A stretch of 64,000 nt of DNA from Patescibacteria group bacterium. GTDB lineage: Bacteria; Patescibacteriota; Microgenomatia; UBA1400; PJMF01. Numbering within the stretch: position 1 is the stretch's first letter; each line of letters opens with the position of its first letter. The translations under genes and the position numbers were made by a program. Where the stretch lies: the NCBI GenBank assembly GCA_052035325.1, contig JBPOHR010000011.1, positions 8,131 to 72,130 on the forward strand, given 5' to 3'. The notes beneath the pieces were generated by a model. It was not told where the DNA came from. It saw nothing but the letters and a program-made list of their open reading frames with translations, and made no database searches. Shown piece by piece: positions 1 to 64,000 of this stretch.

Positions 1-62
1 AAACGAAATAAAAACCTAATCTGGATACTGCTAAAATAGATTGATACATCGACTATTTTATC

Positions 63-71
63 TGTGGATAA
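63..71. promoter_or_regulatory. DnaA-box consensus 9-mer (TGTGGATAA = reverse complement of TTATCCACA)
   Basis: Perfect match to the E. coli-type DnaA box; a 1-mismatch box GTATCCACA lies at 2018-2026. Confidence 0.35.
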
Positions 72-74
72 CAT

Positions 75-101
75 TTAGCAGTCTACTCTATCGACTGCTA
101 A
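75..101. promoter_or_regulatory. 27-bp palindromic site TTAGCAGTC-N9-GACTGCTAA (copy 1), candidate recombinase/regulator site
   Basis: Exact 9-bp inverted arms with a 9-bp spacer; a second copy of identical architecture lies at 2053-2079. Confidence 0.5.
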
Positions 102-135
102 CAGCCGATAGAAATATAGGCAGTGATTTCTCCAG

Positions 136-1134
136 ATGTACCAGAGTAGGGGATCTGTGCCCTACTCTCGATCAATGATACTATACAAAAAGGCCACTAT
201 GCCAGTCTCAACTCAAGTCTCCCCTGCCCTGCTCACCTATCTCGAACATTTAGAAGTCGAACGCAATGTCAGTCGACTCACGATTCGTAATTATCAGCAT
301 TATTTGAAGCGTCTCATTGGTTGGTTGGAGACTCAAGAAATTCGTGATCTGCAACAGCTCTCACTCGAGGTACTCCGTAGCTATCGAGTGTATCTGGCTC
401 GATATATAGATGAACAAGGTAGAACCCTATCCAAGAAGACGCAGAGCTATCATATTATTGCTCTCAGGGCATGGCTAAAATGGCTGATAAAAAACGATGC
501 GCCGGTACTCAATCCGGAAAAAATTGATATTCCCAAGGCTGAATCACGCTCTATGAAGTTCCTTCATATAGAACAAATTGAGCGACTTTTGGCGCAGCCC
601 GCTATTTCGGCCAAAACAGGCTTGAGGGATAAGGCCTTACTAGAAGTACTCTTCTCTACTGGTTTGCGGGTAAGTGAGCTAGTCAGTCTCAACAGGGACC
701 AAGTTGACACGACACGGCGAGAGTTCGGAGTGATTGGAAAAGGCAGACGGCCGCGCGTGGTGTTTTTGAGTGAGCGCGCAGCCATGTGGTTGGACCGCTG
801 GTTGGCGTCTCGGGAGGATAACTGGAGACCGGTATTTATACGGATGAGTCGCACTAAACCTGACTTGCTCGCAGATGGTGAAGAGATGCGCTTGACGACT
901 CGAAGTGTGCAGCGTAGTGTTGATCATTACTGTCGTACTGCTAAGCTGCCGATAAAGCTCAGTCCACATGGAGTACGACACAGTTTTGCGACTGATTTGC
1001 TATCAAATGGGGCAGGACTGCGTGATGTACAAGAGATGCTGGGACATAAAAGCATCGCGACTACCCAGATTTATACGCATGTTACCAGGCCTGAACTGAA
1101 GAAAATGTACGATGAGTTCCATTCAAAACTCTAA
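136..1134 (+). CDS. Tyrosine site-specific recombinase, XerC/XerD family (the true start may be the internal Met near 199)
   Basis: C-terminal catalytic motifs HGVRHSFATDLL ... LGHKSIATTQIYTHV (R-H-R-Y tyrosine recombinase box); N-terminal SAM-like core-binding domain; length typical of Xer. Confidence 0.85.
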   Translation: MYQSRGSVPYSRSMILYKKATMPVSTQVSPALLTYLEHLEVERNVSRLTIRNYQHYLKRLIGWLETQEIRDLQQLSLEVLRSYRVYLARYIDEQGRTLSKKTQSYHIIALRAWLKWLIKNDAPVLNPEKIDIPKAESRSMKFLHIEQIERLLAQPAISAKTGLRDKALLEVLFSTGLRVSELVSLNRDQVDTTRREFGVIGKGRRPRVVFLSERAAMWLDRWLASREDNWRPVFIRMSRTKPDLLADGEEMRLTTRSVQRSVDHYCRTAKLPIKLSPHGVRHSFATDLLSNGAGLRDVQEMLGHKSIATTQIYTHVTRPELKKMYDEFHSKL

Positions 1135-1389
1135 AATGAGCCTTAACAAGTCAAAAATGCCCAGGGAAAAGTCAATTAGCAGTCGAGCATCGATAATGCC
1201 AATAGCTAAAATAGATTGAAAACATTGATTAATCAACAAAATAGTTATTTATGTTGGGTCGTAAGGGGGATATTTCAAACGCTGCAGCATCAATGACTCG
1301 ACTCTTATAACTCGAATCATGTATTAATATGTATTAATGTATCAATACATATCGACTTCAGAATCCGTATATGTTACAATTTCGGCCTT

Positions 1390-1737
1390 ATGAAAAAACC
1401 ACTACTCTCTGCGCTGCTTAATGGCGTCCTTCCTGGATTAGGCTACATTTACAATGGTCAACGTGTCACTGTTGGATTATTGTTGTTTGCCTATTCGTTA
1501 ATTACCCTGCTCTTGATGAAGATCGATGTTGCAGTGTTGTTCAGCAATGTTGTCACATTGCAGTTTAGCAATGACATGCTTAACATGCTTGTTGCTGTCT
1601 TGCTCATCATTGCCATGGCAATGGATAGTTATCGAGAAGCAGTTGAAGTAAATAGTCGCAGTCGCCGTCGTCGTTCGACTAAGAATGCCGCCGCTGTCGC
1701 CTCTTCACCAGCTGTGCGAAAACAGATCAAAAAGTAA
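1390..1737 (+). CDS. Small hypothetical membrane protein (2 predicted TM helices, basic C-terminal tail)
   Basis: ORF with hydrophobic segments GVLPGLGYIY...LLLFAYSLITLLLM and LVAVLLIIAMAM; no recognisable family. Confidence 0.4.
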   Translation: MKKPLLSALLNGVLPGLGYIYNGQRVTVGLLLFAYSLITLLLMKIDVAVLFSNVVTLQFSNDMLNMLVAVLLIIAMAMDSYREAVEVNSRSRRRRSTKNAAAVASSPAVRKQIKK

Positions 1738-1842
1738 TTTACTAATAATTAAGTAATCAATACATATAGAAGTAGTCGAAAGCGGGGCTAATCTCGGGCT
1801 GGCAACAAAATGCCCTCGTGATACAATATTTCCCTGCCGACA

Positions 1843-1915
1843 GGGCCGTTAGCTCACTTGGTAGAGCGCTACTATGGCATAGTAGAGGTAATCGGTTCGA
1901 TCCCGATACGGTCCA
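1843..1915 (+). tRNA. tRNA-Ala (anticodon GGC)
   Basis: GGGCCGTTAGCTCACTTGGTAGAGCGC... cloverleaf; acceptor GGGCCGT/ACGGTCC; anticodon loop ATGGCAT gives GGC; T-arm GGTTCGATCCC. Confidence 0.8.
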
Positions 1916-2052
1916 CACTAGTTTTGTCAGGATTTAAGAGCGTGTGATAGGTAAAGTTGGTTAATAGCGTGCAGAACCGCGTTTATACACGATTTACTAC
2001 TGCACTTTTGCAGAAAAGTATCCACAACATTGAGAATTAGTTAAAAAAGTCA

Positions 2053-2079
2053 TTAGCAGTCGATATACTTGACTGCTAA
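2053..2079. promoter_or_regulatory. 27-bp palindromic site TTAGCAGTC-N9-GACTGCTAA (copy 2)
   Basis: Same arms as 75-101 with a different 9-bp spacer (GATATACTT); an isolated left half-site TTAGCAGTC also occurs at 1176-1184. Confidence 0.5.
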
Positions 2080-2226
2080 CTAGGTATATAGGGTAAAAAC
2101 ATTGATATATCAAGCTATTTTTGAAGCATCTCGCAAAATACCGTTTTTTCGGCTTTTTTCAGTAAGAACGTAGATTTACTACTCCCAATTGCATGATCAG
2201 AATGATAGAAAAAACATAGTACTACA

Positions 2227-4968
2227 CTAAACAGTAGCAGTCGTTGCATTCGCTGCAACTGGTTCTTCTTTATAGGTCAACGCAACAGCAACAACACGAT
2301 CACTGCCATTCATGCGCATCAAAATCACACCTTGTGTCGGACGAGTGAGCACGGGAATGGTTTTAGCGTCGATTGGTAATTTGATGGTAATGCCGCCATT
2401 GGTACTCATCACAACCTCTTCATGTTCGTGTGTGACCATGCGAGCGGTGGCGACGTTGCCAGTGCGGGCGGTGATGTCAGAAACTTTGACACCGAGGCCA
2501 GCACGCTTCTGTAGCGGGTACTCTGATAATGCCGAGCGTTTGCCCAGACCTTTTTCGGTGACCACAAGCAGTTGATGGAATTGACCAGCTGTTGGCTTTT
2601 CGCTATCGAGTTGAGGTGAGAAAGCCTCCACACCAATGACGTAGTCGTCTTTTTGCAGTGTAATGCCGCGGACGCCTTTGGTGTCACGGTTGGAGTCTTT
2701 GATTTCAGCCTCGGAGAAGCGAATAGACTTGCCATGATAGGTAATCAGCATCACGTGGTCAGTTCCCGTAGTCAATTGTCCCCAGACAAGTTCGTCACCA
2801 TCGTTGAGGACGATGGCCACAATGCCGTTTTGGCGGATGTTTTGGTAGAGTTTGACAGCAGTTTTCTTGACTAAACCACATCGAGTGGCGAGGGTGATGA
2901 AGTTATTAGCGTCTTTGGTTTCATCGAGGGTGAGGATGGCTTGGACGGTTTCCTCTGCTTTGAGGTTGATTAGGTTGACTACCGCGGTGCCTTTTGCCTG
3001 GCGACTCGATTCTGGAATGTCATAGGCTTTAAGTTTGAAAACTCGACCCTGATTGGTGAACAGGAGCAGCGTCTCATGTGTGTCGGCTGTGAGGAGCGAT
3101 TTGACGGCATCTTCTTCTTTCATTTTGACACCGGTGGCACCTTTACCACCTCTGGCCTGACTGCGGAAAGCGGAGGGGCTGAGGCGCTTGATGTAGCCTG
3201 TTTCGGTCAGAGTGATGACGGTAGGTTCGTTGGCGACGAGATCTTCTTCAGAAAATTCACCGACTTTGCTCTTGACCACTTTGGTGCGGCGATCGTCGCC
3301 GTAGAGGGTCTTGAGCTCATTGGTTTCGTTGACAATTACCTCGAGAATGAGATCGGGATGACTCAGTAATTTGATTAAGGTATCGATGCGCGCTTTGAGT
3401 TCTTTATACTCGTCTTCGATCTTCTGACGTTCGAGAGCGGCTAGACGTTTGAGCTGCATTTCCAGAATGGCTGTAGCCTGTACTTCGGACAGACCAAACT
3501 TGGACATTAAGGCAGCTCGGGCAGTATCAGTGTCAGCTGAGCGACGGATGGTTTCGATGACGTCATCGAGGTTTTTGAGGGCAATGAGTAGGCCTTCAAG
3601 GATGTGAGCGCGGTCACGAGCCTCGCCGAGTTCGAATTGGGTGCGGCGGACGGCGACGAGCAAGCGATGTTGGATGTACTCACGCAAAATTTGCTTAATG
3701 TTCATCAATTGAGGTGTGCCCTCACTCGAGAGCGCCACCATATTGACCGGGAAACTGACTTGGAGTTCGGTGTGTTTGAAGAGTTGATTGAGGACCACTT
3801 TGGGTCGAGCGTCGCGCTTCAGATCAATGGTGATTTGCAGACCAACACGGTCAGAGTCGTCATTGAGGTCGCGGATGCCTTCCAGCTTCTTATCGCGGAC
3901 GAGGTCGGCGATTTTCATGAGGAGCCGAGCTTTGTTTACTTGGTACGGCAATTCAGTAACAATGATCTGGAAGCCACCTTTTTTGGTTTCTTCGATGCTG
4001 GCTTTGGCACGGATGACTACTTTGCCTTTGCCGGTGGCATAGGCTTCACGGATGGCTTTGACGTCGTAAATAATACCAGCTGTCGGGAAGTCTGGGCCCT
4101 GAATGTGATCCATGATTTGATCACTGGTAATTTCACTGGTGAATGTTCCAGCTAGTAACTTGGGATCGGTGGCAAGTACTTCATCGATTTTGTCGGAGGT
4201 TTTCTCGAGTGTGGTGGAAGATTTACCGGCTTTGATAGTGGCAATGATGGCATCACAGACCTCGTTGAGGTTGTGAGGTGGGATTTTGGTGGCCATACCT
4301 ACCGCAATACCTTCCGAACCCATCAGCAACAAATTTGGCAAGCGACCTGGAAGGACGGCCGGCTCTTGCATTGAGCCGTCAAAGTTATCGACAAACGGGA
4401 CGGTGTCTTTGTCGAGGTCAATTAAGAGTTCTTGAGAAATCTTGGCCAGTCTTGCTTCGGTGTACCGCATGGCGGCTGGACTGTCGCCATCAATCGAGCC
4501 AAAGTTTCCTTGACCATCGATTAAGGGATAGCGCATGCTGAAGTCTTGGGCTAGCCGGACCAGTGCACCGTAGACTGGCGCATCACCGTGTGGATGGTAA
4601 CGACCCAGTACGTCACCGACGATACGGGCACATTTCTTGTACGCACTGGTATGGTGGAAACCCGACTTGTACATCGAGTACAGGATGCGACGATGGACGG
4701 GCTTCATGCCGTCACGCACATCGGGTAGAGCTCTGGAAACGATGACACTCATGGCGTAGTCGAGGTAGGACTTCTCCATTTCACTGACGATGGAAATGTA
4801 CTTCAACTTACCAAAGCGACTTTCTTCGATAGTGCCGATGGGCGTAACTGACTCGGAGGTGGTATTTGTTTCCACGGGAGTTGCTATCTCGGAAGTGGTA
4901 GCCTCAGTAGAGGTGTCACTCTCGGTGGTATCGGTTAGTTCGTCGTCGCGGATTTGGTCATCAGTCAT
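2227..4968 (-). CDS. gyrA: DNA gyrase subunit A
   Basis: YLDYAMSVIVSRALPDVRDGMKPVHRRILY signature, QRD/breakage-reunion region and C-terminal beta-pinwheel repeats; about 60-aa acidic/Thr-rich N-terminal extension if the first ATG is used. Confidence 0.95.
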   Translation of the reverse strand: MTDDQIRDDELTDTTESDTSTEATTSEIATPVETNTTSESVTPIGTIEESRFGKLKYISIVSEMEKSYLDYAMSVIVSRALPDVRDGMKPVHRRILYSMYKSGFHHTSAYKKCARIVGDVLGRYHPHGDAPVYGALVRLAQDFSMRYPLIDGQGNFGSIDGDSPAAMRYTEARLAKISQELLIDLDKDTVPFVDNFDGSMQEPAVLPGRLPNLLLMGSEGIAVGMATKIPPHNLNEVCDAIIATIKAGKSSTTLEKTSDKIDEVLATDPKLLAGTFTSEITSDQIMDHIQGPDFPTAGIIYDVKAIREAYATGKGKVVIRAKASIEETKKGGFQIIVTELPYQVNKARLLMKIADLVRDKKLEGIRDLNDDSDRVGLQITIDLKRDARPKVVLNQLFKHTELQVSFPVNMVALSSEGTPQLMNIKQILREYIQHRLLVAVRRTQFELGEARDRAHILEGLLIALKNLDDVIETIRRSADTDTARAALMSKFGLSEVQATAILEMQLKRLAALERQKIEDEYKELKARIDTLIKLLSHPDLILEVIVNETNELKTLYGDDRRTKVVKSKVGEFSEEDLVANEPTVITLTETGYIKRLSPSAFRSQARGGKGATGVKMKEEDAVKSLLTADTHETLLLFTNQGRVFKLKAYDIPESSRQAKGTAVVNLINLKAEETVQAILTLDETKDANNFITLATRCGLVKKTAVKLYQNIRQNGIVAIVLNDGDELVWGQLTTGTDHVMLITYHGKSIRFSEAEIKDSNRDTKGVRGITLQKDDYVIGVEAFSPQLDSEKPTAGQFHQLLVVTEKGLGKRSALSEYPLQKRAGLGVKVSDITARTGNVATARMVTHEHEEVVMSTNGGITIKLPIDAKTIPVLTRPTQGVILMRMNGSDRVVAVALTYKEEPVAANATTATV

Positions 4969-4990
4969 GGGGTGTTTCTAGTGCGGTTTG

Positions 4991-5500
4991 TTACTTTTGT
5001 TCAGCAACAAACTTGGCTTGTGCCTCAGCTAGTTCCTTTTCGGCTTCTTCTCTACCAACAAATGTATTGATCTTGACCCATTTCTCTGGTTCGAGGTCTT
5101 TGTAGTGTTCGAAGAAGTGCTTGATTTTGTCGAGTCGATATTGAGGAACGTCTGCCAGATCTTCCCAGGCGCCGCATTGAATGTCGATTTTGGTTTTGGC
5201 CGGGACGCAGATCAGTTTGTGATCAATACCCTCTTCGTCTTCCATTTCCAACATGCCGATGACACGAGTTTTGATCCAGGTGCCAGGTAACATGGGTTGA
5301 CTGGTCAGGACCAGGGCGTCAAGCAGGTCGCCATCTTTGCCCGCTGCACCTTCGATCGAGCCGTAGTTCTCTGGGTAGAACATAGGTGTGGGCACGAAGC
5401 GGTCAACGTAAATGCGACCGTTGGACTCGTCTTGCTCGTACTTGGTGTTTGAGCCGGCGGGGATTTCAACGAGGATGTGAAGGGTTTGGGTGTCAGACAT
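4991..5500 (-). CDS. ppa: Inorganic pyrophosphatase, family I
   Basis: EIPAGSNTKYEQD...RFVPTPMFYPENYG motif and Asp-rich metal site ...DGD..D.LVL; 169 aa. Confidence 0.9.
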   Translation of the reverse strand: MSDTQTLHILVEIPAGSNTKYEQDESNGRIYVDRFVPTPMFYPENYGSIEGAAGKDGDLLDALVLTSQPMLPGTWIKTRVIGMLEMEDEEGIDHKLICVPAKTKIDIQCGAWEDLADVPQYRLDKIKHFFEHYKDLEPEKWVKINTFVGREEAEKELAEAQAKFVAEQK

Positions 5501-5514
5501 GAGGTTCCTTTTGG

Positions 5515-5856
5515 TTACATTGGAGGGTTTAATACGGCATTTATTTGATCAACAATGACATTGTTTCCTGGTACATGCGGAGCTTTGGAGAGCTCAGCAG
5601 CGTATTCTTGAAGAATTCTGCGAGCCTCTTTCTTTTCAGCTTCATTCTCAGCAGTTCGATACGCATGAATTGCTTCATTTGCAACTTGATAGTTTGGGTA
5701 TGCACTAATTGCGTCATTTACAAGTTGTTGGTACTCAGCATCAGCCGCGGGCGCAGTAGTGTCTACCACCGTCGTAACTAGCTCAGGTTCACCTCCAAGT
5801 GGCTTGTCACCAAATATTTGTTCATTTCTTTTGTCCATTGGTGTGTTTTCAGGCAT
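5515..5856 (-). CDS. Hypothetical protein
   Basis: 113-aa ORF between gyrB and ppa; acidic, no recognisable motif. Confidence 0.35.
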   Translation of the reverse strand: MPENTPMDKRNEQIFGDKPLGGEPELVTTVVDTTAPAADAEYQQLVNDAISAYPNYQVANEAIHAYRTAENEAEKKEARRILQEYAAELSKAPHVPGNNVIVDQINAVLNPPM

Positions 5857-5867
5857 ATATTTCTTTC

Positions 5868-7901
<2,034 letters not shown>

Positions 7902-8050
7902 CTACGACAAGCTCAGATGCATCGTTATACCATACTTCGCAGGACTTTCAAAGGTTGACGAAAGGGTGCGCGTGTCTAGCAGCCATTGAAAGTGCTTAAA
8001 ATCGGTTTTTTGCGTATAACGCCGGAAACATACTGATTGTAGGGCAACTC

Positions 8051-8746
8051 CTAGGCGGTTAGCCATCCTAACCATATATGCTCAAGTGCCAGGCGTGGAG
8101 CAGTGTTGTGCTGAAGCTGATCGTTGAGTAGCACTAGAGAGGCAAGATGCTGGGTAGTCTTGGCCAGTTCTGCCCCACCCAAGGTGGGTAGGCGCTGATG
8201 CAGTAAATCGAGTAATTGGCGGGTAACTTCGAGTGCGTCGGCTTTGGTGCTGTACTTGCCTGCTAATGCAATTGTGTTAGCCACGGTGCCTTGAGTGAGT
8301 TGCTGATAGAGCATGTCCAGTTCTTGGTGTTGCGTATCATGATTGTTGGTGGGTGGTATCTGGTCTAAATAGCTGACATTACATCGCGACTGGATGGTAG
8401 TTAACACCGTGCCTAAACCACTTGCGGTAAGGATAATTTGCGTAGCGGTCGGCGGTTCTTCCAACAGTTTCAGCAGTGCTTGTTGCGCGGGTAGCGATGC
8501 GCTGTCTATTCCAGGACAAATGACCAGTTGAAGTTCACCTACAGCGCGATAACTAAGTTGTTGTTGAAGTAGCCGAACTGCCTCGATGGTTAGTGACTCT
8601 GATTCGGTGTTTGCCCAGATTACGTAAGGTGATGTGTCGATAGTCAGTGACCACTCACGATGAACCCATGTTCGGAGTTGCTGGCTAGCGTGTTGATGAT
8701 TTGACGAGACAATCCTGAGTTGGCTAGTGTAGTGGTTATGAATCAT
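8051..8746 (-). CDS. holB: DNA polymerase III delta-prime (or delta) subunit-like clamp-loader protein
   Basis: AQQALLKLLEEPP..TQIILTAS...IQSRC matches the clamp-loader 'LLKTLEEPP ... SRC' box; degenerate Walker A as is typical for delta-prime; short (231 aa). Confidence 0.6.
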   Translation of the reverse strand: MIHNHYTSQLRIVSSNHQHASQQLRTWVHREWSLTIDTSPYVIWANTESESLTIEAVRLLQQQLSYRAVGELQLVICPGIDSASLPAQQALLKLLEEPPTATQIILTASGLGTVLTTIQSRCNVSYLDQIPPTNNHDTQHQELDMLYQQLTQGTVANTIALAGKYSTKADALEVTRQLLDLLHQRLPTLGGAELAKTTQHLASLVLLNDQLQHNTAPRLALEHIWLGWLTA

Positions 8747-8790
8747 GACTTTTTTTCAAGGCGAAAGTATGGCAGGATAGTAGTGATTAT

Positions 8791-10809
8791 ATGGTAGATT
8801 CGACTGCCCCGTTAGCTACTAATACTGATAGTGTCGTTGTCCCTGATGTGACAATGCCTACGATTGGTGGTGTTGCTCCTGTTGATGAAGCGCCAAAACT
8901 GGTGCTCACCAATGTCGATGGTGAGGCTTCGACACAGTCCGCTCAATCCGAAATCGCCGCTGCCGCTGCTGCAATCGGTGGTGCTGTGCTCGACACACCG
9001 GTAGTTTCCCCTACTCCAGTCCCTACCCCTGTGCAACCTCTCCCCTCCCCGCCAGCAGCGTTGCCTACACAATTTGGGACAGTATCAACGATTGTAGAGG
9101 TTCTTCAGCAACAGGGCGCGCTTACCCAAGGTCAAGTGGATCAGCTAAATGTTGAGCACATCCAGACAAATCGGACATTGGAAGAATTGCTCGAAGAAAA
9201 GAAGTGGCTCGACGAAGAGACCTTTTGCAAAGCCAAAGCTCAGGTGTACGGTGTTCCCTTTGTGCGACTAAGTGAGATTGGTGTCTCACCGGAAGCTTTG
9301 ACGGCCCTCTCAGAAACGGTGGCGCGGCGTTATGCAATGTTGCCGTTTAATCTAGATAAAAATGAGCGAACGTTGTATGTTGCCATGAAAAATCCACTGG
9401 ATTTGTCGGCAATTGATTTTGCTGAACAAAAGACAGGGTATCGGCTGGTCGTTCACTATGCTATGCCAAGTGAACTTGAGCGATTGGTTGCAGAGCGATA
9501 TGCACAGAGTTTATCAAGTGAAGTAACAGAAGCACTACAAGAAACGGCACAGGTCGCTGAAGCCAAAGCACAACAGCAAAACTTAGCAAATTTATCAGTT
9601 GAAGTAGTTAGAGAAGCGCCAATTAGTAAAATTGTTGAAACTATCCTTACTTTTGCCATCAAGTCCCGGGCGTCAGATGTGCATATTGAGCCGCTTGCCG
9701 ATAAGACACGAGTCAGATATCGCATTGACGGTATTTTGACAGAAAAACTCATTTTGCCTCGGTCGGTACATGAAGCAACAGTGTCGCGGGTAAAGATATT
9801 GTCAGATTTGAAGATTGATGAGAAGCGTATCCCCCAAGATGGGCGGTTCAATTTTGTAGCAGGTGCTGATGAAGTTGACTTGCGGGTCTCTACTCTACCA
9901 ACCATTAACGGTGAAAAAGTGGTGATGCGGCTCTTACGAAAAAATGCCCAGGTCCCCTCGATCGAAGATTTGGGATTAACGGGTATTGCCCTTCGCAATA
10001 TTCAAGAAGCTATCAAAGTGCCTCACGGCATTGTGTTGGTGACTGGACCCACTGGTTCAGGAAAAACCACTACGCTCTACTCCGTCCTTCACGCCATCAA
10101 CACGCCGAAAGTCAATGTGATGACGCTCGAAGATCCCGTGGAGTACCAGATGCCAGGTGTCAATCAGGTGCAAATTAATCCTCAGGCAGGACTTACCTTT
10201 GCTTCCGGTTTGAGGTCATTCTTGCGTCAAGATCCCAACGTCATTATGGTAGGTGAAATTCGTGACAGTGAGACGGCAGAGTTGGCAATCCAGGCTTCAC
10301 TCACTGGTCACTTGGTTTTTTCGACACTACATACTTCATCGGCAGCAGGAGCATTGCCTCGGTTGCTCGATATGGGTGCCGAACCATTTTTGTTGGCTTC
10401 CTCGATGACGTTGACAATGGGACAGCGGGTGGTGCGATTGATCAACCCTGATTACAAGGAAGAGTATCAACCAGATCCTGCTGTTCTACAGGATGTGCGG
10501 ACAGTGCTTGGTCCAATGTATGAACAGTGGTGCAGTGCCAATCAAAAAGATCCAGCTAAGTTGACCTTGTATCGTACGAGAAAAGATCGTCCCCAGACGG
10601 AGCCGGAGTACAAAGGTCGGATGGCAATCTTTGAGGTGATGAAGATAACCGATGAGATCGGTCACATGATTATGCAACGCAAAACAGCAAATGAAATTGA
10701 GGCTGTCGCCATGAAAAATGGTATGCTGTTAATGAAACAGGATGGATATATCAAAGCATTAGAGGGGAAAACCACTATCGAAGAAGTATTACGGGTGGCC
10801 CAGGTATAA
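8791..10809 (+). CDS. pilB: Type IV pilus assembly ATPase PilB (GspE family) with Pro/Ala-rich N-terminal extension
   Basis: GSPII_E N-domain, Walker A VTGPTGSGKTTTLYS, Asp/His boxes and tetracysteine-like region; 672 aa. Confidence 0.9.
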   Translation: MVDSTAPLATNTDSVVVPDVTMPTIGGVAPVDEAPKLVLTNVDGEASTQSAQSEIAAAAAAIGGAVLDTPVVSPTPVPTPVQPLPSPPAALPTQFGTVSTIVEVLQQQGALTQGQVDQLNVEHIQTNRTLEELLEEKKWLDEETFCKAKAQVYGVPFVRLSEIGVSPEALTALSETVARRYAMLPFNLDKNERTLYVAMKNPLDLSAIDFAEQKTGYRLVVHYAMPSELERLVAERYAQSLSSEVTEALQETAQVAEAKAQQQNLANLSVEVVREAPISKIVETILTFAIKSRASDVHIEPLADKTRVRYRIDGILTEKLILPRSVHEATVSRVKILSDLKIDEKRIPQDGRFNFVAGADEVDLRVSTLPTINGEKVVMRLLRKNAQVPSIEDLGLTGIALRNIQEAIKVPHGIVLVTGPTGSGKTTTLYSVLHAINTPKVNVMTLEDPVEYQMPGVNQVQINPQAGLTFASGLRSFLRQDPNVIMVGEIRDSETAELAIQASLTGHLVFSTLHTSSAAGALPRLLDMGAEPFLLASSMTLTMGQRVVRLINPDYKEEYQPDPAVLQDVRTVLGPMYEQWCSANQKDPAKLTLYRTRKDRPQTEPEYKGRMAIFEVMKITDEIGHMIMQRKTANEIEAVAMKNGMLLMKQDGYIKALEGKTTIEEVLRVAQV

Positions 10810-10822
10810 GGATACAGACAGT

Positions 10823-11941
10823 ATGACGATTCATGATATTTTACAGATGCTGGTGGACCAAGAAGGTTCAGATATCCACATTGTGACGGGAATGCCACCG
10901 ATGTTGCGGGTGCATGGCGAGTTACAGGCGATTCCTGGCGCACCAGCGTTGACCCAAGAACAAGCCGAAGCTCTCATCATTCCAATCCTCAAACCAGAGC
11001 AAAAAGACTTTGTTAATGTCAACAAAGAAATTGACTTTGGTTATCAATTCTTGGACAAGGGTCGATTTCGCGTCAATGTCTATCATCAGCAAAATAAAAT
11101 GGCCGCAGCCTTGCGGTTGATTCCGGCTCGGGTCAAAACGATTGACGAACTCCAACTACCTGCAGTGTTTCATCAATTGACCGAGTTCAAGCAGGGTTTG
11201 GTATTGGTGACTGGGCCAACAGGTGAAGGGAAATCTACCACGTTGGCCGCCCTAATTGAGGAAATCAATGCTACTCGAGCAGATCATGTATTGACGATTG
11301 AAGATCCGATCGAGTTTATCTACACACCAAAAAAAAGCTTGTTGTCACAACGTGAAATTGGTCAAGATACCAATGGTTGGGATATTGCACTGCGCTCGGC
11401 ATTGCGTGAGGATCCTGATGTGGTGTTAGTGGGTGAGATGCGTGATTTTGAGACGATTGCTTCGGCAATTACGGTAGCCGAGACGGGTCATTTAGTCTTT
11501 GCGACGCTCCATACTGCGACCGCCGCACAAACAATTGATCGTATCATTGATGTCTTCCCAGCTCATCAACAAGGCCAAATCCGACAACAACTCGCGGCAA
11601 CACTGCAAGCAGTGGTATCACAACGACTAATTCCCCTTGTCCAAGGTGGACGGACAGCAGCATTCGAAGTGATGCTGGCCAATTCAGCTGTTCGCAATCT
11701 GATTCGTGAAGGTAAAACATTCCAAATCGACAATGTGATGCAGACATCAGGTGAGCAAGGCATGATGCTCATTGAGACGTATTTGTTGGGTCTGGTACAG
11801 CAAGGAGCAATTTCTCGAGAAAAAGCTCTTGAACATGCCTTTAGACCTGATGAACTGGAGAGAATTCTTGGATCAAATGAGGTAGTAGCACCCACCTATG
11901 GTGTCGAGAGTACCACCCAGATGCCTGGGACAGGAATGTAA
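10823..11941 (+). CDS. pilT: Twitching motility ATPase PilT
   Basis: Walker A VLVTGPTGEGKSTTLAAL, ...HLVFATLHT, PilT-length 372 aa, immediately downstream of pilB. Confidence 0.9.
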   Translation: MTIHDILQMLVDQEGSDIHIVTGMPPMLRVHGELQAIPGAPALTQEQAEALIIPILKPEQKDFVNVNKEIDFGYQFLDKGRFRVNVYHQQNKMAAALRLIPARVKTIDELQLPAVFHQLTEFKQGLVLVTGPTGEGKSTTLAALIEEINATRADHVLTIEDPIEFIYTPKKSLLSQREIGQDTNGWDIALRSALREDPDVVLVGEMRDFETIASAITVAETGHLVFATLHTATAAQTIDRIIDVFPAHQQGQIRQQLAATLQAVVSQRLIPLVQGGRTAAFEVMLANSAVRNLIREGKTFQIDNVMQTSGEQGMMLIETYLLGLVQQGAISREKALEHAFRPDELERILGSNEVVAPTYGVESTTQMPGTGM

Positions 11942-11943
11942 CC

Positions 11944-13146
11944 ATGGATATTTTTAAGTACAAAGTCAAAAATCAGCATGGAGAAACGATTGCTGGCAAG
12001 GTAGAGGCGCAGAGTCTAGCTCAAGCCGCAGCAGTATTGCGGGGACGCGGTTTGTTGGTGATCTCTGTCAAACCACAAAGCTCGTTTACTAGTGCGAAAC
12101 TACAAGAGTTTTTCGGGGGCGTTAAGCAAGATGAAGTAGTGACCCTGACGAGACAACTATCGACCATGATCACTGCTGGCTTACCACTTATCCAGGCAAT
12201 GTCGATTTTGGCGCAACAAAGCAAGCCTTCCCTTTCGCACCTGGTAAGCGAGTTACAGCGAGAAATTGAAGGCGGCAGCACGTTTGCCAAAGCGTTGGAG
12301 CGATTCCCGAAACAATTTTCTCGGGTCTATATTCAGCTAGTCCGGGCTGGTGAAATTGGCGGTGTCTTGGATGAAGTGTTGCAACGTCTAGCAGACAATA
12401 TGGAAAAAGATAAAGAGTTTCGTGCGAAGACGCGTGGGGCACTCATTTATCCGGCAATCGTTGTCATGGCATTGGTAGTAGTCGCAGCGGTGATGATGAT
12501 CTTTGTGATTCCAAAATTGACGGAAATGTACAAAGATTTTGGTGCAGAACTTCCACTGCCGACGCAAATTTTAATCAGCATGTCCAACTTTTCAGTCAAC
12601 TACTGGTGGATTATCCTGGCGGGAGTGATTGGCGGGACAGTATTCTTTAAGCGGTGGGTTGCAACCAAAGCCGGTCGGCACACCTTTGACAATTTCAAAC
12701 TCAAGATTCCTGTTTTCGGTATCCTTGTCTCAAAGATTATCCTGACCGAGTTTGCACGGACGCTTTCGTTGCTACTGGGCGCGGGCATATCCCTTCTACA
12801 GGCTTTGCAGATCGTGTCAGGTGCTTCAAGCAATGTCATTTTTCGCGAGGCGATGGAAGAATCTGCTCGACAAGTTGAGAAAGGTGTGCCCTTGTCTCAA
12901 TCTTTGTCGAGTTACAAAGTATTTCCACCTATTTTGTCACAAATGATTGCAGTAGGAGAAGAAACGGGCAAACTTGATGACGTGTTGATGAAGCTGTCAA
13001 AATACTTTGAAGCAGAGAGTGAAAATGCCGTGAAAAATATGACAACAGCATTGGAACCGATGATCATGATTGTGTTAGGAATTGGTGTGGGCGTGATGGT
13101 TATCGCCGTGATTATGCCAATTTACAATTTGACGAGTCAGTTTTAG
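11944..13146 (+). CDS. pilC: Type IV pilus platform protein PilC (GspF family)
   Basis: Two T2SS-F repeats, 3 TM segments, 400 aa, start overlaps the pilT stop. Confidence 0.85.
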   Translation: MDIFKYKVKNQHGETIAGKVEAQSLAQAAAVLRGRGLLVISVKPQSSFTSAKLQEFFGGVKQDEVVTLTRQLSTMITAGLPLIQAMSILAQQSKPSLSHLVSELQREIEGGSTFAKALERFPKQFSRVYIQLVRAGEIGGVLDEVLQRLADNMEKDKEFRAKTRGALIYPAIVVMALVVVAAVMMIFVIPKLTEMYKDFGAELPLPTQILISMSNFSVNYWWIILAGVIGGTVFFKRWVATKAGRHTFDNFKLKIPVFGILVSKIILTEFARTLSLLLGAGISLLQALQIVSGASSNVIFREAMEESARQVEKGVPLSQSLSSYKVFPPILSQMIAVGEETGKLDDVLMKLSKYFEAESENAVKNMTTALEPMIMIVLGIGVGVMVIAVIMPIYNLTSQF

Positions 13147-13172
13147 TTGGCAAGCAAGCGTTTTGTAGTGAT

Positions 13173-13193
13173 TTTTCACGAAGTTTTCACGAA
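13173..13193 (+). promoter_or_regulatory. Direct repeat TTTTCACGAA-g-TTTTCACGAA in the pilA upstream region
   Basis: Two exact 10-bp copies separated by 1 nt, about 105 nt upstream of the pilA ATG. Confidence 0.4.
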
Positions 13194-13298
13194 ACATTGT
13201 CGCTCGAGTAAGCCTGATAGAGATTTACCCCTTGCATCGTACTTTCATATTAGTGTAGTGTTGAGTTAGTACTAGATTAATGTACGGAAAATCTGCCT

Positions 13299-13946
13299 AT
13301 GTATTCTCCAAAAATGCTTACTCGCAGGCTGTCAGCGCAGCTGCATTCTCGTCAGTTAGTTCAAGCTGGTTTCACCATGATTGAGCTCTTGGTGGTGATT
13401 GCCATTCTAGGTATTTTGGCTGTAGCCGTACTTTCAGCAATCAACCCTATTGAGCAAATCAATCGGGGTCGCGATACGGCTTCCCAATCTGATGCGGAAC
13501 AGCTGCTGTCCGCTATTGATCGCTACGTAGCTTTCCAAGGCTATTTGCCATGGCAAAGTTCTCCAGATTCAACCACGCGCGAACTTGCTTGGGGCGAGTT
13601 TACTGATACGTTGGTGGATGATGGCGCTCCTACTGCATGTGCGGTTTATGTCAAACTCGGCGAAGGTGACACAAATTGTGAGGGCGCAGGTGAGCTCAAG
13701 GCGACCTTCTTCAATCGGATCCTCCGGGCCACTACACCAAATGCTAATCCACTCTACGTCTATCGCGGTGCTGGCGTGAGTGATAGTACCTATGCTTGCT
13801 TTGTGCCACAGTCACAAGCCTTCATGAACTTGGCAGTCAAGCGATGTGGAACTGCCGGAGATGGTTTGCCAACTGATGTTGATGCAACAACTGCTGATCT
13901 CATCTGTCCGGCTGATCCCGCAGGCACGTTCTACTGTATTCCTTAA
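13299..13946 (+). CDS. pilA: Type IV (major) pilin, class III signal peptide
   Basis: Prepilin motif ...QAG/FTMIELLVVIAILGILAVAV with Glu at +5; C-terminal Cys pairs; follows a long 5' intergenic region. Confidence 0.85.
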   Translation: MYSPKMLTRRLSAQLHSRQLVQAGFTMIELLVVIAILGILAVAVLSAINPIEQINRGRDTASQSDAEQLLSAIDRYVAFQGYLPWQSSPDSTTRELAWGEFTDTLVDDGAPTACAVYVKLGEGDTNCEGAGELKATFFNRILRATTPNANPLYVYRGAGVSDSTYACFVPQSQAFMNLAVKRCGTAGDGLPTDVDATTADLICPADPAGTFYCIP

Positions 13947-14031
13947 CCCTGTACACTACTGTAACAATGAAAACCGCCTCGCAAGGGGCGGTTTTTGCCA
14001 AATTGGACATGATAGCGTACGCTACTACTAG

Positions 14032-14865
14032 ATGCTTATCGCTTTTTTGTTGACCTCTACTCTACTTTTTGTCATCGGTGCTATTTTGGGAAGTTTTCTC
14101 AATGTGGTGATTTATCGCACACTCGATGATGATCCCGTCAAGCGACATGAGTCTTGGATGTCAGGATGGTCGCGGTGTGACTCATGCCACCACCGAATTG
14201 CCTGGTACGACAATATTCCACTCGTGTCGTACGTGGTATTGCAGGCCAAGTGTCGTAACTGTCATAAGCCAATCGGGGCAGCCCACCCCATGGTGGAGCT
14301 ACTGACAGGATCACTGCTGGTGTGGTGGTATTGGGGTGGTTCATTGTTTTTCCAGATTACCAAAGCACCGTTCCATACATTACAGCCGCTATTTTGGTTG
14401 AGTGTGGGTGTGTTGTTATTGGTGATTGCTTTGGCCGATCTTCGTTACTGGATTATTCCTGACTGGGCTGTGGTGATGTTGACTGGCTTGACTGTTCTGT
14501 ATCGAGTAGTCTTGGTAGGTGCTGGAGTGATGCAGTATCCCGATCTGGTGGCAACGCTGATTGCCAGTGTGCTAGCGACCGCCGGCTTGGGCGTATTATG
14601 GCTTGCCACCAAACGACAAGGTATTGGTTTGGGTGATGTTAAGTTGATGTTTCCACTGGGGTTGCTGGTGGGTTGGCCAAATGTGTTGGTGACGTTATTC
14701 TTGGGTTTTGTGTTGGGAGCGGTGGTTGGTATTGCCTTAGTCTTGCGCAAAACAAAAAACATTCATCAGGCAATCCCCTTTGGACCTTTTTTGGTACTCG
14801 CAAGTTGTGTAAGCTTAGTATGGGGAGACCGCATTGTGTCGTGGTATCTCCAGTTGCTTCGATGA
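14032..14865 (+). CDS. pilD: Prepilin peptidase PilD (A24 family)
   Basis: Zn-binding CDSCHHRI...CRNCHKPI tetracysteine, multi-TM, two catalytic Asp regions. Confidence 0.85.
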   Translation: MLIAFLLTSTLLFVIGAILGSFLNVVIYRTLDDDPVKRHESWMSGWSRCDSCHHRIAWYDNIPLVSYVVLQAKCRNCHKPIGAAHPMVELLTGSLLVWWYWGGSLFFQITKAPFHTLQPLFWLSVGVLLLVIALADLRYWIIPDWAVVMLTGLTVLYRVVLVGAGVMQYPDLVATLIASVLATAGLGVLWLATKRQGIGLGDVKLMFPLGLLVGWPNVLVTLFLGFVLGAVVGIALVLRKTKNIHQAIPFGPFLVLASCVSLVWGDRIVSWYLQLLR

Positions 14866-15785
14866 GAATCTTACGTTTTTTTATCACATCTCTTCTTATT
14901 ACTGCTTTGTTGGCAGGCACAGTATTTGTAATAGCTCGAGAAGCACTGCTTTTTTTGGCTACTAATCAAGTTAAATCGAGCATCACAACTATAGCTAGGA
15001 CCAATTATCTTCCTGGGGTGCCCCATATTGATTGTCAAACTCAGGGAAAAATTACCAGTGACATGACATTGATTAACGTGTATGCAGTCCAGCTAGGTTT
15101 TAGTGACGATCAGCATTTCACCTGGGAAGTTATTTGCGATTCCCCTCTCCGCGAGCCAAAAGTGTTGGCAGACTATGTATTACCACCTTTTGTCTACAAA
15201 ATAGCAGGCTCAGGTGGCCTTGTTTGGCGACAGCCGTACTCTGCTTTCACTTTGGAGGTATGGGGACGTCGTCGATCGTTTATATTAGAAAATCAATCTC
15301 TCCGTGTTACAGAAGGTAGCTTGACGCAGCCTCCTGATCAGCAACCAGTGGTGATGTGTGCGGGGATGGGTTACCAGTGTTGTCAACTTGATTCCGAGCA
15401 AGGTCTGGGGGCGGTGGCATCTGAAGTGCGAGACTGTCCACTGTCTTGTTTTGCACGCTGTCAAAGTCGACCAGTTATTTTGTCATTTAATACTGAACCA
15501 TATACTGATGCTCAAACTCGAGTGCTTGAAGTTGCTTCTGGGGATTTGATTTCATTTAATTATGTCATCGACGCAGGTGCGGGTGGTGATGTGACAACAG
15601 AGCTGTCTTTTGGGGATGGTGAAGTGAGTAAAGGTACAGAAGCAACAGCAACGGTTGAGCATACCTATCGGTGCCTGGCGCAGGTATGCGAATATCGGGC
15701 TACATTGGAGGCGACAGATGCTAGAGGGGCGACATCGCCGAGCAGTACAGTCAACACACTTACCATCAGGGTGACAGGCCGCTAA
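14862..15785 (+). CDS. Membrane-anchored Cys-rich protein with C-terminal PKD-like domain
   Basis: N-terminal TM helix, many Cys, LSFGDGEVSKG...VEHTY....YRATLEATDARG resembles the PKD signature (WDFGDG...HTY); ATGA start/stop overlap with pilD. Confidence 0.5.
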   Translation: MRILRFFITSLLITALLAGTVFVIAREALLFLATNQVKSSITTIARTNYLPGVPHIDCQTQGKITSDMTLINVYAVQLGFSDDQHFTWEVICDSPLREPKVLADYVLPPFVYKIAGSGGLVWRQPYSAFTLEVWGRRRSFILENQSLRVTEGSLTQPPDQQPVVMCAGMGYQCCQLDSEQGLGAVASEVRDCPLSCFARCQSRPVILSFNTEPYTDAQTRVLEVASGDLISFNYVIDAGAGGDVTTELSFGDGEVSKGTEATATVEHTYRCLAQVCEYRATLEATDARGATSPSSTVNTLTIRVTGR

Positions 15786-15799
15786 AAAATCGGTATAGT

Positions 15800-16261
15800 G
15801 TGATCATGAGCTTTCTTTTTTCTCAGCAAAAAACTCGACGTGCCAATGGGTTTACTCTGATTGAAATGTTGATTGTGATGGTAATTATTGGGATTTTGAC
15901 AACCTTGGTGGCGACCAACTTAGTGACGGCGCAGAGCCGTGGACGCGACGCGAAACGCAGGGCTGACATAAAAGCACTCCAGACAGCCTTCGAACTGTAC
16001 TACTCTGAAAATGGCTCATATGCCGCAACGTGTGATGCAATGGCCACAACGGCCTATCTTCCTCAGGGAGTTACTGCTGACCCTTCGACAAGTATCCCCT
16101 ACACGCACCAGAGCACTTGCCAAGTTGATACCACTGATTATTGTATTTGTGCGGAACTAGAGCGCGGCGGCGGCAATGCCACTGAGGGTCCTAGTTCGGC
16201 GCAATGTACGTATGCCAGTTCTGGTGAACGTCTCTGGTACTGCCAGAGTAATGTGCAGTAA
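15800..16261 (+). CDS. Type IV pilin/pseudopilin
   Basis: N-terminal ...ANG/FTLIEMLIVMVIIGIL prepilin motif; Cys pairs in C-terminal half. Confidence 0.75.
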   Translation: MIMSFLFSQQKTRRANGFTLIEMLIVMVIIGILTTLVATNLVTAQSRGRDAKRRADIKALQTAFELYYSENGSYAATCDAMATTAYLPQGVTADPSTSIPYTHQSTCQVDTTDYCICAELERGGGNATEGPSSAQCTYASSGERLWYCQSNVQ

Positions 16262-16270
16262 AGGTATGGT

Positions 16271-16756
16271 ATGACACAACACACTCACTCTACCCTCCCC
16301 CCGCGAGCGACCGGTTTTACCCTGATTGAAATTCTGATTGCAGTAGCGATTATGGTGATTTTAACCACGATTGGTTTGGTAAGTTACCGACAGGTGGGGA
16401 TTGGTGCTCGGGATGGCAAACGCAAAGCAGATTTAGAATCTGTACGCCAGGCATTGGTGTTTTATCGCACTGATGAGGGGATGTATCCGGATATAGCGAA
16501 TGCTGATATTAGTGGTGATTGTAGTGGCGGCTCTGATGCTCGCAGTGGTTTTGAGGAAATGCTTGGTGAATTGTCGAGCGAAGGGTATGTGACGGTGACC
16601 GGGAATGGTCTGAAAGATCCAAAGGATGGTATAGAGTGCTATGGGTATCGATATCGCAGTCCTGACAACGGAGCAACGTTTGAACTATGTGCCAAATTAG
16701 AGAGTGATGCAACTCCCACCACTCATAGTGATGACTATTGTGCCAACAGTCCATAA
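16271..16756 (+). CDS. Type IV pilin/pseudopilin
   Basis: ...ATG/FTLIEILIAVAIMVIL prepilin motif. Confidence 0.75.
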   Translation: MTQHTHSTLPPRATGFTLIEILIAVAIMVILTTIGLVSYRQVGIGARDGKRKADLESVRQALVFYRTDEGMYPDIANADISGDCSGGSDARSGFEEMLGELSSEGYVTVTGNGLKDPKDGIECYGYRYRSPDNGATFELCAKLESDATPTTHSDDYCANSP

Positions 16757-17252
16757 CACACTCATATCTGGACGCCAAGCTGGTTTCTCGGCTGGGTTTA
16801 CTATGATCGAATTGTTGGTCACGGTGACGGTTTTGTTGTTGATAACTGGATCAGGTATAGCAGCTATGATGCGGTTCAACGACCGCCAGTCTTTGCGAGA
16901 TAGTGCGCGAACATTGCAATCAACGCTGAAAAGTGCTGCTACGAGGGCAAAAATTGGTGATGTTCCTTCCGCATGTTTTGACGCTGCCGCAAAGTTGACA
17001 GGATACCGAGTCACTTTGATTCAAGGTACAGGAATAGTGACGGTTGAAGCAATGTGTGGGGCCCAAATCGTTTTGGTTGATCAGTTTTCCCTACCCAATT
17101 TTGTGGTGAGTGATACCACCGCCACTTTGGTGTTTTGGCCACTGTATGGAGGTGTGCAGGGAGCAACAGTCATTACGTTGGAGAAGGCACCGTTGCAGTA
17201 TCAGTTTGAAGTGACAACCGAGGGTGAGATTACTGACGGGGATTTTGAATGA
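16704..17252 (+). CDS. Type IV minor pilin-like protein (long leader; overlaps previous gene by 53 nt)
   Basis: ...SAG/FTMIELLVTVTVLLL prepilin motif; only in-frame ATG upstream is 16704. Confidence 0.6.
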   Translation: MMQLPPLIVMTIVPTVHNTLISGRQAGFSAGFTMIELLVTVTVLLLITGSGIAAMMRFNDRQSLRDSARTLQSTLKSAATRAKIGDVPSACFDAAAKLTGYRVTLIQGTGIVTVEAMCGAQIVLVDQFSLPNFVVSDTTATLVFWPLYGGVQGATVITLEKAPLQYQFEVTTEGEITDGDFE

Positions 17253-17761
17253 AAAAATCTTCTTTGTTGCAAACAGCTCTTAATCGGCGTCAACGACAGA
17301 ATCAACAAGGATCGGGGATTATTGAGGTCTTGATTGCCACCTTGGTGGTGGGAATGACACTGACTTCGGTAGCGGCAGTACTGACACTGTCGCTGAAAGC
17401 TAATGGCCAAAACCGACTGCGTGCCATAGCTCAGACACGTGCCCAAGAAGGTGTGGAAACATTCAGTCGCTATCGTGATGAGCTGGGGTGGCGGGCGTTC
17501 AGCACGCAGTTTCCGGCCGATACGCCTACAATCTACTGTCTAGACCCTTTACCAACATCGATGGCAGAATTCAGTACTATGGCGCCAGGTGCATGTACAC
17601 AAGGTGTGCAGCTTGTGGGTACCAGTTTCACCCGCCAGGTTGAAGTCACGCCACTCGGCGTCAGTCCGACGACAGCTGTGGGGATTCGTGTGACTGTTAG
17701 TTGGGAGGATGGCAATCAGACCAAGGACGTGACCTTGTATCAGGTGTTGAAGGATATTTGA
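17249..17761 (+). CDS. Type IV minor pilin-like protein (PilV/PilW-like)
   Basis: QQGSG/IIEVLIATLVVGMTL hydrophobic N-terminus with Glu at +5. Confidence 0.55.
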   Translation: MKKSSLLQTALNRRQRQNQQGSGIIEVLIATLVVGMTLTSVAAVLTLSLKANGQNRLRAIAQTRAQEGVETFSRYRDELGWRAFSTQFPADTPTIYCLDPLPTSMAEFSTMAPGACTQGVQLVGTSFTRQVEVTPLGVSPTTAVGIRVTVSWEDGNQTKDVTLYQVLKDI

Positions 17762-17820
17762 TAAAAACTTAGTGCTGTAATAGCTGGTTTTTAATCGATA
17801 AATTACGCTAAAAATAAAAA

Positions 17821-18792
17821 ATGTCAAAAGAATCACTTCACACAAAACTGAGTAGAGCAGCTGAAATGCTAGGCAGGCTGTTGGAAGGTTTAAAGCGAAA
17901 AAGACGGTTCAACAATCAAACTAAGGAGACAGTACGTGCTGAGGAATCGACTCTTGAAACCGGAGAAAAAATATTTGATGAGATAGTACGTGCTGAGGAA
18001 TCGACTCTTGAAACCGGAGAAAAAATATTTGATGAGACAGTACGTGCTGAGGAATCGACTCCTGAAAGCAGAGAAAAAAAACTTGATGAGGGAGCAATTC
18101 GAGATGTTGTAAGAAAGTGCAGAATACCAACATTTGCCTCAGGGATCGATGTCGAGACCCTCTCAGAGGGGGTTCAGTTGACTGAAGAACAGCAGCAAGT
18201 AGTTATAGATAATGTCAGAATTTTTTTTGAAGCATTTATCAATGATAAGTACAGAAATAGTGGCATAGCTACAGAAACACGGTTGCCAGTAAATGACTCG
18301 ACGCCACAAGATCAGGCAGAACGCCAGCCTGTGGTGATCCGCTACCAGACCGATTCTGGGAAAATTGGTGGAAGTCTGAATGCAGGTGGGCAGACGTATG
18401 ACAATGATTGGAGTAAGTATCTTACATCAGTTATCACTAGGAGAGTTGGTTTTTCTATTGACTGGAGTAAAAACCCAAGTTTTTCGATATTGTTAACGAC
18501 GCCTGATGGAGAGTTAACACTGTCTGACTTCGAAGGAAATGGTGGTGATCACGCTTTAGATCAGGTGCTCGCTAGTCCTGACGATCTGCCAGAGCAGCCA
18601 TTTAGTGATGACAAACCTGTTGAGCCGAAGGCTATCCTGCCGCGCATCATTTTGCCGCAACGAATTTCGGTTGATGATTTACCGAATCAAACAGGTGACG
18701 TAGTTGTGTTATCCGAATTCTCGCCTGAAGATTGGTTGGTGCTCATTTCCATGCACGTATTCAATCTATTCTTTGCGGAACAAAAATCCTAG
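17821..18792 (+). CDS. Hypothetical protein with three tandem 18-aa repeats (VRAEESTLETGEKIFDE.)
   Basis: 3 x 54-bp near-perfect DNA tandem repeat at 17931-18092 encodes the repeats; acidic; no TM. Confidence 0.5.
   Translation: MSKESLHTKLSRAAEMLGRLLEGLKRKRRFNNQTKETVRAEESTLETGEKIFDEIVRAEESTLETGEKIFDETVRAEESTPESREKKLDEGAIRDVVRKCRIPTFASGIDVETLSEGVQLTEEQQQVVIDNVRIFFEAFINDKYRNSGIATETRLPVNDSTPQDQAERQPVVIRYQTDSGKIGGSLNAGGQTYDNDWSKYLTSVITRRVGFSIDWSKNPSFSILLTTPDGELTLSDFEGNGGDHALDQVLASPDDLPEQPFSDDKPVEPKAILPRIILPQRISVDDLPNQTGDVVVLSEFSPEDWLVLISMHVFNLFFAEQKS
17931..18092 (+). repeat. Tandem direct repeat, 3 x 54 bp (units 1 and 2 differ at one base; unit 3 diverged)
   Basis: agtacgtgctgaggaatcgactcttgaaaccggagaaaaaatatttgatgaga[t/c] repeated head-to-tail. 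Confidence 0.9.
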
Positions 18793-18796
18793 TTCA

Positions 18797-19378
18797 CTAT
18801 CTATTTCTCAACCGTGTTGTGGTAGTAAATGTCTGTTCGACAATATCTTTTGCCTGATCTATTCCCGGTATACCCTTGCGCAAAGTGAACGAAACGTCCA
18901 CAGCAGTCCCCCCTGCTCCACTCTGGCTGCAGTTAAACATCACCCGATCATCAGGATTTGGACCATTTTGAATTAATTCGACAGCAGCCGTCGTCAAGTA
19001 TGTGGTAGCTGTGGCTGAGGTGGAGGCAACTTTATACGTGCCAGAACCAGGCGGATCTTCGAGCGCTGTCAGTGTGTACAATCCACCATCAAAGCCTTTG
19101 ACAACCACCGATGTCATACTTGGTTGACAGGTTTGGCCATCGGCGTTTTGTTGGAGTTCTAGAGCATTACGGAGTAGAAACTCCATTTGTGCAATCGCCG
19201 CCGTGCCTTCCGTTTTTATCAGACTTAAACTATTGGTTTTAGTGTTGCCTATCAGTAGAGTGATGAACAATGTCGACGCAGTTAGCAGCAACATTACTGA
19301 CAACGTCACCACAATCAACAACTCAATTAAAGTAAAACCCCGTTGTGATTGTCGCATTTGATGGGAGTGGGCGTACAT
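18797..19378 (-). CDS. Type IV pilin-like protein (minus strand)
   Basis: QRG/FTLIELLIVVTLSVMLLL prepilin motif. Confidence 0.7.
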   Translation of the reverse strand: MYAHSHQMRQSQRGFTLIELLIVVTLSVMLLLTASTLFITLLIGNTKTNSLSLIKTEGTAAIAQMEFLLRNALELQQNADGQTCQPSMTSVVVKGFDGGLYTLTALEDPPGSGTYKVASTSATATTYLTTAAVELIQNGPNPDDRVMFNCSQSGAGGTAVDVSFTLRKGIPGIDQAKDIVEQTFTTTTRLRNR

Positions 19379-19379
19379 G

Positions 19380-21884
19380 CTAGTTGGTTTCCTGCCAGGT
19401 GTAGCTGGGGCGAGTCATTGGCTCAGGGAGTGTATTCACCAGATCAGGACGGAAGATAAATAGGTCAGCAGGAATGGTGTTGTTATCAGGGTCTGGCAAG
19501 ACACGCTGGAGCGATACACCAGTCCATCCTACAAAACTGCCTGCTCCAACAAATCGTTGATCTGCACTACCCCCTATGGTTCCGGTGCTGATGGTGCCAT
19601 CAGCTACGTAGATGCCCTCCAGATTCGGAGTGGCGTCGGTGCTGACAGGGTTGCCCACACTTGGGTCGATAGTAATATTCCCTTTGACGATAAATGCTAG
19701 ATACCCACCATTTGCGACGGTGATCAGTTGCGGTGTCGCTGGGGTTTCATCAGTAATGGTCAAGTTGCCATCCACAAAGATGGTTAGCGATTCACCACTC
19801 GCTACCTGCCAAGCATTTTTAATAATCAAATCACCCTGGTAATAGTACGCTTCACCACCGTTTGTTGGGGCGATGATGGGTTTTTGGGCATTGAGCGGAT
19901 CAAAGCCATCACTTGCAGGCGCATTTCCTAAACCAAACCGCGCTTTGAAGAAGGCAAAATCCTGGCGACCACTCGCTGTCCCCAAAATACGAGTTGCGGT
20001 ATTGAACACACTCGAGCCACGATCGGTCAACCGCGAGGTGTTGTACCCGTCACTTTCTTGAGTTGTATCAAGTGATGAGCCATTAGTAACGGCAATTCCC
20101 GCCGAATCAGTATCACCTGCCGTGTTGGTAGCCAACAAAAAGGGTGAGCAGCCGGGCGCACTGCAGACAGCACTTGGCGGCACGTTTGAGCCGATTCCCA
20201 GACTCGATGAAGCAGCCGCGTAGACATTGCCACCTTGGACTTGCCACCAGGCAGTGTTTAACACATCAGCAAAGAAAAAGTTATTACCACTTGAGGGCGA
20301 AGAGATGCCACTCAGGACACAGTTACCTCCTACATCCGTGCCACAGTTGCAACGATATGGGATGCCTGTCCCGGACAGTCCGGGGGTGAAGGTGATGACG
20401 TTGTTGGGATTGGTACTCCAGTAGGGCGTGTTGGGGAACGTATAGCTTGACGCACTGAGTGATGGTCCAGTGGTGCTGCTGTAGCCGCCTAAGCCGGCAA
20501 TGCTAATCATGCTACCGGTGCCAGGAGTGACGAGCGAAGCTGTTGCAGGATTGCAAGTGTTGCTGGGGTCGTAGTAGAAGTTACCCGAGACATCGCCAAT
20601 GAGTGAGACGACATGGGTGGCTGTCCAGGTGCCGTTGTCTGCGCCGCCGTAGGCGGCGCAAGTGGTGTTGATTGGTCGGACGCGGACTTCCCAAATAGTG
20701 ATACCTGCTGGGATGCCACTCCAGGTGTATGAGGTACCTGATACCGCTTGGCAAAGGGTATTTCCGCCAGTGCACTCGACTTGACCTTGCGGCGTGATGC
20801 GGATTTCGTAGGCATCAGCCAAGGTGGGTGGTGCGGTCCAAGTGAAGGCGACTTGATCGGTTGTAGGAGTCACTGTGAAAACAGTACCACTGGGTAGTGC
20901 GCCATTTGCCCGTAGGTTAGTGACTGCGACTGGTCCACCATCGTCGGTAGTGGGACAGGTGCCGGTACAGCCATCCCATTGTCCACAAGCACCTCCCGAA
21001 CAGTTAGCCGTACAATTCAAAACCGTGACTTGACGAGAGCCTTCACACTTCAAATCGCTATAGTTACCATCTTCATGAACACGAATTTTCAGAATAGAAG
21101 AGCCAGCAGTGTTGGAAGTCAGATTGGATACAAACGTTGGCCCTGTGCCAATTGAGCTGGGGTTGACAACACCCAGGTTGGCACCGTTCCAAGTGAACGT
21201 ACCGTCCCACCAATTGATTGCCCCATTTGCATAGGCTTGAACTTCTACAGTTTGTCCCAGCGGCATTGTGATTGGTCCGGTGCCAGTCGTGCTAGTAGGC
21301 TGCCACTGCACAGTACAAGCCGCTCCCCCACCTCCACACGTGCCAGGGTCCCAAAGACAGCTTCCATTAGGAGCTAAGACACATTGACTGGGAGGTCCAG
21401 GTGGACAGTTGCTACAAGAAGTGCCACAAGCACCCCAAGTTGGTGGCGGGGGTGGGCCTCCACTGCCACAACTATCAGTTACCCAGTCTGCACATGACTT
21501 AGTATTTGGCATGCAGGAGCTACAGCCAGGACAGTAGAATGTCCCAGAGGGGCAGGATGTAGTAGCACAGGTGATAGTGCTATTCTCATCAATCGTCATA
21601 CAGTGACTAACCCCATCTGGGACATCGCAAGAATCAGTGCAGTTTCTGTGAATTAATGGTAGCGGGCCAGTACAAGCTCCACCGGATAATGAACAACTTC
21701 CGCCGACAATAGTGTCAACTGGTGAGCAACACAATTCATGTGTTAATGGGCTAACAAGCTGTGATTGGCAATACTGTGCAGTATAGGGATACAAATATGT
21801 GCCACACACTTGAGCTGTTGCAGGCATGACATGAACCAATGTGAGAAAAATACAGACAACAGCAATGAGTAGTGCTTTTTTCAT
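19380..21884 (-). CDS. Large secreted Cys-rich protein (candidate pilus-associated adhesin)
   Basis: Signal peptide MKKALLIAVVCIFLTLVHVMPATAQ; about 60 Cys in CxxC/CxC arrays; PPPP tract; Gly/Thr/Ser-rich; stop overlaps start of the upstream pilin-like gene. Confidence 0.5.
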   Translation of the reverse strand: MKKALLIAVVCIFLTLVHVMPATAQVCGTYLYPYTAQYCQSQLVSPLTHELCCSPVDTIVGGSCSLSGGACTGPLPLIHRNCTDSCDVPDGVSHCMTIDENSTITCATTSCPSGTFYCPGCSSCMPNTKSCADWVTDSCGSGGPPPPPTWGACGTSCSNCPPGPPSQCVLAPNGSCLWDPGTCGGGGAACTVQWQPTSTTGTGPITMPLGQTVEVQAYANGAINWWDGTFTWNGANLGVVNPSSIGTGPTFVSNLTSNTAGSSILKIRVHEDGNYSDLKCEGSRQVTVLNCTANCSGGACGQWDGCTGTCPTTDDGGPVAVTNLRANGALPSGTVFTVTPTTDQVAFTWTAPPTLADAYEIRITPQGQVECTGGNTLCQAVSGTSYTWSGIPAGITIWEVRVRPINTTCAAYGGADNGTWTATHVVSLIGDVSGNFYYDPSNTCNPATASLVTPGTGSMISIAGLGGYSSTTGPSLSASSYTFPNTPYWSTNPNNVITFTPGLSGTGIPYRCNCGTDVGGNCVLSGISSPSSGNNFFFADVLNTAWWQVQGGNVYAAASSSLGIGSNVPPSAVCSAPGCSPFLLATNTAGDTDSAGIAVTNGSSLDTTQESDGYNTSRLTDRGSSVFNTATRILGTASGRQDFAFFKARFGLGNAPASDGFDPLNAQKPIIAPTNGGEAYYYQGDLIIKNAWQVASGESLTIFVDGNLTITDETPATPQLITVANGGYLAFIVKGNITIDPSVGNPVSTDATPNLEGIYVADGTISTGTIGGSADQRFVGAGSFVGWTGVSLQRVLPDPDNNTIPADLFIFRPDLVNTLPEPMTRPSYTWQETN

Positions 21885-22399
21885 TTTTGGTATAAAAGTT
21901 GAAGTTCGTTTATCGAGCGACTTATTGTAACCACTTCACTGCTGCCGGTAAGATCCTTTAAATCCGATTCGTTTGGAACAAACATAATCACCACCCAGTC
22001 CTTGTTTAGGTTAGTGATATCCAACAAGGGTGTCAGTTGAAAGTTAATAGTTGAAGGAATTTTGAAATCACTGATCTGCGATGTTGCCATGTATGGATTA
22101 TTGAAGTCGATTTGTCGTACTGTGATTGTTTTTTGTTTTCCTTGATACGATGAGTGAAGTCGCCAACTATTTGCCGATGTATCTTTTCTCAGTGTGCCGA
22201 CAATGTATACAAATGGATTACTTTGAAGACGATTTATTCCATAATGTATTTGAGTTTTAGTAGATGATAAAGATAGATCGATTTCAGGTGGTGTGCTTGG
22301 AATACTGAGCGGCGTATATCGTTGTCGCAACAGAAACAACCCTCCGACAAGTAAACATACTAGCGCTACAACAACTAACCAACGACGTAAATGATTCAC
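21881..22399 (-). CDS. Hypothetical membrane-anchored protein
   Basis: N-terminal TM LVVVALVCLLVGGLFLL; 4-nt overlap with downstream gene. Confidence 0.4.
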   Translation of the reverse strand: MNHLRRWLVVVALVCLLVGGLFLLRQRYTPLSIPSTPPEIDLSLSSTKTQIHYGINRLQSNPFVYIVGTLRKDTSANSWRLHSSYQGKQKTITVRQIDFNNPYMATSQISDFKIPSTINFQLTPLLDITNLNKDWVVIMFVPNESDLKDLTGSSEVVTISRSINELQLLYQK

Positions 22400-22451
22400 G
22401 ATACCAGTTTGACTGAAAAACTACTTGAAGTCAATTTTCGTCTACTTTGAG

Positions 22452-24458
22452 TTATTCGGTGTCCCCGTACCAGAGATCATTGCGAAAGTCATCTACTATT
22501 TCAGTTGGCACGAGCATTGTACTTGCTGAAACAATAAGAGTTTTTCTACTATTAGGAGCATTAGAATTTCCTACCAGAAAATCCATTGTTGTTTGGTCGT
22601 CTCCTCCAGCTGAGTACAGCGCTGAGGCAAGAGCGGCACAGTTTACACCACAATCGAAATGATCAGCTAATCCCTGGGTTAAACTATCTAAAGAAAATAT
22701 TTCTGGATATTCGTTAGACAAACCAAGTCCAAACAAAGTTCCAGGAGGCATATCTGTTTGAAGTGATTCGAATGGACGTCCTTGCATGTCAGCATGCGAT
22801 CCACCGCCATGAATGACAACAGCACTCCCTTCTTGCATTGGGAGTGAGAGTAATACCCACCCTGTCCCATCGCCGGTTGGTACTAACATGTCCAAAAAGC
22901 GTAGAGTTCCTCGAATATCTCCATTTACATATGGACGTGTGCGTATGCCCATAAACCAGCCGACTACTACTAGTCCATCTTGACCTAATATCCTCTCAGG
23001 ATTTGGAGCAATACCCGGTCGCAATCCTGTGAGCTCATTATTAAATGGTACGACAAAGTCATGACCATCAATTCTGAGCACATACCCATTTTCTGTTGAT
23101 GAGTAGCTGATATTAGAGCGAGCCAAGACTTGCTCAATTTGATCAAATGTAGAAGTCGGGTTTTCAAGGACGTTTAGTAAGCTCATTGAGCTCATCGCCT
23201 CAATATCCACAAGCGTTTCCAATACAACAGGGCTGTCTCCAGGATTCAATCCTGGCAGAACTAGCTCAGTCACATTAAGGCTTACCACTCCAAGATTAAT
23301 CCATCCCACCTGACCATTGACACTAACTCGTATCCAGTGACTTTCTGGATCATTTTCACCACCAGAAATCGTCTTCATCGTGGGGAGTCCCATGTATGTT
23401 GATGGCTCAACATTTTCAGTCCAACCCTCTGGTTCATCCGTCGGTGTTTGTGTAGGGACTGGTGTTTCTTCAGTACCAACCGAGCCTATCTCATTGTCCC
23501 CAAACCTTGGCTCAGAGCGCAGGTTAATAGTAGTATTTGGTGTAATTGTTACAGCTGGCAATAATGCTATCGGGATACCTTTTGCAATTATGGTTTTAAT
23601 ATGTACATTTGACCCATCGGTGTTGAAAGATAAAAGAATAAAATTGCCAACCGGTGGGAACTCAAAGTCTTCCAAGCTGGGGTAGGTGGTACGCAAGGTA
23701 GCTATTGTTTCATCTGTTACTTGTATAAATGTTGCTCGCTCATTCTCATTGGCAAACAAATATGAGACAATTTGTTCTCCATTTTGTCCTGTAACTGTCG
23801 TGATCAGTGAACCGGTACCGACAACAGGGCCGTCAGGTACGGTAAATGATTCCGTGCAATGCAATGCAGCTAGCACTCTGAAACCAGTGCGATCTGCGTT
23901 TGGCGTTACAAACAATCTTAACGAAAAGTTGTCCTCGGAAATATCTTCCCGGCCTTCAATGAACCTCCCCATCACTTGCAGCAAAGACTGGATTTCCCTT
24001 CCCAACTCGGAGTTTTCGTCAATTCCATACTCCCCGAAGGGATTTGTCACGGGAAGTTCAAAAGGTTCCGTACCTGGTTGTGTGGCTGAATAGGACAAAA
24101 CTTCAAAAATACCGCCAGACTCTGCAGTGATGCTGACAGGGGTATAGCCTTGAATTTCGTTAGATTCGATCTGTTTTTCAGGCGAGCGATGCTCCAAAAG
24201 CGAGTCAATCTCAGTGTTAGGAGGTGCAATGTGTGGATCTCCGGCAGGAGGATCTTCGTTATTTATTACGTCTCGCTCAGCATTGGCGGGTATTACCCGT
24301 CCAAGCAGTGCAGATAGCGCAACTGCTAAAACCACCAGACGTCTATTAAGTCCACGTCTCTCACCTGAGCGCGGAACCATATTCGGCAATTTACCACGAT
24401 CACGTACAATTGTTGTGCCTGCTGTTTCTTTTAAATTGTTCATTGTTTCGTCTACCAT
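22452..24458 (-). CDS. Large hypothetical secreted/membrane-anchored protein
   Basis: N-terminal anchor LVVLAVALSALLG; PT-rich linker; no confidently recognisable catalytic motif. Confidence 0.4.
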   Translation of the reverse strand: MVDETMNNLKETAGTTIVRDRGKLPNMVPRSGERRGLNRRLVVLAVALSALLGRVIPANAERDVINNEDPPAGDPHIAPPNTEIDSLLEHRSPEKQIESNEIQGYTPVSITAESGGIFEVLSYSATQPGTEPFELPVTNPFGEYGIDENSELGREIQSLLQVMGRFIEGREDISEDNFSLRLFVTPNADRTGFRVLAALHCTESFTVPDGPVVGTGSLITTVTGQNGEQIVSYLFANENERATFIQVTDETIATLRTTYPSLEDFEFPPVGNFILLSFNTDGSNVHIKTIIAKGIPIALLPAVTITPNTTINLRSEPRFGDNEIGSVGTEETPVPTQTPTDEPEGWTENVEPSTYMGLPTMKTISGGENDPESHWIRVSVNGQVGWINLGVVSLNVTELVLPGLNPGDSPVVLETLVDIEAMSSMSLLNVLENPTSTFDQIEQVLARSNISYSSTENGYVLRIDGHDFVVPFNNELTGLRPGIAPNPERILGQDGLVVVGWFMGIRTRPYVNGDIRGTLRFLDMLVPTGDGTGWVLLSLPMQEGSAVVIHGGGSHADMQGRPFESLQTDMPPGTLFGLGLSNEYPEIFSLDSLTQGLADHFDCGVNCAALASALYSAGGDDQTTMDFLVGNSNAPNSRKTLIVSASTMLVPTEIVDDFRNDLWYGDTE

Positions 24459-24766
24459 GACTCTTTTCTAGCACACTCTATGTGTAAAAGAAAGGTAGGT
24501 AGTCTGTTGCATTTTTTTACTACATTTTGGTGTTATAGTTATTTATTATAAGCCTAATTAAGTTTATAAAAAAAATACCCTATAGCACCTGGTAGGCGCA
24601 TTATACAAAAGGCCTAGAGAAATATAAATGTGTATTTAATGAGTATGTAAAAATTGACATGTATGTTAATTATACCTATTTCATCTAGTGGTAAAATATA
24701 CAGGCGTTGAGCTGGGATATAACCTGGGACACAACAACATGAGATAATTTATAAATAAGTGAAAAT

Positions 24767-25741
24767 ATGTTAGATGAACAGAAATCTAAAAGAATTTTTA
24801 TTGAATCTCCACTCTTAGATGTAAATCAAGTAGCTGCCTTTTTGTTTTCACTTCGACCAGAAAGGCCCCAAAGAGTGGTTGCATCACGATATGTTGCACG
24901 GGCTAAACTGACAAGTAGAGACAGACAAAACACAAAAAAAGCATATGAAAATGGTTCGGCTACGGAATTTGCTTCACTATATGAATGGGATCCTTCTGTT
25001 GTTAGGTCATCATTGATTGATAGCATAGGTCCTTTTGTCGAGGCTTTTGATGATACTAATAAAGATAAAAAAAAGTCTTGGATTTTGTTGGTTGGTTGTG
25101 GAACGGGCAGGGATTTCATGGAACTTTGGAAAAGAGGATTTAATGCTCTAGCTTTTGATATCTCTATGGCAATGATAGAAAATCTTAAAAGAATTTTGAC
25201 AAATTCATTAGTGCCACCTCATAATGTAGCGTTAATGTTGAACGAAGTTGCTCGTGACCTCAATCAGGTGGTCTTTGTTGCGGATGTAATGGACCCCTCT
25301 TGGAGGCGAAACAGCAGCGTTGCATCAGGTGAAGTTGATTTATTTGATGCTGTATTTGCTGAAACTGTTTTAGGGCATCTAGACAAGGAAGAAGTATTTG
25401 AATTTTTTGAAAGATATTCTAACAATCTGTCACAGGGTGGAATAATACGAGCAGGTTTGAGAATTTCCAAGAGTGGAAAAGTGTTTATTCTTGAAGACAG
25501 TCTTGGATCAAGAAGTTTTACAACGTGGAAATTCGAAGATCTATGGTTGACTACTCTAACGAGAAAAGGTACACAAATTACAGATTATGATCACATGGGC
25601 GAGCTGGGTGAATTACTCAAATATCTAGCAGAAATAGGTTTGAGAATTATAAAAATCTACACGAATAAACATCCATGCTCCACAGAAGAAAACCCCCGAC
25701 CAGATACATTAAATCTGATTTTACAAAAAGTAACTAGATAG
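24767..25741 (+). CDS. Class I SAM-dependent methyltransferase (AT-rich island)
   Basis: Motif I LLVGCGTGRDFMEL and post-I acidic residue ..AFDIS; the ORF is about 30-38% GC vs about 48% in flanking DNA. Confidence 0.6.
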   Translation: MLDEQKSKRIFIESPLLDVNQVAAFLFSLRPERPQRVVASRYVARAKLTSRDRQNTKKAYENGSATEFASLYEWDPSVVRSSLIDSIGPFVEAFDDTNKDKKKSWILLVGCGTGRDFMELWKRGFNALAFDISMAMIENLKRILTNSLVPPHNVALMLNEVARDLNQVVFVADVMDPSWRRNSSVASGEVDLFDAVFAETVLGHLDKEEVFEFFERYSNNLSQGGIIRAGLRISKSGKVFILEDSLGSRSFTTWKFEDLWLTTLTRKGTQITDYDHMGELGELLKYLAEIGLRIIKIYTNKHPCSTEENPRPDTLNLILQKVTR

Positions 25742-25780
25742 AATACGTCACGATTATTTTTTCTCTGATATAATATAGCA

Positions 25781-26365
25781 ATGAATATTTATTTTACTGC
25801 AGCTATTTTTCAAATGCCGACACATGGTGGCTATTACGCAAAGATAATTGAGACATTAAAAAAACAAGGCCATAACGTCGTTCACGATCATATTACCGAT
25901 TATACTCCCGATGATTTTGGATCTCTTGTAAGTCAGACAGACGAGAACAAGAAGCAATACTACTCCAAGGTATTGAAATGGATTTCCAAGGCAGACTTAG
26001 TAGTTGCAGAATTGTCATTTCCCTCAACTTTGAATGTAGGACATGAGGTAACGATGGCTCTGAGTAAGGGTAAGCCTGTAGTTGGTCTATACTTTAAAGA
26101 TCAAGAATCTTTTTTCTTTGAAGGGATTCAATCAGACAAATTTGTTTACGAATCATATACAGCTGAGACCTTAGCTGAAACACTTGAGCAAGCACTAGAA
26201 TATGCTCAGGAAATTTCAGATACCCGTTTCAATTTCTTCATCTCCCCTTCTCTCTCGCACTACCTAGACTGGGTGTCACAAACAAAAAAAATCCCCAGGT
26301 CTGTCTACCTTCGTCAACTGATTGAAGAGGACCGTGAGCAGAATAAAGCATACTTTGATGCGTAG
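25781..26365 (+). CDS. Nucleoside 2-deoxyribosyltransferase-like (NDT/DNPH1-like) protein
   Basis: MNIYFTAAIF start and ...LNVGHEVTMALSKGKPVVGLY resemble the NDT 'MKIYLAGPFF ... GTAFEIGYA.A.GKPV' core; paralog of 33398..33835. Confidence 0.5.
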   Translation: MNIYFTAAIFQMPTHGGYYAKIIETLKKQGHNVVHDHITDYTPDDFGSLVSQTDENKKQYYSKVLKWISKADLVVAELSFPSTLNVGHEVTMALSKGKPVVGLYFKDQESFFFEGIQSDKFVYESYTAETLAETLEQALEYAQEISDTRFNFFISPSLSHYLDWVSQTKKIPRSVYLRQLIEEDREQNKAYFDA

Positions 26366-26454
26366 CTAGAGCTGGTGAGCTGTCTCCCCGACACAAGAGA
26401 CCATTTTTTCCTCAAGCATTGCAGAATGTCGCCAAACCCATTACGATGGTGTAG

Positions 26455-27267
26455 ATGGCACGATCTATTGTCGCACGCGGCTGCGATCCCCAACCACTTC
26501 GTCACTCCTCAGAATCTGGCCAGATTGGTGTGGTTATTTTGTTGATTATGGTGGTTATTTTGACCATAGGTTTGTCAGTTGCCACTCGGACGACCCAAGA
26601 AACCTTTTTGACGACCCAAACAGCAGAGTCGGCGCGCGTCTTCAACGCCGCTGAAGCCGGCGCAGAAGCCGCGCTTAGCATGGATTTTGCATCACTTACC
26701 GACCAGATCACGAACGGTTCGGTCACGACTATCCCCGACACCACCGTCAATTATCAAGTACAACAACACCAGACACTCGAGACAAAAATCTTTGAAGGCG
26801 TGCCGGTGGCAGTTGATGTCACCAATGTCTCGGGAGGTCAAGGCATTGTGATCCAGTGGAGTAAGCAAGACTGCGCCAACAATCCTGCGGCCTTTTTGGC
26901 GACTATTTACTCTGAGCAAGCTGGTGTGACGAAGACTCGTTATCGGGCAATTGGCAACTGCAATCGAGGTGACAACTTCGAGCAAGCCACTTCGCTAGCT
27001 GCCACCGAACCGTACCGATTTGAGTTTACGTTGACGCTGCAGGTTGATGATCTGTATGTGCGTCTGTTACCTCTCTACAATGACACTGATTTGCGAGTGA
27101 GTGCGACAGGAGGTTGGTCACTTCCCACCCAGTTTTACACAATCCGATCTGAAGCCAGAAATGACTTAGGCAATGAGACGCGCATCATTGAAGTCAATCG
27201 CACATTGCCCACTGCGCCGGCGATTCTTGATTTTGCGCTATTTAGTGGGGGTGCAGTTGTCAAATAA
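26455..27267 (+). CDS. PilX-like type IV pilus minor component (PilX_N-like N-terminus)
   Basis: ...GQIGVVILLIMVVILTIGLSVATRTTQETF....ARVFNAAEAGAEAAL matches the PilX N-domain pattern; directly upstream of pilM. Confidence 0.5.
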   Translation: MARSIVARGCDPQPLRHSSESGQIGVVILLIMVVILTIGLSVATRTTQETFLTTQTAESARVFNAAEAGAEAALSMDFASLTDQITNGSVTTIPDTTVNYQVQQHQTLETKIFEGVPVAVDVTNVSGGQGIVIQWSKQDCANNPAAFLATIYSEQAGVTKTRYRAIGNCNRGDNFEQATSLAATEPYRFEFTLTLQVDDLYVRLLPLYNDTDLRVSATGGWSLPTQFYTIRSEARNDLGNETRIIEVNRTLPTAPAILDFALFSGGAVVK

Positions 27268-27317
27268 TTTTCTCGTAGTCTTGATGGCGTAATTCTGGTA
27301 AAGTGGATATATAGCCT

Positions 27318-28331
27318 ATGCCCATAGCTCTTGCCCTCGATATCGGTTCCTACACTATCAAAGCCATTAGTGCCAAACCAGGCGCGCGTCCCAACGTGCA
27401 GCGTGTGGTGGAGGTATTTAATCCCCTAGGCATTAGTGTGCCTGGAGACGAGGCTCAGATCGAGAAGTTGGCAGCACAGGTTCAAGCAGTCATCACCGAT
27501 AACAAGTTACCGACGATCGATGTTCGGTTGGCCCTCCCAGAAAGCGTGGTTTCAACCAAGGTTATTTCTTTACCGAGTTTGACTGATGCTGAATTAGCTT
27601 CGGCAATTGGTTGGCAAGCAGAACAACACATTCCCATCCCCCCCGAAGAGCTTTCTCTCGAGTATGAAGTGTTGTTTCGACCACCGCGCAAGGACAAAAA
27701 TACACTCATGCGAGTGTTGTTGGTTGGTGTGCGTAAATCGGTGATTGAGAAATACATGGCTGTGTTTGGTCTACTCGGTATCGAGCCGACAATTCTCGAG
27801 ACCCAGATGATGTCAATTATTCGCTCGGCGCAGTTTGCAGCGACCGATCCAGCTACTTTGATAGTTCACTTGGGAGCCGCTACCATGGATATGGCTTTGG
27901 TCAATCAGGGTCAACTTGATTTTGTCATTTCGCACTTGAGTGGTGGTCAATCTTTGACCAAACTTCTGTCACAGCAGATTGGTTTGGATGCTGCCCAGGC
28001 AGAAAGTTACAAACGGACGTATGGTCTAGAGCCTGAACAGTTCCAAGGTAAGGTGCGTGGGGTGCTTTTGCCTGCAACAACAATATTACTTAGCGAGATG
28101 CAAAAATCGGTTCGTTTTTTCTTATCGCAACATCCCGCTGAACAAGTCAAACGAATAGTACTCTCGGGTGGGACTGCTCAGTTGCCAGGCTTTGTACAGT
28201 ATATTACTCAAGAACTGGGCACGGAAGTGCTCGTGGCAGCTCCCTTTACCCCCGCAACTGGTCAATTACCGTCAGTCAATCACGCAGCTCTGACCGTGTG
28301 TATGGGTCTGTTGATGCGGGAAGGCAACTAG
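27318..28331 (+). CDS. pilM: Type IV pilus assembly protein PilM (actin-like ATPase fold)
   Basis: ALDIGSYTIKAI start, actin/FtsA-like fold length (337 aa), followed by pilN/pilO. Confidence 0.8.
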   Translation: MPIALALDIGSYTIKAISAKPGARPNVQRVVEVFNPLGISVPGDEAQIEKLAAQVQAVITDNKLPTIDVRLALPESVVSTKVISLPSLTDAELASAIGWQAEQHIPIPPEELSLEYEVLFRPPRKDKNTLMRVLLVGVRKSVIEKYMAVFGLLGIEPTILETQMMSIIRSAQFAATDPATLIVHLGAATMDMALVNQGQLDFVISHLSGGQSLTKLLSQQIGLDAAQAESYKRTYGLEPEQFQGKVRGVLLPATTILLSEMQKSVRFFLSQHPAEQVKRIVLSGGTAQLPGFVQYITQELGTEVLVAAPFTPATGQLPSVNHAALTVCMGLLMREGN

Positions 28332-28337
28332 CCGACC

Positions 28338-28892
28338 ATGCCAAGTATTAACTTTTTGCGCGAGCGTCGCCGAAAACTGACCAAACAGCAAAAGTTCGAT
28401 TTCCAGGCTTTTCGCGTAACCAGTGTGGTCTGTGTGGTGGCGGTGGTGTTGTTGGTTGCAACTGTATCGGCTCGACTCGCTTTGGCTATGATGGTAAGTC
28501 GCTCGACTCAAGAACAAAATCGGTTGATGACGAGCATCAAACAGCAGGAAACAAACGAACGTACGTATCTAGTTTTTGCGGCAAAATTGAAGGCTCTCAG
28601 TGAGCTCTTGGCTCAGCGTCAGGATAAACAGTTAGCTATTACCTACTTTTCAACAATTTTTGGTGAAGGTGTGTTGGTAAGTGACATATCCTACGATGGT
28701 GATGCAGAGACATTGACCTTTGGATTGAAAGCTGCAGACGTTTTTACCCTCGAAAAAGTACTACAAGTTCTCAAGAGCGAAGATGTAAAGCAACAATTTG
28801 AAGGAGTGAAAACTGACGCTATTTCTCGCTCAACAACTGCTGAATATCAGACTACTGTCACGATTGTTCTAAAAAAGGATTCTGACCAATAA
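28338..28892 (+). CDS. pilN: Type IV pilus assembly protein PilN
   Basis: Basic N-terminus, single TM, coiled coil; positional homolog. Confidence 0.65.
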   Translation: MPSINFLRERRRKLTKQQKFDFQAFRVTSVVCVVAVVLLVATVSARLALAMMVSRSTQEQNRLMTSIKQQETNERTYLVFAAKLKALSELLAQRQDKQLAITYFSTIFGEGVLVSDISYDGDAETLTFGLKAADVFTLEKVLQVLKSEDVKQQFEGVKTDAISRSTTAEYQTTVTIVLKKDSDQ

Positions 28893-28895
28893 ACT

Positions 28896-29729
28896 ATGCC
28901 CTCTGCCAAGCCTGTCGCTACCACTCAAGAATTTTCGATCAGATATCTGATGGATGTCAGGCGATACATGGCGTTGACGATTTTGCTGATAACTACCTCC
29001 CTTGCGGTATCTTTCTTTGGTACTTGGCCACAAGTGCAGGCTAGCATCGAGATGTGGCGCACGTATGAAGCGAGTGAGGCAAAGGTCAAGTCATTGGCAG
29101 CCAAAAATCGCCAGCTTCAAGATGTGCTTGACCCTACCCTACTTGATCAGATAAATACCGTGGACAGTTTGTTACCTTCACGCAAACCGCTGATTGAACT
29201 ATTGACCGCAGTCAACGTGCTCAGTAAGCAAACTCAAGTAGTAATTACCTCGGTCGAACTGCGGCCTGGGGCAATTGCGACTGACGGTGCTAAGGTGTCA
29301 AATCGTGGCCAACTGAAAAAGGGTGACAGCGACACACTCGAGATCAATATGATTGTGAGCGGGACATTATCTCAAGTGAATCAATTTTTCAATACTATTG
29401 AGCGGACTACCCCACTGACGACTATAACGTCACTTTCCTTGACACCCAAAGACAGAAACACTGCTCTAGTATCGACAGATACCATTGCCTCGTTACAAAA
29501 TCGTGCATACCAGGCAGAATTGACACTTGCTGCTTCATACTTCACTCGTCCGGTGAGTGCCAATCTAGATGCCTCATTGCCGCAACTTAGTAGTGATCAA
29601 ACCAAGTTGATTAGTGATTTGAAGACATTTACGGTCAACAAAATTGACCCCCAAACCCAGATTTTGGGTGGTGGCCTTGAGGATCTGTTTAAAACAGTCA
29701 AACCAGAGATTGTGACGATTGGTGAGTAG
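28896..29729 (+). CDS. pilO: Type IV pilus assembly protein PilO
   Basis: Single N-terminal TM plus coiled coil, position after pilN. Confidence 0.6.
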   Translation: MPSAKPVATTQEFSIRYLMDVRRYMALTILLITTSLAVSFFGTWPQVQASIEMWRTYEASEAKVKSLAAKNRQLQDVLDPTLLDQINTVDSLLPSRKPLIELLTAVNVLSKQTQVVITSVELRPGAIATDGAKVSNRGQLKKGDSDTLEINMIVSGTLSQVNQFFNTIERTTPLTTITSLSLTPKDRNTALVSTDTIASLQNRAYQAELTLAASYFTRPVSANLDASLPQLSSDQTKLISDLKTFTVNKIDPQTQILGGGLEDLFKTVKPEIVTIGE

Positions 29730-29743
29730 TAGCGATATGCCTT

Positions 29744-30046
29744 TTAGGCTACTTCAGCAACTTCAACTTCAGCTGTTTCACTTGGAGTGACTTCAGCCAC
29801 TTGAGCGTCTTGTGTCTCGTCAGCCAGGCGAATATTCACCCGAATGCCCTCTTTGACGGCACGAACTTTGGCGATATTGCGAATGGATTGAATGATCGAG
29901 CCATGTTTGCCGATGACGCGACCCATATCTTCCGCATGTACGTACAGGGTGTAGAGACTTTCGCGGTCGGTGATCTCTTCCTCAACACGAACATCCTCGG
30001 GATGGTTGCAGAGGTGGATTAGGAGGAATTCTAGGAGATTTTTCAT
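29744..30046 (-). CDS. KH-domain RNA-binding protein (YlqC/UPF0109 family)
   Basis: VIGKHGSIIQSIRNI KH GxxG motif; directly downstream of rpsP as in many bacteria. Confidence 0.8.
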   Translation of the reverse strand: MKNLLEFLLIHLCNHPEDVRVEEEITDRESLYTLYVHAEDMGRVIGKHGSIIQSIRNIAKVRAVKEGIRVNIRLADETQDAQVAEVTPSETAEVEVAEVA

Positions 30047-30070
30047 ACCTGGGGACTCCTGAGGTAGGTG

Positions 30071-30502
30071 TTAAGGGGTAACAGGAGTTTCGGTAGCAGG
30101 TGCAGCCTCAACGGGTGCAGCTTCTGGTGTGGCGACGACCTCTGGGGCTGGTGCAGCTTTGGCAACTTCATCAGCTGCTTTTGCTTCCGAAGCGGCTTTT
30201 GCGTCAGCTTCTGCTTTGGCACGTACCTTTTTGGAAGGTTTAGCGGCTTTGGGAGGGAAAGGATTACCGGATTCGTAACGGCGTACTAGACTAGCAACCG
30301 TATCAGTGGGTTGAGCACCTTTGGCAAGCCAGGATTTATAGGCATCAAGATCGATGACTAGGATTTTCGGATTTTGGGTCGGGGCATACTGGCCGATAGC
30401 AACAACGTATTGCCCATCGCGTTTGTCTCGAGCTTCGTTGATCACGATCCGATAGTGTGGTTGGTGGCGTTTGCCGAAGCGAGCAAGTTTGATTTTCAAC
30501 AT
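30071..30502 (-). CDS. rpsP: 30S ribosomal protein S16 with Lys/Ala-rich C-terminal extension
   Basis: MLKIKLARFGKRHQPHYRIVI... canonical S16 N-terminus; about 60-aa KA/PE-rich tail. Confidence 0.9.
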   Translation of the reverse strand: MLKIKLARFGKRHQPHYRIVINEARDKRDGQYVVAIGQYAPTQNPKILVIDLDAYKSWLAKGAQPTDTVASLVRRYESGNPFPPKAAKPSKKVRAKAEADAKAASEAKAADEVAKAAPAPEVVATPEAAPVEAAPATETPVTP

Positions 30503-30520
30503 ATCAAGAGTCGAATAGTA

Positions 30521-31183
30521 TCATGGAGCTGACATTTTCTCAAGAGCCTGAGCTGCAGCAGCTTGTTGCGCTGATTGTTTACTTTTGCCCTGGCCAGTTC
30601 CTCGAGGTTTGCCAGCAACTTCCACGGTAACGGTAAATTGCTTGTCGTGATCTGGGCCTTCTTCTGCAAGCACTCGATAATCAGGGGTAGGATGACCCGC
30701 TGCTTGGACCAGTTCTTGCAGCGCACTTTTGGCATCTTTATAGAGTTTTTGCTGTTTGATTTCTGCGAACTTAGGGAATAATGCTTCTTCAAGAAACGCT
30801 TTTACTCTCTCAAATCCTTGATCAAGATACAGAGCGCCAACCACTGCCTCAAAGGTGTCTGCTAGTAAACCAGGGTTGAGTCGACCGCCTGTGGCCTCTT
30901 CACCTTTGCTCATGTAGAGTCGCTCGCCAAGTTTCAAAGTGGTTGCTACTTCAGCTAGAGTTGTGGTTTTAACGAGTGCACTACGATATGCGGTGAGTGC
31001 TCCTTCAGGTTCAGTGGGGAAATGGTGGTAGAGGAATTCGGTGGTAGCAATTTCAAGTACAGCATCGCCTAAAAACTCGAGGCGCTCATTTGATTCTACG
31101 GCATTGGAAATATGCTCATTGAGTGCACTGCGGTGGGTGAGGGCGGTTTCGAGTAGGAGTGCGTCTTGAAAATCAGGTAGCAT
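30521..31183 (-). CDS. rnc: Ribonuclease III
   Basis: ERLEFLGDAVLE signature, catalytic domain plus C-terminal dsRBD. Confidence 0.9.
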   Translation of the reverse strand: MLPDFQDALLLETALTHRSALNEHISNAVESNERLEFLGDAVLEIATTEFLYHHFPTEPEGALTAYRSALVKTTTLAEVATTLKLGERLYMSKGEEATGGRLNPGLLADTFEAVVGALYLDQGFERVKAFLEEALFPKFAEIKQQKLYKDAKSALQELVQAAGHPTPDYRVLAEEGPDHDKQFTVTVEVAGKPRGTGQGKSKQSAQQAAAAQALEKMSAP

Positions 31184-31185
31184 GG

Positions 31186-31482
31186 TTAGGCAAACTCGAT
31201 CTCGCTCGATACGAGGTCAATTAATTCATCGATGGACACGTCGTGATCGATCAAATCATGCACTTTGAGTCTAATGCTAAAGCGCTCATTGATCTTGAAT
31301 ACCAATTTGGGAATATCTTGCTCAGGGTCGAGTTGAAGGTAGCCCATTAACGTCATTGAAGGCTTCATTTGCTCTGCTTCGTAGGTAGTGGCGCCAGCTA
31401 GTGTGTCAAGCACACCTTCTACGATTTCGGTATCACCTCTAAATGTAGTGAGATTGGTTGAAGGAGAAATACTAGTTATCAT
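31186..31482 (-). CDS. Acyl-carrier-protein-like small acidic protein (canonical DSL Ser not evident)
   Basis: 98 aa, acidic, ...DLIDHDVSIDELIDLV resembles the ACP helix II (LGADSLDTVELV) but with Asp/His at the Ser position; located between nusB and rnc as acpP often is. Confidence 0.3.
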   Translation of the reverse strand: MITSISPSTNLTTFRGDTEIVEGVLDTLAGATTYEAEQMKPSMTLMGYLQLDPEQDIPKLVFKINERFSIRLKVHDLIDHDVSIDELIDLVSSEIEFA

Positions 31483-31951
31483 GATTCGGTGCTTCTGTAG
31501 TTAATACAACTTTCCCTAAGACTGCGTTCACAAAAGCTGACGAGCTATCGGTGCCATACGCTTTCGCAAGCTCTACTGCCTCGTCGAGTAACACTTTCTT
31601 GGGAGTCTTTTTATATCTTGATTCAAACACAATTAACCGCAGGATTGCAAGGTCAACTTTGTTTATTTCAGTTAATGGTCGTTCAGGAGCAACCTCGTGG
31701 ATCTGAGCATCAATTGTTTCTAACTCTGGGATGACTGATTCAACAAAGGCTTGATTATCAGGTTCTACCGCAGTTATGCCGCCAAAACTATAGGCAAAAA
31801 GCGCCTGCATATGATCAATGCGCTTCTGGTGGCGAGGATCGGTTTGAGTCGCGACACTGTCGTCTTCCACTGTTTGCTCGTCATCCAGCTCAACGGGTTG
31901 AGCAGAGGCCACAGCAAGATCATCGGCAGGACTAATATAGGGATCAGACAT
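31472..31951 (-). CDS. nusB: Transcription antitermination factor NusB
   Basis: RHQKRIDHMQALFAY ... AILRLIVFE ... AFVNAVLGKV NusB motifs. Confidence 0.85.
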   Translation of the reverse strand: MSDPYISPADDLAVASAQPVELDDEQTVEDDSVATQTDPRHQKRIDHMQALFAYSFGGITAVEPDNQAFVESVIPELETIDAQIHEVAPERPLTEINKVDLAILRLIVFESRYKKTPKKVLLDEAVELAKAYGTDSSSAFVNAVLGKVVLTTEAPNHDN

Positions 31952-32042
31952 CTTGTGCCACCTTACTACACCAGCACCATAAACACAAGGCCTAAGTACA
32001 TACTAAATGTGTATAAAACTAAGTTGAGGTAGTTGATGCTAG

Positions 32043-32387
32043 TTACTTACCACTTTTTGCCACCGTTTTGCGCACTTTTGGCGCTGCCACTTTGGCAGCA
32101 GTGTTCACTTTAGTGCTGGCTTGGTTGGCTTTGGTGCCAGCTTGTGACTTAGCTTTGGCAGATTTGGCTGCGGCTGTTACTTCAGTTGTTGCTTCAACCT
32201 TTGTCTCGGCAGAAGTTGCTTTGACCGCAGTTTTATCAAGACCAATGAAACGCATGAGTTCAGCCACAAAACCTTGTTTATGGTTGGGGACAGCTGCGTG
32301 AGCGTCTTTCTTCAGTTTGGGCGAGTTGCCACGGCGACGTTTGCCTTGTTCAACACGTGTGATTTTGTTCTTTGGTAGTGCACCCAT
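32043..32387 (-). CDS. Lys/Ala-rich basic protein (histone H1-like/nucleoid-associated?)
   Basis: C-terminal AAKSAKAKSQAGTKANQASTKVNTAAKVAAPKVRKTVAKSGK low-complexity basic tail. Confidence 0.35.
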   Translation of the reverse strand: MGALPKNKITRVEQGKRRRGNSPKLKKDAHAAVPNHKQGFVAELMRFIGLDKTAVKATSAETKVEATTEVTAAAKSAKAKSQAGTKANQASTKVNTAAKVAAPKVRKTVAKSGK

Positions 32388-32482
32388 GGGATCCTTAGAG
32401 TTTGCTTATTTCCAGAACCTGAATTATACACCATCTGGGAAATGGTGCTGCGGATGATGGTTTAGAATAGCGGCAACAAACG

Positions 32483-33388
32483 ATGGATAACAAAGAAGAA
32501 TCACCAAAACACCTTAAAGTAGCGGTGGTCGGGGCACCATGCTCAGGGAAGACTTCGACTTTACAGTCGTTGCGAGCATTATTGTATAGATTTCCGAATG
32601 AAGCGGAGTATGAGTGTGCTGGGCTAAATCCAGAATATTGGCAAAAGGTTGATAAAGCATTTCTTAGAGAAGAAGATGGGTGTGGTTTGTTGGAAGAGGA
32701 TCCTGACTTTTTCCCATTTTGGGTAATTGATGAAGCATGGCGAGATTACCAGTTTATTGCTCCACTGCTCTTTCAGTTGCTTTCTGGTCAGATTAGCCTT
32801 GAAGAAGCTCAACTAAGATTACCGTCTATTAACTTGAATCATGACGATTACTATTCACCCCGCTACACTGTGCGTGACCTTGCAGCTGATGCGCAGTTGG
32901 TTGGACTGGCAAGTAGACCTCAACATATGATTGAAGCTCGAAGAACATTACAACAGGAACTATTTCGTGTGCAGGTACATAGGGAATACTCTCCAAGACC
33001 CAGCTGGATGCAAAACAGGCTCTCGGTGACAGCAGTAGACGGTGGATTACTTAATATTGTGGCATACAACCCTGATATGCAACTATCCGACTATCCAGCA
33101 GCTTTGAGAAAGGCAAAAGGAATTGTCGACAATCAACAATTACTTGGCTCGTATTACGCGATTATTTTACTTGAGACTTTGGTAAATCTTGCACCTCCTG
33201 CATATGAAAAATATTATTTTGGCAGAGATCGGCTAGACACACCAGATGAGGCAAAAAAGATGCATGTGAGACTAGAAGCGTTAACAGCTGATCATCCTCG
33301 AGTTCTGAGATTGCCCGCAAGGATGGAGTATCAAGATAAATGCTATGCCATGTTGGACTATATGAAAGGTTTGCTTGTGGGAAAGTGA
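32483..33388 (+). CDS. P-loop NTPase of unknown function (nucleoside/nucleotide kinase-like?)
   Basis: Walker A AVVGAPCSGKTSTL at the N-terminus; no helicase/ABC motifs; about 42% GC. Confidence 0.45.
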   Translation: MDNKEESPKHLKVAVVGAPCSGKTSTLQSLRALLYRFPNEAEYECAGLNPEYWQKVDKAFLREEDGCGLLEEDPDFFPFWVIDEAWRDYQFIAPLLFQLLSGQISLEEAQLRLPSINLNHDDYYSPRYTVRDLAADAQLVGLASRPQHMIEARRTLQQELFRVQVHREYSPRPSWMQNRLSVTAVDGGLLNIVAYNPDMQLSDYPAALRKAKGIVDNQQLLGSYYAIILLETLVNLAPPAYEKYYFGRDRLDTPDEAKKMHVRLEALTADHPRVLRLPARMEYQDKCYAMLDYMKGLLVGK

Positions 33389-33397
33389 GCCTGTCGA

Positions 33398-33835
33398 TTA
33401 CTTTTCGGAATGTTGATCAGAGAAAAATTTTTCTAAAATTACCTGAACATTTTCGTCCGTATACATCTGCAGATTAATTTCATCTTTTCTGCCTTGCAAC
33501 ATCAGACTAGCATTCTGGTATGTTTCTCCCCAATGAATACTAAGCAATGGCTTATGTAGCGCAAGTGCCTTATCGATAAAAAAACCTGCGCCAAAACTAG
33601 GAGTGGTACATTCTGTAATTAATACATCAGCTTTCTCCAATTTTTGGACTGCTTCCGAGTAGACTGTTTCTGCATCAAGATTTGTTTGCCAGTGAGGGTC
33701 AGATGCATACGTGGGGTCGACAAGTTCTTTAGTAAGTACTTCATGTCCCATTTTTTCGATAAGTGATACGATGCTTTGAGTTACTGGTAGCGTATGTCGT
33801 TCTCTAGTAACGGATGTGCTAAAAAAGACTTTCAT
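33398..33835 (-). CDS. Nucleoside 2-deoxyribosyltransferase-like protein (paralog of 25781..26365)
   Basis: MKVFFSTSVT ... IVSLIEKMGHEVLTKELVD ... LEKADVLITECTTPSFGAGFFIDKALALHKPLL aligns colinearly with 25781..26365 (IIETLKKQGHNVVHDHITD ... ISKADLVVAELSFPSTLNVGHEVTMALSKGKPVV); AT-rich. Confidence 0.5.
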   Translation of the reverse strand: MKVFFSTSVTRERHTLPVTQSIVSLIEKMGHEVLTKELVDPTYASDPHWQTNLDAETVYSEAVQKLEKADVLITECTTPSFGAGFFIDKALALHKPLLSIHWGETYQNASLMLQGRKDEINLQMYTDENVQVILEKFFSDQHSEK

Positions 33836-33873
33836 AGGCAGAGTATATCGATTTTTTAACGAGAGTACTACAG

Positions 33874-35871
33874 TTAATTGGCGGCAATTTTCTCGTTGTT
33901 CGATTGTGCAAATTTCCAGATAGTTTCAAGTTTATTTTTTTGCTTCAATTTTTCAAATAGTGTACGTGTTTGGAAGATTAGATCTGCATTTGTCCAGGTA
34001 GCAAACTTCAAATCATCAAACCCATGTTGCTGCGTCCCAAACAGGTCCCCTGCCCCGCGGTGCTCGAGGTCAAGTTCAGCTAGCTGTTGGCCGTTGGAAA
34101 TATTGGCAAACTTCTCGAGACGGTTGTCATGTGTCTCCTGATCAGTGGTTGTGCGAAACAGCAAACAGTACCCTTGTTGACCAGCGCGCCCTACTCTACC
34201 CCGGAGTTGGTGAAGACTTGCCAGACCAAAGCGCTCGGCTCCTTCGATCACAATAATGCTCGCCGCGGGTAGATCAACGCCGACTTCGACGATTGGTGTC
34301 GTGACGAGTACATCAAGTTGCTGACTGTAGAGTTGCTCGGTAATAGATTGCTGCTCTTTTTTGGTTTGACGTCCGTGAAGTGCTCCTACTCGAGCTACTT
34401 TGCCCAGTGCGGCCTTAACTTCAGCCACTTTGTCGTTGACAGCGGCCACGTTGGCGAGCGCTTCGGTTTGGGCAGGGTCGATAAAGGGACAAACGATCAG
34501 TACCTGGAGTGGTTGGTGAGCAGTTTTTGCTGTAGTAAGTTGAGTGGCGATCCATGAATACGCATCAGCCCGCTTCGTTTCGGCAGTCACCCAGGTTTTG
34601 ACAGGAATCCTACCTGCCGGCAGTTCGTCAATCACACTTAGGCTCAAGTGACTGAAGATGGTAAGCATCAGACTCCTGGGGATGGGTGTGGCTGTCATGG
34701 TAAGGACGTGTGGCCGGTAGTCTTGCGTGCTTTCCCAACTGCGCTGTTTGACGCCAAACCGATGCTGCTCGTCGTAGATTACTAAAGCAGGTTTGATTGT
34801 TTCCAGTTTATTCAAGAGCGCATGCGTGCCCACGAAAAAAGTGGGTTGTGCGGGTAGTTTGAACACTTGTTTTTTGCCGGGTTGGGTGGTGACAAGTTGC
34901 ACTGGGATATCGGGGAAAAGTGTGGAGAGTGTCTCGAGATGCTGCTCGGCAAGGATTCTCGTAGGTGCGATGAGCGTGGTGTGGTGTCCGGCCTGAATTG
35001 TCTGCCAAGCAGCTGTGCCCGCGACAACCGTTTTCCCCGAGCCCACATCACCAACAAGCAGTCGATTCATGGGGGTTTTTTCCTCGAGATCGGTCAGAAT
35101 TTCGTCGATGGATCGTACTTGAGTTTTGGTTAGGGCAAAAGGAATCTGTGGAGGAGGGTTCGTTTTTGGAATGGGGTTGGCTGGTTTTCCTTTGCTCCAG
35201 GCGGCTTTTTGTTCTTGAGAATGTTTCATTAGGCTTAATAGCTCCTCAAGAGCCAACCGCTCGCGGGCTTGAGTAACCAGCTCTTCGCTATCAGGAAAAT
35301 GTAGCTGATGGAGTGCTGGAGTCAGTGCCAAACCCTCGAAGCCAGCTTGGATAGCTTCATCATTGATGTCGTCTAGCCCATCGAGCAATTGTTTGAGAAT
35401 TCGTCGGACACTACCGCCTTTGAGACCTGGTAACTGAGAGTAGATCGGGACCAGCCGGTCAGTGTGGATTGTCTCACCTCCTTCAGCTTCAACGACGGGT
35501 TGCATCATGGTGCCTCGATCGTTTACTTCGCCGCAAAATAGGAATCGCTGGCCGACTTTCAACTTATCGACAATGAACCGATTGTTGAACCACATCACTT
35601 TCAGCCGACCTGTGTCATCGGCAATCACTGCCGACTGGATGGATCGAGGACCTTTGTAGTAGTTACTGGCGCGGATCACACTGGCGGCAATAGTGATCGT
35701 TTGATTAAGTGGTGCAGTGGCAATCGTTGCGCGCTGTGAGCGATCTTCGTAGCGGAGCGGAACCCAGAGGAGCAAATCTTGCACCGTGCGGAGACCTTTT
35801 TTATCGAGTTGAAGCTGCGTAGCTGGACCGATGCCTTTGACGGTGGCAAGAGAGTCGGTGAGCGCGTACAT
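33874..35871 (-). CDS. recG: ATP-dependent DNA helicase RecG
   Basis: N-terminal wedge/OB domain, Walker A LLVGDVGSGKTVVA, DEQH box VIYDEQHRFG, helicase C motifs QLRGRVGR. Confidence 0.9.
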   Translation of the reverse strand: MYALTDSLATVKGIGPATQLQLDKKGLRTVQDLLLWVPLRYEDRSQRATIATAPLNQTITIAASVIRASNYYKGPRSIQSAVIADDTGRLKVMWFNNRFIVDKLKVGQRFLFCGEVNDRGTMMQPVVEAEGGETIHTDRLVPIYSQLPGLKGGSVRRILKQLLDGLDDINDEAIQAGFEGLALTPALHQLHFPDSEELVTQARERLALEELLSLMKHSQEQKAAWSKGKPANPIPKTNPPPQIPFALTKTQVRSIDEILTDLEEKTPMNRLLVGDVGSGKTVVAGTAAWQTIQAGHHTTLIAPTRILAEQHLETLSTLFPDIPVQLVTTQPGKKQVFKLPAQPTFFVGTHALLNKLETIKPALVIYDEQHRFGVKQRSWESTQDYRPHVLTMTATPIPRSLMLTIFSHLSLSVIDELPAGRIPVKTWVTAETKRADAYSWIATQLTTAKTAHQPLQVLIVCPFIDPAQTEALANVAAVNDKVAEVKAALGKVARVGALHGRQTKKEQQSITEQLYSQQLDVLVTTPIVEVGVDLPAASIIVIEGAERFGLASLHQLRGRVGRAGQQGYCLLFRTTTDQETHDNRLEKFANISNGQQLAELDLEHRGAGDLFGTQQHGFDDLKFATWTNADLIFQTRTLFEKLKQKNKLETIWKFAQSNNEKIAAN

Positions 35872-36242
35872 GGAGGTAGTGTACTATGGAATGTGTAATG
35901 AAAGGATACTTTGATCATTTTTGAATTTGAGATGATGTTGGAAGAACATAGTGTCCCGAGCGTTATGACTACTGATGTGGAGTTACTGGGTGATAATTTT
36001 CCGATAGATGACGTATATACAGCTTTGCAATTGTTAGAAGAGTTAGTACCATCTGGCTTTTGTGACCGTACAGCTTTGTGTTTATTACTCGAAGGAATTA
36101 AGAGACAAGTTAATGATATTAGCTGCATCACTGTTAGAGAGGAGACATACCACAGACACGCAGATCTCGACGCAACTCCCTTCGTAATCGGGATGCTGAC
36201 TGTATTGGTAGCGAAAGATCAAGACGTCACCGTCTAAGTTTT

Positions 36243-37427
36243 TTACTGACCTATTTGAAAGTATTGACGTTTGCCAGCACGTACAACAACAGCACTTGTT
36301 AAGTCGACGATGTGCTGAGGATCAGTTTGTTTGCCCTGGCTAATAATCTCGACTCCACCCTGCTCAATCAATCTTCTGACATTACTACGACTTTGATCTG
36401 GTAGACAACGTGTGACTACGTCAAGAAGACTGAGTTTTTTTTCCGTAATTGTGATCACTTTGACGTTCTCAGGCGTTTCTTTTTCTTGCACCACCTGTTC
36501 AAAATGTTTTTCTGCAGCAGCCGCAGCATCGGCATTGTGGTACATCTCAGTAATGGTCCGGGCAAGCAACTTTTTAAACTGCATGGGGTTTTCACCTCTT
36601 GCCATGCCAGTGCTCATCTCGGCAATTTCTTCATCGCTCACATCAGTGAGGACCGTAAAGTACTCAATAATCATGTCATCAGTAATCCGCATCAACTTGC
36701 CGTACATGTCATTTGGTTCTTCCGTGAGGGCAACAAAGTTGCCGTAACTCTTGCTCATTTTACGGCCATCGGTCCCATTGATAATGGGAGTACTCAGCAC
36801 CCACTTTTCGTGTTGGTTGTAGACCTGTTGGAGTTGGCGCCCCATCATCATGTTGAAGGTTTGGTCAGTGCCACCAATTTCCAGATCAACATTCATGGCT
36901 ACACTGTCGTATCCCTGCAAGAGCGGATACATAATTTCATGCCCATAGATAGGCAGACCTTTGGCTAGGCGATCTTGAAACATATCGCGCTCGATAAGTT
37001 GCTGCACTGTAGTTTGGGCCATTAATTTGACGATGTCGGTATAGGTGAGTTTATCGAGCCAATCACCGTTGTAGACGATTTTTATCTTGTCGAAATCGAG
37101 GATCTTGCTGGCTTGCTGCTTCCAGTTTTGGAAGTTGGCGGTGATCACTTCGTCGGTGAGAACGGGTCGAGTGCTGTCGCGTCCTGTAGGATCGCCGATT
37201 CGCACGGTACCATTCCCAATTAACATAATCACTTCATGCCCAAGATCAGCAAACTGCTTCAATTTGCGCAAACCCACTGAATGGCCGAGGGTAAGGAGAC
37301 TGCCCGTGGGGTCAATTCCCATGAACACTCGGATTTTTTTCTCTCCCATCAACTTGGCTAATGTGGTTCGGTTGGGTAACACCTCGGCAACACCTCGAGA
37401 AAGAACTTGGTTGGTAGTCATAGACAT
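36243..37427 (-). CDS. tyrS: Tyrosine--tRNA ligase
   Basis: Class I motifs (GIDPTGSLLTLGH, KMSKSYGN) and C-terminal S4 domain. Confidence 0.9.
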   Translation of the reverse strand: MSMTTNQVLSRGVAEVLPNRTTLAKLMGEKKIRVFMGIDPTGSLLTLGHSVGLRKLKQFADLGHEVIMLIGNGTVRIGDPTGRDSTRPVLTDEVITANFQNWKQQASKILDFDKIKIVYNGDWLDKLTYTDIVKLMAQTTVQQLIERDMFQDRLAKGLPIYGHEIMYPLLQGYDSVAMNVDLEIGGTDQTFNMMMGRQLQQVYNQHEKWVLSTPIINGTDGRKMSKSYGNFVALTEEPNDMYGKLMRITDDMIIEYFTVLTDVSDEEIAEMSTGMARGENPMQFKKLLARTITEMYHNADAAAAAEKHFEQVVQEKETPENVKVITITEKKLSLLDVVTRCLPDQSRSNVRRLIEQGGVEIISQGKQTDPQHIVDLTSAVVVRAGKRQYFQIGQ

Positions 37428-37481
37428 AGTGCCAATTGTAATCTAGATCAGACGTATTGAAAACTGATACAATGGGAGTTC

Positions 37482-40202
37482 ATGGTGGAAATACTAGACC
37501 GCGCCCGCGGTAAGATTAAATACTACTGGTGGAAAGTCCGAACCGAGATGGCTAGAAGACGGTTAGCGTATCAACGTTTGTCAGTGATGGAAAAACGCCT
37601 GATGTGGATCAAGTGGCTCAGAATTGCCGGAATTGGTCTGTTGGCCTTGGTAGTACTGGGAATTGTGACCTTTTTCATGATGTGGTTGTATTTCTCCCGA
37701 GAACTGCCAAAACCTGGAGAAATTGTTCGACGAGATGGGTTTAGTACTCGGCTTTATGATCGCAATGGGCAGTTTCTCTATGATTTATTTGACGAACAAC
37801 GTCGTGTCCAGGTTCGCATTGATCAAGTTCCAGATGATTTGAAAAAAGCCACGGTGGCTGTAGAGGACAAAGATTTCTACAAACATGGTGGCTTTGACAT
37901 GATGACTATCATCAGAATCCCGTATAACGCAATCGTTCGGCAACGGGTAGTGGGCGGTTCGACACTAACCCAACAATTAGTTAAAACTGTCTTTTTGACC
38001 AACGAGCGAAGTGTTATCCGCAAGGCAAAAGAGCTTATATTGTCGCTCCAGATAGAGCGAACCTTTACCAAGGATCAGATTCTGGAAATGTATCTCAATG
38101 AGGTGCCGTACGGAGGCACTGCTGCTGGTGTAGGTGCAGCAGCTGAAGTGTATTTCAATAAGCCCGTGTCGCAACTGAGTTTGGTAGAGTCAGCAATCCT
38201 AGCTGGTTTGCCTCAACGGCCATCGGCGTACTCTCCGTATGCGGGCAAGACCGATGAAAATGGTGATCCTCTCTGGAAAGTTCGGGCTCGTGGAGTGTTG
38301 CGTCGGATGCAGGAAGATGGCTATGTCACTGATTTGGCGTACGAAGATGCACTTGCCCAACTTGACACTGTTCAGTTTCAGCGAGGTGCAGGAAATATCA
38401 ATGCCCCTCACTTTGTCTTTTATGTCCAGCAGAAGTTGGCAGAAATTGTCGGTGAGGAAGCAGTCCAGCGTGGTGGTCTAAAAGTCACTACGACGCTAGA
38501 TCTCGAACTGCAAAATCAAGCTCAAGAAATCGTTAAAGAAGAAATTGAAAAAGTGAAAACATTTAATATCACCAATGGCGCGGCAATGGTGACAGATCCA
38601 AGGACGGGTGAAATCATCAGCATGATCGGCAGTAAGGACTATTTTGCCGAGGATATTGATGGCCAGTACAATGTGGCGGTCGATGCACTCCGTCAACCTG
38701 GTTCATCGATCAAGCCTGTTACCTACTTGGCCATGTTCCAGCGAGGCTACACGCCCGCTAGCATTTTGATGGATGTGGAAACGACGTTCCAAGGGACAAC
38801 TGCGGAGAAACCATACAATCCTAAAAACTACGATGGTAAGTTCCATGGGCCAGTGACGTTGCGCAACAGTCTAGGTAGTTCACTCAACATTCCTGCTGTT
38901 AAGTCGATGGGCATTGTTGGCTTGCCAAACTTCTTGACGTTGGCGTATGATCTTGGTTTCCCCACGTTTGAGCCAAATGAAACAAATCTGAAACGGTTTG
39001 GGTTAGCACTGACTTTAGGTGGTGGTGAAGTGCACATGATCGATACGGTGACGGCCTACAGTGCCTTTGCCAATGGTGGATATAAAGTTGAGCCAACGTC
39101 AATTTTGAAAATTGAAGATAAAGACAGCAATGTGATTTTTGAGCATCATGCCGTTCAAGGTCGACAGGTGATTAAACCAGAAGAAGCTTTTTTGATTAAC
39201 TCTATCTTGTCAGATAATACCGCTCGGTTGATGGCATTTGGAGCGAATTCACTCCTAAATACCAAAAAACCAATTGCGGTAAAGACGGGAACTACCAACG
39301 AGCAAAAAGATAACTGGGCTGTCGGTTGGAGTCGCGAAGTGATGGTGGCTGCTTGGGTAGGAAATAATGATAATTCCTCGATGACCAAAGTGGCATCAGG
39401 TATCACAGGGGCTTCTCCGATTTGGCGCCGCATTATTGATGCAGCACTAGCCAAAGGATACAAAGCTCCTGAATGGGAAGTTCCGGCCGGTGTAGAAAAA
39501 GTAAAATTGGATACGGCTTCGGGGTATCCCGAACATGACGGCTTTCCGAGTGCTGAAGAATGGGTGATTAAGGAACTTGCCCCCACTCTTCCAGACCCAA
39601 TTCACACTAAATTAAAGCTCTGTCGAGGTGAAAATAAATTAGCTAATGAGTCGCGAATTGGTGCAGGTGATTACGATGAAAAAGAGTTTGTGGTATATCG
39701 TGAAGATGATCCTGTCAGCAAAGATGGGGTTAATCGCTGGCAACAAGCAATTGATGCTTGGATTAATGCCCAGACTGATGGTAAATATAAGCCACCGACG
39801 GAATATTGTGGCAGTGATAGTGATGTGGCAGTGACGTTGCGTCAACCAGAAAATGAAAAGAGATACGACGGTGAAAGTATCAACGTGGAAATTGAGGCTG
39901 CATCAGGCGACGGAATTGAAAAAATTGAACTGTGGGTCGACGGTAGTCTGCGCGAGACAATCAACGATCGTCAGTATCGTGGTACGTTGAATCTAGGTGC
40001 AGGTCAACACGAAGTATATGCTCGTGCAAGATCACGAGGTGGCAAAGAGGCACAAAGCAATGTGGCACGAATCGGTACTGGTGGCCAAGACTGGAAAAAG
40101 CCGGATCCATCGCCTATCCCTACTCCTTCACCAACTCCTCAGCCTACCCCAAGTCCAACTCCGGTGGCATCTCCGAGTTTTACTCCGTCACCGAGTCCTT
40201 GA
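37482..40202 (+). CDS. mrcA: Class A penicillin-binding protein (bifunctional transglycosylase/transpeptidase) with PT-rich C-terminal tail
   Basis: N-terminal TM, GT51 motifs (EDKDFYKHGG, GGSTLTQQLVK), transpeptidase SxxK/KTG (KTGTTNE); tail PSPIPTPSPTPQPTPSPTP. Confidence 0.85.
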   Translation: MVEILDRARGKIKYYWWKVRTEMARRRLAYQRLSVMEKRLMWIKWLRIAGIGLLALVVLGIVTFFMMWLYFSRELPKPGEIVRRDGFSTRLYDRNGQFLYDLFDEQRRVQVRIDQVPDDLKKATVAVEDKDFYKHGGFDMMTIIRIPYNAIVRQRVVGGSTLTQQLVKTVFLTNERSVIRKAKELILSLQIERTFTKDQILEMYLNEVPYGGTAAGVGAAAEVYFNKPVSQLSLVESAILAGLPQRPSAYSPYAGKTDENGDPLWKVRARGVLRRMQEDGYVTDLAYEDALAQLDTVQFQRGAGNINAPHFVFYVQQKLAEIVGEEAVQRGGLKVTTTLDLELQNQAQEIVKEEIEKVKTFNITNGAAMVTDPRTGEIISMIGSKDYFAEDIDGQYNVAVDALRQPGSSIKPVTYLAMFQRGYTPASILMDVETTFQGTTAEKPYNPKNYDGKFHGPVTLRNSLGSSLNIPAVKSMGIVGLPNFLTLAYDLGFPTFEPNETNLKRFGLALTLGGGEVHMIDTVTAYSAFANGGYKVEPTSILKIEDKDSNVIFEHHAVQGRQVIKPEEAFLINSILSDNTARLMAFGANSLLNTKKPIAVKTGTTNEQKDNWAVGWSREVMVAAWVGNNDNSSMTKVASGITGASPIWRRIIDAALAKGYKAPEWEVPAGVEKVKLDTASGYPEHDGFPSAEEWVIKELAPTLPDPIHTKLKLCRGENKLANESRIGAGDYDEKEFVVYREDDPVSKDGVNRWQQAIDAWINAQTDGKYKPPTEYCGSDSDVAVTLRQPENEKRYDGESINVEIEAASGDGIEKIELWVDGSLRETINDRQYRGTLNLGAGQHEVYARARSRGGKEAQSNVARIGTGGQDWKKPDPSPIPTPSPTPQPTPSPTPVASPSFTPSPSP

Positions 40203-41499
40203 TATTTGCCTCCTGTTCCAATGTTAAGAAGCACATCACATAGGCAGCGATAAAAACAACTCCTTGGTTGAGGGTTATTGCGTAGTGATCCCAGGACAGA
40301 ATGGGAGAAATGAGTGCAACGGGTGTTAGTACTTGGAGCAGCGTGCCCTCTTTTTTTAATACATATAGTCCAGCAGCACCAATTGCTATTCCTACCCATC
40401 CAGTCTCTACCAGCCACACAAGAACAACATGGTGTGGCGGCTGTGCAAAACGACTCAATTCCGGTGATGATGTTTGAGCGGCAGCCAGACGAGCACTCTG
40501 ACCTAGACCGGTCATTGAGAAGGGATTTGAGATGAAGTATTGGAGGCTTACCCTTTGGAGCTCTTGTCGCCGAAAGACTGATATATGTTGAGATGGGGGT
40601 GGTACTAGTGCTAGTAGCAGTGGTGTGAGCACTAACGTGCATAATGCTGTAGCCACTAACCAGTTTGTATATTTTTTGGGAATCAAAAAGTACAGCACGA
40701 GCACTGCCAAGCTTGCTGCTGCGCTTGCAGAGACAGTGATAAGTACGGTTATGGCTGTGACACTTAGGCCTACGCCCCACCACCAACGAGTGAGTTTGTT
40801 TTTCTTTAGGCTGGTCACGATGGATGCACCAATTCCCCAGTATCCAACAATTAGGCCAGCTAGAACATTGGGATGCGGGGTCGTCCCGTATGCAAGAAGC
40901 AGTGATCTGCCATTCCAGACAGTTGTAGCTAAACCAAATGGTTGTGGTAACAATGGTTCGCCAAACAGTTGGTAGCCCGCCAATGAGTGCTGAGTCACGA
41001 ATTGGTACACACCAAGAGCTGTTTGTGTCACCATGGTGGTGGCAAGTGCTGCCAATATCCAGTGCCATTTGATAGTAGCTCTTTTTTGGAAAACCCACCA
41101 GAAAAAAGTTCCCAACACCCCAAATCTGATTAACCAAGACAAAGCAATCCATGGGAATGGTGTCAATAGCTGTGTGCAGATCCCAATCAGTACCAATGTG
41201 CCGATGAGAAAATACTGCCAAGGCAATCTAAGATGAACCACTTTCTTTAAGTGAAGTGTTGCCCATACGATCAGTACAATGTCACTGGTATACAGTTTTA
41301 TAACTAAATAATCCAAGAATAAACCACTGGCATACGCATGCTCAACACCAAACTTCACAAACCAATTCCAAGGAGCGACAAGGAATAGCAGAGTCAACCA
41401 AAGTGTTGGTGACGATATGTTATTTTTGCAATTCACCAACCAGTGCGACGCCTTCGTTAACCAAGCGTTCCACCAGCTGTCGGCGGATAGGTGTGACAT
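40180..41499 (-). CDS. Polytopic membrane protein, O-antigen ligase/Wzy-like (start uncertain)
   Basis: About 10 hydrophobic segments, Trp/Phe-rich; the ATG at 41568 would overlap the pheT 3' end by 148 nt, so an internal start is more likely. Confidence 0.35.
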   Translation of the reverse strand: MSHLSADSWWNAWLTKASHWLVNCKNNISSPTLWLTLLFLVAPWNWFVKFGVEHAYASGLFLDYLVIKLYTSDIVLIVWATLHLKKVVHLRLPWQYFLIGTLVLIGICTQLLTPFPWIALSWLIRFGVLGTFFWWVFQKRATIKWHWILAALATTMVTQTALGVYQFVTQHSLAGYQLFGEPLLPQPFGLATTVWNGRSLLLAYGTTPHPNVLAGLIVGYWGIGASIVTSLKKNKLTRWWWGVGLSVTAITVLITVSASAAASLAVLVLYFLIPKKYTNWLVATALCTLVLTPLLLALVPPPSQHISVFRRQELQRVSLQYFISNPFSMTGLGQSARLAAAQTSSPELSRFAQPPHHVVLVWLVETGWVGIAIGAAGLYVLKKEGTLLQVLTPVALISPILSWDHYAITLNQGVVFIAAYVMCFLTLEQEANIKDSVTE

Positions 41500-43426
41500 C
41501 TTCTCCAGTGATATTTTCGTGCATGTTCTGGTAGTAGACAGTAAAGGTGAAGTTGCGTCCGTAGACATCCTTTAATTCAACATGTGTGATTAAAGGTGAG
41601 AAGGTTTTCATCTTCTCTAAAATCTCACCCACTGGCATGTCAACAGGAATGGCTAACGTTAAATCTTCGATAATCGGCATTGTTGTCGGAATTGGTTGAT
41701 AGTGTGGATGGCGTTGAGTTAGCGCAAGGACAGCTGACCATTCCAAATCAATGACGTTTTGGTTATTGCGTGTCCCAATCTTTCCAAGACGTACAGGTTG
41801 GCCGTCATTTGCACATGCGGAGATTGTAGCAACCTGATCCCAGCCGGTTGCACTGTCAATAGGATTGATTAAAACGTTATCAATAAACAGCTTTTCCAAC
41901 AAAAGTTCAAGCACACCACGCACATCACGATATGCTTGCTGTGAGACCAGCGTGAGGTGGAGTTCATGGTGTGGTACGTCGTGTTCTTGAGGATGATAGA
42001 CGTTGGCGATCTCGAAGACACTGGCTGGTTTTGGGGTACTTGTCATGCTGACAACCTCGATCAGTGATGGCACTAAGGATCTTCGTAAATAGATGTGGTC
42101 ATCGGTGAGCGGATTTTGTAGTTTAAGGTGATCAACTGCTTGCCAACCACTTTCGAGCGCTACAGCTTCTGAAACAAGTGAGTACGTATACAACTCTTGC
42201 CAGCCGAGATGTGCGAGAAATTGCTTCACTTTATTTTCTAAAGAAAAATCAACATCGCTTGGATAGTCGAGTGGAATACGGGTTGGCATCACTTCACTGG
42301 GAAGCCGATGGTAGCCATAGATACGAGCAATTTCTTCAATGACATCAGCAGAAATCTCCAGGTCAGGTCTGAAACTGGGTGGTGTTATAAGTAACGTGTC
42401 CCCTTTATCTTCCACAGTGCACTCTAGAGCTGACAGTATTTCGATTATTTCTGAGGTAGGTAGTGTCAAACCGAGGTAGCGTTCGACATCACTGAGCGGG
42501 AAGGTAATAGCCTGGGGTGGAAGACTATTGGGGAAGTCATCATGTACAGCACTGGCCAGCTGCGCTCCACACAGTTCGTGATACAGATTCGTCGCCGCTG
42601 CGAAGACAGGCTCTGCTGCATGAGGATCAACTTTTTTCTCATTGAGTTGAGCGGCAACCGTACGAATAGCATGGCTCATTGATGCCTGACGTACTTTTTT
42701 TGCGTCAATTGTTTCAATCCAAAACAATACGTTTTTCGTACTTTCATTAACAGAAGTGTTCAGAGTGCCTTTGATGGCAGGCAAATCAATGATTTCACCG
42801 CTGGGGTTTTTGAAAACAACTTCTCCACCTTTTGTTTCATACTGAACTCCATCAAGTGTGGTGAATTTTTCACCGACGCCTGCTTCGGTTATATTTATTT
42901 CACCACCAAGCGACATAATTTTGTCATAATCAAAGGCGTGGCACGGATGACCGAGGTCATGTGTGACGTAATTGGTAATGTCAATGACACTATCATGGAC
43001 ATTTAACTCAACTTGCCGCAGTCTTTTGGCCATCCAGTCTGGGGTGGCAGTGCGCTCGATATTTGAAAGAATACTACACAATGTGCGTGAGCACAGTGAC
43101 GGGTTGCTATGAACAATGGGCAGAGGTAGTTCACTATGAGCAGCTGCTGATGAGACTAGTTCTTGGAAACTGTGTTTCAAGGGTTTGAGTCGAGAAGGAA
43201 AGCCAGCTTTGGTGAGAATAATTGCTGCTTCTCGGGCAACACCACGCACTGACATTGAATCAACACGATTAGTAGTGATTTCAATGTCATACACGCTGTC
43301 ACCTTCACGATCATAGATTCGTTCTATGGAAGGTCCGCAGAGCGATACTTCGCGTTGCAGCTCTTCAGGCGTTGCAGTGGTTTCAAGATGTTCTAGAAGC
43401 CAGGAATGTGGGATAAGAATGTTCAT
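41420..43426 (-). CDS. pheT: Phenylalanine--tRNA ligase beta subunit
   Basis: Canonical start MNILIPHSWLLEHL (the ORF-track start at 43567 is an N-terminal over-extension), B3/B4 and B5 domains. Confidence 0.9.
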   Translation of the reverse strand: MNILIPHSWLLEHLETTATPEELQREVSLCGPSIERIYDREGDSVYDIEITTNRVDSMSVRGVAREAAIILTKAGFPSRLKPLKHSFQELVSSAAAHSELPLPIVHSNPSLCSRTLCSILSNIERTATPDWMAKRLRQVELNVHDSVIDITNYVTHDLGHPCHAFDYDKIMSLGGEINITEAGVGEKFTTLDGVQYETKGGEVVFKNPSGEIIDLPAIKGTLNTSVNESTKNVLFWIETIDAKKVRQASMSHAIRTVAAQLNEKKVDPHAAEPVFAAATNLYHELCGAQLASAVHDDFPNSLPPQAITFPLSDVERYLGLTLPTSEIIEILSALECTVEDKGDTLLITPPSFRPDLEISADVIEEIARIYGYHRLPSEVMPTRIPLDYPSDVDFSLENKVKQFLAHLGWQELYTYSLVSEAVALESGWQAVDHLKLQNPLTDDHIYLRRSLVPSLIEVVSMTSTPKPASVFEIANVYHPQEHDVPHHELHLTLVSQQAYRDVRGVLELLLEKLFIDNVLINPIDSATGWDQVATISACANDGQPVRLGKIGTRNNQNVIDLEWSAVLALTQRHPHYQPIPTTMPIIEDLTLAIPVDMPVGEILEKMKTFSPLITHVELKDVYGRNFTFTVYYQNMHENITGEDVTPIRRQLVERLVNEGVALVGELQK

Positions 43427-43433
43427 ATATGCC

Positions 43434-44597
43434 TTAGAATTGTTCCAAGAAACGATAATCGCCGCTGTATAGCAAGCGAATATCGTCGATATTGAGACCT
43501 GGTTTGAGGGTATAAGTGCGCTCCACTCCCCAACCGAAAGCAAAGCCGGTGTACTCCGATGGGTCAATGCCGCCCGCTGTTAGTACGTTTGGATGTACCA
43601 TTCCGGCACCACCGACTTCGTGCCAGCCAGACTTACAAAACTTGCATTTTTCGTTATTTTCTAGTGTGCCAGTTCCATGGCAGAGATGGCAACTAAAATC
43701 TACTTCAAATGAAGGTTCAGTGAATTGAAAGTGAAAAGGCCTGATGCGACTTTTTGTTCCTTCACCGTAAAACTCTCGAGCGAAATAATCGAGCGTCCCT
43801 TTCAAGTGTTGAATGGTGATGCCTTTATCGACTACCAGACCTTCAAATTGATGGAACATCTGGGTATGAGTGGCATCTTGCTGACGGCGATAACAACGAG
43901 CAATATTGATCATGCGAATCGGAGGTTTGCTTTGATGTCGCTCCATTTCGCGAACTTGTCCATTTGACGTATGGGGTGTGAGTACCATCTTGCCACCACC
44001 AACTAGACTTGGGTGCCGGGCGCGTGGATTGGCTGGATCATATTCAACGAAACGACTTTCATCAGGTACATCAACAAAAAAAGTTTCCCACTCATCTCGT
44101 GCTGGATGATCTGGCGGCATATTCAGTGATTCGAATGGGTACCAGTCCCAATCAACTTCTGGGTAGCGCACTCTGGTGAAGCCGATTCGCTCAAAAATAT
44201 GGGTAATTTCCTCCATAGCTTGTGAAACGGGATGTACATGGCCGATGCGTGGTTTCCGACCAGGTAGGGTGAGATCAATTTGAGTTGAGCTTTGGATTTT
44301 GGTTGAAGCAAGCTGCTGTTCGAGTTCGATTTTCAGATCGTTGAGGAGCTGACCTGCTTCTTTTCGGTTTTCTGGAGCGATATCTTTGATGTTTTTTGCT
44401 AGTTCATTGAACAGGCCTTTTTTTCCAAGATATTTGGTGTAGAGATCTGCAGCTCCGATTTGCAGATCTGTATTGAGTTGAGTGCGTATAGTTTGAATAG
44501 CGGTGTCTAAACTGTTCATGTTTTCCTCTTGATGTATGTAGTGTACTGTATTTGCCTGGTTTTGGCAGTAATTAGTCCGGTTGGTTTGTTGCTGCAC
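43434..44597 (-). CDS. pheS: Phenylalanine--tRNA ligase alpha subunit
   Basis: Class II motifs ...FHQFEGLVVDKGI..., GWAFGWGVER-like motif 3 (GFAFGWGVERT). Confidence 0.9.
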   Translation of the reverse strand: MQQQTNRTNYCQNQANTVHYIHQEENMNSLDTAIQTIRTQLNTDLQIGAADLYTKYLGKKGLFNELAKNIKDIAPENRKEAGQLLNDLKIELEQQLASTKIQSSTQIDLTLPGRKPRIGHVHPVSQAMEEITHIFERIGFTRVRYPEVDWDWYPFESLNMPPDHPARDEWETFFVDVPDESRFVEYDPANPRARHPSLVGGGKMVLTPHTSNGQVREMERHQSKPPIRMINIARCYRRQQDATHTQMFHQFEGLVVDKGITIQHLKGTLDYFAREFYGEGTKSRIRPFHFQFTEPSFEVDFSCHLCHGTGTLENNEKCKFCKSGWHEVGGAGMVHPNVLTAGGIDPSEYTGFAFGWGVERTYTLKPGLNIDDIRLLYSGDYRFLEQF

Positions 44598-44616
44598 ATT
44601 GCCGGTGTTATGTGCA

Positions 44617-44648
44617 ATAAAAAACCCCGCGGGTGCGGGGTTTTCGAG
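44617..44648 (-). terminator. Rho-independent terminator (bidirectional hairpin) downstream of rplT
   Basis: aaaaaaaCCCCGCgggtGCGGGGtttt: 6-bp GC stem, 4-nt loop, flanked by A-run and T-run. Confidence 0.75.
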
Positions 44649-44664
44649 TTTCTAAGGAACGTCC

Positions 44665-45018
44665 TTAGCCCTGCACCTTTTCGATGATGGCCTTAAACGT
44701 GCTAAAGTCTGTCACAGCAAGATCAGCGAGCACTTTGCGGTTGAGGGTAACTTGAGCCTTCTTCATGGCATTGATGACGCGTGAGTACTGTAACTTTTCG
44801 TCAATTTGACTCAAAGCAGCACTGATACGGACAATCCAGAGTGAGCGGAAGTCGCGTTTGCGTAAACGGCGGCCTTCATAAGCATATTGACCAGCGTGAA
44901 GGAGAGCTTCATGGGCGCGTTTGTAGAGACGATTATTTGCGCCACGGAAACCTTTGGTGAGACTAAGGACTTTTTTGTGGCGGCGGCGGCGGACAATGCC
45001 GGTTTTAGCACGTGACAT
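44665..45018 (-). CDS. rplT: 50S ribosomal protein L20
   Basis: MSRAKTGIVRRRRHKKVL...KGFRGA canonical L20. Confidence 0.95.
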   Translation of the reverse strand: MSRAKTGIVRRRRHKKVLSLTKGFRGANNRLYKRAHEALLHAGQYAYEGRRLRKRDFRSLWIVRISAALSQIDEKLQYSRVINAMKKAQVTLNRKVLADLAVTDFSTFKAIIEKVQG

Positions 45019-45032
45019 AGGTATCTTTCAAA

Positions 45033-45236
45033 TTACGCTAGACCAAGCATGCGCTTGATACGGCGAGCAAATTTTCCTGTTACTAAGTGTGGTACGCGAG
45101 AAGCGCGGATTGCTTTTTTACTCTTGTGACGGCGCAAGTGACGCATGTTTTGGGTGCGACGCAAGACTTTGCCGGTAGCGGTAACTTTAAAACGCTTTGC
45201 AGCGCCTTTACGAGTTTTTTGTTTGTAGCTTTTCAC
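45033..45236 (-). CDS. rpmI: 50S ribosomal protein L35
   Basis: MKSYKQKTRKGAAKRFKVTATGKV canonical L35. Confidence 0.9.
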   Translation of the reverse strand: MKSYKQKTRKGAAKRFKVTATGKVLRRTQNMRHLRRHKSKKAIRASRVPHLVTGKFARRIKRMLGLA

Positions 45237-45255
45237 AAGTATCCTCTACTCAGTA

Positions 45256-45828
45256 TTACGTTGTTGATGCTGCGGTTGCAGCAGGTCGTTTCTTGGTTGG
45301 CATGAGCTGGGCCATGACCTTTTTGCCTAGCATTTGCGGCTGGATCTCGATTGTAGCGATCTCAGCTGTTTCTGCAAACACACGTTTAAACACTTCATCA
45401 CCAAATTCTTTTTTGGTAATTAAGCGACCGCGGAACTCCATCGAGATGCGAACTTTGTCACCGTCTTCGAGAAAGTCAGTGATTTTGCGCAAGCGAGTTT
45501 GGAAATCTCCTTCGGCCATAAATGGCGTCAGACGAACTTCTTTTGTCTCTTGGCTGCGAGCTTTTTTACGGCTCTCCGCTTCTTTTTGTTGGAGTTGGTA
45601 CTTAAACTTGGCCAACTCAATGATTTTAACGATAGGAGGAGTCGATTTCTCAGTGACTAAAACAAGATCCTTACCTTCTGCTTGTGCATGCGTCATCGCC
45701 TCTGGCACAGACATGATGCCAATCATATCTCCGCGTTCGGCAAGCACTCTGACTTGCGGGAAGCGAATCTGATGATTCGACTTCACGAAGATTTTTGGTT
45801 GTCGCTTGGTAGGTCGCTTTCTAATCAC
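45256..45828 (-). CDS. infC: Translation initiation factor IF-3 (true start probably a non-ATG codon internal to the ORF)
   Basis: ...IRFPQVRVLAERGDMIGIMSVPEAMTHAQAEGKDLV... IF3 N and C domains; upstream of rpmI-rplT. Confidence 0.9.
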   Translation of the reverse strand: MIRKRPTKRQPKIFVKSNHQIRFPQVRVLAERGDMIGIMSVPEAMTHAQAEGKDLVLVTEKSTPPIVKIIELAKFKYQLQQKEAESRKKARSQETKEVRLTPFMAEGDFQTRLRKITDFLEDGDKVRISMEFRGRLITKKEFGDEVFKRVFAETAEIATIEIQPQMLGKKVMAQLMPTKKRPAATAASTT

Positions 45829-45894
45829 GTAAGTATGTCGTTCCTCGACAGGTGGCTATTATAGCATGAGGTCTTGTTGTATACTATCAGTTCT

Positions 45895-45968
45895 GAACTC
45901 GTAGCTCAGTTGGTTAGAGCGCTTCATTGACATTGAAGAGGTCAGAGGTTCGAATCCTCTCGAGTTCA
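45895..45968 (+). tRNA. tRNA-Val (anticodon GAC)
   Basis: GAACTCGTAGCTCAGTTGGTTAGAGCG...; anticodon loop TTGACAT; T-arm GGTTCGAATCC; acceptor GAACTCG/CGAGTTC. Confidence 0.8.
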
Positions 45969-45988
45969 CAAGATAGTGAAAACAGTAC

Positions 45989-47392
45989 TTAATTAGCCTG
46001 CTTAGTAATTTTGGCTAGCAATTCTTTTGCCACCTGTGCAGCTCCCTTGATGACTTCTCGTCGAGAAGGGTAGGTATCTGTGCTGGGGTCTTGTAGTACT
46101 GCACCCAGCAACGCAACCACCGCTGTTATGCGTGCCAACGTACGCATCAACAAGGTATACTGCTGATCTTGTCTGCGGTATTCATTTATCCACAAAGTGA
46201 ACAGCCTCTCAAAAGCCTCGACAGTCCTGTCATCTTCATATCCTCCGCAAGAGCTAACCAAATGATATATGCTTTCGCCAAGTTCAAAATCGTGTTGTTG
46301 TTTGTACGTATCGTTAGTGTTAGCGGTAGGTTTACTATCTGATGCAAATAGACTATCTGTTATCGGTGACAGACGTTCGAACACTTCTTGAACATATGTT
46401 TCACTACCATCATCGGGAGCCTGGAGTAACATCAGTTTCATAACCTGCAAGGCTACATCACGAACTCTCATGTTAAACACAGCAGTTTCTCCCTCTCTGT
46501 ATTTCTGGCAGATAGGAATAGCCATACGTAGTTGCCCAATAACGTAGTCGATTCTACTGGGTTGACTTTGATAATCTAGTTCTTTGCTAAGTCTGCGCAA
46601 AAACCTTTCGCCACTAGACAGTAATTCCGGATTGTTTTCTATTGCCTGCCAAAACGGCAGTGATCCTTCATATTCTCTTCTAATGTGGGAGTCAGCATCA
46701 GCAGATGTTAATCTTATAGCGGTGGCTTCTTTTTCACGATCCCATCGCTTACCGCCTGTATGAGGCCTTGCTTGTTTGACTGGCTGATGAGAAATTGGTT
46801 CTGGAGTGGATGGAAAATCTTGTCCTTTGTGTGCGATTGGTTGGTGCACATACCCAGGATGTGGTTCAAAAGCAACAAACCGCAGTTTGCCGATACATCG
46901 CTCTTTTGGTTCTACGAGTTGAAAAGTGAAGACCCAAGCACCAGAGGGCGAGTCTACATCTATCTCTACAGTTGGTTCCGTTGGGCTCATGTAGATTGTT
47001 TCACCCAATACGCCAGCACTTAGTGCTGGAAAATGTCGTGTCACCTCAAAGCCATACAATACATAGCCCGATTGCTGCTCCCTCTTGTAGCCCTTACCGA
47101 GGTCTTCAGGGTCAATGGGTACTGGGAACCGCACTATTCGCATCTTTGGAAGCAGTTGGGCTTCTAATATACGCGGAGATAAAAGTTCTTCAAATTTTTC
47201 TAAACTGATTGGTTGAGGTGTTGCAGTTTCTACGACCATTATTTGGTCGGGTGCTTGTATCGCAGCCCTGGTATTACTCTGAGTTTCTACTTTTGTTCTT
47301 ATACCAAATAGGGCGGAAAAAAGTCTTCCAAGATCGCTATTTGGAATGAGCTGTTCTCTTCTTTGTTTGGCAGGGGTATCTTCAATCGACAT
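45989..47392 (-). CDS. Hypothetical protein (467 aa), no recognisable domain
   Basis: Long ORF with coding-like composition immediately downstream of tRNA-Val. Confidence 0.4.
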   Translation of the reverse strand: MSIEDTPAKQRREQLIPNSDLGRLFSALFGIRTKVETQSNTRAAIQAPDQIMVVETATPQPISLEKFEELLSPRILEAQLLPKMRIVRFPVPIDPEDLGKGYKREQQSGYVLYGFEVTRHFPALSAGVLGETIYMSPTEPTVEIDVDSPSGAWVFTFQLVEPKERCIGKLRFVAFEPHPGYVHQPIAHKGQDFPSTPEPISHQPVKQARPHTGGKRWDREKEATAIRLTSADADSHIRREYEGSLPFWQAIENNPELLSSGERFLRRLSKELDYQSQPSRIDYVIGQLRMAIPICQKYREGETAVFNMRVRDVALQVMKLMLLQAPDDGSETYVQEVFERLSPITDSLFASDSKPTANTNDTYKQQHDFELGESIYHLVSSCGGYEDDRTVEAFERLFTLWINEYRRQDQQYTLLMRTLARITAVVALLGAVLQDPSTDTYPSRREVIKGAAQVAKELLAKITKQAN

Positions 47393-47455
47393 GCCCGCAA
47401 TAATACACCAAAACCAAGCAATAGTACATCAAAAAGTAACGTAGACTGTCAATCG

Positions 47456-48181
47456 TTATCCACCACTATACTGGCTGCTTCTCTCGTGGTGCATCATATC
47501 CTGTATAGTCGATGTCTTCTCATAGCCAGTGCCACCAATCATCATCCCCATCCGTTGTTTTTTCTTGCTCTTGCCGTGCATTTGGGTTGCCCAAGTAGAA
47601 GCGCTTTTAATTTTCTGACGCAGCAACATGATAAAAGATCGCAGTTGTTGGAAGAAACTAATGTAGTACTTGCCATCTTGACCAGGATTGACCACTTGCG
47701 TCATCAAGGTGATGTCGACTTCTTTTTCAAATTTGATCACATCGGTAGCAAGCAACTTCAGTTCTTGACGGAGTTGGTCAATTTCTTTTTTGACTTGATT
47801 TTCGCGGGCATTGAACACATCGATAGTATCGACTGGATTGATTTGATCGTGGCGGCGCTTATGTGCTGCTTCGAGTTGCTGTTTTTCAAGTTGGCGTTGT
47901 TGCTCCGCTTGCCAATCAACGTTGTTAGCAGGATTCTGAGCATTGTCTGTTGATTGATCGGGCTGACCGTAATTGAAATCGCCGAATTGGCCACCTGTGC
48001 GAGCGAGCGCATCACTGAAGAGTTTGCTGCTGGCATCTTGGGGATTAACACCAGAGTTATCTCCGGTAGCCGGCTTTTCACGCTCCATGTCAGCCATTGC
48101 CTTGGCGAACGGATTAACGGTTGGTGGCTTTCGAGCAGGAGAGGCTAGTGGTGATGAACTCAGTGAGCTCATATGTAACAA
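47456..48181 (-). CDS. Hypothetical coiled-coil protein (241 aa)
   Basis: Q/E/K-rich heptad-like central segment (QAEQQRQLEKQQLEAAHKRR...KKEIDQLRQELKLL). Confidence 0.35.
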   Translation of the reverse strand: MLHMSSLSSSPLASPARKPPTVNPFAKAMADMEREKPATGDNSGVNPQDASSKLFSDALARTGGQFGDFNYGQPDQSTDNAQNPANNVDWQAEQQRQLEKQQLEAAHKRRHDQINPVDTIDVFNARENQVKKEIDQLRQELKLLATDVIKFEKEVDITLMTQVVNPGQDGKYYISFFQQLRSFIMLLRQKIKSASTWATQMHGKSKKKQRMGMMIGGTGYEKTSTIQDMMHHERSSQYSGG

Positions 48182-48276
48182 TTACACCTGTTTTCGTAGG
48201 ATAATCTGCCGATTATAGGCCTATTTACTCGAGGTGTCAATACAAGTGTATACAGCGCAAGTATAGCGCATTTTTG

Positions 48277-49230
48277 TTAGATTTTAAGCAAGAGTTCGTT
48301 TAGCTTTTCGCGGACAACGATTGACGACACATATGCCTTGTATTCTGGGTTGGCTTTTTGTGCTTCGCGAGCCTTAGGATCAGCGATGCGAGCAAAGTAC
48401 TTCTCGAGATCATCGTCTGTTGTGGTAGTGCCGGTTTCTTCGCGAATTGCATCAAGTACGAGTTCGAGTTGGACTCTACCCAGGACTTGCATAGCTAGAT
48501 CAGTCGACAGTTGTTCGAAGGTCAATTTGCGATGTTTTAAGTAATCATCCAGAGTCATCTTCATGCCTTGAAGCTGGCGAACGATATAATCTAGCTCGGC
48601 TTGAGTTTCCTCTTTGAGGAGAAGTTCAGGAATAGTTGGCTTGAAAGTAACCACCAATTGTTTGTAGATTTCTTGCAAGGTGAACTCACGCTGCTCATTC
48701 TCGAGTTGCTCTTTCGTTGTTTCAGGCTTTGCAGTTTCTGATTTGTCTGCTTTTTTCTCTGTTTGGTGTTCTTTGAGATGCTCTGTCCAAGATTTGTCGG
48801 CAGTTTTTTTGGCTTCTTTGACCGTTTTTTCAAAACCCTTGACCGCAATAATTGGTTTTTCTGCTATTGCAACCTCAACTACCCAGTCCTCATTCAGTGG
48901 TGCAGAAGTAATGGTGATGCTAGGTCGAGTTAGTGGCTTTTTCTTATTTTCTTCTAGAGACTGCTGATATTTCACTGGCATAATCTCTTGCAGTGTCCGC
49001 TCCGCGAGTTCTTCATGGCCAACCATGCCAGCAGCAATTGCTGGTGGTACTTTGCCAGGACGGAAACCAGCAGATTTGAGACGCTTAGCTACTTTCGCCA
49101 GGGTTTTATTGTAAATGGGCTCAATTTCACTCCATTTAAAGGTGATATTCCAAGTGGTGTTGGGACCGATTAAGGACTGTTCATTGGAAGTAGTAGGTGT
49201 TGAAGTGGTAGAAGATGTTTTTTTTGGCAC
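48277..49230 (-). CDS. tig: Trigger factor-like chaperone, short form apparently lacking the PPIase domain
   Basis: N-terminal ribosome-binding domain with GFRPGKVP signature (GFRKGKVP in canonical Tig); only 317 aa. Confidence 0.6.
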   Translation of the reverse strand: MPKKTSSTTSTPTTSNEQSLIGPNTTWNITFKWSEIEPIYNKTLAKVAKRLKSAGFRPGKVPPAIAAGMVGHEELAERTLQEIMPVKYQQSLEENKKKPLTRPSITITSAPLNEDWVVEVAIAEKPIIAVKGFEKTVKEAKKTADKSWTEHLKEHQTEKKADKSETAKPETTKEQLENEQREFTLQEIYKQLVVTFKPTIPELLLKEETQAELDYIVRQLQGMKMTLDDYLKHRKLTFEQLSTDLAMQVLGRVQLELVLDAIREETGTTTTDDDLEKYFARIADPKAREAQKANPEYKAYVSSIVVREKLNELLLKI

Positions 49231-49317
49231 AGGTGGTGATTATACCTCATCATTGCTTCGAGAGGATGATATACTTTGGACGTTATTATTAGCTACGTAC
49301 AAGAGACACAAGGACAC

Positions 49318-50142
49318 ATGGCAGACAACAACTCGATTTTATTGCACGTTATCTGTGATTACGCTATTGGCGGCATGGAGTTTGGGGAGATAAACACCCG
49401 TCTTCAGTATCACTTGGAGAAGCCTCACGCCGTCCGCATTCATCCCACCTCTGTCCCCTCTTTGGACACCATGGCAATTGGCTTTGTGACGGCACAGTAT
49501 GCCTTTGCACCCAATCATGGCAAAATGTTCATTTACGGTAATGCTGCTCCTCGACGTGGCTCGACCAAAGCCACCAAGACTAATAGTGATAATGGTATCC
49601 AGTATGCTCGCCTCGATAATGGTGTGGAGATTGTCAATGTCTATTCAGAGTTTGCTTTTGGCTTCGTGAAGTCACATATCGTCGAGTACCGCAATATTGA
49701 CTGTCCCAACGAAGGTTCACAGTTTCGATCTCGTGACTTTTTCCCTGAGAGAGTGGCACGTTTGATTAATGGTGATCGCTCGATTTTGACTGATGAACTA
49801 GATGTGAACGACATCCCTGAGATTCCCCACAACATGGTGGCCTGGACGGATGGTTTTGGCAATATCAAGACGACTATGCGTAAGTCTGATCTTGAGAAAA
49901 TGGGCTTGAAGATGGGGCAAAATGTCCAAGTGATCTGCAACGGTGTGAGTATGACCGGGGTAATTGCTCTGGGTGGCTTTAGTGTCGATCGAGGCGTCCT
50001 GGCGGTGAACGCTGGTTCGTCAGGTTATGAGGACCCCTTTGTGGAGCTCTTCCTGCGGGTCCATCATATGACTGAGAAAACAGCCGCGGTGCGGTTTGAT
50101 TACCCAGCAGGTGGCACAGAGTTTGAGATTAAGCCGCTGTAG
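49318..50142 (+). CDS. SAM hydroxide adenosyltransferase family protein (DUF62; chlorinase/fluorinase-like fold)
   Basis: SQFRSRDFFPE (compare family FHGRDIFAP) and WTDGFGNIKT (compare IDRFGNLIT) motifs; start taken at the second Met. Confidence 0.55.
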   Translation: MADNNSILLHVICDYAIGGMEFGEINTRLQYHLEKPHAVRIHPTSVPSLDTMAIGFVTAQYAFAPNHGKMFIYGNAAPRRGSTKATKTNSDNGIQYARLDNGVEIVNVYSEFAFGFVKSHIVEYRNIDCPNEGSQFRSRDFFPERVARLINGDRSILTDELDVNDIPEIPHNMVAWTDGFGNIKTTMRKSDLEKMGLKMGQNVQVICNGVSMTGVIALGGFSVDRGVLAVNAGSSGYEDPFVELFLRVHHMTEKTAAVRFDYPAGGTEFEIKPL

Positions 50143-50166
50143 TGTTTTCTGAATAGTCACTGTGTA

Positions 50167-50254
50167 GGTGATCTTAACCCAAAAGCAGTTGTCTACTGTG
50201 TGAGTAAGATTGTTTACCTATTTGTAGACTCTCTGTTTTTGGGTTAAGATCACC
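50167..50254. repeat. Perfect 18-bp inverted repeat (GGTGATCTTAACCCAAAA / TTTTGGGTTAAGATCACC) with 52-nt spacer
   Basis: Arms at 50167-50184 and 50237-50254 are exact reverse complements; lies between the DUF62 gene and tRNA-Cys. Confidence 0.85.
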
Positions 50255-50260
50255 ACTATT

Positions 50261-50334
50261 GGCACGGTACCAGAGTGGTCCAATGGCTAGGTCTGCAAAA
50301 CCTCAGTTCAGGGGTTCAAATCCCCTCCGTGCCT
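50261..50334 (+). tRNA. tRNA-Cys (anticodon GCA)
   Basis: GGCACGG...anticodon arm AGGT-CTGCAAA-ACCT gives GCA; T-arm GGGGTTCAAATCCCC; acceptor GGCACGG/CCGTGCC. Confidence 0.7.
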
Positions 50335-50385
50335 CAATTTGTTAACTTCTTTACTCCAAGTAAGAAACACGCTAACCTAGTACGC

Positions 50386-51060
50386 ATGGATCTACGCCCC
50401 TATCTTATTTTCATTCAAAAAAAACTGATTCTGTATCAACCGCTGATTAAGACTTTTTTTGTCATCGCCGAGATTGGGGTGATCTCACTGTGGATAGTTG
50501 GGCTGTTGATGTTTGTGATGTTTCCCTATCAGGATCTTGCCAATTTTCGCCTGCATTTAATGATCTACGATATTGGTACAAAGATGGGAGTAATAGGGCT
50601 ACTGACCTACTTTGCTACTTTGACGCCTGGTATTTTGCAGCGATTTCGTTTTCAACCATTGGTGGCGGCAATGATCATGCCGTTTCGTCGACACATGGGC
50701 ATTTTGATGTTCTTGTGTGTTGTTGTGCATATGAACTTTACGACAACACTACCCTTTGTTCTGGGAGGTGCTGGTCTAGTACTTACCTCTCCAAAGGTGT
50801 TTGGGGTGGTTGCATGGCTGCTCCTACTACCTTTGTGGCTGACCTCCAATGACCCTTCGCAAAAGTATCTTGGCAAAAAATGGAAGTTGTTGCATCGTTT
50901 GACCTATCTTGTACTGTTGTTAGTTTTTTTCCACGTTGCATTGTTCTTGAAGAACTGGGCAATACCTACCTTTGGCATGTTGATTTTAGAAGCCTCGTCA
51001 TGGTTGATAGTTCTATTGCGATCGCGTCAAAGCACTGCCGCGGTGACGTCAATCCAATGA
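50386..51060 (+). CDS. Ferric-reductase-like transmembrane heme-binding protein (MsrQ/YedZ-like)
   Basis: 6 TM; ...PFRRHMGILMFLCVVVHM... resembles the MsrQ 'RRxLG...H' heme-ligand region; the ORF-track start at 50275 overlaps the tRNA, so the Met at 50386 was used. Confidence 0.45.
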   Translation: MDLRPYLIFIQKKLILYQPLIKTFFVIAEIGVISLWIVGLLMFVMFPYQDLANFRLHLMIYDIGTKMGVIGLLTYFATLTPGILQRFRFQPLVAAMIMPFRRHMGILMFLCVVVHMNFTTTLPFVLGGAGLVLTSPKVFGVVAWLLLLPLWLTSNDPSQKYLGKKWKLLHRLTYLVLLLVFFHVALFLKNWAIPTFGMLILEASSWLIVLLRSRQSTAAVTSIQ

Positions 51061-51072
51061 TAAAATAGCCTG

Positions 51073-52245
51073 GTGACAAAGAGTTCTTCCCACTCCTACT
51101 ACGTACATACTTTTGGTTGCCAATCGAATAAAAGTGATTCTGAACGAATTGCCGGTGACTATGAAGCTCGTGGATATGTCGAAGCTGCTGACTGGAAGTC
51201 TGCAGATGAAATTGTGGTCAATACCTGCGCAATTCGTCAAAGCGCTGAGCATCGAGCTCGAGGTTTTTTGCATAACGTGGTTACTTTCTTTGATGAAAGT
51301 GGTCGACAACGACCAAAAATTATTTTGACAGGCTGCATGACCCATCATGGACACGCCAAGCTGCTCGAAATGTTGCCGATGGTGGATGAGATTTTGCCGA
51401 TTAATGAGGTGGGCTTTAACCAAGCGGCGGTAAGAAAAGACCAAAAGCATGCATGGATTCCGATTTCGACCGGCTGTAATTCGTTTTGTACCTACTGCAT
51501 TGTCCCCTACTCTCGAGGGCGAGAAGCATCGCGTAGTTTTGAATCAATCATGCAGGAAGTTGAAGAGTTGGTAGGAAAAGGTTTTGAAGAAATAACGTTA
51601 CTTGGCATGAATGTTAATTCTTGGGGACTTGAGAAAGTCGGAATTGGTTTTCGCAAAATGATGATGGAAAATCCGACCTACACTCGAGAAGATTTGCCCG
51701 ATAATCAGAGTCAATACTTGCAGACAGGCGAAACTCCGCCGTTTGTGAAGTTATTACGGGCAATTTCAGCGTTCGTACAGATTAAGAAAATCCGTTTTCT
51801 GACCAGTAATCCATGGGATTTTCATGATGAATTAATTGATGAAGTTGCTACAAATCAAAAAATCGATCGGTACATTCATTTACCTATCCAATCTGGTAGC
51901 AATGCAGTGTTGTATCGAATGAATCGTGGATATACCCGGGAACGATACGTTGAAGTTTTCAACAAACTAAAAGCAGCTGATCCGCAGATCACGATTGGGA
52001 CAGATATCATTGTGGGTTTTCCTGGAGAAACTGAGGAAGAGTTTCAAGAAACAGTAGATTTAGCGCAACAATTGCGTTGGCCAGTGGGTTTTGTGGCCAT
52101 GTACTCACCCCGACCTGGTACGGCAAGCTGGCGAATATACCTCGATGATGTGCCGCATGTTGAGAAGAAACGTCGTTGGGAAGTATTGGATGAAATCATT
52201 AACAAGCAACCGCTACGTGATGGGCAGCGGCCAGTTATTGTCTAG
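51073..52245 (+). CDS. miaB: tRNA methylthiotransferase (MiaB family radical SAM)
   Basis: MTTase N-domain YVHTFGCQSN, radical SAM CNSFCTYCIVP, TRAM C-terminus; adjacent to miaA. Confidence 0.8.
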   Translation: MTKSSSHSYYVHTFGCQSNKSDSERIAGDYEARGYVEAADWKSADEIVVNTCAIRQSAEHRARGFLHNVVTFFDESGRQRPKIILTGCMTHHGHAKLLEMLPMVDEILPINEVGFNQAAVRKDQKHAWIPISTGCNSFCTYCIVPYSRGREASRSFESIMQEVEELVGKGFEEITLLGMNVNSWGLEKVGIGFRKMMMENPTYTREDLPDNQSQYLQTGETPPFVKLLRAISAFVQIKKIRFLTSNPWDFHDELIDEVATNQKIDRYIHLPIQSGSNAVLYRMNRGYTRERYVEVFNKLKAADPQITIGTDIIVGFPGETEEEFQETVDLAQQLRWPVGFVAMYSPRPGTASWRIYLDDVPHVEKKRRWEVLDEIINKQPLRDGQRPVIV

Positions 52246-52250
52246 ACACT

Positions 52251-53246
52251 ATGACAAACAAAATCCTGTCAATTGTGGGACCAACAGCTGTTGGAAAAAC
52301 TGCGTTCGCATGGCGGGTAGCTGAGTATTTCTGGGACGTGCATCAGATAAAATGCGATATTATTTCCGCTGATTCACGACAGGTCTACAAAGGTCTTGAG
52401 ATTTTAAGTGGTGCTGATATTCCGCCCGATGCCGAGTGGTGTGATGAATACTGGCAAGTAGGGCAGCATAGATTGTGGGGAGTATCGTTTTTGAAGCCGA
52501 CAGACGAGTGGTCTGTTGCTCATTTCCGTCGTTTTGTGAAACACATCTGCGAGCAATCTTGGCAGGCAGGACGATTACCGATATTAGTAGGTGGAACTGG
52601 TTTGTATGCAGAGTGGGCATTGTCTGATGATCCACAAATGGATTCGAAGCCTGACATGGAAATCCGAGCTAAAGCTGAAGTGCTTGATCTTGAAGAACTA
52701 CAACGTTGGGTGCAGAGTGAGGCAGCTGTCCGGTGGTCGGTGATGAATGACTCTGACCGTGCCAATCCTCGAAGACTGGTGCGAGTTTTGGAACAGACAA
52801 CAACACCTGCCGCTACCAAGCAAGTAAATGCGACTTCTAGTCTTGTGAAAAAGCGTGAAAATATTGATCAACTCGTGATTGGGATCACGGATGACATGAC
52901 AGAAATTGAGAAAAGGATTGTGATTCGCGTCGAACAACGGTGGAATCATGGTGCGATGGCTGAAGTTGACCAGTTGCTAGAGATAGTTTTAGACCAAGGG
53001 AGATTGATACCAGCTATCAGTGCTACCGGAGTAAAACAAATTGCTTCGTATATTCAAGGTGACTGTGATGAACAAGCAGCTAAAACCGCTTGGGTGGTTG
53101 CAGAAAGACAGTATGCAAAGCGTCAATTTACCTGGTGGAAAAAGCGTGAAAATGTTGAATGGACAGCAATAACAGAAATGCATTGGCAGAAGTTGGCACT
53201 AGATAAAATTACCGCTTGGTACGGCTCAAAAGAGCGGGTATACTGA
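52251..53246 (+). CDS. miaA: tRNA dimethylallyltransferase
   Basis: P-loop IVGPTAVGKT, IPT family length and motifs. Confidence 0.85.
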   Translation: MTNKILSIVGPTAVGKTAFAWRVAEYFWDVHQIKCDIISADSRQVYKGLEILSGADIPPDAEWCDEYWQVGQHRLWGVSFLKPTDEWSVAHFRRFVKHICEQSWQAGRLPILVGGTGLYAEWALSDDPQMDSKPDMEIRAKAEVLDLEELQRWVQSEAAVRWSVMNDSDRANPRRLVRVLEQTTTPAATKQVNATSSLVKKRENIDQLVIGITDDMTEIEKRIVIRVEQRWNHGAMAEVDQLLEIVLDQGRLIPAISATGVKQIASYIQGDCDEQAAKTAWVVAERQYAKRQFTWWKKRENVEWTAITEMHWQKLALDKITAWYGSKERVY

Positions 53247-53256
53247 CCGTATATCT

Positions 53257-54291
53257 ATGTCTGAAAACATTGACACATCGGATTCAAAAGTAGCGGTACG
53301 TATCTCGCCATCTATTTTGTTCTATGCATTGGCTGTGATGGGTGGTCTGTACTTCACCTACATGGTGCGAGGTATTTTGGTTCAAGTATTTTTAGCTTTA
53401 ATCATTATGGTTGGTCTTAATCCAGCAGTGAATGTATTACACAAAAGGTTGCGATTGCCTCGAGCGCTTAGTGCATTTGTTGTCTATATCATAATGTTGG
53501 TGTCACTCATTGGCACATTTGCATTGATCATGCCGCCACTGGTTCGTGAGCTCTATCAGCTGCTGAAAATTGTAAACATTCCAATTCCTGTGTTGCAGGA
53601 TCAAATTAATAACTTGAATTTTACGGTCAGTGAATTGAGTGATTTAGCACAGCGAGTTGGCACCTCGTTTAACTTCATCTTGTCGGTGGTGACAGCGACT
53701 TTTTCTAGTGTTTTCACCTTTTTCACGGTACTGGTTATTTCCTTTTATTTACTGTTGGATCGACCACGACTGTACAAAAAACTTAGCTGGTTTACACACA
53801 AGGAAGAACACTTAGCGCTAGCGAGGGAGTTTATTGATGAGCTTGAAACACAACTGGGCGGTTGGGTGCGCGGCCAATTGGTGTTGATGATTCTAATCGG
53901 TTTGGTGACCTATGCTGGTTTGCTCGCAATTCGTGTTCCGTATGCATTACCCTTGGCTATTTTAGCCGGCATGCTAGAAGTGTTGCCAAATCTTGGACCA
54001 ACACTGGCATCCGTACCGGCTATCGCGCTAGCATTCTTTACTCTTGGACCAGTTGGTGGCGCAATTACGTTGGCCTTTTATGTCGTTGTGCAGCAACTAG
54101 AAAATAATTTGATTGTGCCGAAAATCATGAAGGATAATGCCGACGTTAATCCATTAATCGCAATTCTGGTGATCTTAGTTGGATTAAAGTTGTATGGTGT
54201 GATGGGTGCGTTGTTAGCTGTGCCTACCTATATCCTTATCAGGCTTGTGTATAGTTTGTACTATCGACATTTTTTAGCACATAGATCCTAA
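53257..54291 (+). CDS. AI-2E family transporter (PerM-like)
   Basis: 8 TM, conserved C-terminal ...NNLIVPKIM....NPL... region typical of AI-2E/UPF0118. Confidence 0.7.
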   Translation: MSENIDTSDSKVAVRISPSILFYALAVMGGLYFTYMVRGILVQVFLALIIMVGLNPAVNVLHKRLRLPRALSAFVVYIIMLVSLIGTFALIMPPLVRELYQLLKIVNIPIPVLQDQINNLNFTVSELSDLAQRVGTSFNFILSVVTATFSSVFTFFTVLVISFYLLLDRPRLYKKLSWFTHKEEHLALAREFIDELETQLGGWVRGQLVLMILIGLVTYAGLLAIRVPYALPLAILAGMLEVLPNLGPTLASVPAIALAFFTLGPVGGAITLAFYVVVQQLENNLIVPKIMKDNADVNPLIAILVILVGLKLYGVMGALLAVPTYILIRLVYSLYYRHFLAHRS

Positions 54292-54311
54292 AGTAGCGTA
54301 TAATCATCTCA

Positions 54312-54655
54312 AGCGTAACCGGGTAATGGCTTTTGTTTTCTTCGGAAAACAAAAGAGGAAAGTCCGGACAGCTGGACATAGGGTGCCTGGTGAAAGCCAG
54401 GGCGTGGTTCGCTTCAGTGAACTGCGACAGTTAGAGCTGTAGAGACGAGCCGGGTGGCGCCGGGTGAAACGACCAAGCTTCTGGGTCAGTGCGTACGGCT
54501 TCGGCCAGGGCGTACTGAGCAATCCTCCCCGCTGCAACTGCCGATCTTCACCTAAATGGAGATGTCCCCCATTGCTCCTTCGTGGAGCGAGGTGATAAAG
54601 CCGCAGGCATAGATAGATCATTGCCCTCGACAGAATCCGGCTTACAGGTTACGCT
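54312..54655 (+). ncRNA. rnpB: RNase P RNA (bacterial type A)
   Basis: P4 strand GAGGAAAGTCCGGAC, 3' P4 strand ACAGAATCCGGCTTA, P1 pairing AGCGTAACC/GGTTACGCT, GNRA/T-loop-like GTGAAA elements; about 344 nt. Confidence 0.8.
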
Positions 54656-54664
54656 TATAGTGAT

Positions 54665-55384
54665 TTGAGGAGATGCGTTATGAATAACATCATGATTCCG
54701 GCTAGTTGGTACAGTTCTTGGGGCGGATTTGCGAATCAGACATTCAATCAAGTCTCGTTTTTCTTGCCACGGCTGGCTGGTGCATTACTCGTGCTAGTGC
54801 TGGGGGCATTTATCGCCAAAGCGATTAAGCGTATTGTCGTCAAGATTCTCGAGACATTTCGCATGTCAAGCGCCTTGAAGAATACTCCCATTGAGCATTT
54901 TGTGGAAAATGCAGAAGTTGGCCAACGCGTTGAAGATGTGGTGGGGTCTATTGTGTATTGGTTAGCAATGTTGATTGTGGTTCACACCAGCGTGACGTTG
55001 CTTGGGCTAGAGCCACTCTCGATAGTATTGGCAAAAGTGATTGATTATTTGCCCAATATCATTTCTGCTGTCCTTGTGCTCTTCTTTGGCACATTGTTAG
55101 CTGGCGTGGTGGAAAGTGTGGTGAAGGGCGCGATCAAAACTATCGATGGTCACAGTTCGCGAGTGTTGGGAAAGATCAGTAGCTACTTGGTTGTCAGTCT
55201 GGCGGTGATGGCTGCAGTATCTGAGCTAGGTATCGCCAGTGAGTTTATTTTGATTTTGTTTGTGGGAATGGTCACGATGTTGAGTCTTGGTGGCGGTCTC
55301 GCACTCGGTCTTGGCGGACAGGATTTAGTGAAAAAAACACTCAATCGTTGGTATGATCGCCTTGAGAAAGAAGTGCGCGAATGA
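54665..55384 (+). CDS. Membrane protein with repeated conserved TM-helix units (MscS-N-terminal-like)
   Basis: Four similar hydrophobic helices each followed by a charged stretch; start may be the internal Met (MNNIM/MIPASW). Confidence 0.35.
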   Translation: MRRCVMNNIMIPASWYSSWGGFANQTFNQVSFFLPRLAGALLVLVLGAFIAKAIKRIVVKILETFRMSSALKNTPIEHFVENAEVGQRVEDVVGSIVYWLAMLIVVHTSVTLLGLEPLSIVLAKVIDYLPNIISAVLVLFFGTLLAGVVESVVKGAIKTIDGHSSRVLGKISSYLVVSLAVMAAVSELGIASEFILILFVGMVTMLSLGGGLALGLGGQDLVKKTLNRWYDRLEKEVRE

Positions 55385-56157
55385 CGAGTGTTCAGGCGCT
55401 TATTTTAGGTGTGGTGCAGGGCCTCACTGAGTTCCTGCCAATTTCGAGTGATGGTCACTTGGCACTTATGCACCATGCATTGGGATTTGCTCATGCAGAT
55501 TTAGTTTTTGACGTATTTTTACATGGTGCCACATTGTTGGCAGTTATTTTATTTTTTTGGAAAGATATCTGGAAAATGTCCCTGAAAGAGGCGGCAGTGA
55601 TTGTGATTTCCACGATTCCAGCAGTGGCTTTTGGTGCAATTATCAAAGACAGACTTGAGATGTTGTCTGCATCGCTGGTGATTATTGGTGTGTTTGAAAT
55701 AGTAACTGGCTTGATGAATCTACAAGCCGCGCGTTGCATGGCAAAGCCTGGAGAAAAGTCACAAGCAGTGACATTCAAACAGGGTTTGATTATTGGCATT
55801 TTCCAAGCATTAGCAATTTTACCCGGCTGGTCACGGTCAAGTGGGACAGTGGCAGCTGCGGTGACCCAAGATATCGATCGAGAAAAAGCGTTTCGTTTTT
55901 CTTTTTTATTGGGTATTCCGGCAATTGCTGGAGCGGCAACCCTTACCTTGGTGGATGTCTGGAAGGCAGGATTTCCGGGTATTCAACCCTTTCCCTATCT
56001 AGTTGGTGGCTTCGCAGCATTTTGCGTAGGTTTGGGGGCGCTCAAATTGTTACAGTGGGTGATCTCGCACGCGAAGTTTCAATGGTTTGGATGGTATTGT
56101 TTAGCCTTGGGGTCCGTGACCATTGTGGCACCTTTGGTGGTAGCAACGCTTCGTTAG
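55381..56157 (+). CDS. uppP: Undecaprenyl-diphosphatase
   Basis: LILGVVQGLTEFLPISSDGHL signature of BacA/UppP; 8 TM. Confidence 0.9.
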   Translation: MTSVQALILGVVQGLTEFLPISSDGHLALMHHALGFAHADLVFDVFLHGATLLAVILFFWKDIWKMSLKEAAVIVISTIPAVAFGAIIKDRLEMLSASLVIIGVFEIVTGLMNLQAARCMAKPGEKSQAVTFKQGLIIGIFQALAILPGWSRSSGTVAAAVTQDIDREKAFRFSFLLGIPAIAGAATLTLVDVWKAGFPGIQPFPYLVGGFAAFCVGLGALKLLQWVISHAKFQWFGWYCLALGSVTIVAPLVVATLR

Positions 56158-57577
56158 GTTGATACGAAAGTGCCTCCAATACATGTTGTTTTTCGATGAT
56201 TGGGCTGTTTTCTAAGTCCGCGATGCTTTGACTGATGCTCACAAGATGGTTGAGTCGACGGATAGAGTGTCCTTCAACTGAGATATTGTGGAGTGTCTCG
56301 AGGGCTGCCACATCCCAGCGGGAAAAGTGCTCAAAATTGTGTAGCTGTAGATCTGAGTTCCACTGCATACCGCTTTTTTCAAAGCGTACATGTTGGATTT
56401 TTTGAATGTGCAGTAGTCTATCAAGTAGCTGCAGTGAAGTTGTAGTACCAGGTAGTGGAGATATTTCCTCTTCCACTTGGATATGGAGCCCAATTCGATC
56501 GTTAAACGCGCCTGAAACTCGACGCGTGTACTGTTGAATTTGCAAAGGTGTGCAATGGCAGTCGTGTTGCTGACTCCCTCGCCAGCCGCACGGACATTGA
56601 TTCATGGTACCAAGCAGTAAGAACCGACAAGGAAATGTCCGATGAGCTTCACCACGAGCAAGGGCGAGATGGCCGGATGACAAAGGCTCTCGTAGTGCCT
56701 CGAGGGCAGCACGAGGAAATTCTGCAAGTTCATCCAACAAGAGCACTCCTTGATCGGCAAGTGTCACTTCTCCAGCTTGTAGGTTGGTACCACCACCAAT
56801 CATGCCTTGGGTGCTGATACTATGGTGAGGCTGACGAATTGGTGCGTGTGGATGTGAAGCGCGCCAGAGTTCTGCCGCGGCGGTAGCCAGCATGGTCTTC
56901 CCTACTCCTGGTGGACCAGATAGCAGACAGTGATGATGCCCGATGAGAGAGATTAGGAGTGCACGTTTAGCAGTAAGTTGGCCATGGATACCGGCAAAAT
57001 CGATTGAAAAATGAGGTGGCGTTGGTGTTGTAGCTTGCAGCCGTACCTGAGGCAACTGTTCGACATGCCCTTTCATCGTTACTAGGTCAATCAATTTTTT
57101 CAACACGTACGTATCGGAAATTTCACTACTGCATGGGACAACAATTCTGGAAAAACCTTGTTGGCGGGCAAATGTTACCAAGTGCTCAAGGTGTGCAACA
57201 GGTTTGATACCTCCGTCGAGGGCCAGTTCGCCCAGCCACAACACTTTCTGCGAAATAGGTGGAATTGCTTGCGCTATCTGAAGCAGGCCGACTGCCATTG
57301 CTAAGTCGAGACCTGCACTCGTTTTCTTGAGCTCGGCAGGCGAAAGATTAATAATGGTACGCTTACTTTTTAGCCGAATATTGCAGCTAGCCAGTGCAGA
57401 TAAGAGGCGTTCGCGCGCTTCGTGAAGGGCCTGAGTAGCTAATCCAATGACAATTAATTGCGGAATGCCTTGGCGACTATTGACTTCGATCTCTACAAGA
57501 TGAGGTTGATGGTTTACGAGCAGGACGGAGTACGTTTTTGCTATCACAGTCACTAGTATGTGGCACCAACCTGACAA
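56042..57577 (-). CDS. comM: Mg-chelatase-like AAA+ ATPase YifB/ComM family
   Basis: N-terminal Lon-protease-like domain, Walker A LLSGPPGVGKTMLA, sensor motifs; 3' end overlaps uppP convergently. Confidence 0.85.
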   Translation of the reverse strand: MSGWCHILVTVIAKTYSVLLVNHQPHLVEIEVNSRQGIPQLIVIGLATQALHEARERLLSALASCNIRLKSKRTIINLSPAELKKTSAGLDLAMAVGLLQIAQAIPPISQKVLWLGELALDGGIKPVAHLEHLVTFARQQGFSRIVVPCSSEISDTYVLKKLIDLVTMKGHVEQLPQVRLQATTPTPPHFSIDFAGIHGQLTAKRALLISLIGHHHCLLSGPPGVGKTMLATAAAELWRASHPHAPIRQPHHSISTQGMIGGGTNLQAGEVTLADQGVLLLDELAEFPRAALEALREPLSSGHLALARGEAHRTFPCRFLLLGTMNQCPCGWRGSQQHDCHCTPLQIQQYTRRVSGAFNDRIGLHIQVEEEISPLPGTTTSLQLLDRLLHIQKIQHVRFEKSGMQWNSDLQLHNFEHFSRWDVAALETLHNISVEGHSIRRLNHLVSISQSIADLENSPIIEKQHVLEALSYQPNEALLPPKVPQWSRTPRLNNTIQTIETSRARSPTVTI

Positions 57578-57612
57578 GAAGCGTGACGCGAGTATATTGA
57601 GGAACTCTTGAG

Positions 57613-58659
57613 CTAGATTCGAGCAATTTGCTCAATCAAGCGGTTGCAGTAGCCGTACTCATTGTCGTACCAACTCACCACTTTGACCAGATCACCATCC
57701 ACTACATTGGTTAGCGAAAGATCGACAATCGACGACTCGGGGCGACCAACGATGTCGTGCGAGACGATGGCTTCATCGGTGACAGCGAGGATGCCTTGCC
57801 ACTCGGGTTGCTGCGAAGCAGCGATGAGTAGCTGATTGACCTCTTCTTTGGTGGTAGGTCGGTTGGTGACAAACACCATGTCGGAAATGGAACCCACAGG
57901 TGTGGGCACACGGATAGATAAACCGTCAAACAGACCTTTGAGCTCGGGTATTACTTGGGTGACGGCGATTGCCGCGCCCGTACTGGTCGGGACGATATTT
58001 TGTGCGGCCGCGCGGGCGCGGCGCATATCTTTATGTGAATTGTCGTGGAGATTCTGGTCGTCAGTGTAGGAATGAACGGTGGTCATCATCGCTTTCTTAA
58101 TGCCGATGCCATGGTGGATGACGGCTGCCACCGGTCCGACACAGTTGGTAGTGCAGGAGGCGTTGGAGACAATTTTGGCAGCAGGGTCAAATTGATTGAT
58201 GCCGATAATGCCAGTGGGAATATCTTCTCCCTTAGTGGGAGCAGAAATAATCACTTTTTGTGCACCAGCTGTCAGGTGAGCACCAGCTTTTTCGGTATCG
58301 GTAAAGGCGCCCGTAGACTCGATGACTACCTCTACTCCACTGGCGCCCCAAGGTATTTTGGCTGGATCACGTTGGGCGGTGACAGTAATGTCGGGCACTC
58401 CTTGGCCCAGATGGATGACACCCAGAACTGGTTGTTCATCGGTAACTTCTTTGCGAGTGCGATGTTGAGTGTAGCTAATTTGGGCATTAAATACCCCATA
58501 ATTCGAGTCATATTTAAGCAAATGAACCCAGTCAGCAATATCCATGGAGCCAGAGGTATTGATGAGTTTTAGTTCGAGCGTGTCGCGGTGTTTCTCGTAC
58601 CAGACGCGAAATGTAGTTCTACCGATGCGGCCGAAGCCGTTAATGCCGAAAGTTTTCAT
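57613..58659 (-). CDS. gap: Glyceraldehyde-3-phosphate dehydrogenase
   Basis: MKTFGINGFGRIGR NAD-binding start; active site SNASCTTNC. Confidence 0.95.
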   Translation of the reverse strand: MKTFGINGFGRIGRTTFRVWYEKHRDTLELKLINTSGSMDIADWVHLLKYDSNYGVFNAQISYTQHRTRKEVTDEQPVLGVIHLGQGVPDITVTAQRDPAKIPWGASGVEVVIESTGAFTDTEKAGAHLTAGAQKVIISAPTKGEDIPTGIIGINQFDPAAKIVSNASCTTNCVGPVAAVIHHGIGIKKAMMTTVHSYTDDQNLHDNSHKDMRRARAAAQNIVPTSTGAAIAVTQVIPELKGLFDGLSIRVPTPVGSISDMVFVTNRPTTKEEVNQLLIAASQQPEWQGILAVTDEAIVSHDIVGRPESSIVDLSLTNVVDGDLVKVVSWYDNEYGYCNRLIEQIARI

Positions 58660-58737
58660 AGATCACACTATATACTATTAGGGTTATTTCCGCTAACATT
58701 TGCTTATTGAGGGAGCACTTGTTTAATCAAGCTTTTA

Positions 58738-59985
58738 TTAGCTAACAGCCTTTAATTCATATAAATGTGGTGAACCATATGGCTGGTTGATAGCTAGTGC
58801 GGCAACCTTTCGACTACTTTTTTTTCTTTGTTCCTCAATTCTTTTCTTAATTTCAACTTCCGCAGCTCGTAAACCATCCGAATTAGCGTTTTCCCTATAG
58901 GAAAACACATGTTCAGCAATCCACTCCTGACTATATCCTGCTAAGAGCAAGGCTTGTACTATTTTACGATAATCCTGTTTTTTTACGGCAACGACTGCGG
59001 TATCAAAAGCAACTTGTAACTGGCTACTACCATTCTCAGCTAGTTTAATATGATCTTTGTCAACAACATCTGACATGACGCGCTCTTGATCATGCTGCCA
59101 GCCTTTGGGATATGCAAATATACCCGATTCTGGGATTATATTCTCAGGAGCAAATCCTAAGATAACTGTTCCATACTGTTCAACGCGATCGTTTCTAAAA
59201 TAGATTTTATCAGCGTCGGTGGGATTAAAGGGACTGCTTAGTTCGATATCTTTTGTTGTTCCCAAAGCTACTGAATGATCTTTTAATGTTTCATAATACT
59301 CGGGGTGCTTATTTCTAAGCCAAGACTGTGTTGCTAAACCACCGACTACAATCATGTTTAAAAAATGATTTGGTTTAGTTGAGTGGAACCAAACCTCAAG
59401 TGGAATTTTACTTGAAATCTCTTGCGCGTCGTCCAGAAGATCAGCTTGAACTAGTTCTGTTGATGGTAAGTCATCCCTTTTCGCTTGCGAAATGACACCT
59501 CGGTTTGAATCTGCTCTTATTTGTATTTCTGGTAATAGTTGAGCAACATTTAACTCTTGGTACACTTCACGCAGATCTAAGGAATCGGGTCGAGCCCATT
59601 CTTGTGTTTGAACCTCCTTTTGGCTTGTGTCGATTTCAGATTTTAAAGAAAAATATTCGTCATCACCAAGACCCCAATTAAGTTCGCGAAGTCGCTTTTC
59701 TTTAGCAAAAGCTTCTTGGGGCGTCATTCCGGTTGATGTCGCTTTTCCCCTAGACAACCTAGTTACGTTGAGTTCTGCTTCAAGTTGCAACTTCTCATCG
59801 CGCAGCCTCTGTTGGTAATCTGCGAAGGCTTTTGTTGCATCCTTAAAACGAGTGAGTGAAGCCTGATATTGACTCTGATCAAAACCAAGATCAGTTGTAC
59901 CCAAAAATGTATCAGTACTAGAGTCGGTCTTAGATAATAAAGTGATACCAACCGCAGATTGATCAGGACTATAGCCTTCTACCAT
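58738..59985 (-). CDS. Hypothetical protein (415 aa) in an AT-rich patch
   Basis: Long ORF, lower GC than neighbours, no recognisable motif. Confidence 0.4.
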   Translation of the reverse strand: MVEGYSPDQSAVGITLLSKTDSSTDTFLGTTDLGFDQSQYQASLTRFKDATKAFADYQQRLRDEKLQLEAELNVTRLSRGKATSTGMTPQEAFAKEKRLRELNWGLGDDEYFSLKSEIDTSQKEVQTQEWARPDSLDLREVYQELNVAQLLPEIQIRADSNRGVISQAKRDDLPSTELVQADLLDDAQEISSKIPLEVWFHSTKPNHFLNMIVVGGLATQSWLRNKHPEYYETLKDHSVALGTTKDIELSSPFNPTDADKIYFRNDRVEQYGTVILGFAPENIIPESGIFAYPKGWQHDQERVMSDVVDKDHIKLAENGSSQLQVAFDTAVVAVKKQDYRKIVQALLLAGYSQEWIAEHVFSYRENANSDGLRAAEVEIKKRIEEQRKKSSRKVAALAINQPYGSPHLYELKAVS

Positions 59986-60009
59986 GTACAGTTCCTAAAT
60001 TATTTCTTT

Positions 60010-60753
60010 CTACTCCATCACCGTTTCCACTTCATTACTGCAATACGTGCCGATATCTTCGCCCATCACGGCTTTGATCAAATTCTCATGCTCAAACAAC
60101 TCGAACACCATCAATGGCATGTTGTTATCCTTGCTCATGGCCAGCGCTGCTGTATCCATGACTTGTAGACCTTGCTTGACGGCGTCTTCAAAACTGAGCG
60201 TTTTGTAGCGGCGGGCATCTTCATGTTTCATTGGATCTTTGTCATAGATACCGTTTACTTTTGTAGCTTTCATCAATACATCGCAGCCTAGCTCCAGTGC
60301 GTGCAGAGAAGCCCCTGTATCAGTAGTGACATAGGGTACGCCGGTGCCGGCAGCGAGAATAACCACTCTCCCCTTCTCCATGTGTCGGATAGCTCTGCGA
60401 CGAATAAAGCTCTCGGCTACAGCCGGCATTTCCAGTGCAGATTGAACGCGAGTGGGCACGCCCACTTTTTCCAGTGCATCTTGCAGAGCCAACGCGTTCA
60501 TCACCGTGGCAAGCATGCCCATGTAGTCAGCAGTAGCGCGCTCGATACCATTTTTGGAACCAGCGATGCCGCGGAAAATATTGCCGCCGCCAATCACCAC
60601 TGCCACTTGCACACCTTGCTCGTATACTTCTTTGACTTGTTCGGCAACTTGCAGGGCGGCAGCTGGATCGATACCATATTCGCGATTACCAATCAGCGAC
60701 TCGCCGCCGACTTTGAGCATGATGCGTTTGAAACGAGGTTGTGAGTTGGACAT
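60010..60753 (-). CDS. pyrH: UMP kinase
   Basis: KRIMLKVGGE amino-acid-kinase start, UMPK-length, GGGNIFRG motif. Confidence 0.9.
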   Translation of the reverse strand: MSNSQPRFKRIMLKVGGESLIGNREYGIDPAAALQVAEQVKEVYEQGVQVAVVIGGGNIFRGIAGSKNGIERATADYMGMLATVMNALALQDALEKVGVPTRVQSALEMPAVAESFIRRRAIRHMEKGRVVILAAGTGVPYVTTDTGASLHALELGCDVLMKATKVNGIYDKDPMKHEDARRYKTLSFEDAVKQGLQVMDTAALAMSKDNNMPLMVFELFEHENLIKAVMGEDIGTYCSNEVETVME

Positions 60754-60762
60754 GGGACCTTT

Positions 60763-61167
60763 CTAAGGGTTGTTATGCTGTTTGGCGCGTCGTTTGGCAA
60801 GTGCCGACGAGTAACGCTCATGGATTTGACGAAACTCTTGTTGGAGGACCTCAAGCTCTTCATCTTCCAATTCTTCAATATCGACGAGTGAGGTGCGAGC
60901 ACCTTTAACAGCTCGAAGCAGTTCATCGACTTTGATATGGAGGGCTTTTGAGTCACGATTTTGTGTATTTTGAATTAAGAACACCATTAAGAAAGTGATA
61001 ATGGTGGTGCTGGTGTTGATTACTAACTGCCATGTATCGGAAAAGTGGAAGACGGGGCCGGTGGTGCCCCAGATTAGTATGACTGAAGCAGCGATAAGAA
61101 AGGCAGCGGGAGTACCTACTGCGTAGGACGTTTTTGTAGCAAGGTGGCGAAAGAAGTTTGAGTTCAT
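60763..61167 (-). CDS. Small membrane protein, low-affinity iron permease (PF04120)-like
   Basis: ...FSDTWQLVINTSTTIITFLMVFLIQNTQNRD... plus C-terminal coiled acidic segment, as remembered for this family. Confidence 0.4.
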   Translation of the reverse strand: MNSNFFRHLATKTSYAVGTPAAFLIAASVILIWGTTGPVFHFSDTWQLVINTSTTIITFLMVFLIQNTQNRDSKALHIKVDELLRAVKGARTSLVDIEELEDEELEVLQQEFRQIHERYSSALAKRRAKQHNNP

Positions 61168-61173
61168 AGCGTG

Positions 61174-62214
61174 TTAGCGACGTAGTTGATTGAGTCGAGC
61201 TTTGAAGCGCAGCGCTTTCCATCGCAGCGAGTCGGCGAAGGTAAATAACTGGTAAAAGCGGCTATCAAGTACCAGATCATAGGTGCCGACAAACTCAATT
61301 AAAGCACCCCCATAGCCTTTTTTGAACCGGTGAAACCCAAACCAGGGATCTTTTTCATCTGGCTCTGGGCCTAGTGAACCCCACATATCAAACATCGTAC
61401 AACCTTGATTTTTGCCAAAGCGGATCATTTCCCACATCATCAGGTTGCTCGCCATCACTTCGCGGTGAGCTGAACTTGAGGCGCCATACGGATAGTACAG
61501 GACACCATTGAAGACAAACATGATCCAGGCTACGAGCACTTGCCCTTCGTACATTGCATGAAAAATGCGCATCATGCCACTTTCGCCCAGTGCTTTCCAC
61601 ATGGTGCGGAAGTATTCAGGTGAATGGGCATAGAATCCTTGACGATTGGTGGTTTCTGCCAGGACGGTCAGGTACGCTTCTAAGCCTTCAGTTGATGTAT
61701 TTTCGACGATTTCTACACCTTTTTTGTGCGCGACATTGACGTTGTAGCGAGTTTTGCTGTTTAGGTTGGCAAAGAGTTCTTCTTCACTTGGGGTGAGATC
61801 AAGCTGAAACGTATATTTAGTGAAGAGCGGTTTACCTGCCTGCGCGCCGTGTTTGAGCAAAAATGTACTAATGTCATAGTGACCTGAAGGTGTCCCGGCT
61901 GGTTGTCCCACATTTGGTTCTAATTTGATGAATAAAGCGTTGTGTTGTTTACCTATTTGCTCCAGGGCCGCGAGTTGCTCTTCATCAGGCATAAAACCCT
62001 TGGGGAAGTACCCAGCCTTTTTGCCCAAGACGGGAATAGGATGAAATGTGACTTGGAGGGCTTTTTGAAGTCTACCATCATCAAAAAAACCAATCCGCTC
62101 AACTTCTAGTCCGGTAGCTCGTCTGAACTCACCCCATTCCCAACTTTGCAGAGGATGTTGAACCGCTGAGTTGTAGAGGGCTCGTTCTTCGGGGCGGAGG
62201 GGTCTGAGGAGCAT
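61174..62214 (-). CDS. FemAB-family peptidyltransferase (peptidoglycan interpeptide bridge formation)
   Basis: GNAT-like duplicated fold; length and central coiled region typical of FemX/FemAB. Confidence 0.55.
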   Translation of the reverse strand: MLLRPLRPEERALYNSAVQHPLQSWEWGEFRRATGLEVERIGFFDDGRLQKALQVTFHPIPVLGKKAGYFPKGFMPDEEQLAALEQIGKQHNALFIKLEPNVGQPAGTPSGHYDISTFLLKHGAQAGKPLFTKYTFQLDLTPSEEELFANLNSKTRYNVNVAHKKGVEIVENTSTEGLEAYLTVLAETTNRQGFYAHSPEYFRTMWKALGESGMMRIFHAMYEGQVLVAWIMFVFNGVLYYPYGASSSAHREVMASNLMMWEMIRFGKNQGCTMFDMWGSLGPEPDEKDPWFGFHRFKKGYGGALIEFVGTYDLVLDSRFYQLFTFADSLRWKALRFKARLNQLRR

Positions 62215-62237
62215 AGGTCTATTGTACTGGTATTCTT

Positions 62238-64000
62238 CTATTCTTCCAAAAATTTCTTGATATCCATTTCACCGGTTAAGACTGCATCTAGCATATCATC
62301 GTCTATAACTAAGTGGCGACCTTTTGGTGTAGCTGGTTTGCGCCAGGCTGAGCGTTGACCAGTATAGGCTTGAGAAGTTGCAAAACTATTTTGGACGTAT
62401 GCATCTCCCCCACTACTGCGTTGTTCGACGAGGCTTTCGGGGATATCGCGAAGGAAACGACTGCGTAAACCATAGGTTGGTGTACCAAAAATCCAGCGGA
62501 CACGGGCATAGCTTAGGTACAGTTTTTCTTTGGCTCTGGTGATGCCGACGTAAGTGAGGCGACGCTCTTCTTCCATTTGTGCTTTGTCGAGTAGTGAGCG
62601 GGAGTGGGGCAAAATGCCATCTTCCATACCCACTACAAAGACAACCGGAAACTCCAAACCTTTGGCAGAATGCAGGCTCATGAGTGTCAAGGTGTCGCGC
62701 TGATCGGCTTTTTCGACATCAGCTAGGTAGTCATCTTGGACGAGGGCAACATTTTCCAGAAACACCCGCGAATCGGTAAACTGACTGGCAACGTTTTGAA
62801 GTTCTTGGATGTTTTCAATTCGGGCAAAATCTTCGGGGTCCTCTTTATCAAATTGATCCAAATAATTGGTTGCTTTGAGGATGTGCTGTAGTAGCTCGAG
62901 AGGTGCGGTTGCGGTGGTTGCATCTTCGCCAAGTGTGTCTCGCCAGAGCAAAAAGGCCTCTAGGCGGCGTTTGCCAAGCTTGAGAACTCGTTCATGGCTA
63001 ACGGTATCTTGTGGATTGACGACGAGGCGCAAGTACGCCAGGAGATCTTTGATTTCTTTTCGTTCGTAAAACTTAAAGCCGCCTACTAGGCGATACGGTA
63101 TACCTGCACGCACTAGTGCTTCTTCAAAAGGTCGAGATTGTGCGTTGGTGCGGTACAGTACCGCCATGTCTGAGTACGAATATGTTTTGTGGAGCTGGCG
63201 GACTTCATCGACGACGGTGCGCGCTTCGTCATCGCCGGTTTCACTTTCGAGTAAGACAATCGGTTCGCGATTGGTATTTTCAGTCCAGAGCTGCAGAATC
63301 GGAAAGTCATTTCCTTTCGAAATTACTGCTGTAGCTGCATCGAGAATGGTCTGCGTTGATCGATAGTTCTGCTCGAGACGATACTCGGCAATGTCATTAA
63401 AATCCTGTTTCAAATTGAGCAAATTACGATAGTCAGCTCCCCGCCAAGCATAAATGCTTTGGGCAAAATCACCTACTATGTAGACATTGTTTTGTGGCCG
63501 AGCAAATAATTTGGTGAGCTGATACTGGACCTTATTAGTATCTTGATATTCATCAACGAGGACGTGTGTCAATTGGGTCTGATACCGGTCAAGCACCGTT
63601 TTTTGACTCTGGAGTAGTTCGACTACCTTGAGTAATAAGTCATCGAAATCAACAGCCTGCTGTTCTTTGAGTGCCAGTTGGTACAGTTTGTAGATGCGAG
63701 CGGTGAACTCTTGGAATTGACCACTCGCCAATTGTTCATATTCTTGCCAAGTGAGCATCTCATTTTTGGCTTTTGAGATTGTGGCTTTGACGGCGTTTGG
63801 GTTGTGTTCTTTGGTGCTGTAGCCTTGGCTTTTATAAATCTGTTTAATCAGAGAAAGTTGGTCATCAGCATCATAAATGCTGAAACCTGGTTTGAGTCCC
63901 ACGTGATAGCCATCTCGACGCAGAATATTGGCAGAAATTCGATGAAAAGTCCCCGAGAATGGCAACTTGGCTCCAGTTAGACTCTGAACGCGTTGTCCCA
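62238..64000 (-). CDS. uvrD: ATP-dependent DNA helicase UvrD/PcrA family, 5'-truncated by the window edge
   Basis: Motifs TFHRISANILRR (Ia), VLVDEYQDTN (II), QNYRST (IV), VGITRAKEKLYL (VI); the reading frame is open upstream of 63965 to the window end, so the Walker A lies outside the window. Confidence 0.85.
   Translation of the reverse strand, partial: GQRVQSLTGAKLPFSGTFHRISANILRRDGYHVGLKPGFSIYDADDQLSLIKQIYKSQGYSTKEHNPNAVKATISKAKNEMLTWQEYEQLASGQFQEFTARIYKLYQLALKEQQAVDFDDLLLKVVELLQSQKTVLDRYQTQLTHVLVDEYQDTNKVQYQLTKLFARPQNNVYIVGDFAQSIYAWRGADYRNLLNLKQDFNDIAEYRLEQNYRSTQTILDAATAVISKGNDFPILQLWTENTNREPIVLLESETGDDEARTVVDEVRQLHKTYSYSDMAVLYRTNAQSRPFEEALVRAGIPYRLVGGFKFYERKEIKDLLAYLRLVVNPQDTVSHERVLKLGKRRLEAFLLWRDTLGEDATTATAPLELLQHILKATNYLDQFDKEDPEDFARIENIQELQNVASQFTDSRVFLENVALVQDDYLADVEKADQRDTLTLMSLHSAKGLEFPVVFVVGMEDGILPHSRSLLDKAQMEEERRLTYVGITRAKEKLYLSYARVRWIFGTPTYGLRSRFLRDIPESLVEQRSSGGDAYVQNSFATSQAYTGQRSAWRKPATPKGRHLVIDDDMLDAVLTGEMDIKKFLEE

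Follow-up and report, generated by a model that had tools for sequence, protein, structure and literature searches.

A low-GC gene pair at the type IV pilus locus of Microgenomates: a methyltransferase and a predicted DNPH1-like/ribbon-helix-helix protein

Genes and putative control sequences of the low-GC stretch

The window analysed here is a 64,000-nucleotide stretch of DNA from a Patescibacteria group bacterium. Positions 24459-26454 carry two forward-strand genes, for a methyltransferase (MTase) and for a protein matching Pfam PF05014, the "NDT-like" protein (Table 1); both open reading frames proposed in the initial annotation are confirmed. PilB/PilT/PilC, pilins and a reverse-strand pilin-like block lie upstream, and a PilX-like protein, PilM and homologues of PilN/O downstream. 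The genes on either side thus bear out a placement between two pilus blocks. The anomalous composition also holds: the GC of the stretch is 0.368 against 0.465 for the whole window, i.e. the minimum among equal-length sliding windows (mean 0.465, sd 0.025; about -3.9 SD), and its tetranucleotide deviation is the strongest of the window. The MTase gene has the lowest GC of the 53 window genes (0.370; GC3 0.265, z -2.5). The NDT-like gene ranks fourth from the bottom (0.390; GC3 z -1.0), and its low GC arises chiefly at GC1/GC2, i.e. from amino-acid composition.

Table 1. Position of the features in and around the low-GC stretch
Feature	Position	Strand	Remarks
Pilin-like block, divergent	18797..24458	-	193-aa N_methyl pilin and proteins of 834, 172 and 668 aa
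AT-rich divergent intergenic leader	24459..24766	.	308 nt, GC 0.30; from pilin-like operon (-) to MTase gene
Best sigma-70-like leader site	24600..24628	-	TTTATA-17-TATAAT, 10/12; consensus match only
Tandem 12-nt direct repeat	24712..24735	+	CTGGGATATAAC / CTGGGACACAAC; 32 nt upstream of the MTase ATG
Class I SAM-dependent methyltransferase	24767..25741	+	324 aa; motif LLVGCGTGRD; Pfam matches above cut-offs
Perfect extended -10 (TGnTATAAT)	25766-25774	+	TGATATAAT; ends 6 nt before the ATG of the NDT-like gene
NDT-like gene	25781-26365	+	194 aa; PF05014 36.3 bits (cut-off 28.8), residues 3-115
DNPH1/Rcl-like (NDT-fold) domain	25781..26218	+	Residues 1-146; PF05014, Rcl profile match, AF2, Foldseek
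Ribbon-helix-helix domain and stop codon	26219..26365	+	Residues 147-194; DTRFNFFISP...YLDW...PRSVYLRQLIEED
Spacer before pilX-like gene	26366..26454	+	89 nt; no terminator-like structure
pilX-like	26455-27267	+	Co-oriented, presumed regulated cargo
pilM	27318-28331	+	Co-oriented, presumed regulated cargo
pilN-like	28338-28892	+	Co-oriented, presumed regulated cargo
pilO-like	28896-29729	+	Co-oriented, presumed regulated cargo; downstream block spans 26455..29729

The first protein is, on sequence criteria, a class I SAM-dependent methyltransferase: Methyltransf_25 (34.8 bits) and Methyltransf_11 (29.3 bits) both match above their cut-offs, motif I (VGCGTG) occupies residues 109-114, and D131, the acidic residue after strand 2, does not vary among 20 syntenic homologues. 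In a PDB profile search and in Foldseek its nearest structures are small-molecule N-, O- and C-MTases, e.g. phosphoethanolamine and glycine/sarcosine N-MTases, and its Pfam and NCBIfam matches include no DNA-MTase family. The AF2 model, built on a substitute alignment, is poor over the whole protein (pLDDT 62.6) and better in the core (about 80); with it Foldseek returned only generic class I MTases, SAM-bound ones included. From these neighbours a small-molecule type is predicted. Between the window and the closest relative, PilM is 73% identical but the syntenic MTases share only 24% identity, and motif I is degenerate in one subgroup (c33); the protein is hypervariable between orthologous loci, and fast-evolving. 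A single-sequence, word-indexed search of a 5.8-billion protein index returned only the query itself, and a profile search of the same index was swamped by generic MTases. Relatives were recovered through synteny, and because these are detectable both pairwise and by profile the apparent orphan status is a sensitivity artefact.

The second protein was initially described as nucleoside 2-deoxyribosyltransferase-like. The PF05014 match is real, and found in 33 of 35 homologues, but the closest relatives are DNPH1/Rcl (dNMP N-glycosidase) and not true NDTs. Compared with PDB sequences, the family profile matches rat Rcl over residues 3-137 (E 1.1e-14) and the NDT 7m5h at E 0.16. With the AF2 model of the domain (pLDDT 91), DNPH1 fills the top 13 places in Foldseek (top match TM 0.82, TM up to 0.84), MilB and BcmB occupy ranks 14-39, and true NDT structures come below all three (E 3e-4 or worse, of the order of 1e-4 against 1e-8 for DNPH1). 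By sequence and by modelled fold, DNPH1, MilB and BcmB, all nucleotide N-glycosidases, are the nearest neighbours of the enzyme-like domain.

In human DNPH1 the nucleophile is Glu104, its partner Tyr24 and the general acid/base Asp80; the 5'-phosphate is held by Ser98, Ser128' and the backbone NH of Ile29-Gly31 and Gly100 (PMC10483697). The window protein keeps Tyr4, Ser82, Glu89 and Ser110. The 35 closest homologues all have Tyr4, and at least 90% of them Glu89; across 84 paralogues the Glu is kept in 55 and lost in 29, the Tyr is kept in 57 and is a Phe in 21. Ser82 is retained in 78 of these 84, while the position of Ser110, conserved in the window's subgroup, is a Pro in 63. The general-acid Asp is absent: the equivalent of Asp80 is Val64, and in the 84 paralogues mostly V, L, M, A or T, none of these acidic. 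The phosphate loop reads A-A-I-F-Q against G-S-I-R-G in DNPH1, the contacts being made by the backbone. The four retained residues would fit an active enzyme as well as a sensor.

The C-terminal ribbon-helix-helix (RHH) domain was missed by the initial annotation. Of 17 C-terminal fragments, 13 are matched by Pfam RHH_3 (best E 3.9e-5), for which the window copy, at 15.3-18.1 bits, stays below the cut-off of 21.6. AF2 predicts residues 147-155 as extended, unpaired in the monomer, and helices at 156-169 and 173-187. The strand has the pattern D-T-R-F-N-F-F, with R149/N151 polar and F150/F152 hydrophobic, nearly invariant. R149, F150 and R178 are found in 84/84 paralogues and N151 in 79/84. The best PDB match of the C-terminus is a CopG-family regulator (7by2, E 0.42), and profile comparisons with Arc and Mnt were not significant. 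In the PilM-anchored set of loci described below, most pilX-adjacent copies lack the Glu, yet keep R-F-N..R. The putative DNA-reading face thus appears invariant across the family, while the enzyme site is dispensable. A DNPH1/NDT fold combined with a C-terminal RHH was found in no paper and in no NCBIfam model, suggesting that the fusion of a nucleotide-hydrolase-like domain with an RHH domain is an undescribed protein.

The leader is presumed to be an AT-rich control region common to the MTase gene and to the divergent pilin-like operon. The TTGACA-N17-TATACC promoter proposed initially does not hold: TTGACA (24654-24659) and TATACC are separated by 11 nt instead of 17, and on the + strand of 24459-24766 the promoter scan has no site that reaches its threshold. 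The best sigma-70-like site, read from 24628 to 24600, faces the divergent pilin-like operon, toward the 668-aa gene. The tandem repeat ahead of the MTase is, from its sequence, a candidate operator; GATATAAY occurs three times in the 64 kb, two of them inside the low-GC stretch. A riboswitch or structured leader was rejected: no Rfam family matches 24459..24766, and the fold of the leader is not significant against shuffles (z -0.63). The leader was also considered as the decayed remnant of an upstream NDT copy, for which tblastn gave nothing credible. An operator shared by the whole family was likewise sought and rejected. K-mer enrichment (k = 7-10) in intergenic regions near versus far from family members gave only -10-like AT-rich words (top k-mer ATTATATC, 12 vs 2, not significant after multiple testing), and no gapped palindromes or spaced direct repeats emerged in the promoter regions of 57 transcription units.

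The extended -10 ahead of the NDT-like gene is another feature that had been overlooked. About 10 homologous loci have a TATAAT-like box 6-12 nt ahead of the start codon, and no Shine-Dalgarno sequence is visible in front of the window gene. This suggests that the NDT-like gene has its own promoter and a leaderless or near-leaderless mRNA. The scan found no terminator in the spacer that follows, which folds no better than shuffles (z +0.33), and the homologous gaps from NDT to pilX measure 2-166 nt in 8 other loci. Co-transcription of the NDT-like gene with the pilus genes is likely.

Conservation of the family, its genomic contexts and its partner genes

For the NDT-like protein 358 full-length homologues were found. 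Counted as clusters (50% identity), the family has 211 members at E<=1e-30 and 1003 at E<=1e-10. It occurs in 56 genome loci which, wherever correctly labelled, all belong to Patescibacteria/Microgenomates. Each locus has 1-5 paralogues, with tandem arrays of up to 4-5 copies in three of them (L017, L027 and L070). Three syntenic neighbourhoods recur, and the paralogues form context-specific clades in these stable positions: directly upstream of pilX-like/pilM/N/O as in the window, and in dnaX-ybaB-recR...cysS and dusB-uvrD...map-rpoD. The last two are housekeeping neighbourhoods, which lends no support to a defence cassette. They are also unrelated to pili, a counterpoint to a regulatory reading of the family.

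The order MTase-NDT-pilX-pilM-N-O, followed by KH/S16/RNase III/NusB/RecG, is found in eleven loci (L002, L006-L009, L011, L014, L022, L026, L053 and L060). The syntenic genomes are 59-74% identical to the window in PilM and 46-67% in the NDT-like protein, and five of these loci (L006-L008, L011 and L060) have homologues of the 193-aa and 834-aa block proteins at the same position. A scan anchored on PilM finds the arrangement in 11 of 28 evaluable loci, including every locus whose PilM is at least 62% identical. This conserved adjacency to pilX/pilM contradicts the initial view that the two genes have no relation to pili. In sister clades the reverse pilin-like block abuts pilX with nothing between. 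Because these clades lack the module at the pilX site, an ancient, clade-specific insertion is indicated; the two genes were "inserted" in this deep-historical sense only, and not as a recent event. In three loci (L021, L026 and L038) an opposite-strand gene separates the family member from pilX, and the pilus locus of many related clades has no family gene. Control of the pilus is therefore not obligatory.

In 49 of 50 loci, whatever the context, the GC of the family members falls below that of the adjacent genes (mean -4.8 points). No tRNA, integrase or flanking direct repeats bounding the stretch were found. In PADLOC the NDT-like protein has no match and the MTase only a generic one, to an MTase domain, and a search for phage/PHROG relatives found none. 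Recent horizontal transfer and a defence role are both unsupported, because the family is conserved and syntenic in the lineage and low in GC throughout. The low-GC stretch is an old, lineage-conserved gene pair in ultra-small Microgenomates, not a recent island.

For 27 of the 85 family members the gene directly upstream is a same-strand class I MTase, compared with 3 of 607 genes in the background, and a 4-bp overlap between the two is frequent (L030, L036, L061). The pair is common in the lineage, but no salvage role is known for it. Together with the nucleotide N-glycosidase-like fold, this adjacency supports the part of the earlier reading that saw a functional pair with a nucleotide theme. 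The class I MTases of the upstream slot belong to at least four unrelated subfamilies, and elsewhere the slot is filled by radical SAM, thymidine-kinase-like or PfkB kinase genes. Copies keeping both Tyr and Glu follow an enzyme gene in 37 of 45 cases and copies having lost them in 6 of 39, counts drawn from paralogues that are not phylogenetically independent. The recR context contains genes for thymidylate synthase, a nucleoside-kinase-like PfkB protein, SAH hydrolase and a thymidine-kinase-like protein; a SAM-hydrolase-like DUF62 protein recurs there with SAH hydrolase and the PfkB kinase.

Possible functions of the module

The reading we prefer, and to which we give an even chance, is that the module combines, at the head of a pilus operon, the MTase with a nucleotide-responsive one-component RHH regulator that may be an enzyme too. 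The 2-kb stretch would be a vertically inherited, clade-specific two-gene module of the Microgenomates type IV pilus locus. Its first gene would encode a rapidly diverging, small-molecule-type SAM methyltransferase and its second a regulator made of a DNPH1-like nucleotide-binding domain, possibly still catalytic, and an RHH DNA-binding domain. The second protein would dimerise, and its paired RHH strands would contact an operator within the divergent AT-rich region, at the protein's own extended -10 promoter, or at both. Filling of the DNPH1-like pocket would then alter DNA binding, the ligand being a (deoxy)nucleoside 5'-monophosphate-like molecule, plausibly a product or by-product of the neighbouring MTase. 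Transcription of the module and of pilX-pilMNO, perhaps also of the divergent pilin-like operon, would in this way be coupled to nucleotide status. In its co-oriented unit with pilX the family gene comes first or second, and that of the window adjoins the divergent control region between two pilus operons.

A two-step pathway is a less probable but serious competitor: the MTase would modify a nucleotide or nucleoside and the DNPH1-like domain cleave its N-glycosidic bond, the RHH serving only for autoregulation, as in PutA. Such a pathway would either clear salvaged dNMPs that carry modifications from the pool or set a methylated base free. Catalysis is consistent with the retention, in the window copy, of Tyr4, of Glu89 as nucleophile and of Ser82/Ser110 as phosphate ligands, with the strong association of intact sites with an enzyme gene directly upstream, and with the thymidylate synthase, PfkB, SAH hydrolase and thymidine-kinase-like genes of the recR context. 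The closest folds are N-glycosidases acting on modified pyrimidine nucleotides, hmdUMP for DNPH1 and hmCMP for MilB (PMC10483697). Salvage of DNA imported by the pilus would explain the location: Patescibacteria are naturally competent (PMC10187176). In Borrelia, a parasite with a reduced genome, purine salvage centres on an NDT (PMC2764106). Against the pathway, the Asp80 equivalent is hydrophobic in all 84 paralogues, and the MTase is so variable (24% identity, degenerate motif I in c33) that a fixed step is hard to picture. Moreover, one third of the paralogues have no nucleophile and a perfect RHH; catalysis is therefore not the common function of the family.

The regulatory reading can be extended, speculatively and with a low probability, to a lineage-specific network of nucleotide-gated transcription factors in Microgenomates, in which intact copies make and/or consume a signal, lost-site copies only read it, and one branch switches the pilus. 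The intact-site paralogues would be those paired with hypervariable MTases, radical SAM enzymes or kinases, and the signal a modified nucleotide or a free base, comparable to that of IPT+LOG. These organisms cannot make nucleotides; a DNA-uptake pilus toggled by the nucleotide pool would link competence to salvage.

It is improbable that SAH, 5'-deoxyadenosine or MTA, adenosyl by-products of SAM enzymes, are cleaved or sensed by the DNPH1-like domain, with a MetJ-like RHH providing feedback. Such an activity would relieve product inhibition of the adjacent MTase or radical SAM enzyme; it would suit an upstream slot occupied by radical SAM enzymes and by MTases of at least four unrelated subfamilies, and the recurrence of SAH hydrolase, the DUF62 protein and the PfkB kinase in the recR context. 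But Ser82/Ser110 correspond to residues with which DNPH1 holds the 5'-phosphate, a group that SAH and 5'-deoxyadenosine lack, the thymidine-kinase-like and PfkB partners yield no SAM adenosyl by-products, and we know of no precedent for an NDT fold acting on SAH.

Still less credit goes to a toxin-antitoxin-like or selfish multicopy element, in which an RHH antitoxin-type domain would be fused to an NDT/TIR-like nucleotide-degrading effector. The tandem arrays and the paralogues with lost active sites would be explained, and the RHH is the commonest antitoxin DNA-binding fold, the best C-terminal PDB match being of the CopG family. However, the paralogues form context-specific clades in stable syntenic positions and lie inside core operons (after recR, before pilX), the partner small ORF is absent, and the family is confined to one lineage, not patchily spread.

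Last, a recently acquired island, possibly a defence or conflict cassette, is already largely refuted and has hardly any probability left: the extreme composition of these 2 kb, the fast-evolving and apparently orphan MTase with its weak PADLOC mad2 match, the relation of the NDT fold to TIR/ThsB folds and the clades lacking the module all speak for it, but many genomes, with NDT identities as low as 46%, have the module in the same place, low GC is common to the family in all contexts, mobility hallmarks and phage relatives are absent, the NDT-like protein has no PADLOC match, the other contexts are housekeeping and the orphan status is artefactual.

Significance and comparison with known systems

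Patescibacteria have tiny genomes with few recognisable regulators and need scavenged nucleotides; DNA uptake and contact with the host have been linked to their type IV pili. Because the family fuses a nucleotide-hydrolase fold to a predicted DNA-binding domain beside the pilus, recR/dnaX and rpoD neighbourhoods, it is a testable candidate for nucleotide sensing and for control of the pilus and of DNA metabolism. The intact-site copies next to enzyme genes and the lost-site copies offer a natural series for a change from enzyme to sensor. The locus also illustrates that a sharp low-GC "island" can be intrinsic to a conserved gene family and not a sign of horizontal transfer.

Among known proteins DNPH1/Rcl comes closest, rat Rcl being the best sequence match and DNPH1 the best fold match, with the nucleophile Glu, its paired Tyr and the two phosphate-binding Ser present in the window protein. 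The family differs by a hydrophobic residue in place of Asp80, another phosphate-loop sequence and the additional C-terminal RHH; it is prokaryotic and multicopy, with many losses of catalytic residues. MilB and BcmB, the hmCMP/CMP N-glycosidases of mildiomycin and bacimethrin biosynthesis, belong to the same clade of NDT-fold nucleotide glycosidases. In the bacimethrin cluster the glycosidase works with a thymidylate-synthase-like enzyme, a SAM methyltransferase and a kinase, a gene mix resembling the recR context of the family. However, MilB and BcmB have no RHH and reside in secondary-metabolite clusters of Firmicutes/Actinobacteria, not in core loci, and nothing here points to a hydroxymethylase partner of the window family. 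NDTs in the strict sense of PF05014 (Lactobacillus NDT, Borrelia bb0426) share the Pfam match, the fold and the theme of salvage in a reduced genome (PMC2764106); their structural similarity is weaker than that of DNPH1, their acidic base-binding residues are not conserved in the window family, and the phosphate-site serines of the latter suggest nucleotides rather than nucleosides.

RHH regulators joined to a ligand or enzyme domain are represented by NikR (Ni), MetJ (SAM as co-repressor) and PutA (proline dehydrogenase), for which autoregulation from the head of the operon is typical. By analogy the window family would follow the same one-component logic, an RHH dimer reading DNA and a second domain sensing or catalysing, but with the RHH at the C-terminus and a DNPH1/NDT-fold partner domain. 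The cytokinin enzymes IPT and LOG offer a conceptual parallel, a nucleotide-modifying transferase beside a nucleotide N-glycosidase, and DNPH1 binds N6-substituted AMPs (PDB 4kxm and 4kxn, the top fold matches). This is an analogy only: LOG is of a different fold family (SLOG), and a nucleotide as the target of the window MTase is hypothetical.

Gene layout and the two-domain protein

The two genes of the low-GC stretch lie between blocks of pilus genes; features and the gene orders of homologous loci are collected in the table. Sequencing run SRR34217540 contains an identical copy of the locus. In the + strand pilin block two pairs of ORFs overlap, 14032-14865 with 14673-15785 (about 190 nt) and 16271-16756 with 16704-17252 (about 50 nt). 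In each pair the start assigned to the downstream ORF is probably too far upstream.

Features of the window around the MTase-NDT pair and recurrent neighbourhoods of the family
Feature	Position	Strand	Description
PilB, PilT, PilC and four N_methyl pilins	upstream of the reverse block	+	
Reverse block	18797-24458, 5' of the pair	-	193-aa N_methyl pilin; 834-, 172- and 668-aa proteins
Leader	24459-24766		308 nt
Tandem 12-nt repeat CTGGGAYAYAAC	24712-24735	+	copies CTGGGATATAAC/CTGGGACACAAC; upstream of the MTase gene
MTase	24767-25741	+	class I SAM methyltransferase, 324 aa, LLVGCGTGRD; Methyltransf_25 and Methyltransf_11 above cut-offs
Extended -10 TGATATAAT	25766-25774	+	perfect consensus; ends 6 nt before the second gene's ATG
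NDT-like (second gene)	25781-26365	+	PF05014 protein, 194 aa; 36.3 bits (cut-off 28.8)
pilX-like, pilM, pilN/pilO homologues	directly after the pair		
S16, RNase III, NusB, RecG	beyond the pilO homologue		
Context A, pilus			reverse pilin-like block, [NDT] [MTase] NDT > pilX-like > pilM > pilN > pilO; 3' of pilO, KH/S16/RNase III/NusB/RecG in an order identical to the window
Context B, recR			ybeY-dnaX-ybaB-(PfkB kinase, SAH hydrolase, DUF62-type SAM hydrolase, thymidylate synthase)-recR; 3' of recR, [MTase, radical SAM, thymidine-kinase-like or PfkB]-NDT(-NDT...)-LmbE-cysS
Context C, uvrD			dusB-uvrD/addA-like-PfkB-radical SAM-NDT; after NDT, rmlC on the opposite strand, then pepS, map, rpoD on the + strand

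The initial annotation called the second product NDT-like and overlooked a predicted C-terminal ribbon-helix-helix (RHH) domain (residues 147-194, DTRFNFFISPSLSHYLDWVSQTKKIPRSVYLRQLIEED). In the AlphaFold model (pLDDT 91) this segment forms an unpaired strand and two helices. Pfam RHH_3 matches 13 of 17 homologous C-terminal fragments (best E 3.9e-5), the window copy scoring under the cut-off. The closest fold is DNPH1 (TM 0.82), followed by MilB and BcmB, then by true nucleoside deoxyribosyltransferases and TIR domains, and a profile built from 35 homologues hits rat Rcl/DNPH1 over residues 3-137 (E 1e-14). The catalytic residues of DNPH1 are Tyr24, Asp80 and Glu104 and its phosphate site comprises Ser98 and Ser128' (PMC10483697). 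Like DNPH1 the window protein keeps Tyr4, Glu89, Ser82 and Ser110; in contrast, the position of the catalytic Asp is occupied by Val64. No paper describing a fusion of DNPH1-like and RHH domains was found in the literature searched, and NCBIfam holds no model for it. We conclude that DNPH1-fold RHH proteins form a previously undescribed family, which is native to Microgenomates and, in the window's clade, has a link to the pilus locus.

An indexed search returned 358 full-length homologues of the two-domain protein (about 190 aa), and in an exhaustive profile search E<=1e-30 gave 211 clusters (at 50% identity) and E<=1e-10 gave 1003. The locus scan, with one genome per species, gave 56 loci; those with correct labels are all from Patescibacteria of the Microgenomates group (Chisholm-, Woese-, Beckwith- and Amesbacteria). 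Many MAG contigs with the locus (L009-L060), one of 1.41 Mb, are labelled 'uncultured Pseudomonadales', 'Gammaproteobacteria', 'Treponemataceae' or 'Vitreimonas sp.'; these labels look wrong because the contigs carry the Microgenomates gene order. Clustering of all neighbour genes revealed one to four tandem paralogues at each locus and three neighbourhoods that recur (contexts A to C). Paralogues sort by context in a neighbour-joining tree, which indicates old copies, inherited vertically.

Four loci of other genomes hold arrays of four to five tandem paralogues (L017:526-2858, L027:5069-7388, L070:1142-4966 and L071:471-5131); in L070 four opposite-strand paralogues directly adjoin the copy 5' of pilX. 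The predicted DNA-contact residues R-F-N..R are identical in nearly all copies of the arrays, so that these paralogues may bind common operators, in competition or not, or assemble into mixed oligomers.

Active sites and enzyme partners

Across 84 paralogues, R149, F150 and R178 of the RHH domain are invariant and N151 is found in 79, while 29 lack the nucleophile Glu and 21 have Phe instead of Tyr. L060:6233-6811 is an example of a presumably inactive natural paralogue. Thus the common denominator of the family is a predicted DNA-binding module on a DNPH1-like scaffold. A one-component regulator is the best-supported reading.

An enzyme gene lies directly 5' of 37 of the 45 copies keeping Tyr and Glu, versus 6 of the 39 copies without them (Fisher p 8e-10, in a test that ignores shared ancestry). 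Retained catalytic or ligand-binding residues go with an enzyme partner. Complete pilus loci have the order lost-site copy, MTase, intact-site copy, pilX. The window is without the first copy; the leader takes its place, and no gene remnant of that copy was found there. In loci collected through PilM, copies that adjoin pilX and have no MTase are mostly devoid of the Tyr/Glu pair and keep R-F-N..R.

Of 85 family genes, 27 are immediately preceded on the same strand by a class I MTase gene, versus 3 of 607 background genes; the two genes frequently overlap by 4 bp. Of the initial proposal of a coupled methyltransferase and glycosidase-like pair acting on nucleotides, it is the functional pairing that these counts support. 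This upstream slot is hypervariable: elsewhere it holds other MTase subfamilies, a radical SAM enzyme, a thymidine-kinase-like protein or a PfkB kinase. The nearest structures to the MTase are small-molecule MTases, not DNA MTases. The MTase evolves far faster than any other gene of the locus (24% identity to the closest relative, versus 40-73% for its neighbours). Syntenic MTases share 0-28% identity (window 24767-25741; L003:549-1289, L006:7074-7940, L007:6918-7970, L060:6837-7991), and one subgroup (L007, L008, L014) has a degenerate form of the glycine-rich SAM motif I. A single-sequence search made the MTase appear an orphan; this was a sensitivity artefact, as syntenic MTases align pairwise at 22-28% identity and are found by profile.

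In the main rival to the regulator, the window copy would be an active N-glycosidase that works with the MTase in a two-step pathway, either to sanitise the pool or to release a modified base, the RHH domain only autoregulating. The Tyr, Glu and Ser residues kept in the window copy would allow catalysis. But the Asp is missing and many paralogues are without catalytic residues, which argues that catalysis is not the core role of the family.

Composition and age of the two-gene stretch

The low GC reported initially for 24459-26454 is real: at 0.368, versus 0.465 for the whole window, it is the lowest among all equal-length sliding windows (mean 0.465, sd 0.025), and the stretch is the strongest tetranucleotide outlier. 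The leader has a GC of 0.30. Among the 53 window genes that of the MTase is lowest (0.370; GC3 0.265, z -2.5) and the second gene fourth lowest (0.390), with a deficit chiefly at codon positions 1 and 2 that thus reflects amino-acid composition. The second-strongest tetranucleotide deviation, with local GC up to 0.58, is at 19400-21000, inside the - strand gene of the 834-aa protein, which is large, pilus-associated and without Pfam match. Third lowest in GC (0.384) is the gene of a stand-alone DNPH1/NDT-like paralogue (33398-33835, - strand, 145 aa), in a second low-GC pocket adjoining recG. This paralogue is without RHH domain, its catalytic residues are gone (Tyr to Phe in 'VFFSTS', Glu to Phe in 'GAGFFI'), its identity to the RHH-bearing protein is 23% and it matches PF05014 only at E 0.014.

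Recent horizontal acquisition, as first proposed, is unlikely because low GC is family-wide, relatives share the synteny and hallmarks of mobility are absent. In 49 of 50 loci family members fall below the genes around them in GC (mean -4.8 points), and they do so in each of the three contexts; no tRNA, integrase or bounding repeats were found at the two-gene stretch. The closest relative keeps the order MT-NDT-pilX-pilM (NDT 67%, PilM 73% identical), which also occurs in L006, L007, L008, L009, L011, L014, L022, L026, L053 and L060. In a PilM-anchored scan, unbiased as to the presence of the module, it adjoins pilX in 11 of 28 evaluable loci, including every locus with PilM at least 62% identical; more distant clades supplied nine loci where nothing separates the reverse pilin block from pilX. 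Shared order in relatives and an empty site in distant clades thus make the module an ancient, clade-specific insertion here. It was probably copied from the recR context, where the MTase-NDT unit also occurs, since the window copy nests among recR-context copies in the neighbour-joining tree. A defence cassette, also suggested initially, is unlikely, PADLOC, PHROGs and phage genomes giving no match for the NDT-like protein, and so is a toxin-antitoxin reading.

Promoter-like elements and the proposed regulator

We regard the leader as a divergent control region common to the MTase-NDT side and the reverse pilin-like operon. The TTGACA-N17-TATACC promoter initially described there fails on spacing, TATACC lying 11 nt after TTGACA, and the single good sigma-70-like site of the leader lies on the - strand. 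No riboswitch was found in it. No Shine-Dalgarno is visible before the second gene; together with the extended -10 close to its ATG, this points to a promoter of its own and to leaderless mRNA. About ten homologous loci have comparable boxes. Within the MTase coding sequence, about 555 nt 5' of the second gene, lies the region's strongest sigma-70-like match (25196-25225, + strand, TTGACA-18-CATAAT, 11/12), which may be an internal promoter. Neither a terminator nor a significant fold was found in the 89-nt spacer (26366-26454) between the second gene and pilX; homologous spacers measure 2-166 nt in eight other loci, and in three loci an opposite-strand gene separates the family member from pilX.

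GATATAAY occurs three times in the 64 kb, twice within the 2-kb stretch (once at 25767-25774) and once at 48583. These words and the tandem repeat could represent an operator half-site, or simply promoter -10 elements. A family-wide operator motif was sought near family members and not found.

The MTase-NDT pairing sits within a DNPH1-fold RHH family tied to the pilus locus, for which we infer the following mechanism. At the head of pilX-pilMNO, an RHH dimer would bind DNA under the control of a nucleotide-like ligand that occupies the DNPH1-derived pocket; this ligand may be the product or by-product of the paired methyltransferase. Relatives of the lineage are naturally competent (PMC10187176). 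The regulator fits a lineage with such relatives and obliged to scavenge nucleotides. Precedents for its logic are NikR, MetJ and PutA: like them, the proposed protein would be an RHH regulator, here with an enzyme-derived sensor domain.

Follow-up and report, generated by a model that had tools for sequence, protein, structure and literature searches.

A P-loop, kinase-like NTPase and a small protein with the DNPH1/Rcl fold are encoded side by side in the 64,000-nucleotide stretch of DNA analysed here (the window), which comes from a Patescibacteria group bacterium. The small protein has lost the catalytic residues of its relatives, the loss is family-wide, and the two genes are neighbors in nine lineages. 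The best reading is that the two make up an accessory module, conserved within a narrow group of CPR bacteria. That the NTPase and a non-hydrolytic, NMP-binding partner serve as an accessory module of pyrimidine nucleotide salvage is the explanation preferred here, and it is given an about even chance of being right.

In the window, the NTPase gene lies on the forward strand (32483 to 33388, 301 aa) and the gene for the DNPH1/Rcl-fold protein without the catalytic triad on the reverse strand (33398 to 33835, 145 aa). An earlier note, made from the letters alone, had placed two convergent ORFs here, and this holds; the stop codons are 9 nt apart (33389 to 33397), and the P-loop GAPCSGKT is present. 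Convergent genes like these do not form an operon, and their arrangement does not imply co-expression. The neighbors are an unannotated K/A-rich ORF and, upstream of the DNPH1-like gene, a 665-aa ORF (33874 to 35871) that looks RecG-like by eye. Between the stop codon of the latter and the DNPH1-like start is a reverse-strand gap of 38 nt (33836 to 33873). A promoter/terminator scan at the pair gave nothing over shuffled expectation, with no consensus in the 38-nt gap, so read-through from the 665-aa ORF is possible. The pair had also been described as an AT-rich patch. The bias is real (GC 0.416 versus a window mean of 0.465, sd 0.029) but modest, at the 6th percentile of same-size windows.

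The DNPH1-like protein and its lost active site

Homology between the 145-aa protein and DNPH1 extends over the full length. In a phmmer search of the PDB, DNPH1/Rcl was the best match (E = 3.2e-11, residues 3-139 aligned to 5-141), and a profile of the 145-aa family matched DNPH1 at E = 6.5e-15. The Pfam model PF05014 (Nuc_deoxyrib_tr) scores the window protein at 16.0 bits, below its gathering cut-off of 28.8, and matches just 6 of the 15 family members at E<=1. NCBIfam has no match for it. A 1541-aa protein (P0024), considered as a possible fusion, was rejected as an unrelated repeat/DUF6294 protein.

The residue roles in DNPH1 are established, including the nucleophile (human E104, rat E93), the triad and S98 (PMC10603095). 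The Tyr/Asp/Glu triad is characteristic of the NDT superfamily (PMC12884076; PMC10603095). At the positions of human Y24, D80 and E104, the window protein has F4, A63 and F86. The nucleophile has thus been replaced by Phe86 (in GAGFF), and all 15 members of this Glu-less family have F, W or L there. The Asp80 equivalent is E, A or S (Glu in 9 of 15, Ala in the window protein). The Tyr24 equivalent is F in the 13 closer members, with Y found only in the two most distant ones, the methyltransferase-linked P0015 and P0016. The phosphate-binding P79-S80, equivalent to human S98, is invariant in all members, and the hydrophobic residues on either side of the base are retained. Three residues absent from DNPH1 (R11, H101 and N121) are 100% invariant, in a family whose members are only ~55% identical.

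Compared with DNPH1/Rcl, the 2'-deoxynucleoside 5'-phosphate N-hydrolase 1 or 5-hydroxymethyl-dUMP N-hydrolase (PDB 2KLH, 4FYH and 8QHQ), the Glu-less protein is of the same size (~145 aa) and keeps the P-S phosphate loop, a K-P motif, the base-sandwich hydrophobics and D77/E82 (rat numbering). In contrast, Tyr24/Asp80/Glu104 have become F, a variable residue, and F, W or L; Glu55 has become Lys; and at Ser128', the second phosphate-binding Ser, contributed by the partner subunit, the aligned residue is S in the window protein but P or T in most family members. The Glu-less protein is bacterial (CPR) rather than animal, and it is always found beside a kinase-like NTPase or a methyltransferase. 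With the whole triad lost, and not the nucleophile alone, it is most economical to assume that the protein binds its ligand without hydrolysing it. The earlier note had recognized the loss of the Glu of the NVGHE motif, which is borne out and in fact understates the change. Its suggestion that the protein may bind rather than cleave its ligand is favored by a degenerate triad combined with an invariant phosphate-binding Ser.

A second DNPH1/NDT-like gene, of 194 aa, occurs in the window on the forward strand (25781 to 26365). That the two genes are colinear, divergent members of one family had been proposed, and several comparisons agree. BLASTP aligns the proteins from residue 1 of both (41.6 bits, E=6e-10, 23% identity over 142 residues), and an HMM of the 145-aa family, run against all six-frame ORFs of the window and the related loci, retrieves the 25781 ORF at E=2.6e-10. 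DNPH1 is the best PDB match for each protein independently (2.8e-09 for the longer one). The 194-aa paralog exceeds the PF05014 cut-off of 28.8 (36.3 bits) and retains the equivalents of the Tyr, the His and the Glu nucleophile, the last in the NVGHE motif that aligns with the Phe86 region; Val is found at the Asp80 position. Its C-terminal tail of 55 aa weakly resembles an RHH domain (Pfam RHH_3, E=0.02) and has no PDB match.

The gene 39 nt upstream of this paralog, on the same strand (24767 to 25741), encodes a 324-aa class-I SAM methyltransferase (Pfam Methyltransf_25 and Methyltransf_11, both over cut-off), and it lies outside the 33-kb module. In the window the two paralogs do have different partners, a methyltransferase and an NTPase, as had been noted, but there is no single conserved module of methyltransferase and NDT-like gene. 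Such a module was rejected because the methyltransferases beside Glu-less members (those adjoining P0015 and P0016) are unrelated to that of the window (E=1.9 for the window enzyme versus that of locus L008). The methyltransferases of L008 and L010 are 39% identical to each other.

Other enzymes with the DNPH1 fold act on NMPs. Examples are the CMP (hydroxymethyl-CMP) N-glycosidases of the MilB/BlsM type and the phage dAMP N-glycosidase/transferase DmtZ. Like the window protein, these are paired in the genome with another enzyme of nucleotide metabolism, DmtZ being paired or fused with DutZ. Sequence searches of the PDB (E<=10 for the single sequence, E<=1 for the profile) returned no MilB and no NDT-superfamily chain except DNPH1; to our knowledge there is no solved structure of DmtZ. 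MilB has Phe for Tyr24 and Glu for His56 (PMC10603095). The window protein resembles it in this respect, with F4 and E37 at the two positions. MilB/BlsM and DmtZ, however, retain the Glu nucleophile and are active, whereas the window protein lacks it, and their partners are a hydroxymethylase or a dUTPase rather than a P-loop kinase-like protein.

The kinase-like NTPase

The NTPase has the Walker A motif G17-A-P-C-S-G-K23-T, E84-A-W after strand 2, Q157 and E168 on a long helix, a Walker B-like D186-G-G (D-R-G in short relatives), Y195, E231-T232, a LID-like segment R250-L-D-T-P254, and K286. Helical inserts (roughly 36-78 and 100-150), which vary between members, account for about 100 additional residues. 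Long-form NTPases are on average 26% identical (range 18-39%), with the catalytic-type residues still conserved. They are rare, with ~10 clusters among 1.84 billion representatives.

Profile comparisons place the NTPase in a small branch of long-form proteins that is related to Pfam AAA_28 (PF13521). The window protein itself scores 24.8 bits (cut-off 27) with the P-loop only aligned. An AAA_28 match at E<=0.01 occurs in 17 of the 18 aligned relatives (best 3.2e-24), and phmmer joins the window protein to short AAA_28 proteins at E=4e-5 to 8.5e-4. AAA_28 includes the ribosylnicotinamide-kinase domain of NadR ('NadR/Ttd14 AAA'). The long form differs from AAA_28 in its ~100 additional residues, in D-G-G/S for D-R-G, and in its specific link to a DNPH1-like gene. 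Other searches were less productive. No match was found to Pfam Thymidylate_kin or dNK at E<=1 or in NCBIfam; the PHROG thymidylate-kinase match covers the P-loop only (E=0.0036); and against the PDB phmmer gave no matches and the profile search P-loop matches alone. A word-indexed homolog search returned the query alone, and a 12-sequence profile 3 proteins only. The NTPase was an 'orphan' by this kind of search, and its family was recovered by gene neighborhood and exhaustive HMMER. It had been called an orphan in the earlier note as well, a description that no longer applies to a member of an AAA_28-related branch that adjoins the Glu-less gene in every lineage examined.

An AF2 model was built from the 18-sequence alignment (with a single sequence, pLDDT was only 35). 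The predicted structure has a five-stranded P-loop core with LID and NMP/nucleoside-binding lobes, and its best matches are thymidylate kinases. The modeled fold is thus that of a nucleoside/nucleotide kinase, in agreement with the kinase-like character first assigned to the protein. Compared with the thymidylate kinase/dNK/dCK/dGK fold, the NTPase is ~100 residues larger, is 10-17% identical, and lacks the Arg of the DR(Y/H/F)/ERS motif. Nor did it prove to belong to an unrelated, well-characterised family, since AAA_28 is poorly characterised and kinase-like. Kinase competence of the long-form proteins is not assured, because the Arg of the D-R-G/TMPK 'DRY' motif has been lost (Gly in its place) and the NTPase of locus L022 lacks the Glu after strand 2.

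Linkage of the two genes and their neighborhoods

The NTPase gene is adjacent to the Glu-less DNPH1-like gene in 9 of 9 lineages examined (the window, L001, L005, L006/L013, L011, L018, L020, L021 and L022). Their 3' ends overlap by 4-47 nt in seven of these and abut in the window; in L021 the genes are divergent, and the orientation flip leaves them adjacent. No flanking genes shared across the loci were found; the flanks are wholly different in each lineage. P0015 and P0016 are family members without the NTPase. A mirror-tree (Mantel) test showed no co-divergence (r=0.04, p=0.43); saturation of the kinase identities makes it uninformative. Scans for the Glu-less family found one locus in 185,579 GTDB species genomes and four in JGI metagenomes, two of them new. 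Relatives carrying the pair are labelled Pacebacteria/Paceibacterota.

Some of these loci carry genes of nucleotide metabolism. For example, the order in L022 is dNK-cmk-cmk-DNPH1-like, with an ATGA stop/start overlap, and the DNPH1-like gene ends the operon. In L006, a Pacebacteria relative, thyA is the immediate divergent neighbor of the NTPase gene, and DHFR, dUTPase and dCMP deaminase genes occur within 5 kb of the pair. Two NUDIX genes adjoin the NTPase gene in L005, and one is nearby in L011. Such neighbors are found in just 3-4 of the 9 lineages. The L018 pair adjoins a gene for a Mrr-type nuclease, with an integrase gene nearby. The nucleotide-salvage role suggested in the earlier note gains support from the L022 operon and from the thyA/DHFR/dut/dCMP-deaminase neighborhood of L006.

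What the pair may do

On this reading the NTPase is a divergent P-loop enzyme of the AAA_28 type, with the fold of thymidylate/deoxynucleoside kinases and NadR. It most likely hydrolyses the ATP gamma-phosphate or transfers it to a nucleoside or nucleotide, because the Walker A Lys, the strand-2 Glu, the Walker B Asp and the LID-like Arg are kept. The most likely role of the DNPH1-like protein is to bind, and not to cleave, a nucleoside 5'-monophosphate, since Tyr/Asp/Glu have given way to hydrophobic residues while the Ser loop and the base-stacking hydrophobics remain. The genomic context of relatives suggests a pyrimidine nucleotide, e.g., (d)CMP, dUMP or dTMP, as ligand. The pair would then most probably act in salvage or pool control of pyrimidine (deoxy)nucleotides, the pseudo-glycosidase assisting the kinase by binding a ligand, setting its specificity or regulating it. 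Homologies, fold, family-wide loss of catalytic residues and adjacency in nine lineages are shown by the analysis; ligand, kinase activity, physical interaction and pathway are what we infer for the pair. Salvage-dependent Lactobacillus, which uses NDT and deoxynucleoside kinases for deoxynucleoside salvage, offers an analogy: an NDT-superfamily protein and dNK-fold kinase(s) may follow a shared logic. The Lactobacillus NDT is active and works on nucleosides, unlike the window protein, a phosphate-binding member of the DNPH1 type without the nucleophile.

Bolder versions can be considered, tentatively and at clearly lower probability. In one, the Glu-less protein is an obligate kinase subunit that binds the nucleotide, possibly supplying its R11 in trans as the clamp Arg that the kinase active site lacks, to give a two-component kinase; in the other it is a new CPR-specific NMP-processing enzyme (e.g., a nucleophile-independent NMP phosphorylase in the NDT fold). 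A related and rather unlikely alternative is that the DNPH1-like protein still cleaves or transfers the N-glycosidic bond of an NMP, by phosphorolysis or direct attack of water, through R11, H101, N121 and K95, with the kinase supplying the NMP (nucleoside to NMP to base and sugar phosphate). Kinase and NMP-glycosidase would make a logical two-step catabolic pair, and AMP phosphorylase is known to yield ribose-1,5-bisphosphate in the RuBisCO nucleotide-salvage route of CPR bacteria and archaea. Conservation of three new polar residues through a ~55%-identical family, and the Glu at the Asp80 position in most members, fit this idea. The window protein, however, has Ala at that position, the residues under the sugar (Phe, Trp or Leu) are typical of a binding rather than a catalytic pocket, and the missing triad is the one characteristic of the superfamily. 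We know of no NDT-fold enzyme that works without the Glu nucleophile.

Three further readings were weighed. The NTPase could be a non-orthologous replacement of a core kinase (dTMP or nucleoside) in reduced genomes, with the DNPH1-like gene a mere conserved neighbor. Its predicted structural similarity to thymidylate kinases, a TMPK-like D-x-G-x-x-x-x-x-x-Y segment and the position of thyA in L006 are consistent with this. The family is extremely rare and evolves fast, unlike an essential core enzyme. It lacks the clamp Arg of the DRY motif, and in L022 a dNK and two cmk genes already lie beside the pair; we regard this replacement as improbable. An equally slim chance is given to inherited synteny, in which the two genes are adjacent but functionally independent. 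Convergent orientation, the mirror-tree result and the prospect that all carriers belong to a single CPR clade would agree with it, but the pair persists through completely reshuffled flanks in all nine lineages and adjacency survived the L021 inversion. Kinases that have diverged to 18-39% identity imply a long separation, in which neutral synteny would decay. Least probable of all is a toxin-antitoxin-like or anti-phage conflict module, with the kinase as effector or sensor and the NDT/TIR-like domain as sensor or antidote. Domains of the NDT/TIR/SLOG folds are known to sense nucleotides in defence systems, and the slightly low GC, the variable genomic position of a pair moving as a unit, the variable inserts of a fast-evolving kinase and the nuclease and integrase genes of L018 are in keeping with such a role. 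Yet PADLOC-DB gave no significant match (best E=0.04, P-loop only, for the NTPase; none for the DNPH1-like protein), no homolog was found in 50,697 phage records (tblastn), and the scan of IMG/VR with the DNPH1-like family gave no locus. Moreover, the genes converge rather than being transcribed together, the small protein is better conserved (55%) than is typical of antitoxins, and the context in L022 and L006 is one of housekeeping nucleotide metabolism.

CPR bacteria rely heavily on scavenged nucleotides, and many of their small genes are unannotated. Two 'hypothetical proteins' can now be assigned to folds and families and to a conserved pair, as a DNPH1-derived pseudo-glycosidase and a divergent AAA_28 kinase-like enzyme. 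The folds themselves were known; what is new is the adjacency of the two genes in nine lineages with unrelated flanks. Immediate impact is limited by the great rarity of the family and by its restriction to uncultivated organisms. If the obligate-subunit reading is true, a glycosidase has turned pseudoenzyme and been recruited as a specificity or regulatory subunit. If the two proteins work together, the pair would represent a new accessory route or control point in CPR pyrimidine (deoxy)nucleotide salvage, and a clean natural case of an NDT-superfamily enzyme repurposed for ligand binding.

The gene pair and its linkage

The pair consists of a kinase-like P-loop NTPase of 301 aa (32483..33388, + strand) and a DNPH1-like small protein of 145 aa (33398..33835, - strand), convergent ORFs whose stop codons lie 9 nt apart. 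The main new result is that this adjacency recurs. In 9 of the 9 lineages examined, a DNPH1-like gene lacking the catalytic Glu directly adjoins a long form of the NTPase (the window type, with about 100 residues more than its short relatives). Besides the window pair, convergent genes with overlaps of 47 nt (L001 and L022), 33 nt (L018), 17 nt (L006/L013, Ca. Pacebacteria UBA6180), 9 nt (L020), 8 nt (L005) and 4 nt (L011) have been found; at L021 the genes are divergent with a 108-nt gap. In a tenth lineage (P0019, on a 1.5-kb contig) a convergent overlapping ORF runs off the contig end. Flanking genes are different in every lineage and tblastn found none shared across the pair loci, so the two genes have been kept together through a full reshuffling of their surroundings and one inversion. 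Across lineages the NTPase has diverged to 18-39% identity and its partner to 46-69%. A mirror-tree comparison of the two gave a Mantel r of 0.04 (p = 0.43), with kinase identities too saturated for it to be informative.

The "AT-rich patch" described around the pair in the earlier note is real but mild: GC is 0.416, the 6th percentile of same-size windows (mean 0.465, sd 0.029). GC is lower still, 0.375, over the methyltransferase and NDT-like genes at 24767..26365, and both NDT-like loci thus fall within the window's most AT-rich stretches (window mean 0.465). A 665-aa ORF, RecG-like by eye, lies 38 nt upstream of the small gene on the same strand. On the other side an unannotated Lys/Ala-rich ORF of 114 aa (32043..32387, - strand) is divergent from the NTPase across a 95-nt gap. 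It has no Pfam match at E ≤ 0.001, and its C-terminal two thirds, low-complexity and A/K/T-rich, recall histone-like or ribosomal-protein extensions. Ordinary housekeeping RNA genes are also present in the window: a bacterial class A RNase P RNA (54311..54660, 117.9 bits) and tRNAs Ala-GGC, Val-GAC and Cys-GCA (1843..1916, 45895..45969 and 50261..50335).

A DNPH1 relative without the catalytic residues

Judged by its sequence, the 145-aa protein is placed as a descendant of DNPH1/Rcl. The NDT model PF05014 gives it 16 bits, under the 28.8 cut-off, and DNPH1/Rcl is its full-length match among PDB sequences (E = 3.2e-11, residues 3-139 against 5-141); with the family profile DNPH1/Rcl is matched at 6.5e-15 and no second family appears. 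The 194-aa paralog (25781..26365, + strand) exceeds the PF05014 cut-off with 36.3 bits and also has DNPH1 as its best PDB match (2.8e-09). The similarity of the two ORFs claimed in the earlier note was borne out: they are colinear from residue 1 (BLASTP 41.6 bits, E = 6e-10, 23% identity over 142 residues), and the family HMM of the small protein, searched against all six-frame ORFs, retrieves the paralog at E = 2.6e-10. BLASTP and the family alignment agree with the motifs listed for both and with the nucleophile loss suspected in the 33.4-kb copy, where the Phe of GAGFF stands in place of the Glu of NVGHE.

In DNPH1 the catalytic triad is Tyr24/Asp80/Glu104, with Glu104 as covalent nucleophile and Glu55 and His56 as helpers; the phosphate is held by Ser98 and Ser128', and the base is sandwiched between Ile29 and Ile76 (PMC10603095). 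The triad positions of the window protein are F4, A63 and F86. Of the 15 family clusters returned by the homolog search (query included, among 5.8 billion), all have F, W or L in place of the nucleophile and 14 have Lys in place of Glu55; Asp80 is replaced by E, A or S. The phosphate-binding P-S loop is invariant and the base-sandwiching positions remain hydrophobic. With the triad and Glu55 positions changed and the P-S loop kept, the catalytic loss is an ancient feature, fixed in a family of its own, not a lesion of one genome. R11, H101 and N121 are invariant within the family and absent from DNPH1. The protein thus shares descent with DNPH1/Rcl, but it lacks the defining catalytic features at the positions checked; annotation as a dNMP N-hydrolase is therefore to be avoided. 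In MilB, a CMP/hmCMP glycosidase, Tyr24 is replaced by a Phe that makes room for ribose, and His56 by a Glu that reads cytosine (PMC10603095). The window protein matches MilB at both sites (F4 and E37), which is no more than a hint at its ligand.

The 194-aa paralog has kept the Tyr, the His and the nucleophile Glu, with Val at the Asp80 position. Its C-terminal tail of about 55 aa has a weak ribbon-helix-helix match (RHH_3, E = 0.02, residues 148-182) and no match in a PDB sequence search. An NDT-fold domain joined to such a domain would be built like a transcription regulator that senses a ligand.

The two Glu-less members furthest from the rest, P0015 and P0016, occur without the NTPase. 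Their genes immediately follow, on the same strand, one for a 454-464-aa protein that carries a class-I methyltransferase domain at its C-terminus (L008 1568..2962, L009 382..1776, L010 548..1912). These proteins show a mutual identity of 39%, and their N-terminal regions of about 300 aa have no Pfam match. A conserved module of methyltransferase followed by NDT-like gene was considered and rejected: the methyltransferases have no detectable relationship to that of the window (24767..25741, + strand; E = 1.9), so the recurring arrangement is an analogy.

The kinase-like NTPase

A word-indexed homolog search with the NTPase returned only itself, and no PDB sequence was matched by phmmer. The protein is not the orphan it had been taken for. 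Relatives are encoded beside homologs of the small protein (for example, the L005 neighbour, E = 3e-54, 35% identity), and exhaustive scanning of 1.84 billion cluster representatives with HMMER gave 16 besides the query, about 10 of them long forms (288-323 aa) and several of them shorter, at 195-252 aa. Pfam AAA_28 is matched by 17 of the 18 aligned members (best E = 3.2e-24); the window NTPase falls just under the cut-off of 27 with 24.8 bits, the P-loop alone being aligned, and differs from AAA_28 by large inserts and a D-G-G motif.

An AlphaFold2 model from the 18-sequence alignment (pLDDT 79.2, pTM 0.80) was compared with the PDB by Foldseek; thymidylate kinases and deoxycytidine kinase ranked top (E ~4e-5, target-normalised TM ~0.6), and a viral structure library gave the same fold classes. 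The fold is shared with TMPK, dNK and NadR.

Mean identity among the long forms is only 26%. They keep a Walker A motif (G-x-P-C-x-G-K-T), Q157 and E168 of a long helix, D186 (Glu in one lineage), Y195 and E231-T232, and an R250-L-x-x-P...A segment at the LID position is invariant. An E-A-W motif, with Glu after strand 2, occurs in 8 of the 9 long-form lineages and is aligned by hhalign (probability 78%) with the V-D-E-D-W motif found in a genuine Pfam dNK protein. The short AAA_28 relatives carry D-R-G, which resembles the DR(Y/H) motif of TMPK; in the long forms it is replaced by D-G-G/S, so the "clamp" arginine is missing. The near-invariant Cys within the Walker A loop (window 32531..32554) is common to long forms and short relatives, and is Tyr in L001 only.

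Genomic contexts and possible function

Several relatives have the pair among nucleotide genes. At L022 a packed, operon-like run (2044..4218, - strand) encodes a dNK (PF01712, 6.8e-14), two tandem cytidylate kinases (2.2e-62 and 3e-69) and, last, the DNPH1-like protein, whose ATG overlaps the preceding stop codon (ATGA). The two cytidylate kinases are 46% identical; the P-loop of the "dNK", GGDCLRIGKT, is unusual, and its V-D-E-D-W motif resembles the E-A-W of the NTPase family. The divergent neighbour of the L006 NTPase is thymidylate synthase, and no more than 5 kb separates the pair from the DHFR, dUTPase and dCMP deaminase genes in L006/L013 (span 806..10438). With these genes clustered, this Pacebacteria relative is able to produce dTMP from dCMP/dUMP; the assumption that nucleotide biosynthetic steps are missing from such organisms needs qualifying accordingly. 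At L005 the NTPase is followed by two NUDIX genes, and one is nearby at L011. At L018 an Mrr-type restriction endonuclease gene immediately adjoins the DNPH1-like gene, with a phage-integrase-family gene about 2 kb off (4305..4763, 6269..6867); no other context suggests a mobile or defence island.

On the best-supported reading, to which we give about an even chance, the pair serves as an accessory module in the salvage of pyrimidine (deoxy)nucleotides or the control of their pools. An ATP-using enzyme of kinase fold would cooperate with a partner derived from DNPH1, which may still bind a nucleoside 5'-monophosphate and would be unable to cleave it by the DNPH1-family mechanism. The analysis shows the homologies, the fold, the catalytic loss throughout the family, the adjacency and the gene contexts; from these the ligand, the kinase activity, a physical interaction of the two proteins and the pathway are inferred. 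It is unlikely that the small protein is still catalytic through a nucleophile-free mechanism, such as phosphorolysis with the invariant R11/H101/N121. Such catalysis would suit a pathway in which a nucleoside is converted to an NMP and the NMP to base and sugar phosphate, but the pocket has turned hydrophobic. To our knowledge, nucleophile-free catalysis is without precedent in the DNPH1/NDT fold, which also counts against it.

That the NTPase is a non-orthologous thymidylate or nucleoside kinase, its DNPH1-like neighbour being incidental, is quite improbable for a family so extremely rare and fast-evolving, with the clamp Arg missing. There is equally little chance that the adjacency is synteny without function, since it outlasts an inversion while the flanks are reshuffled. 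A conflict or defence module would accord with the mobile-like behaviour of the pair, its slightly low GC and the L018 nuclease and integrase; it is very improbable given the convergent orientation, the housekeeping contexts and the missing defence or phage signal, as defence-system models did not match the pair and homologs of either protein were absent from 50,697 phage records and IMG/VR.

The closest functional analogies to the proposed salvage module are pairings of DNPH1-fold enzymes with nucleotide enzymes, as in MilA/MilB, and the Lactobacillus salvage logic of NDT plus dNK. Phage DmtZ, of DNPH1 fold, is likewise paired with DutZ (PMC12884076). In the literature searched, neither a pairing of an AAA_28 kinase with a DNPH1-like protein nor a DNPH1 family without the Glu is described, and sources naming the pair proteins label them hypothetical. 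The family is very rare and confined to uncultivated organisms, and its mechanism is inferential; the conserved pairing of a pseudo-glycosidase with a kinase provides a clean, testable lead on CPR nucleotide economy.
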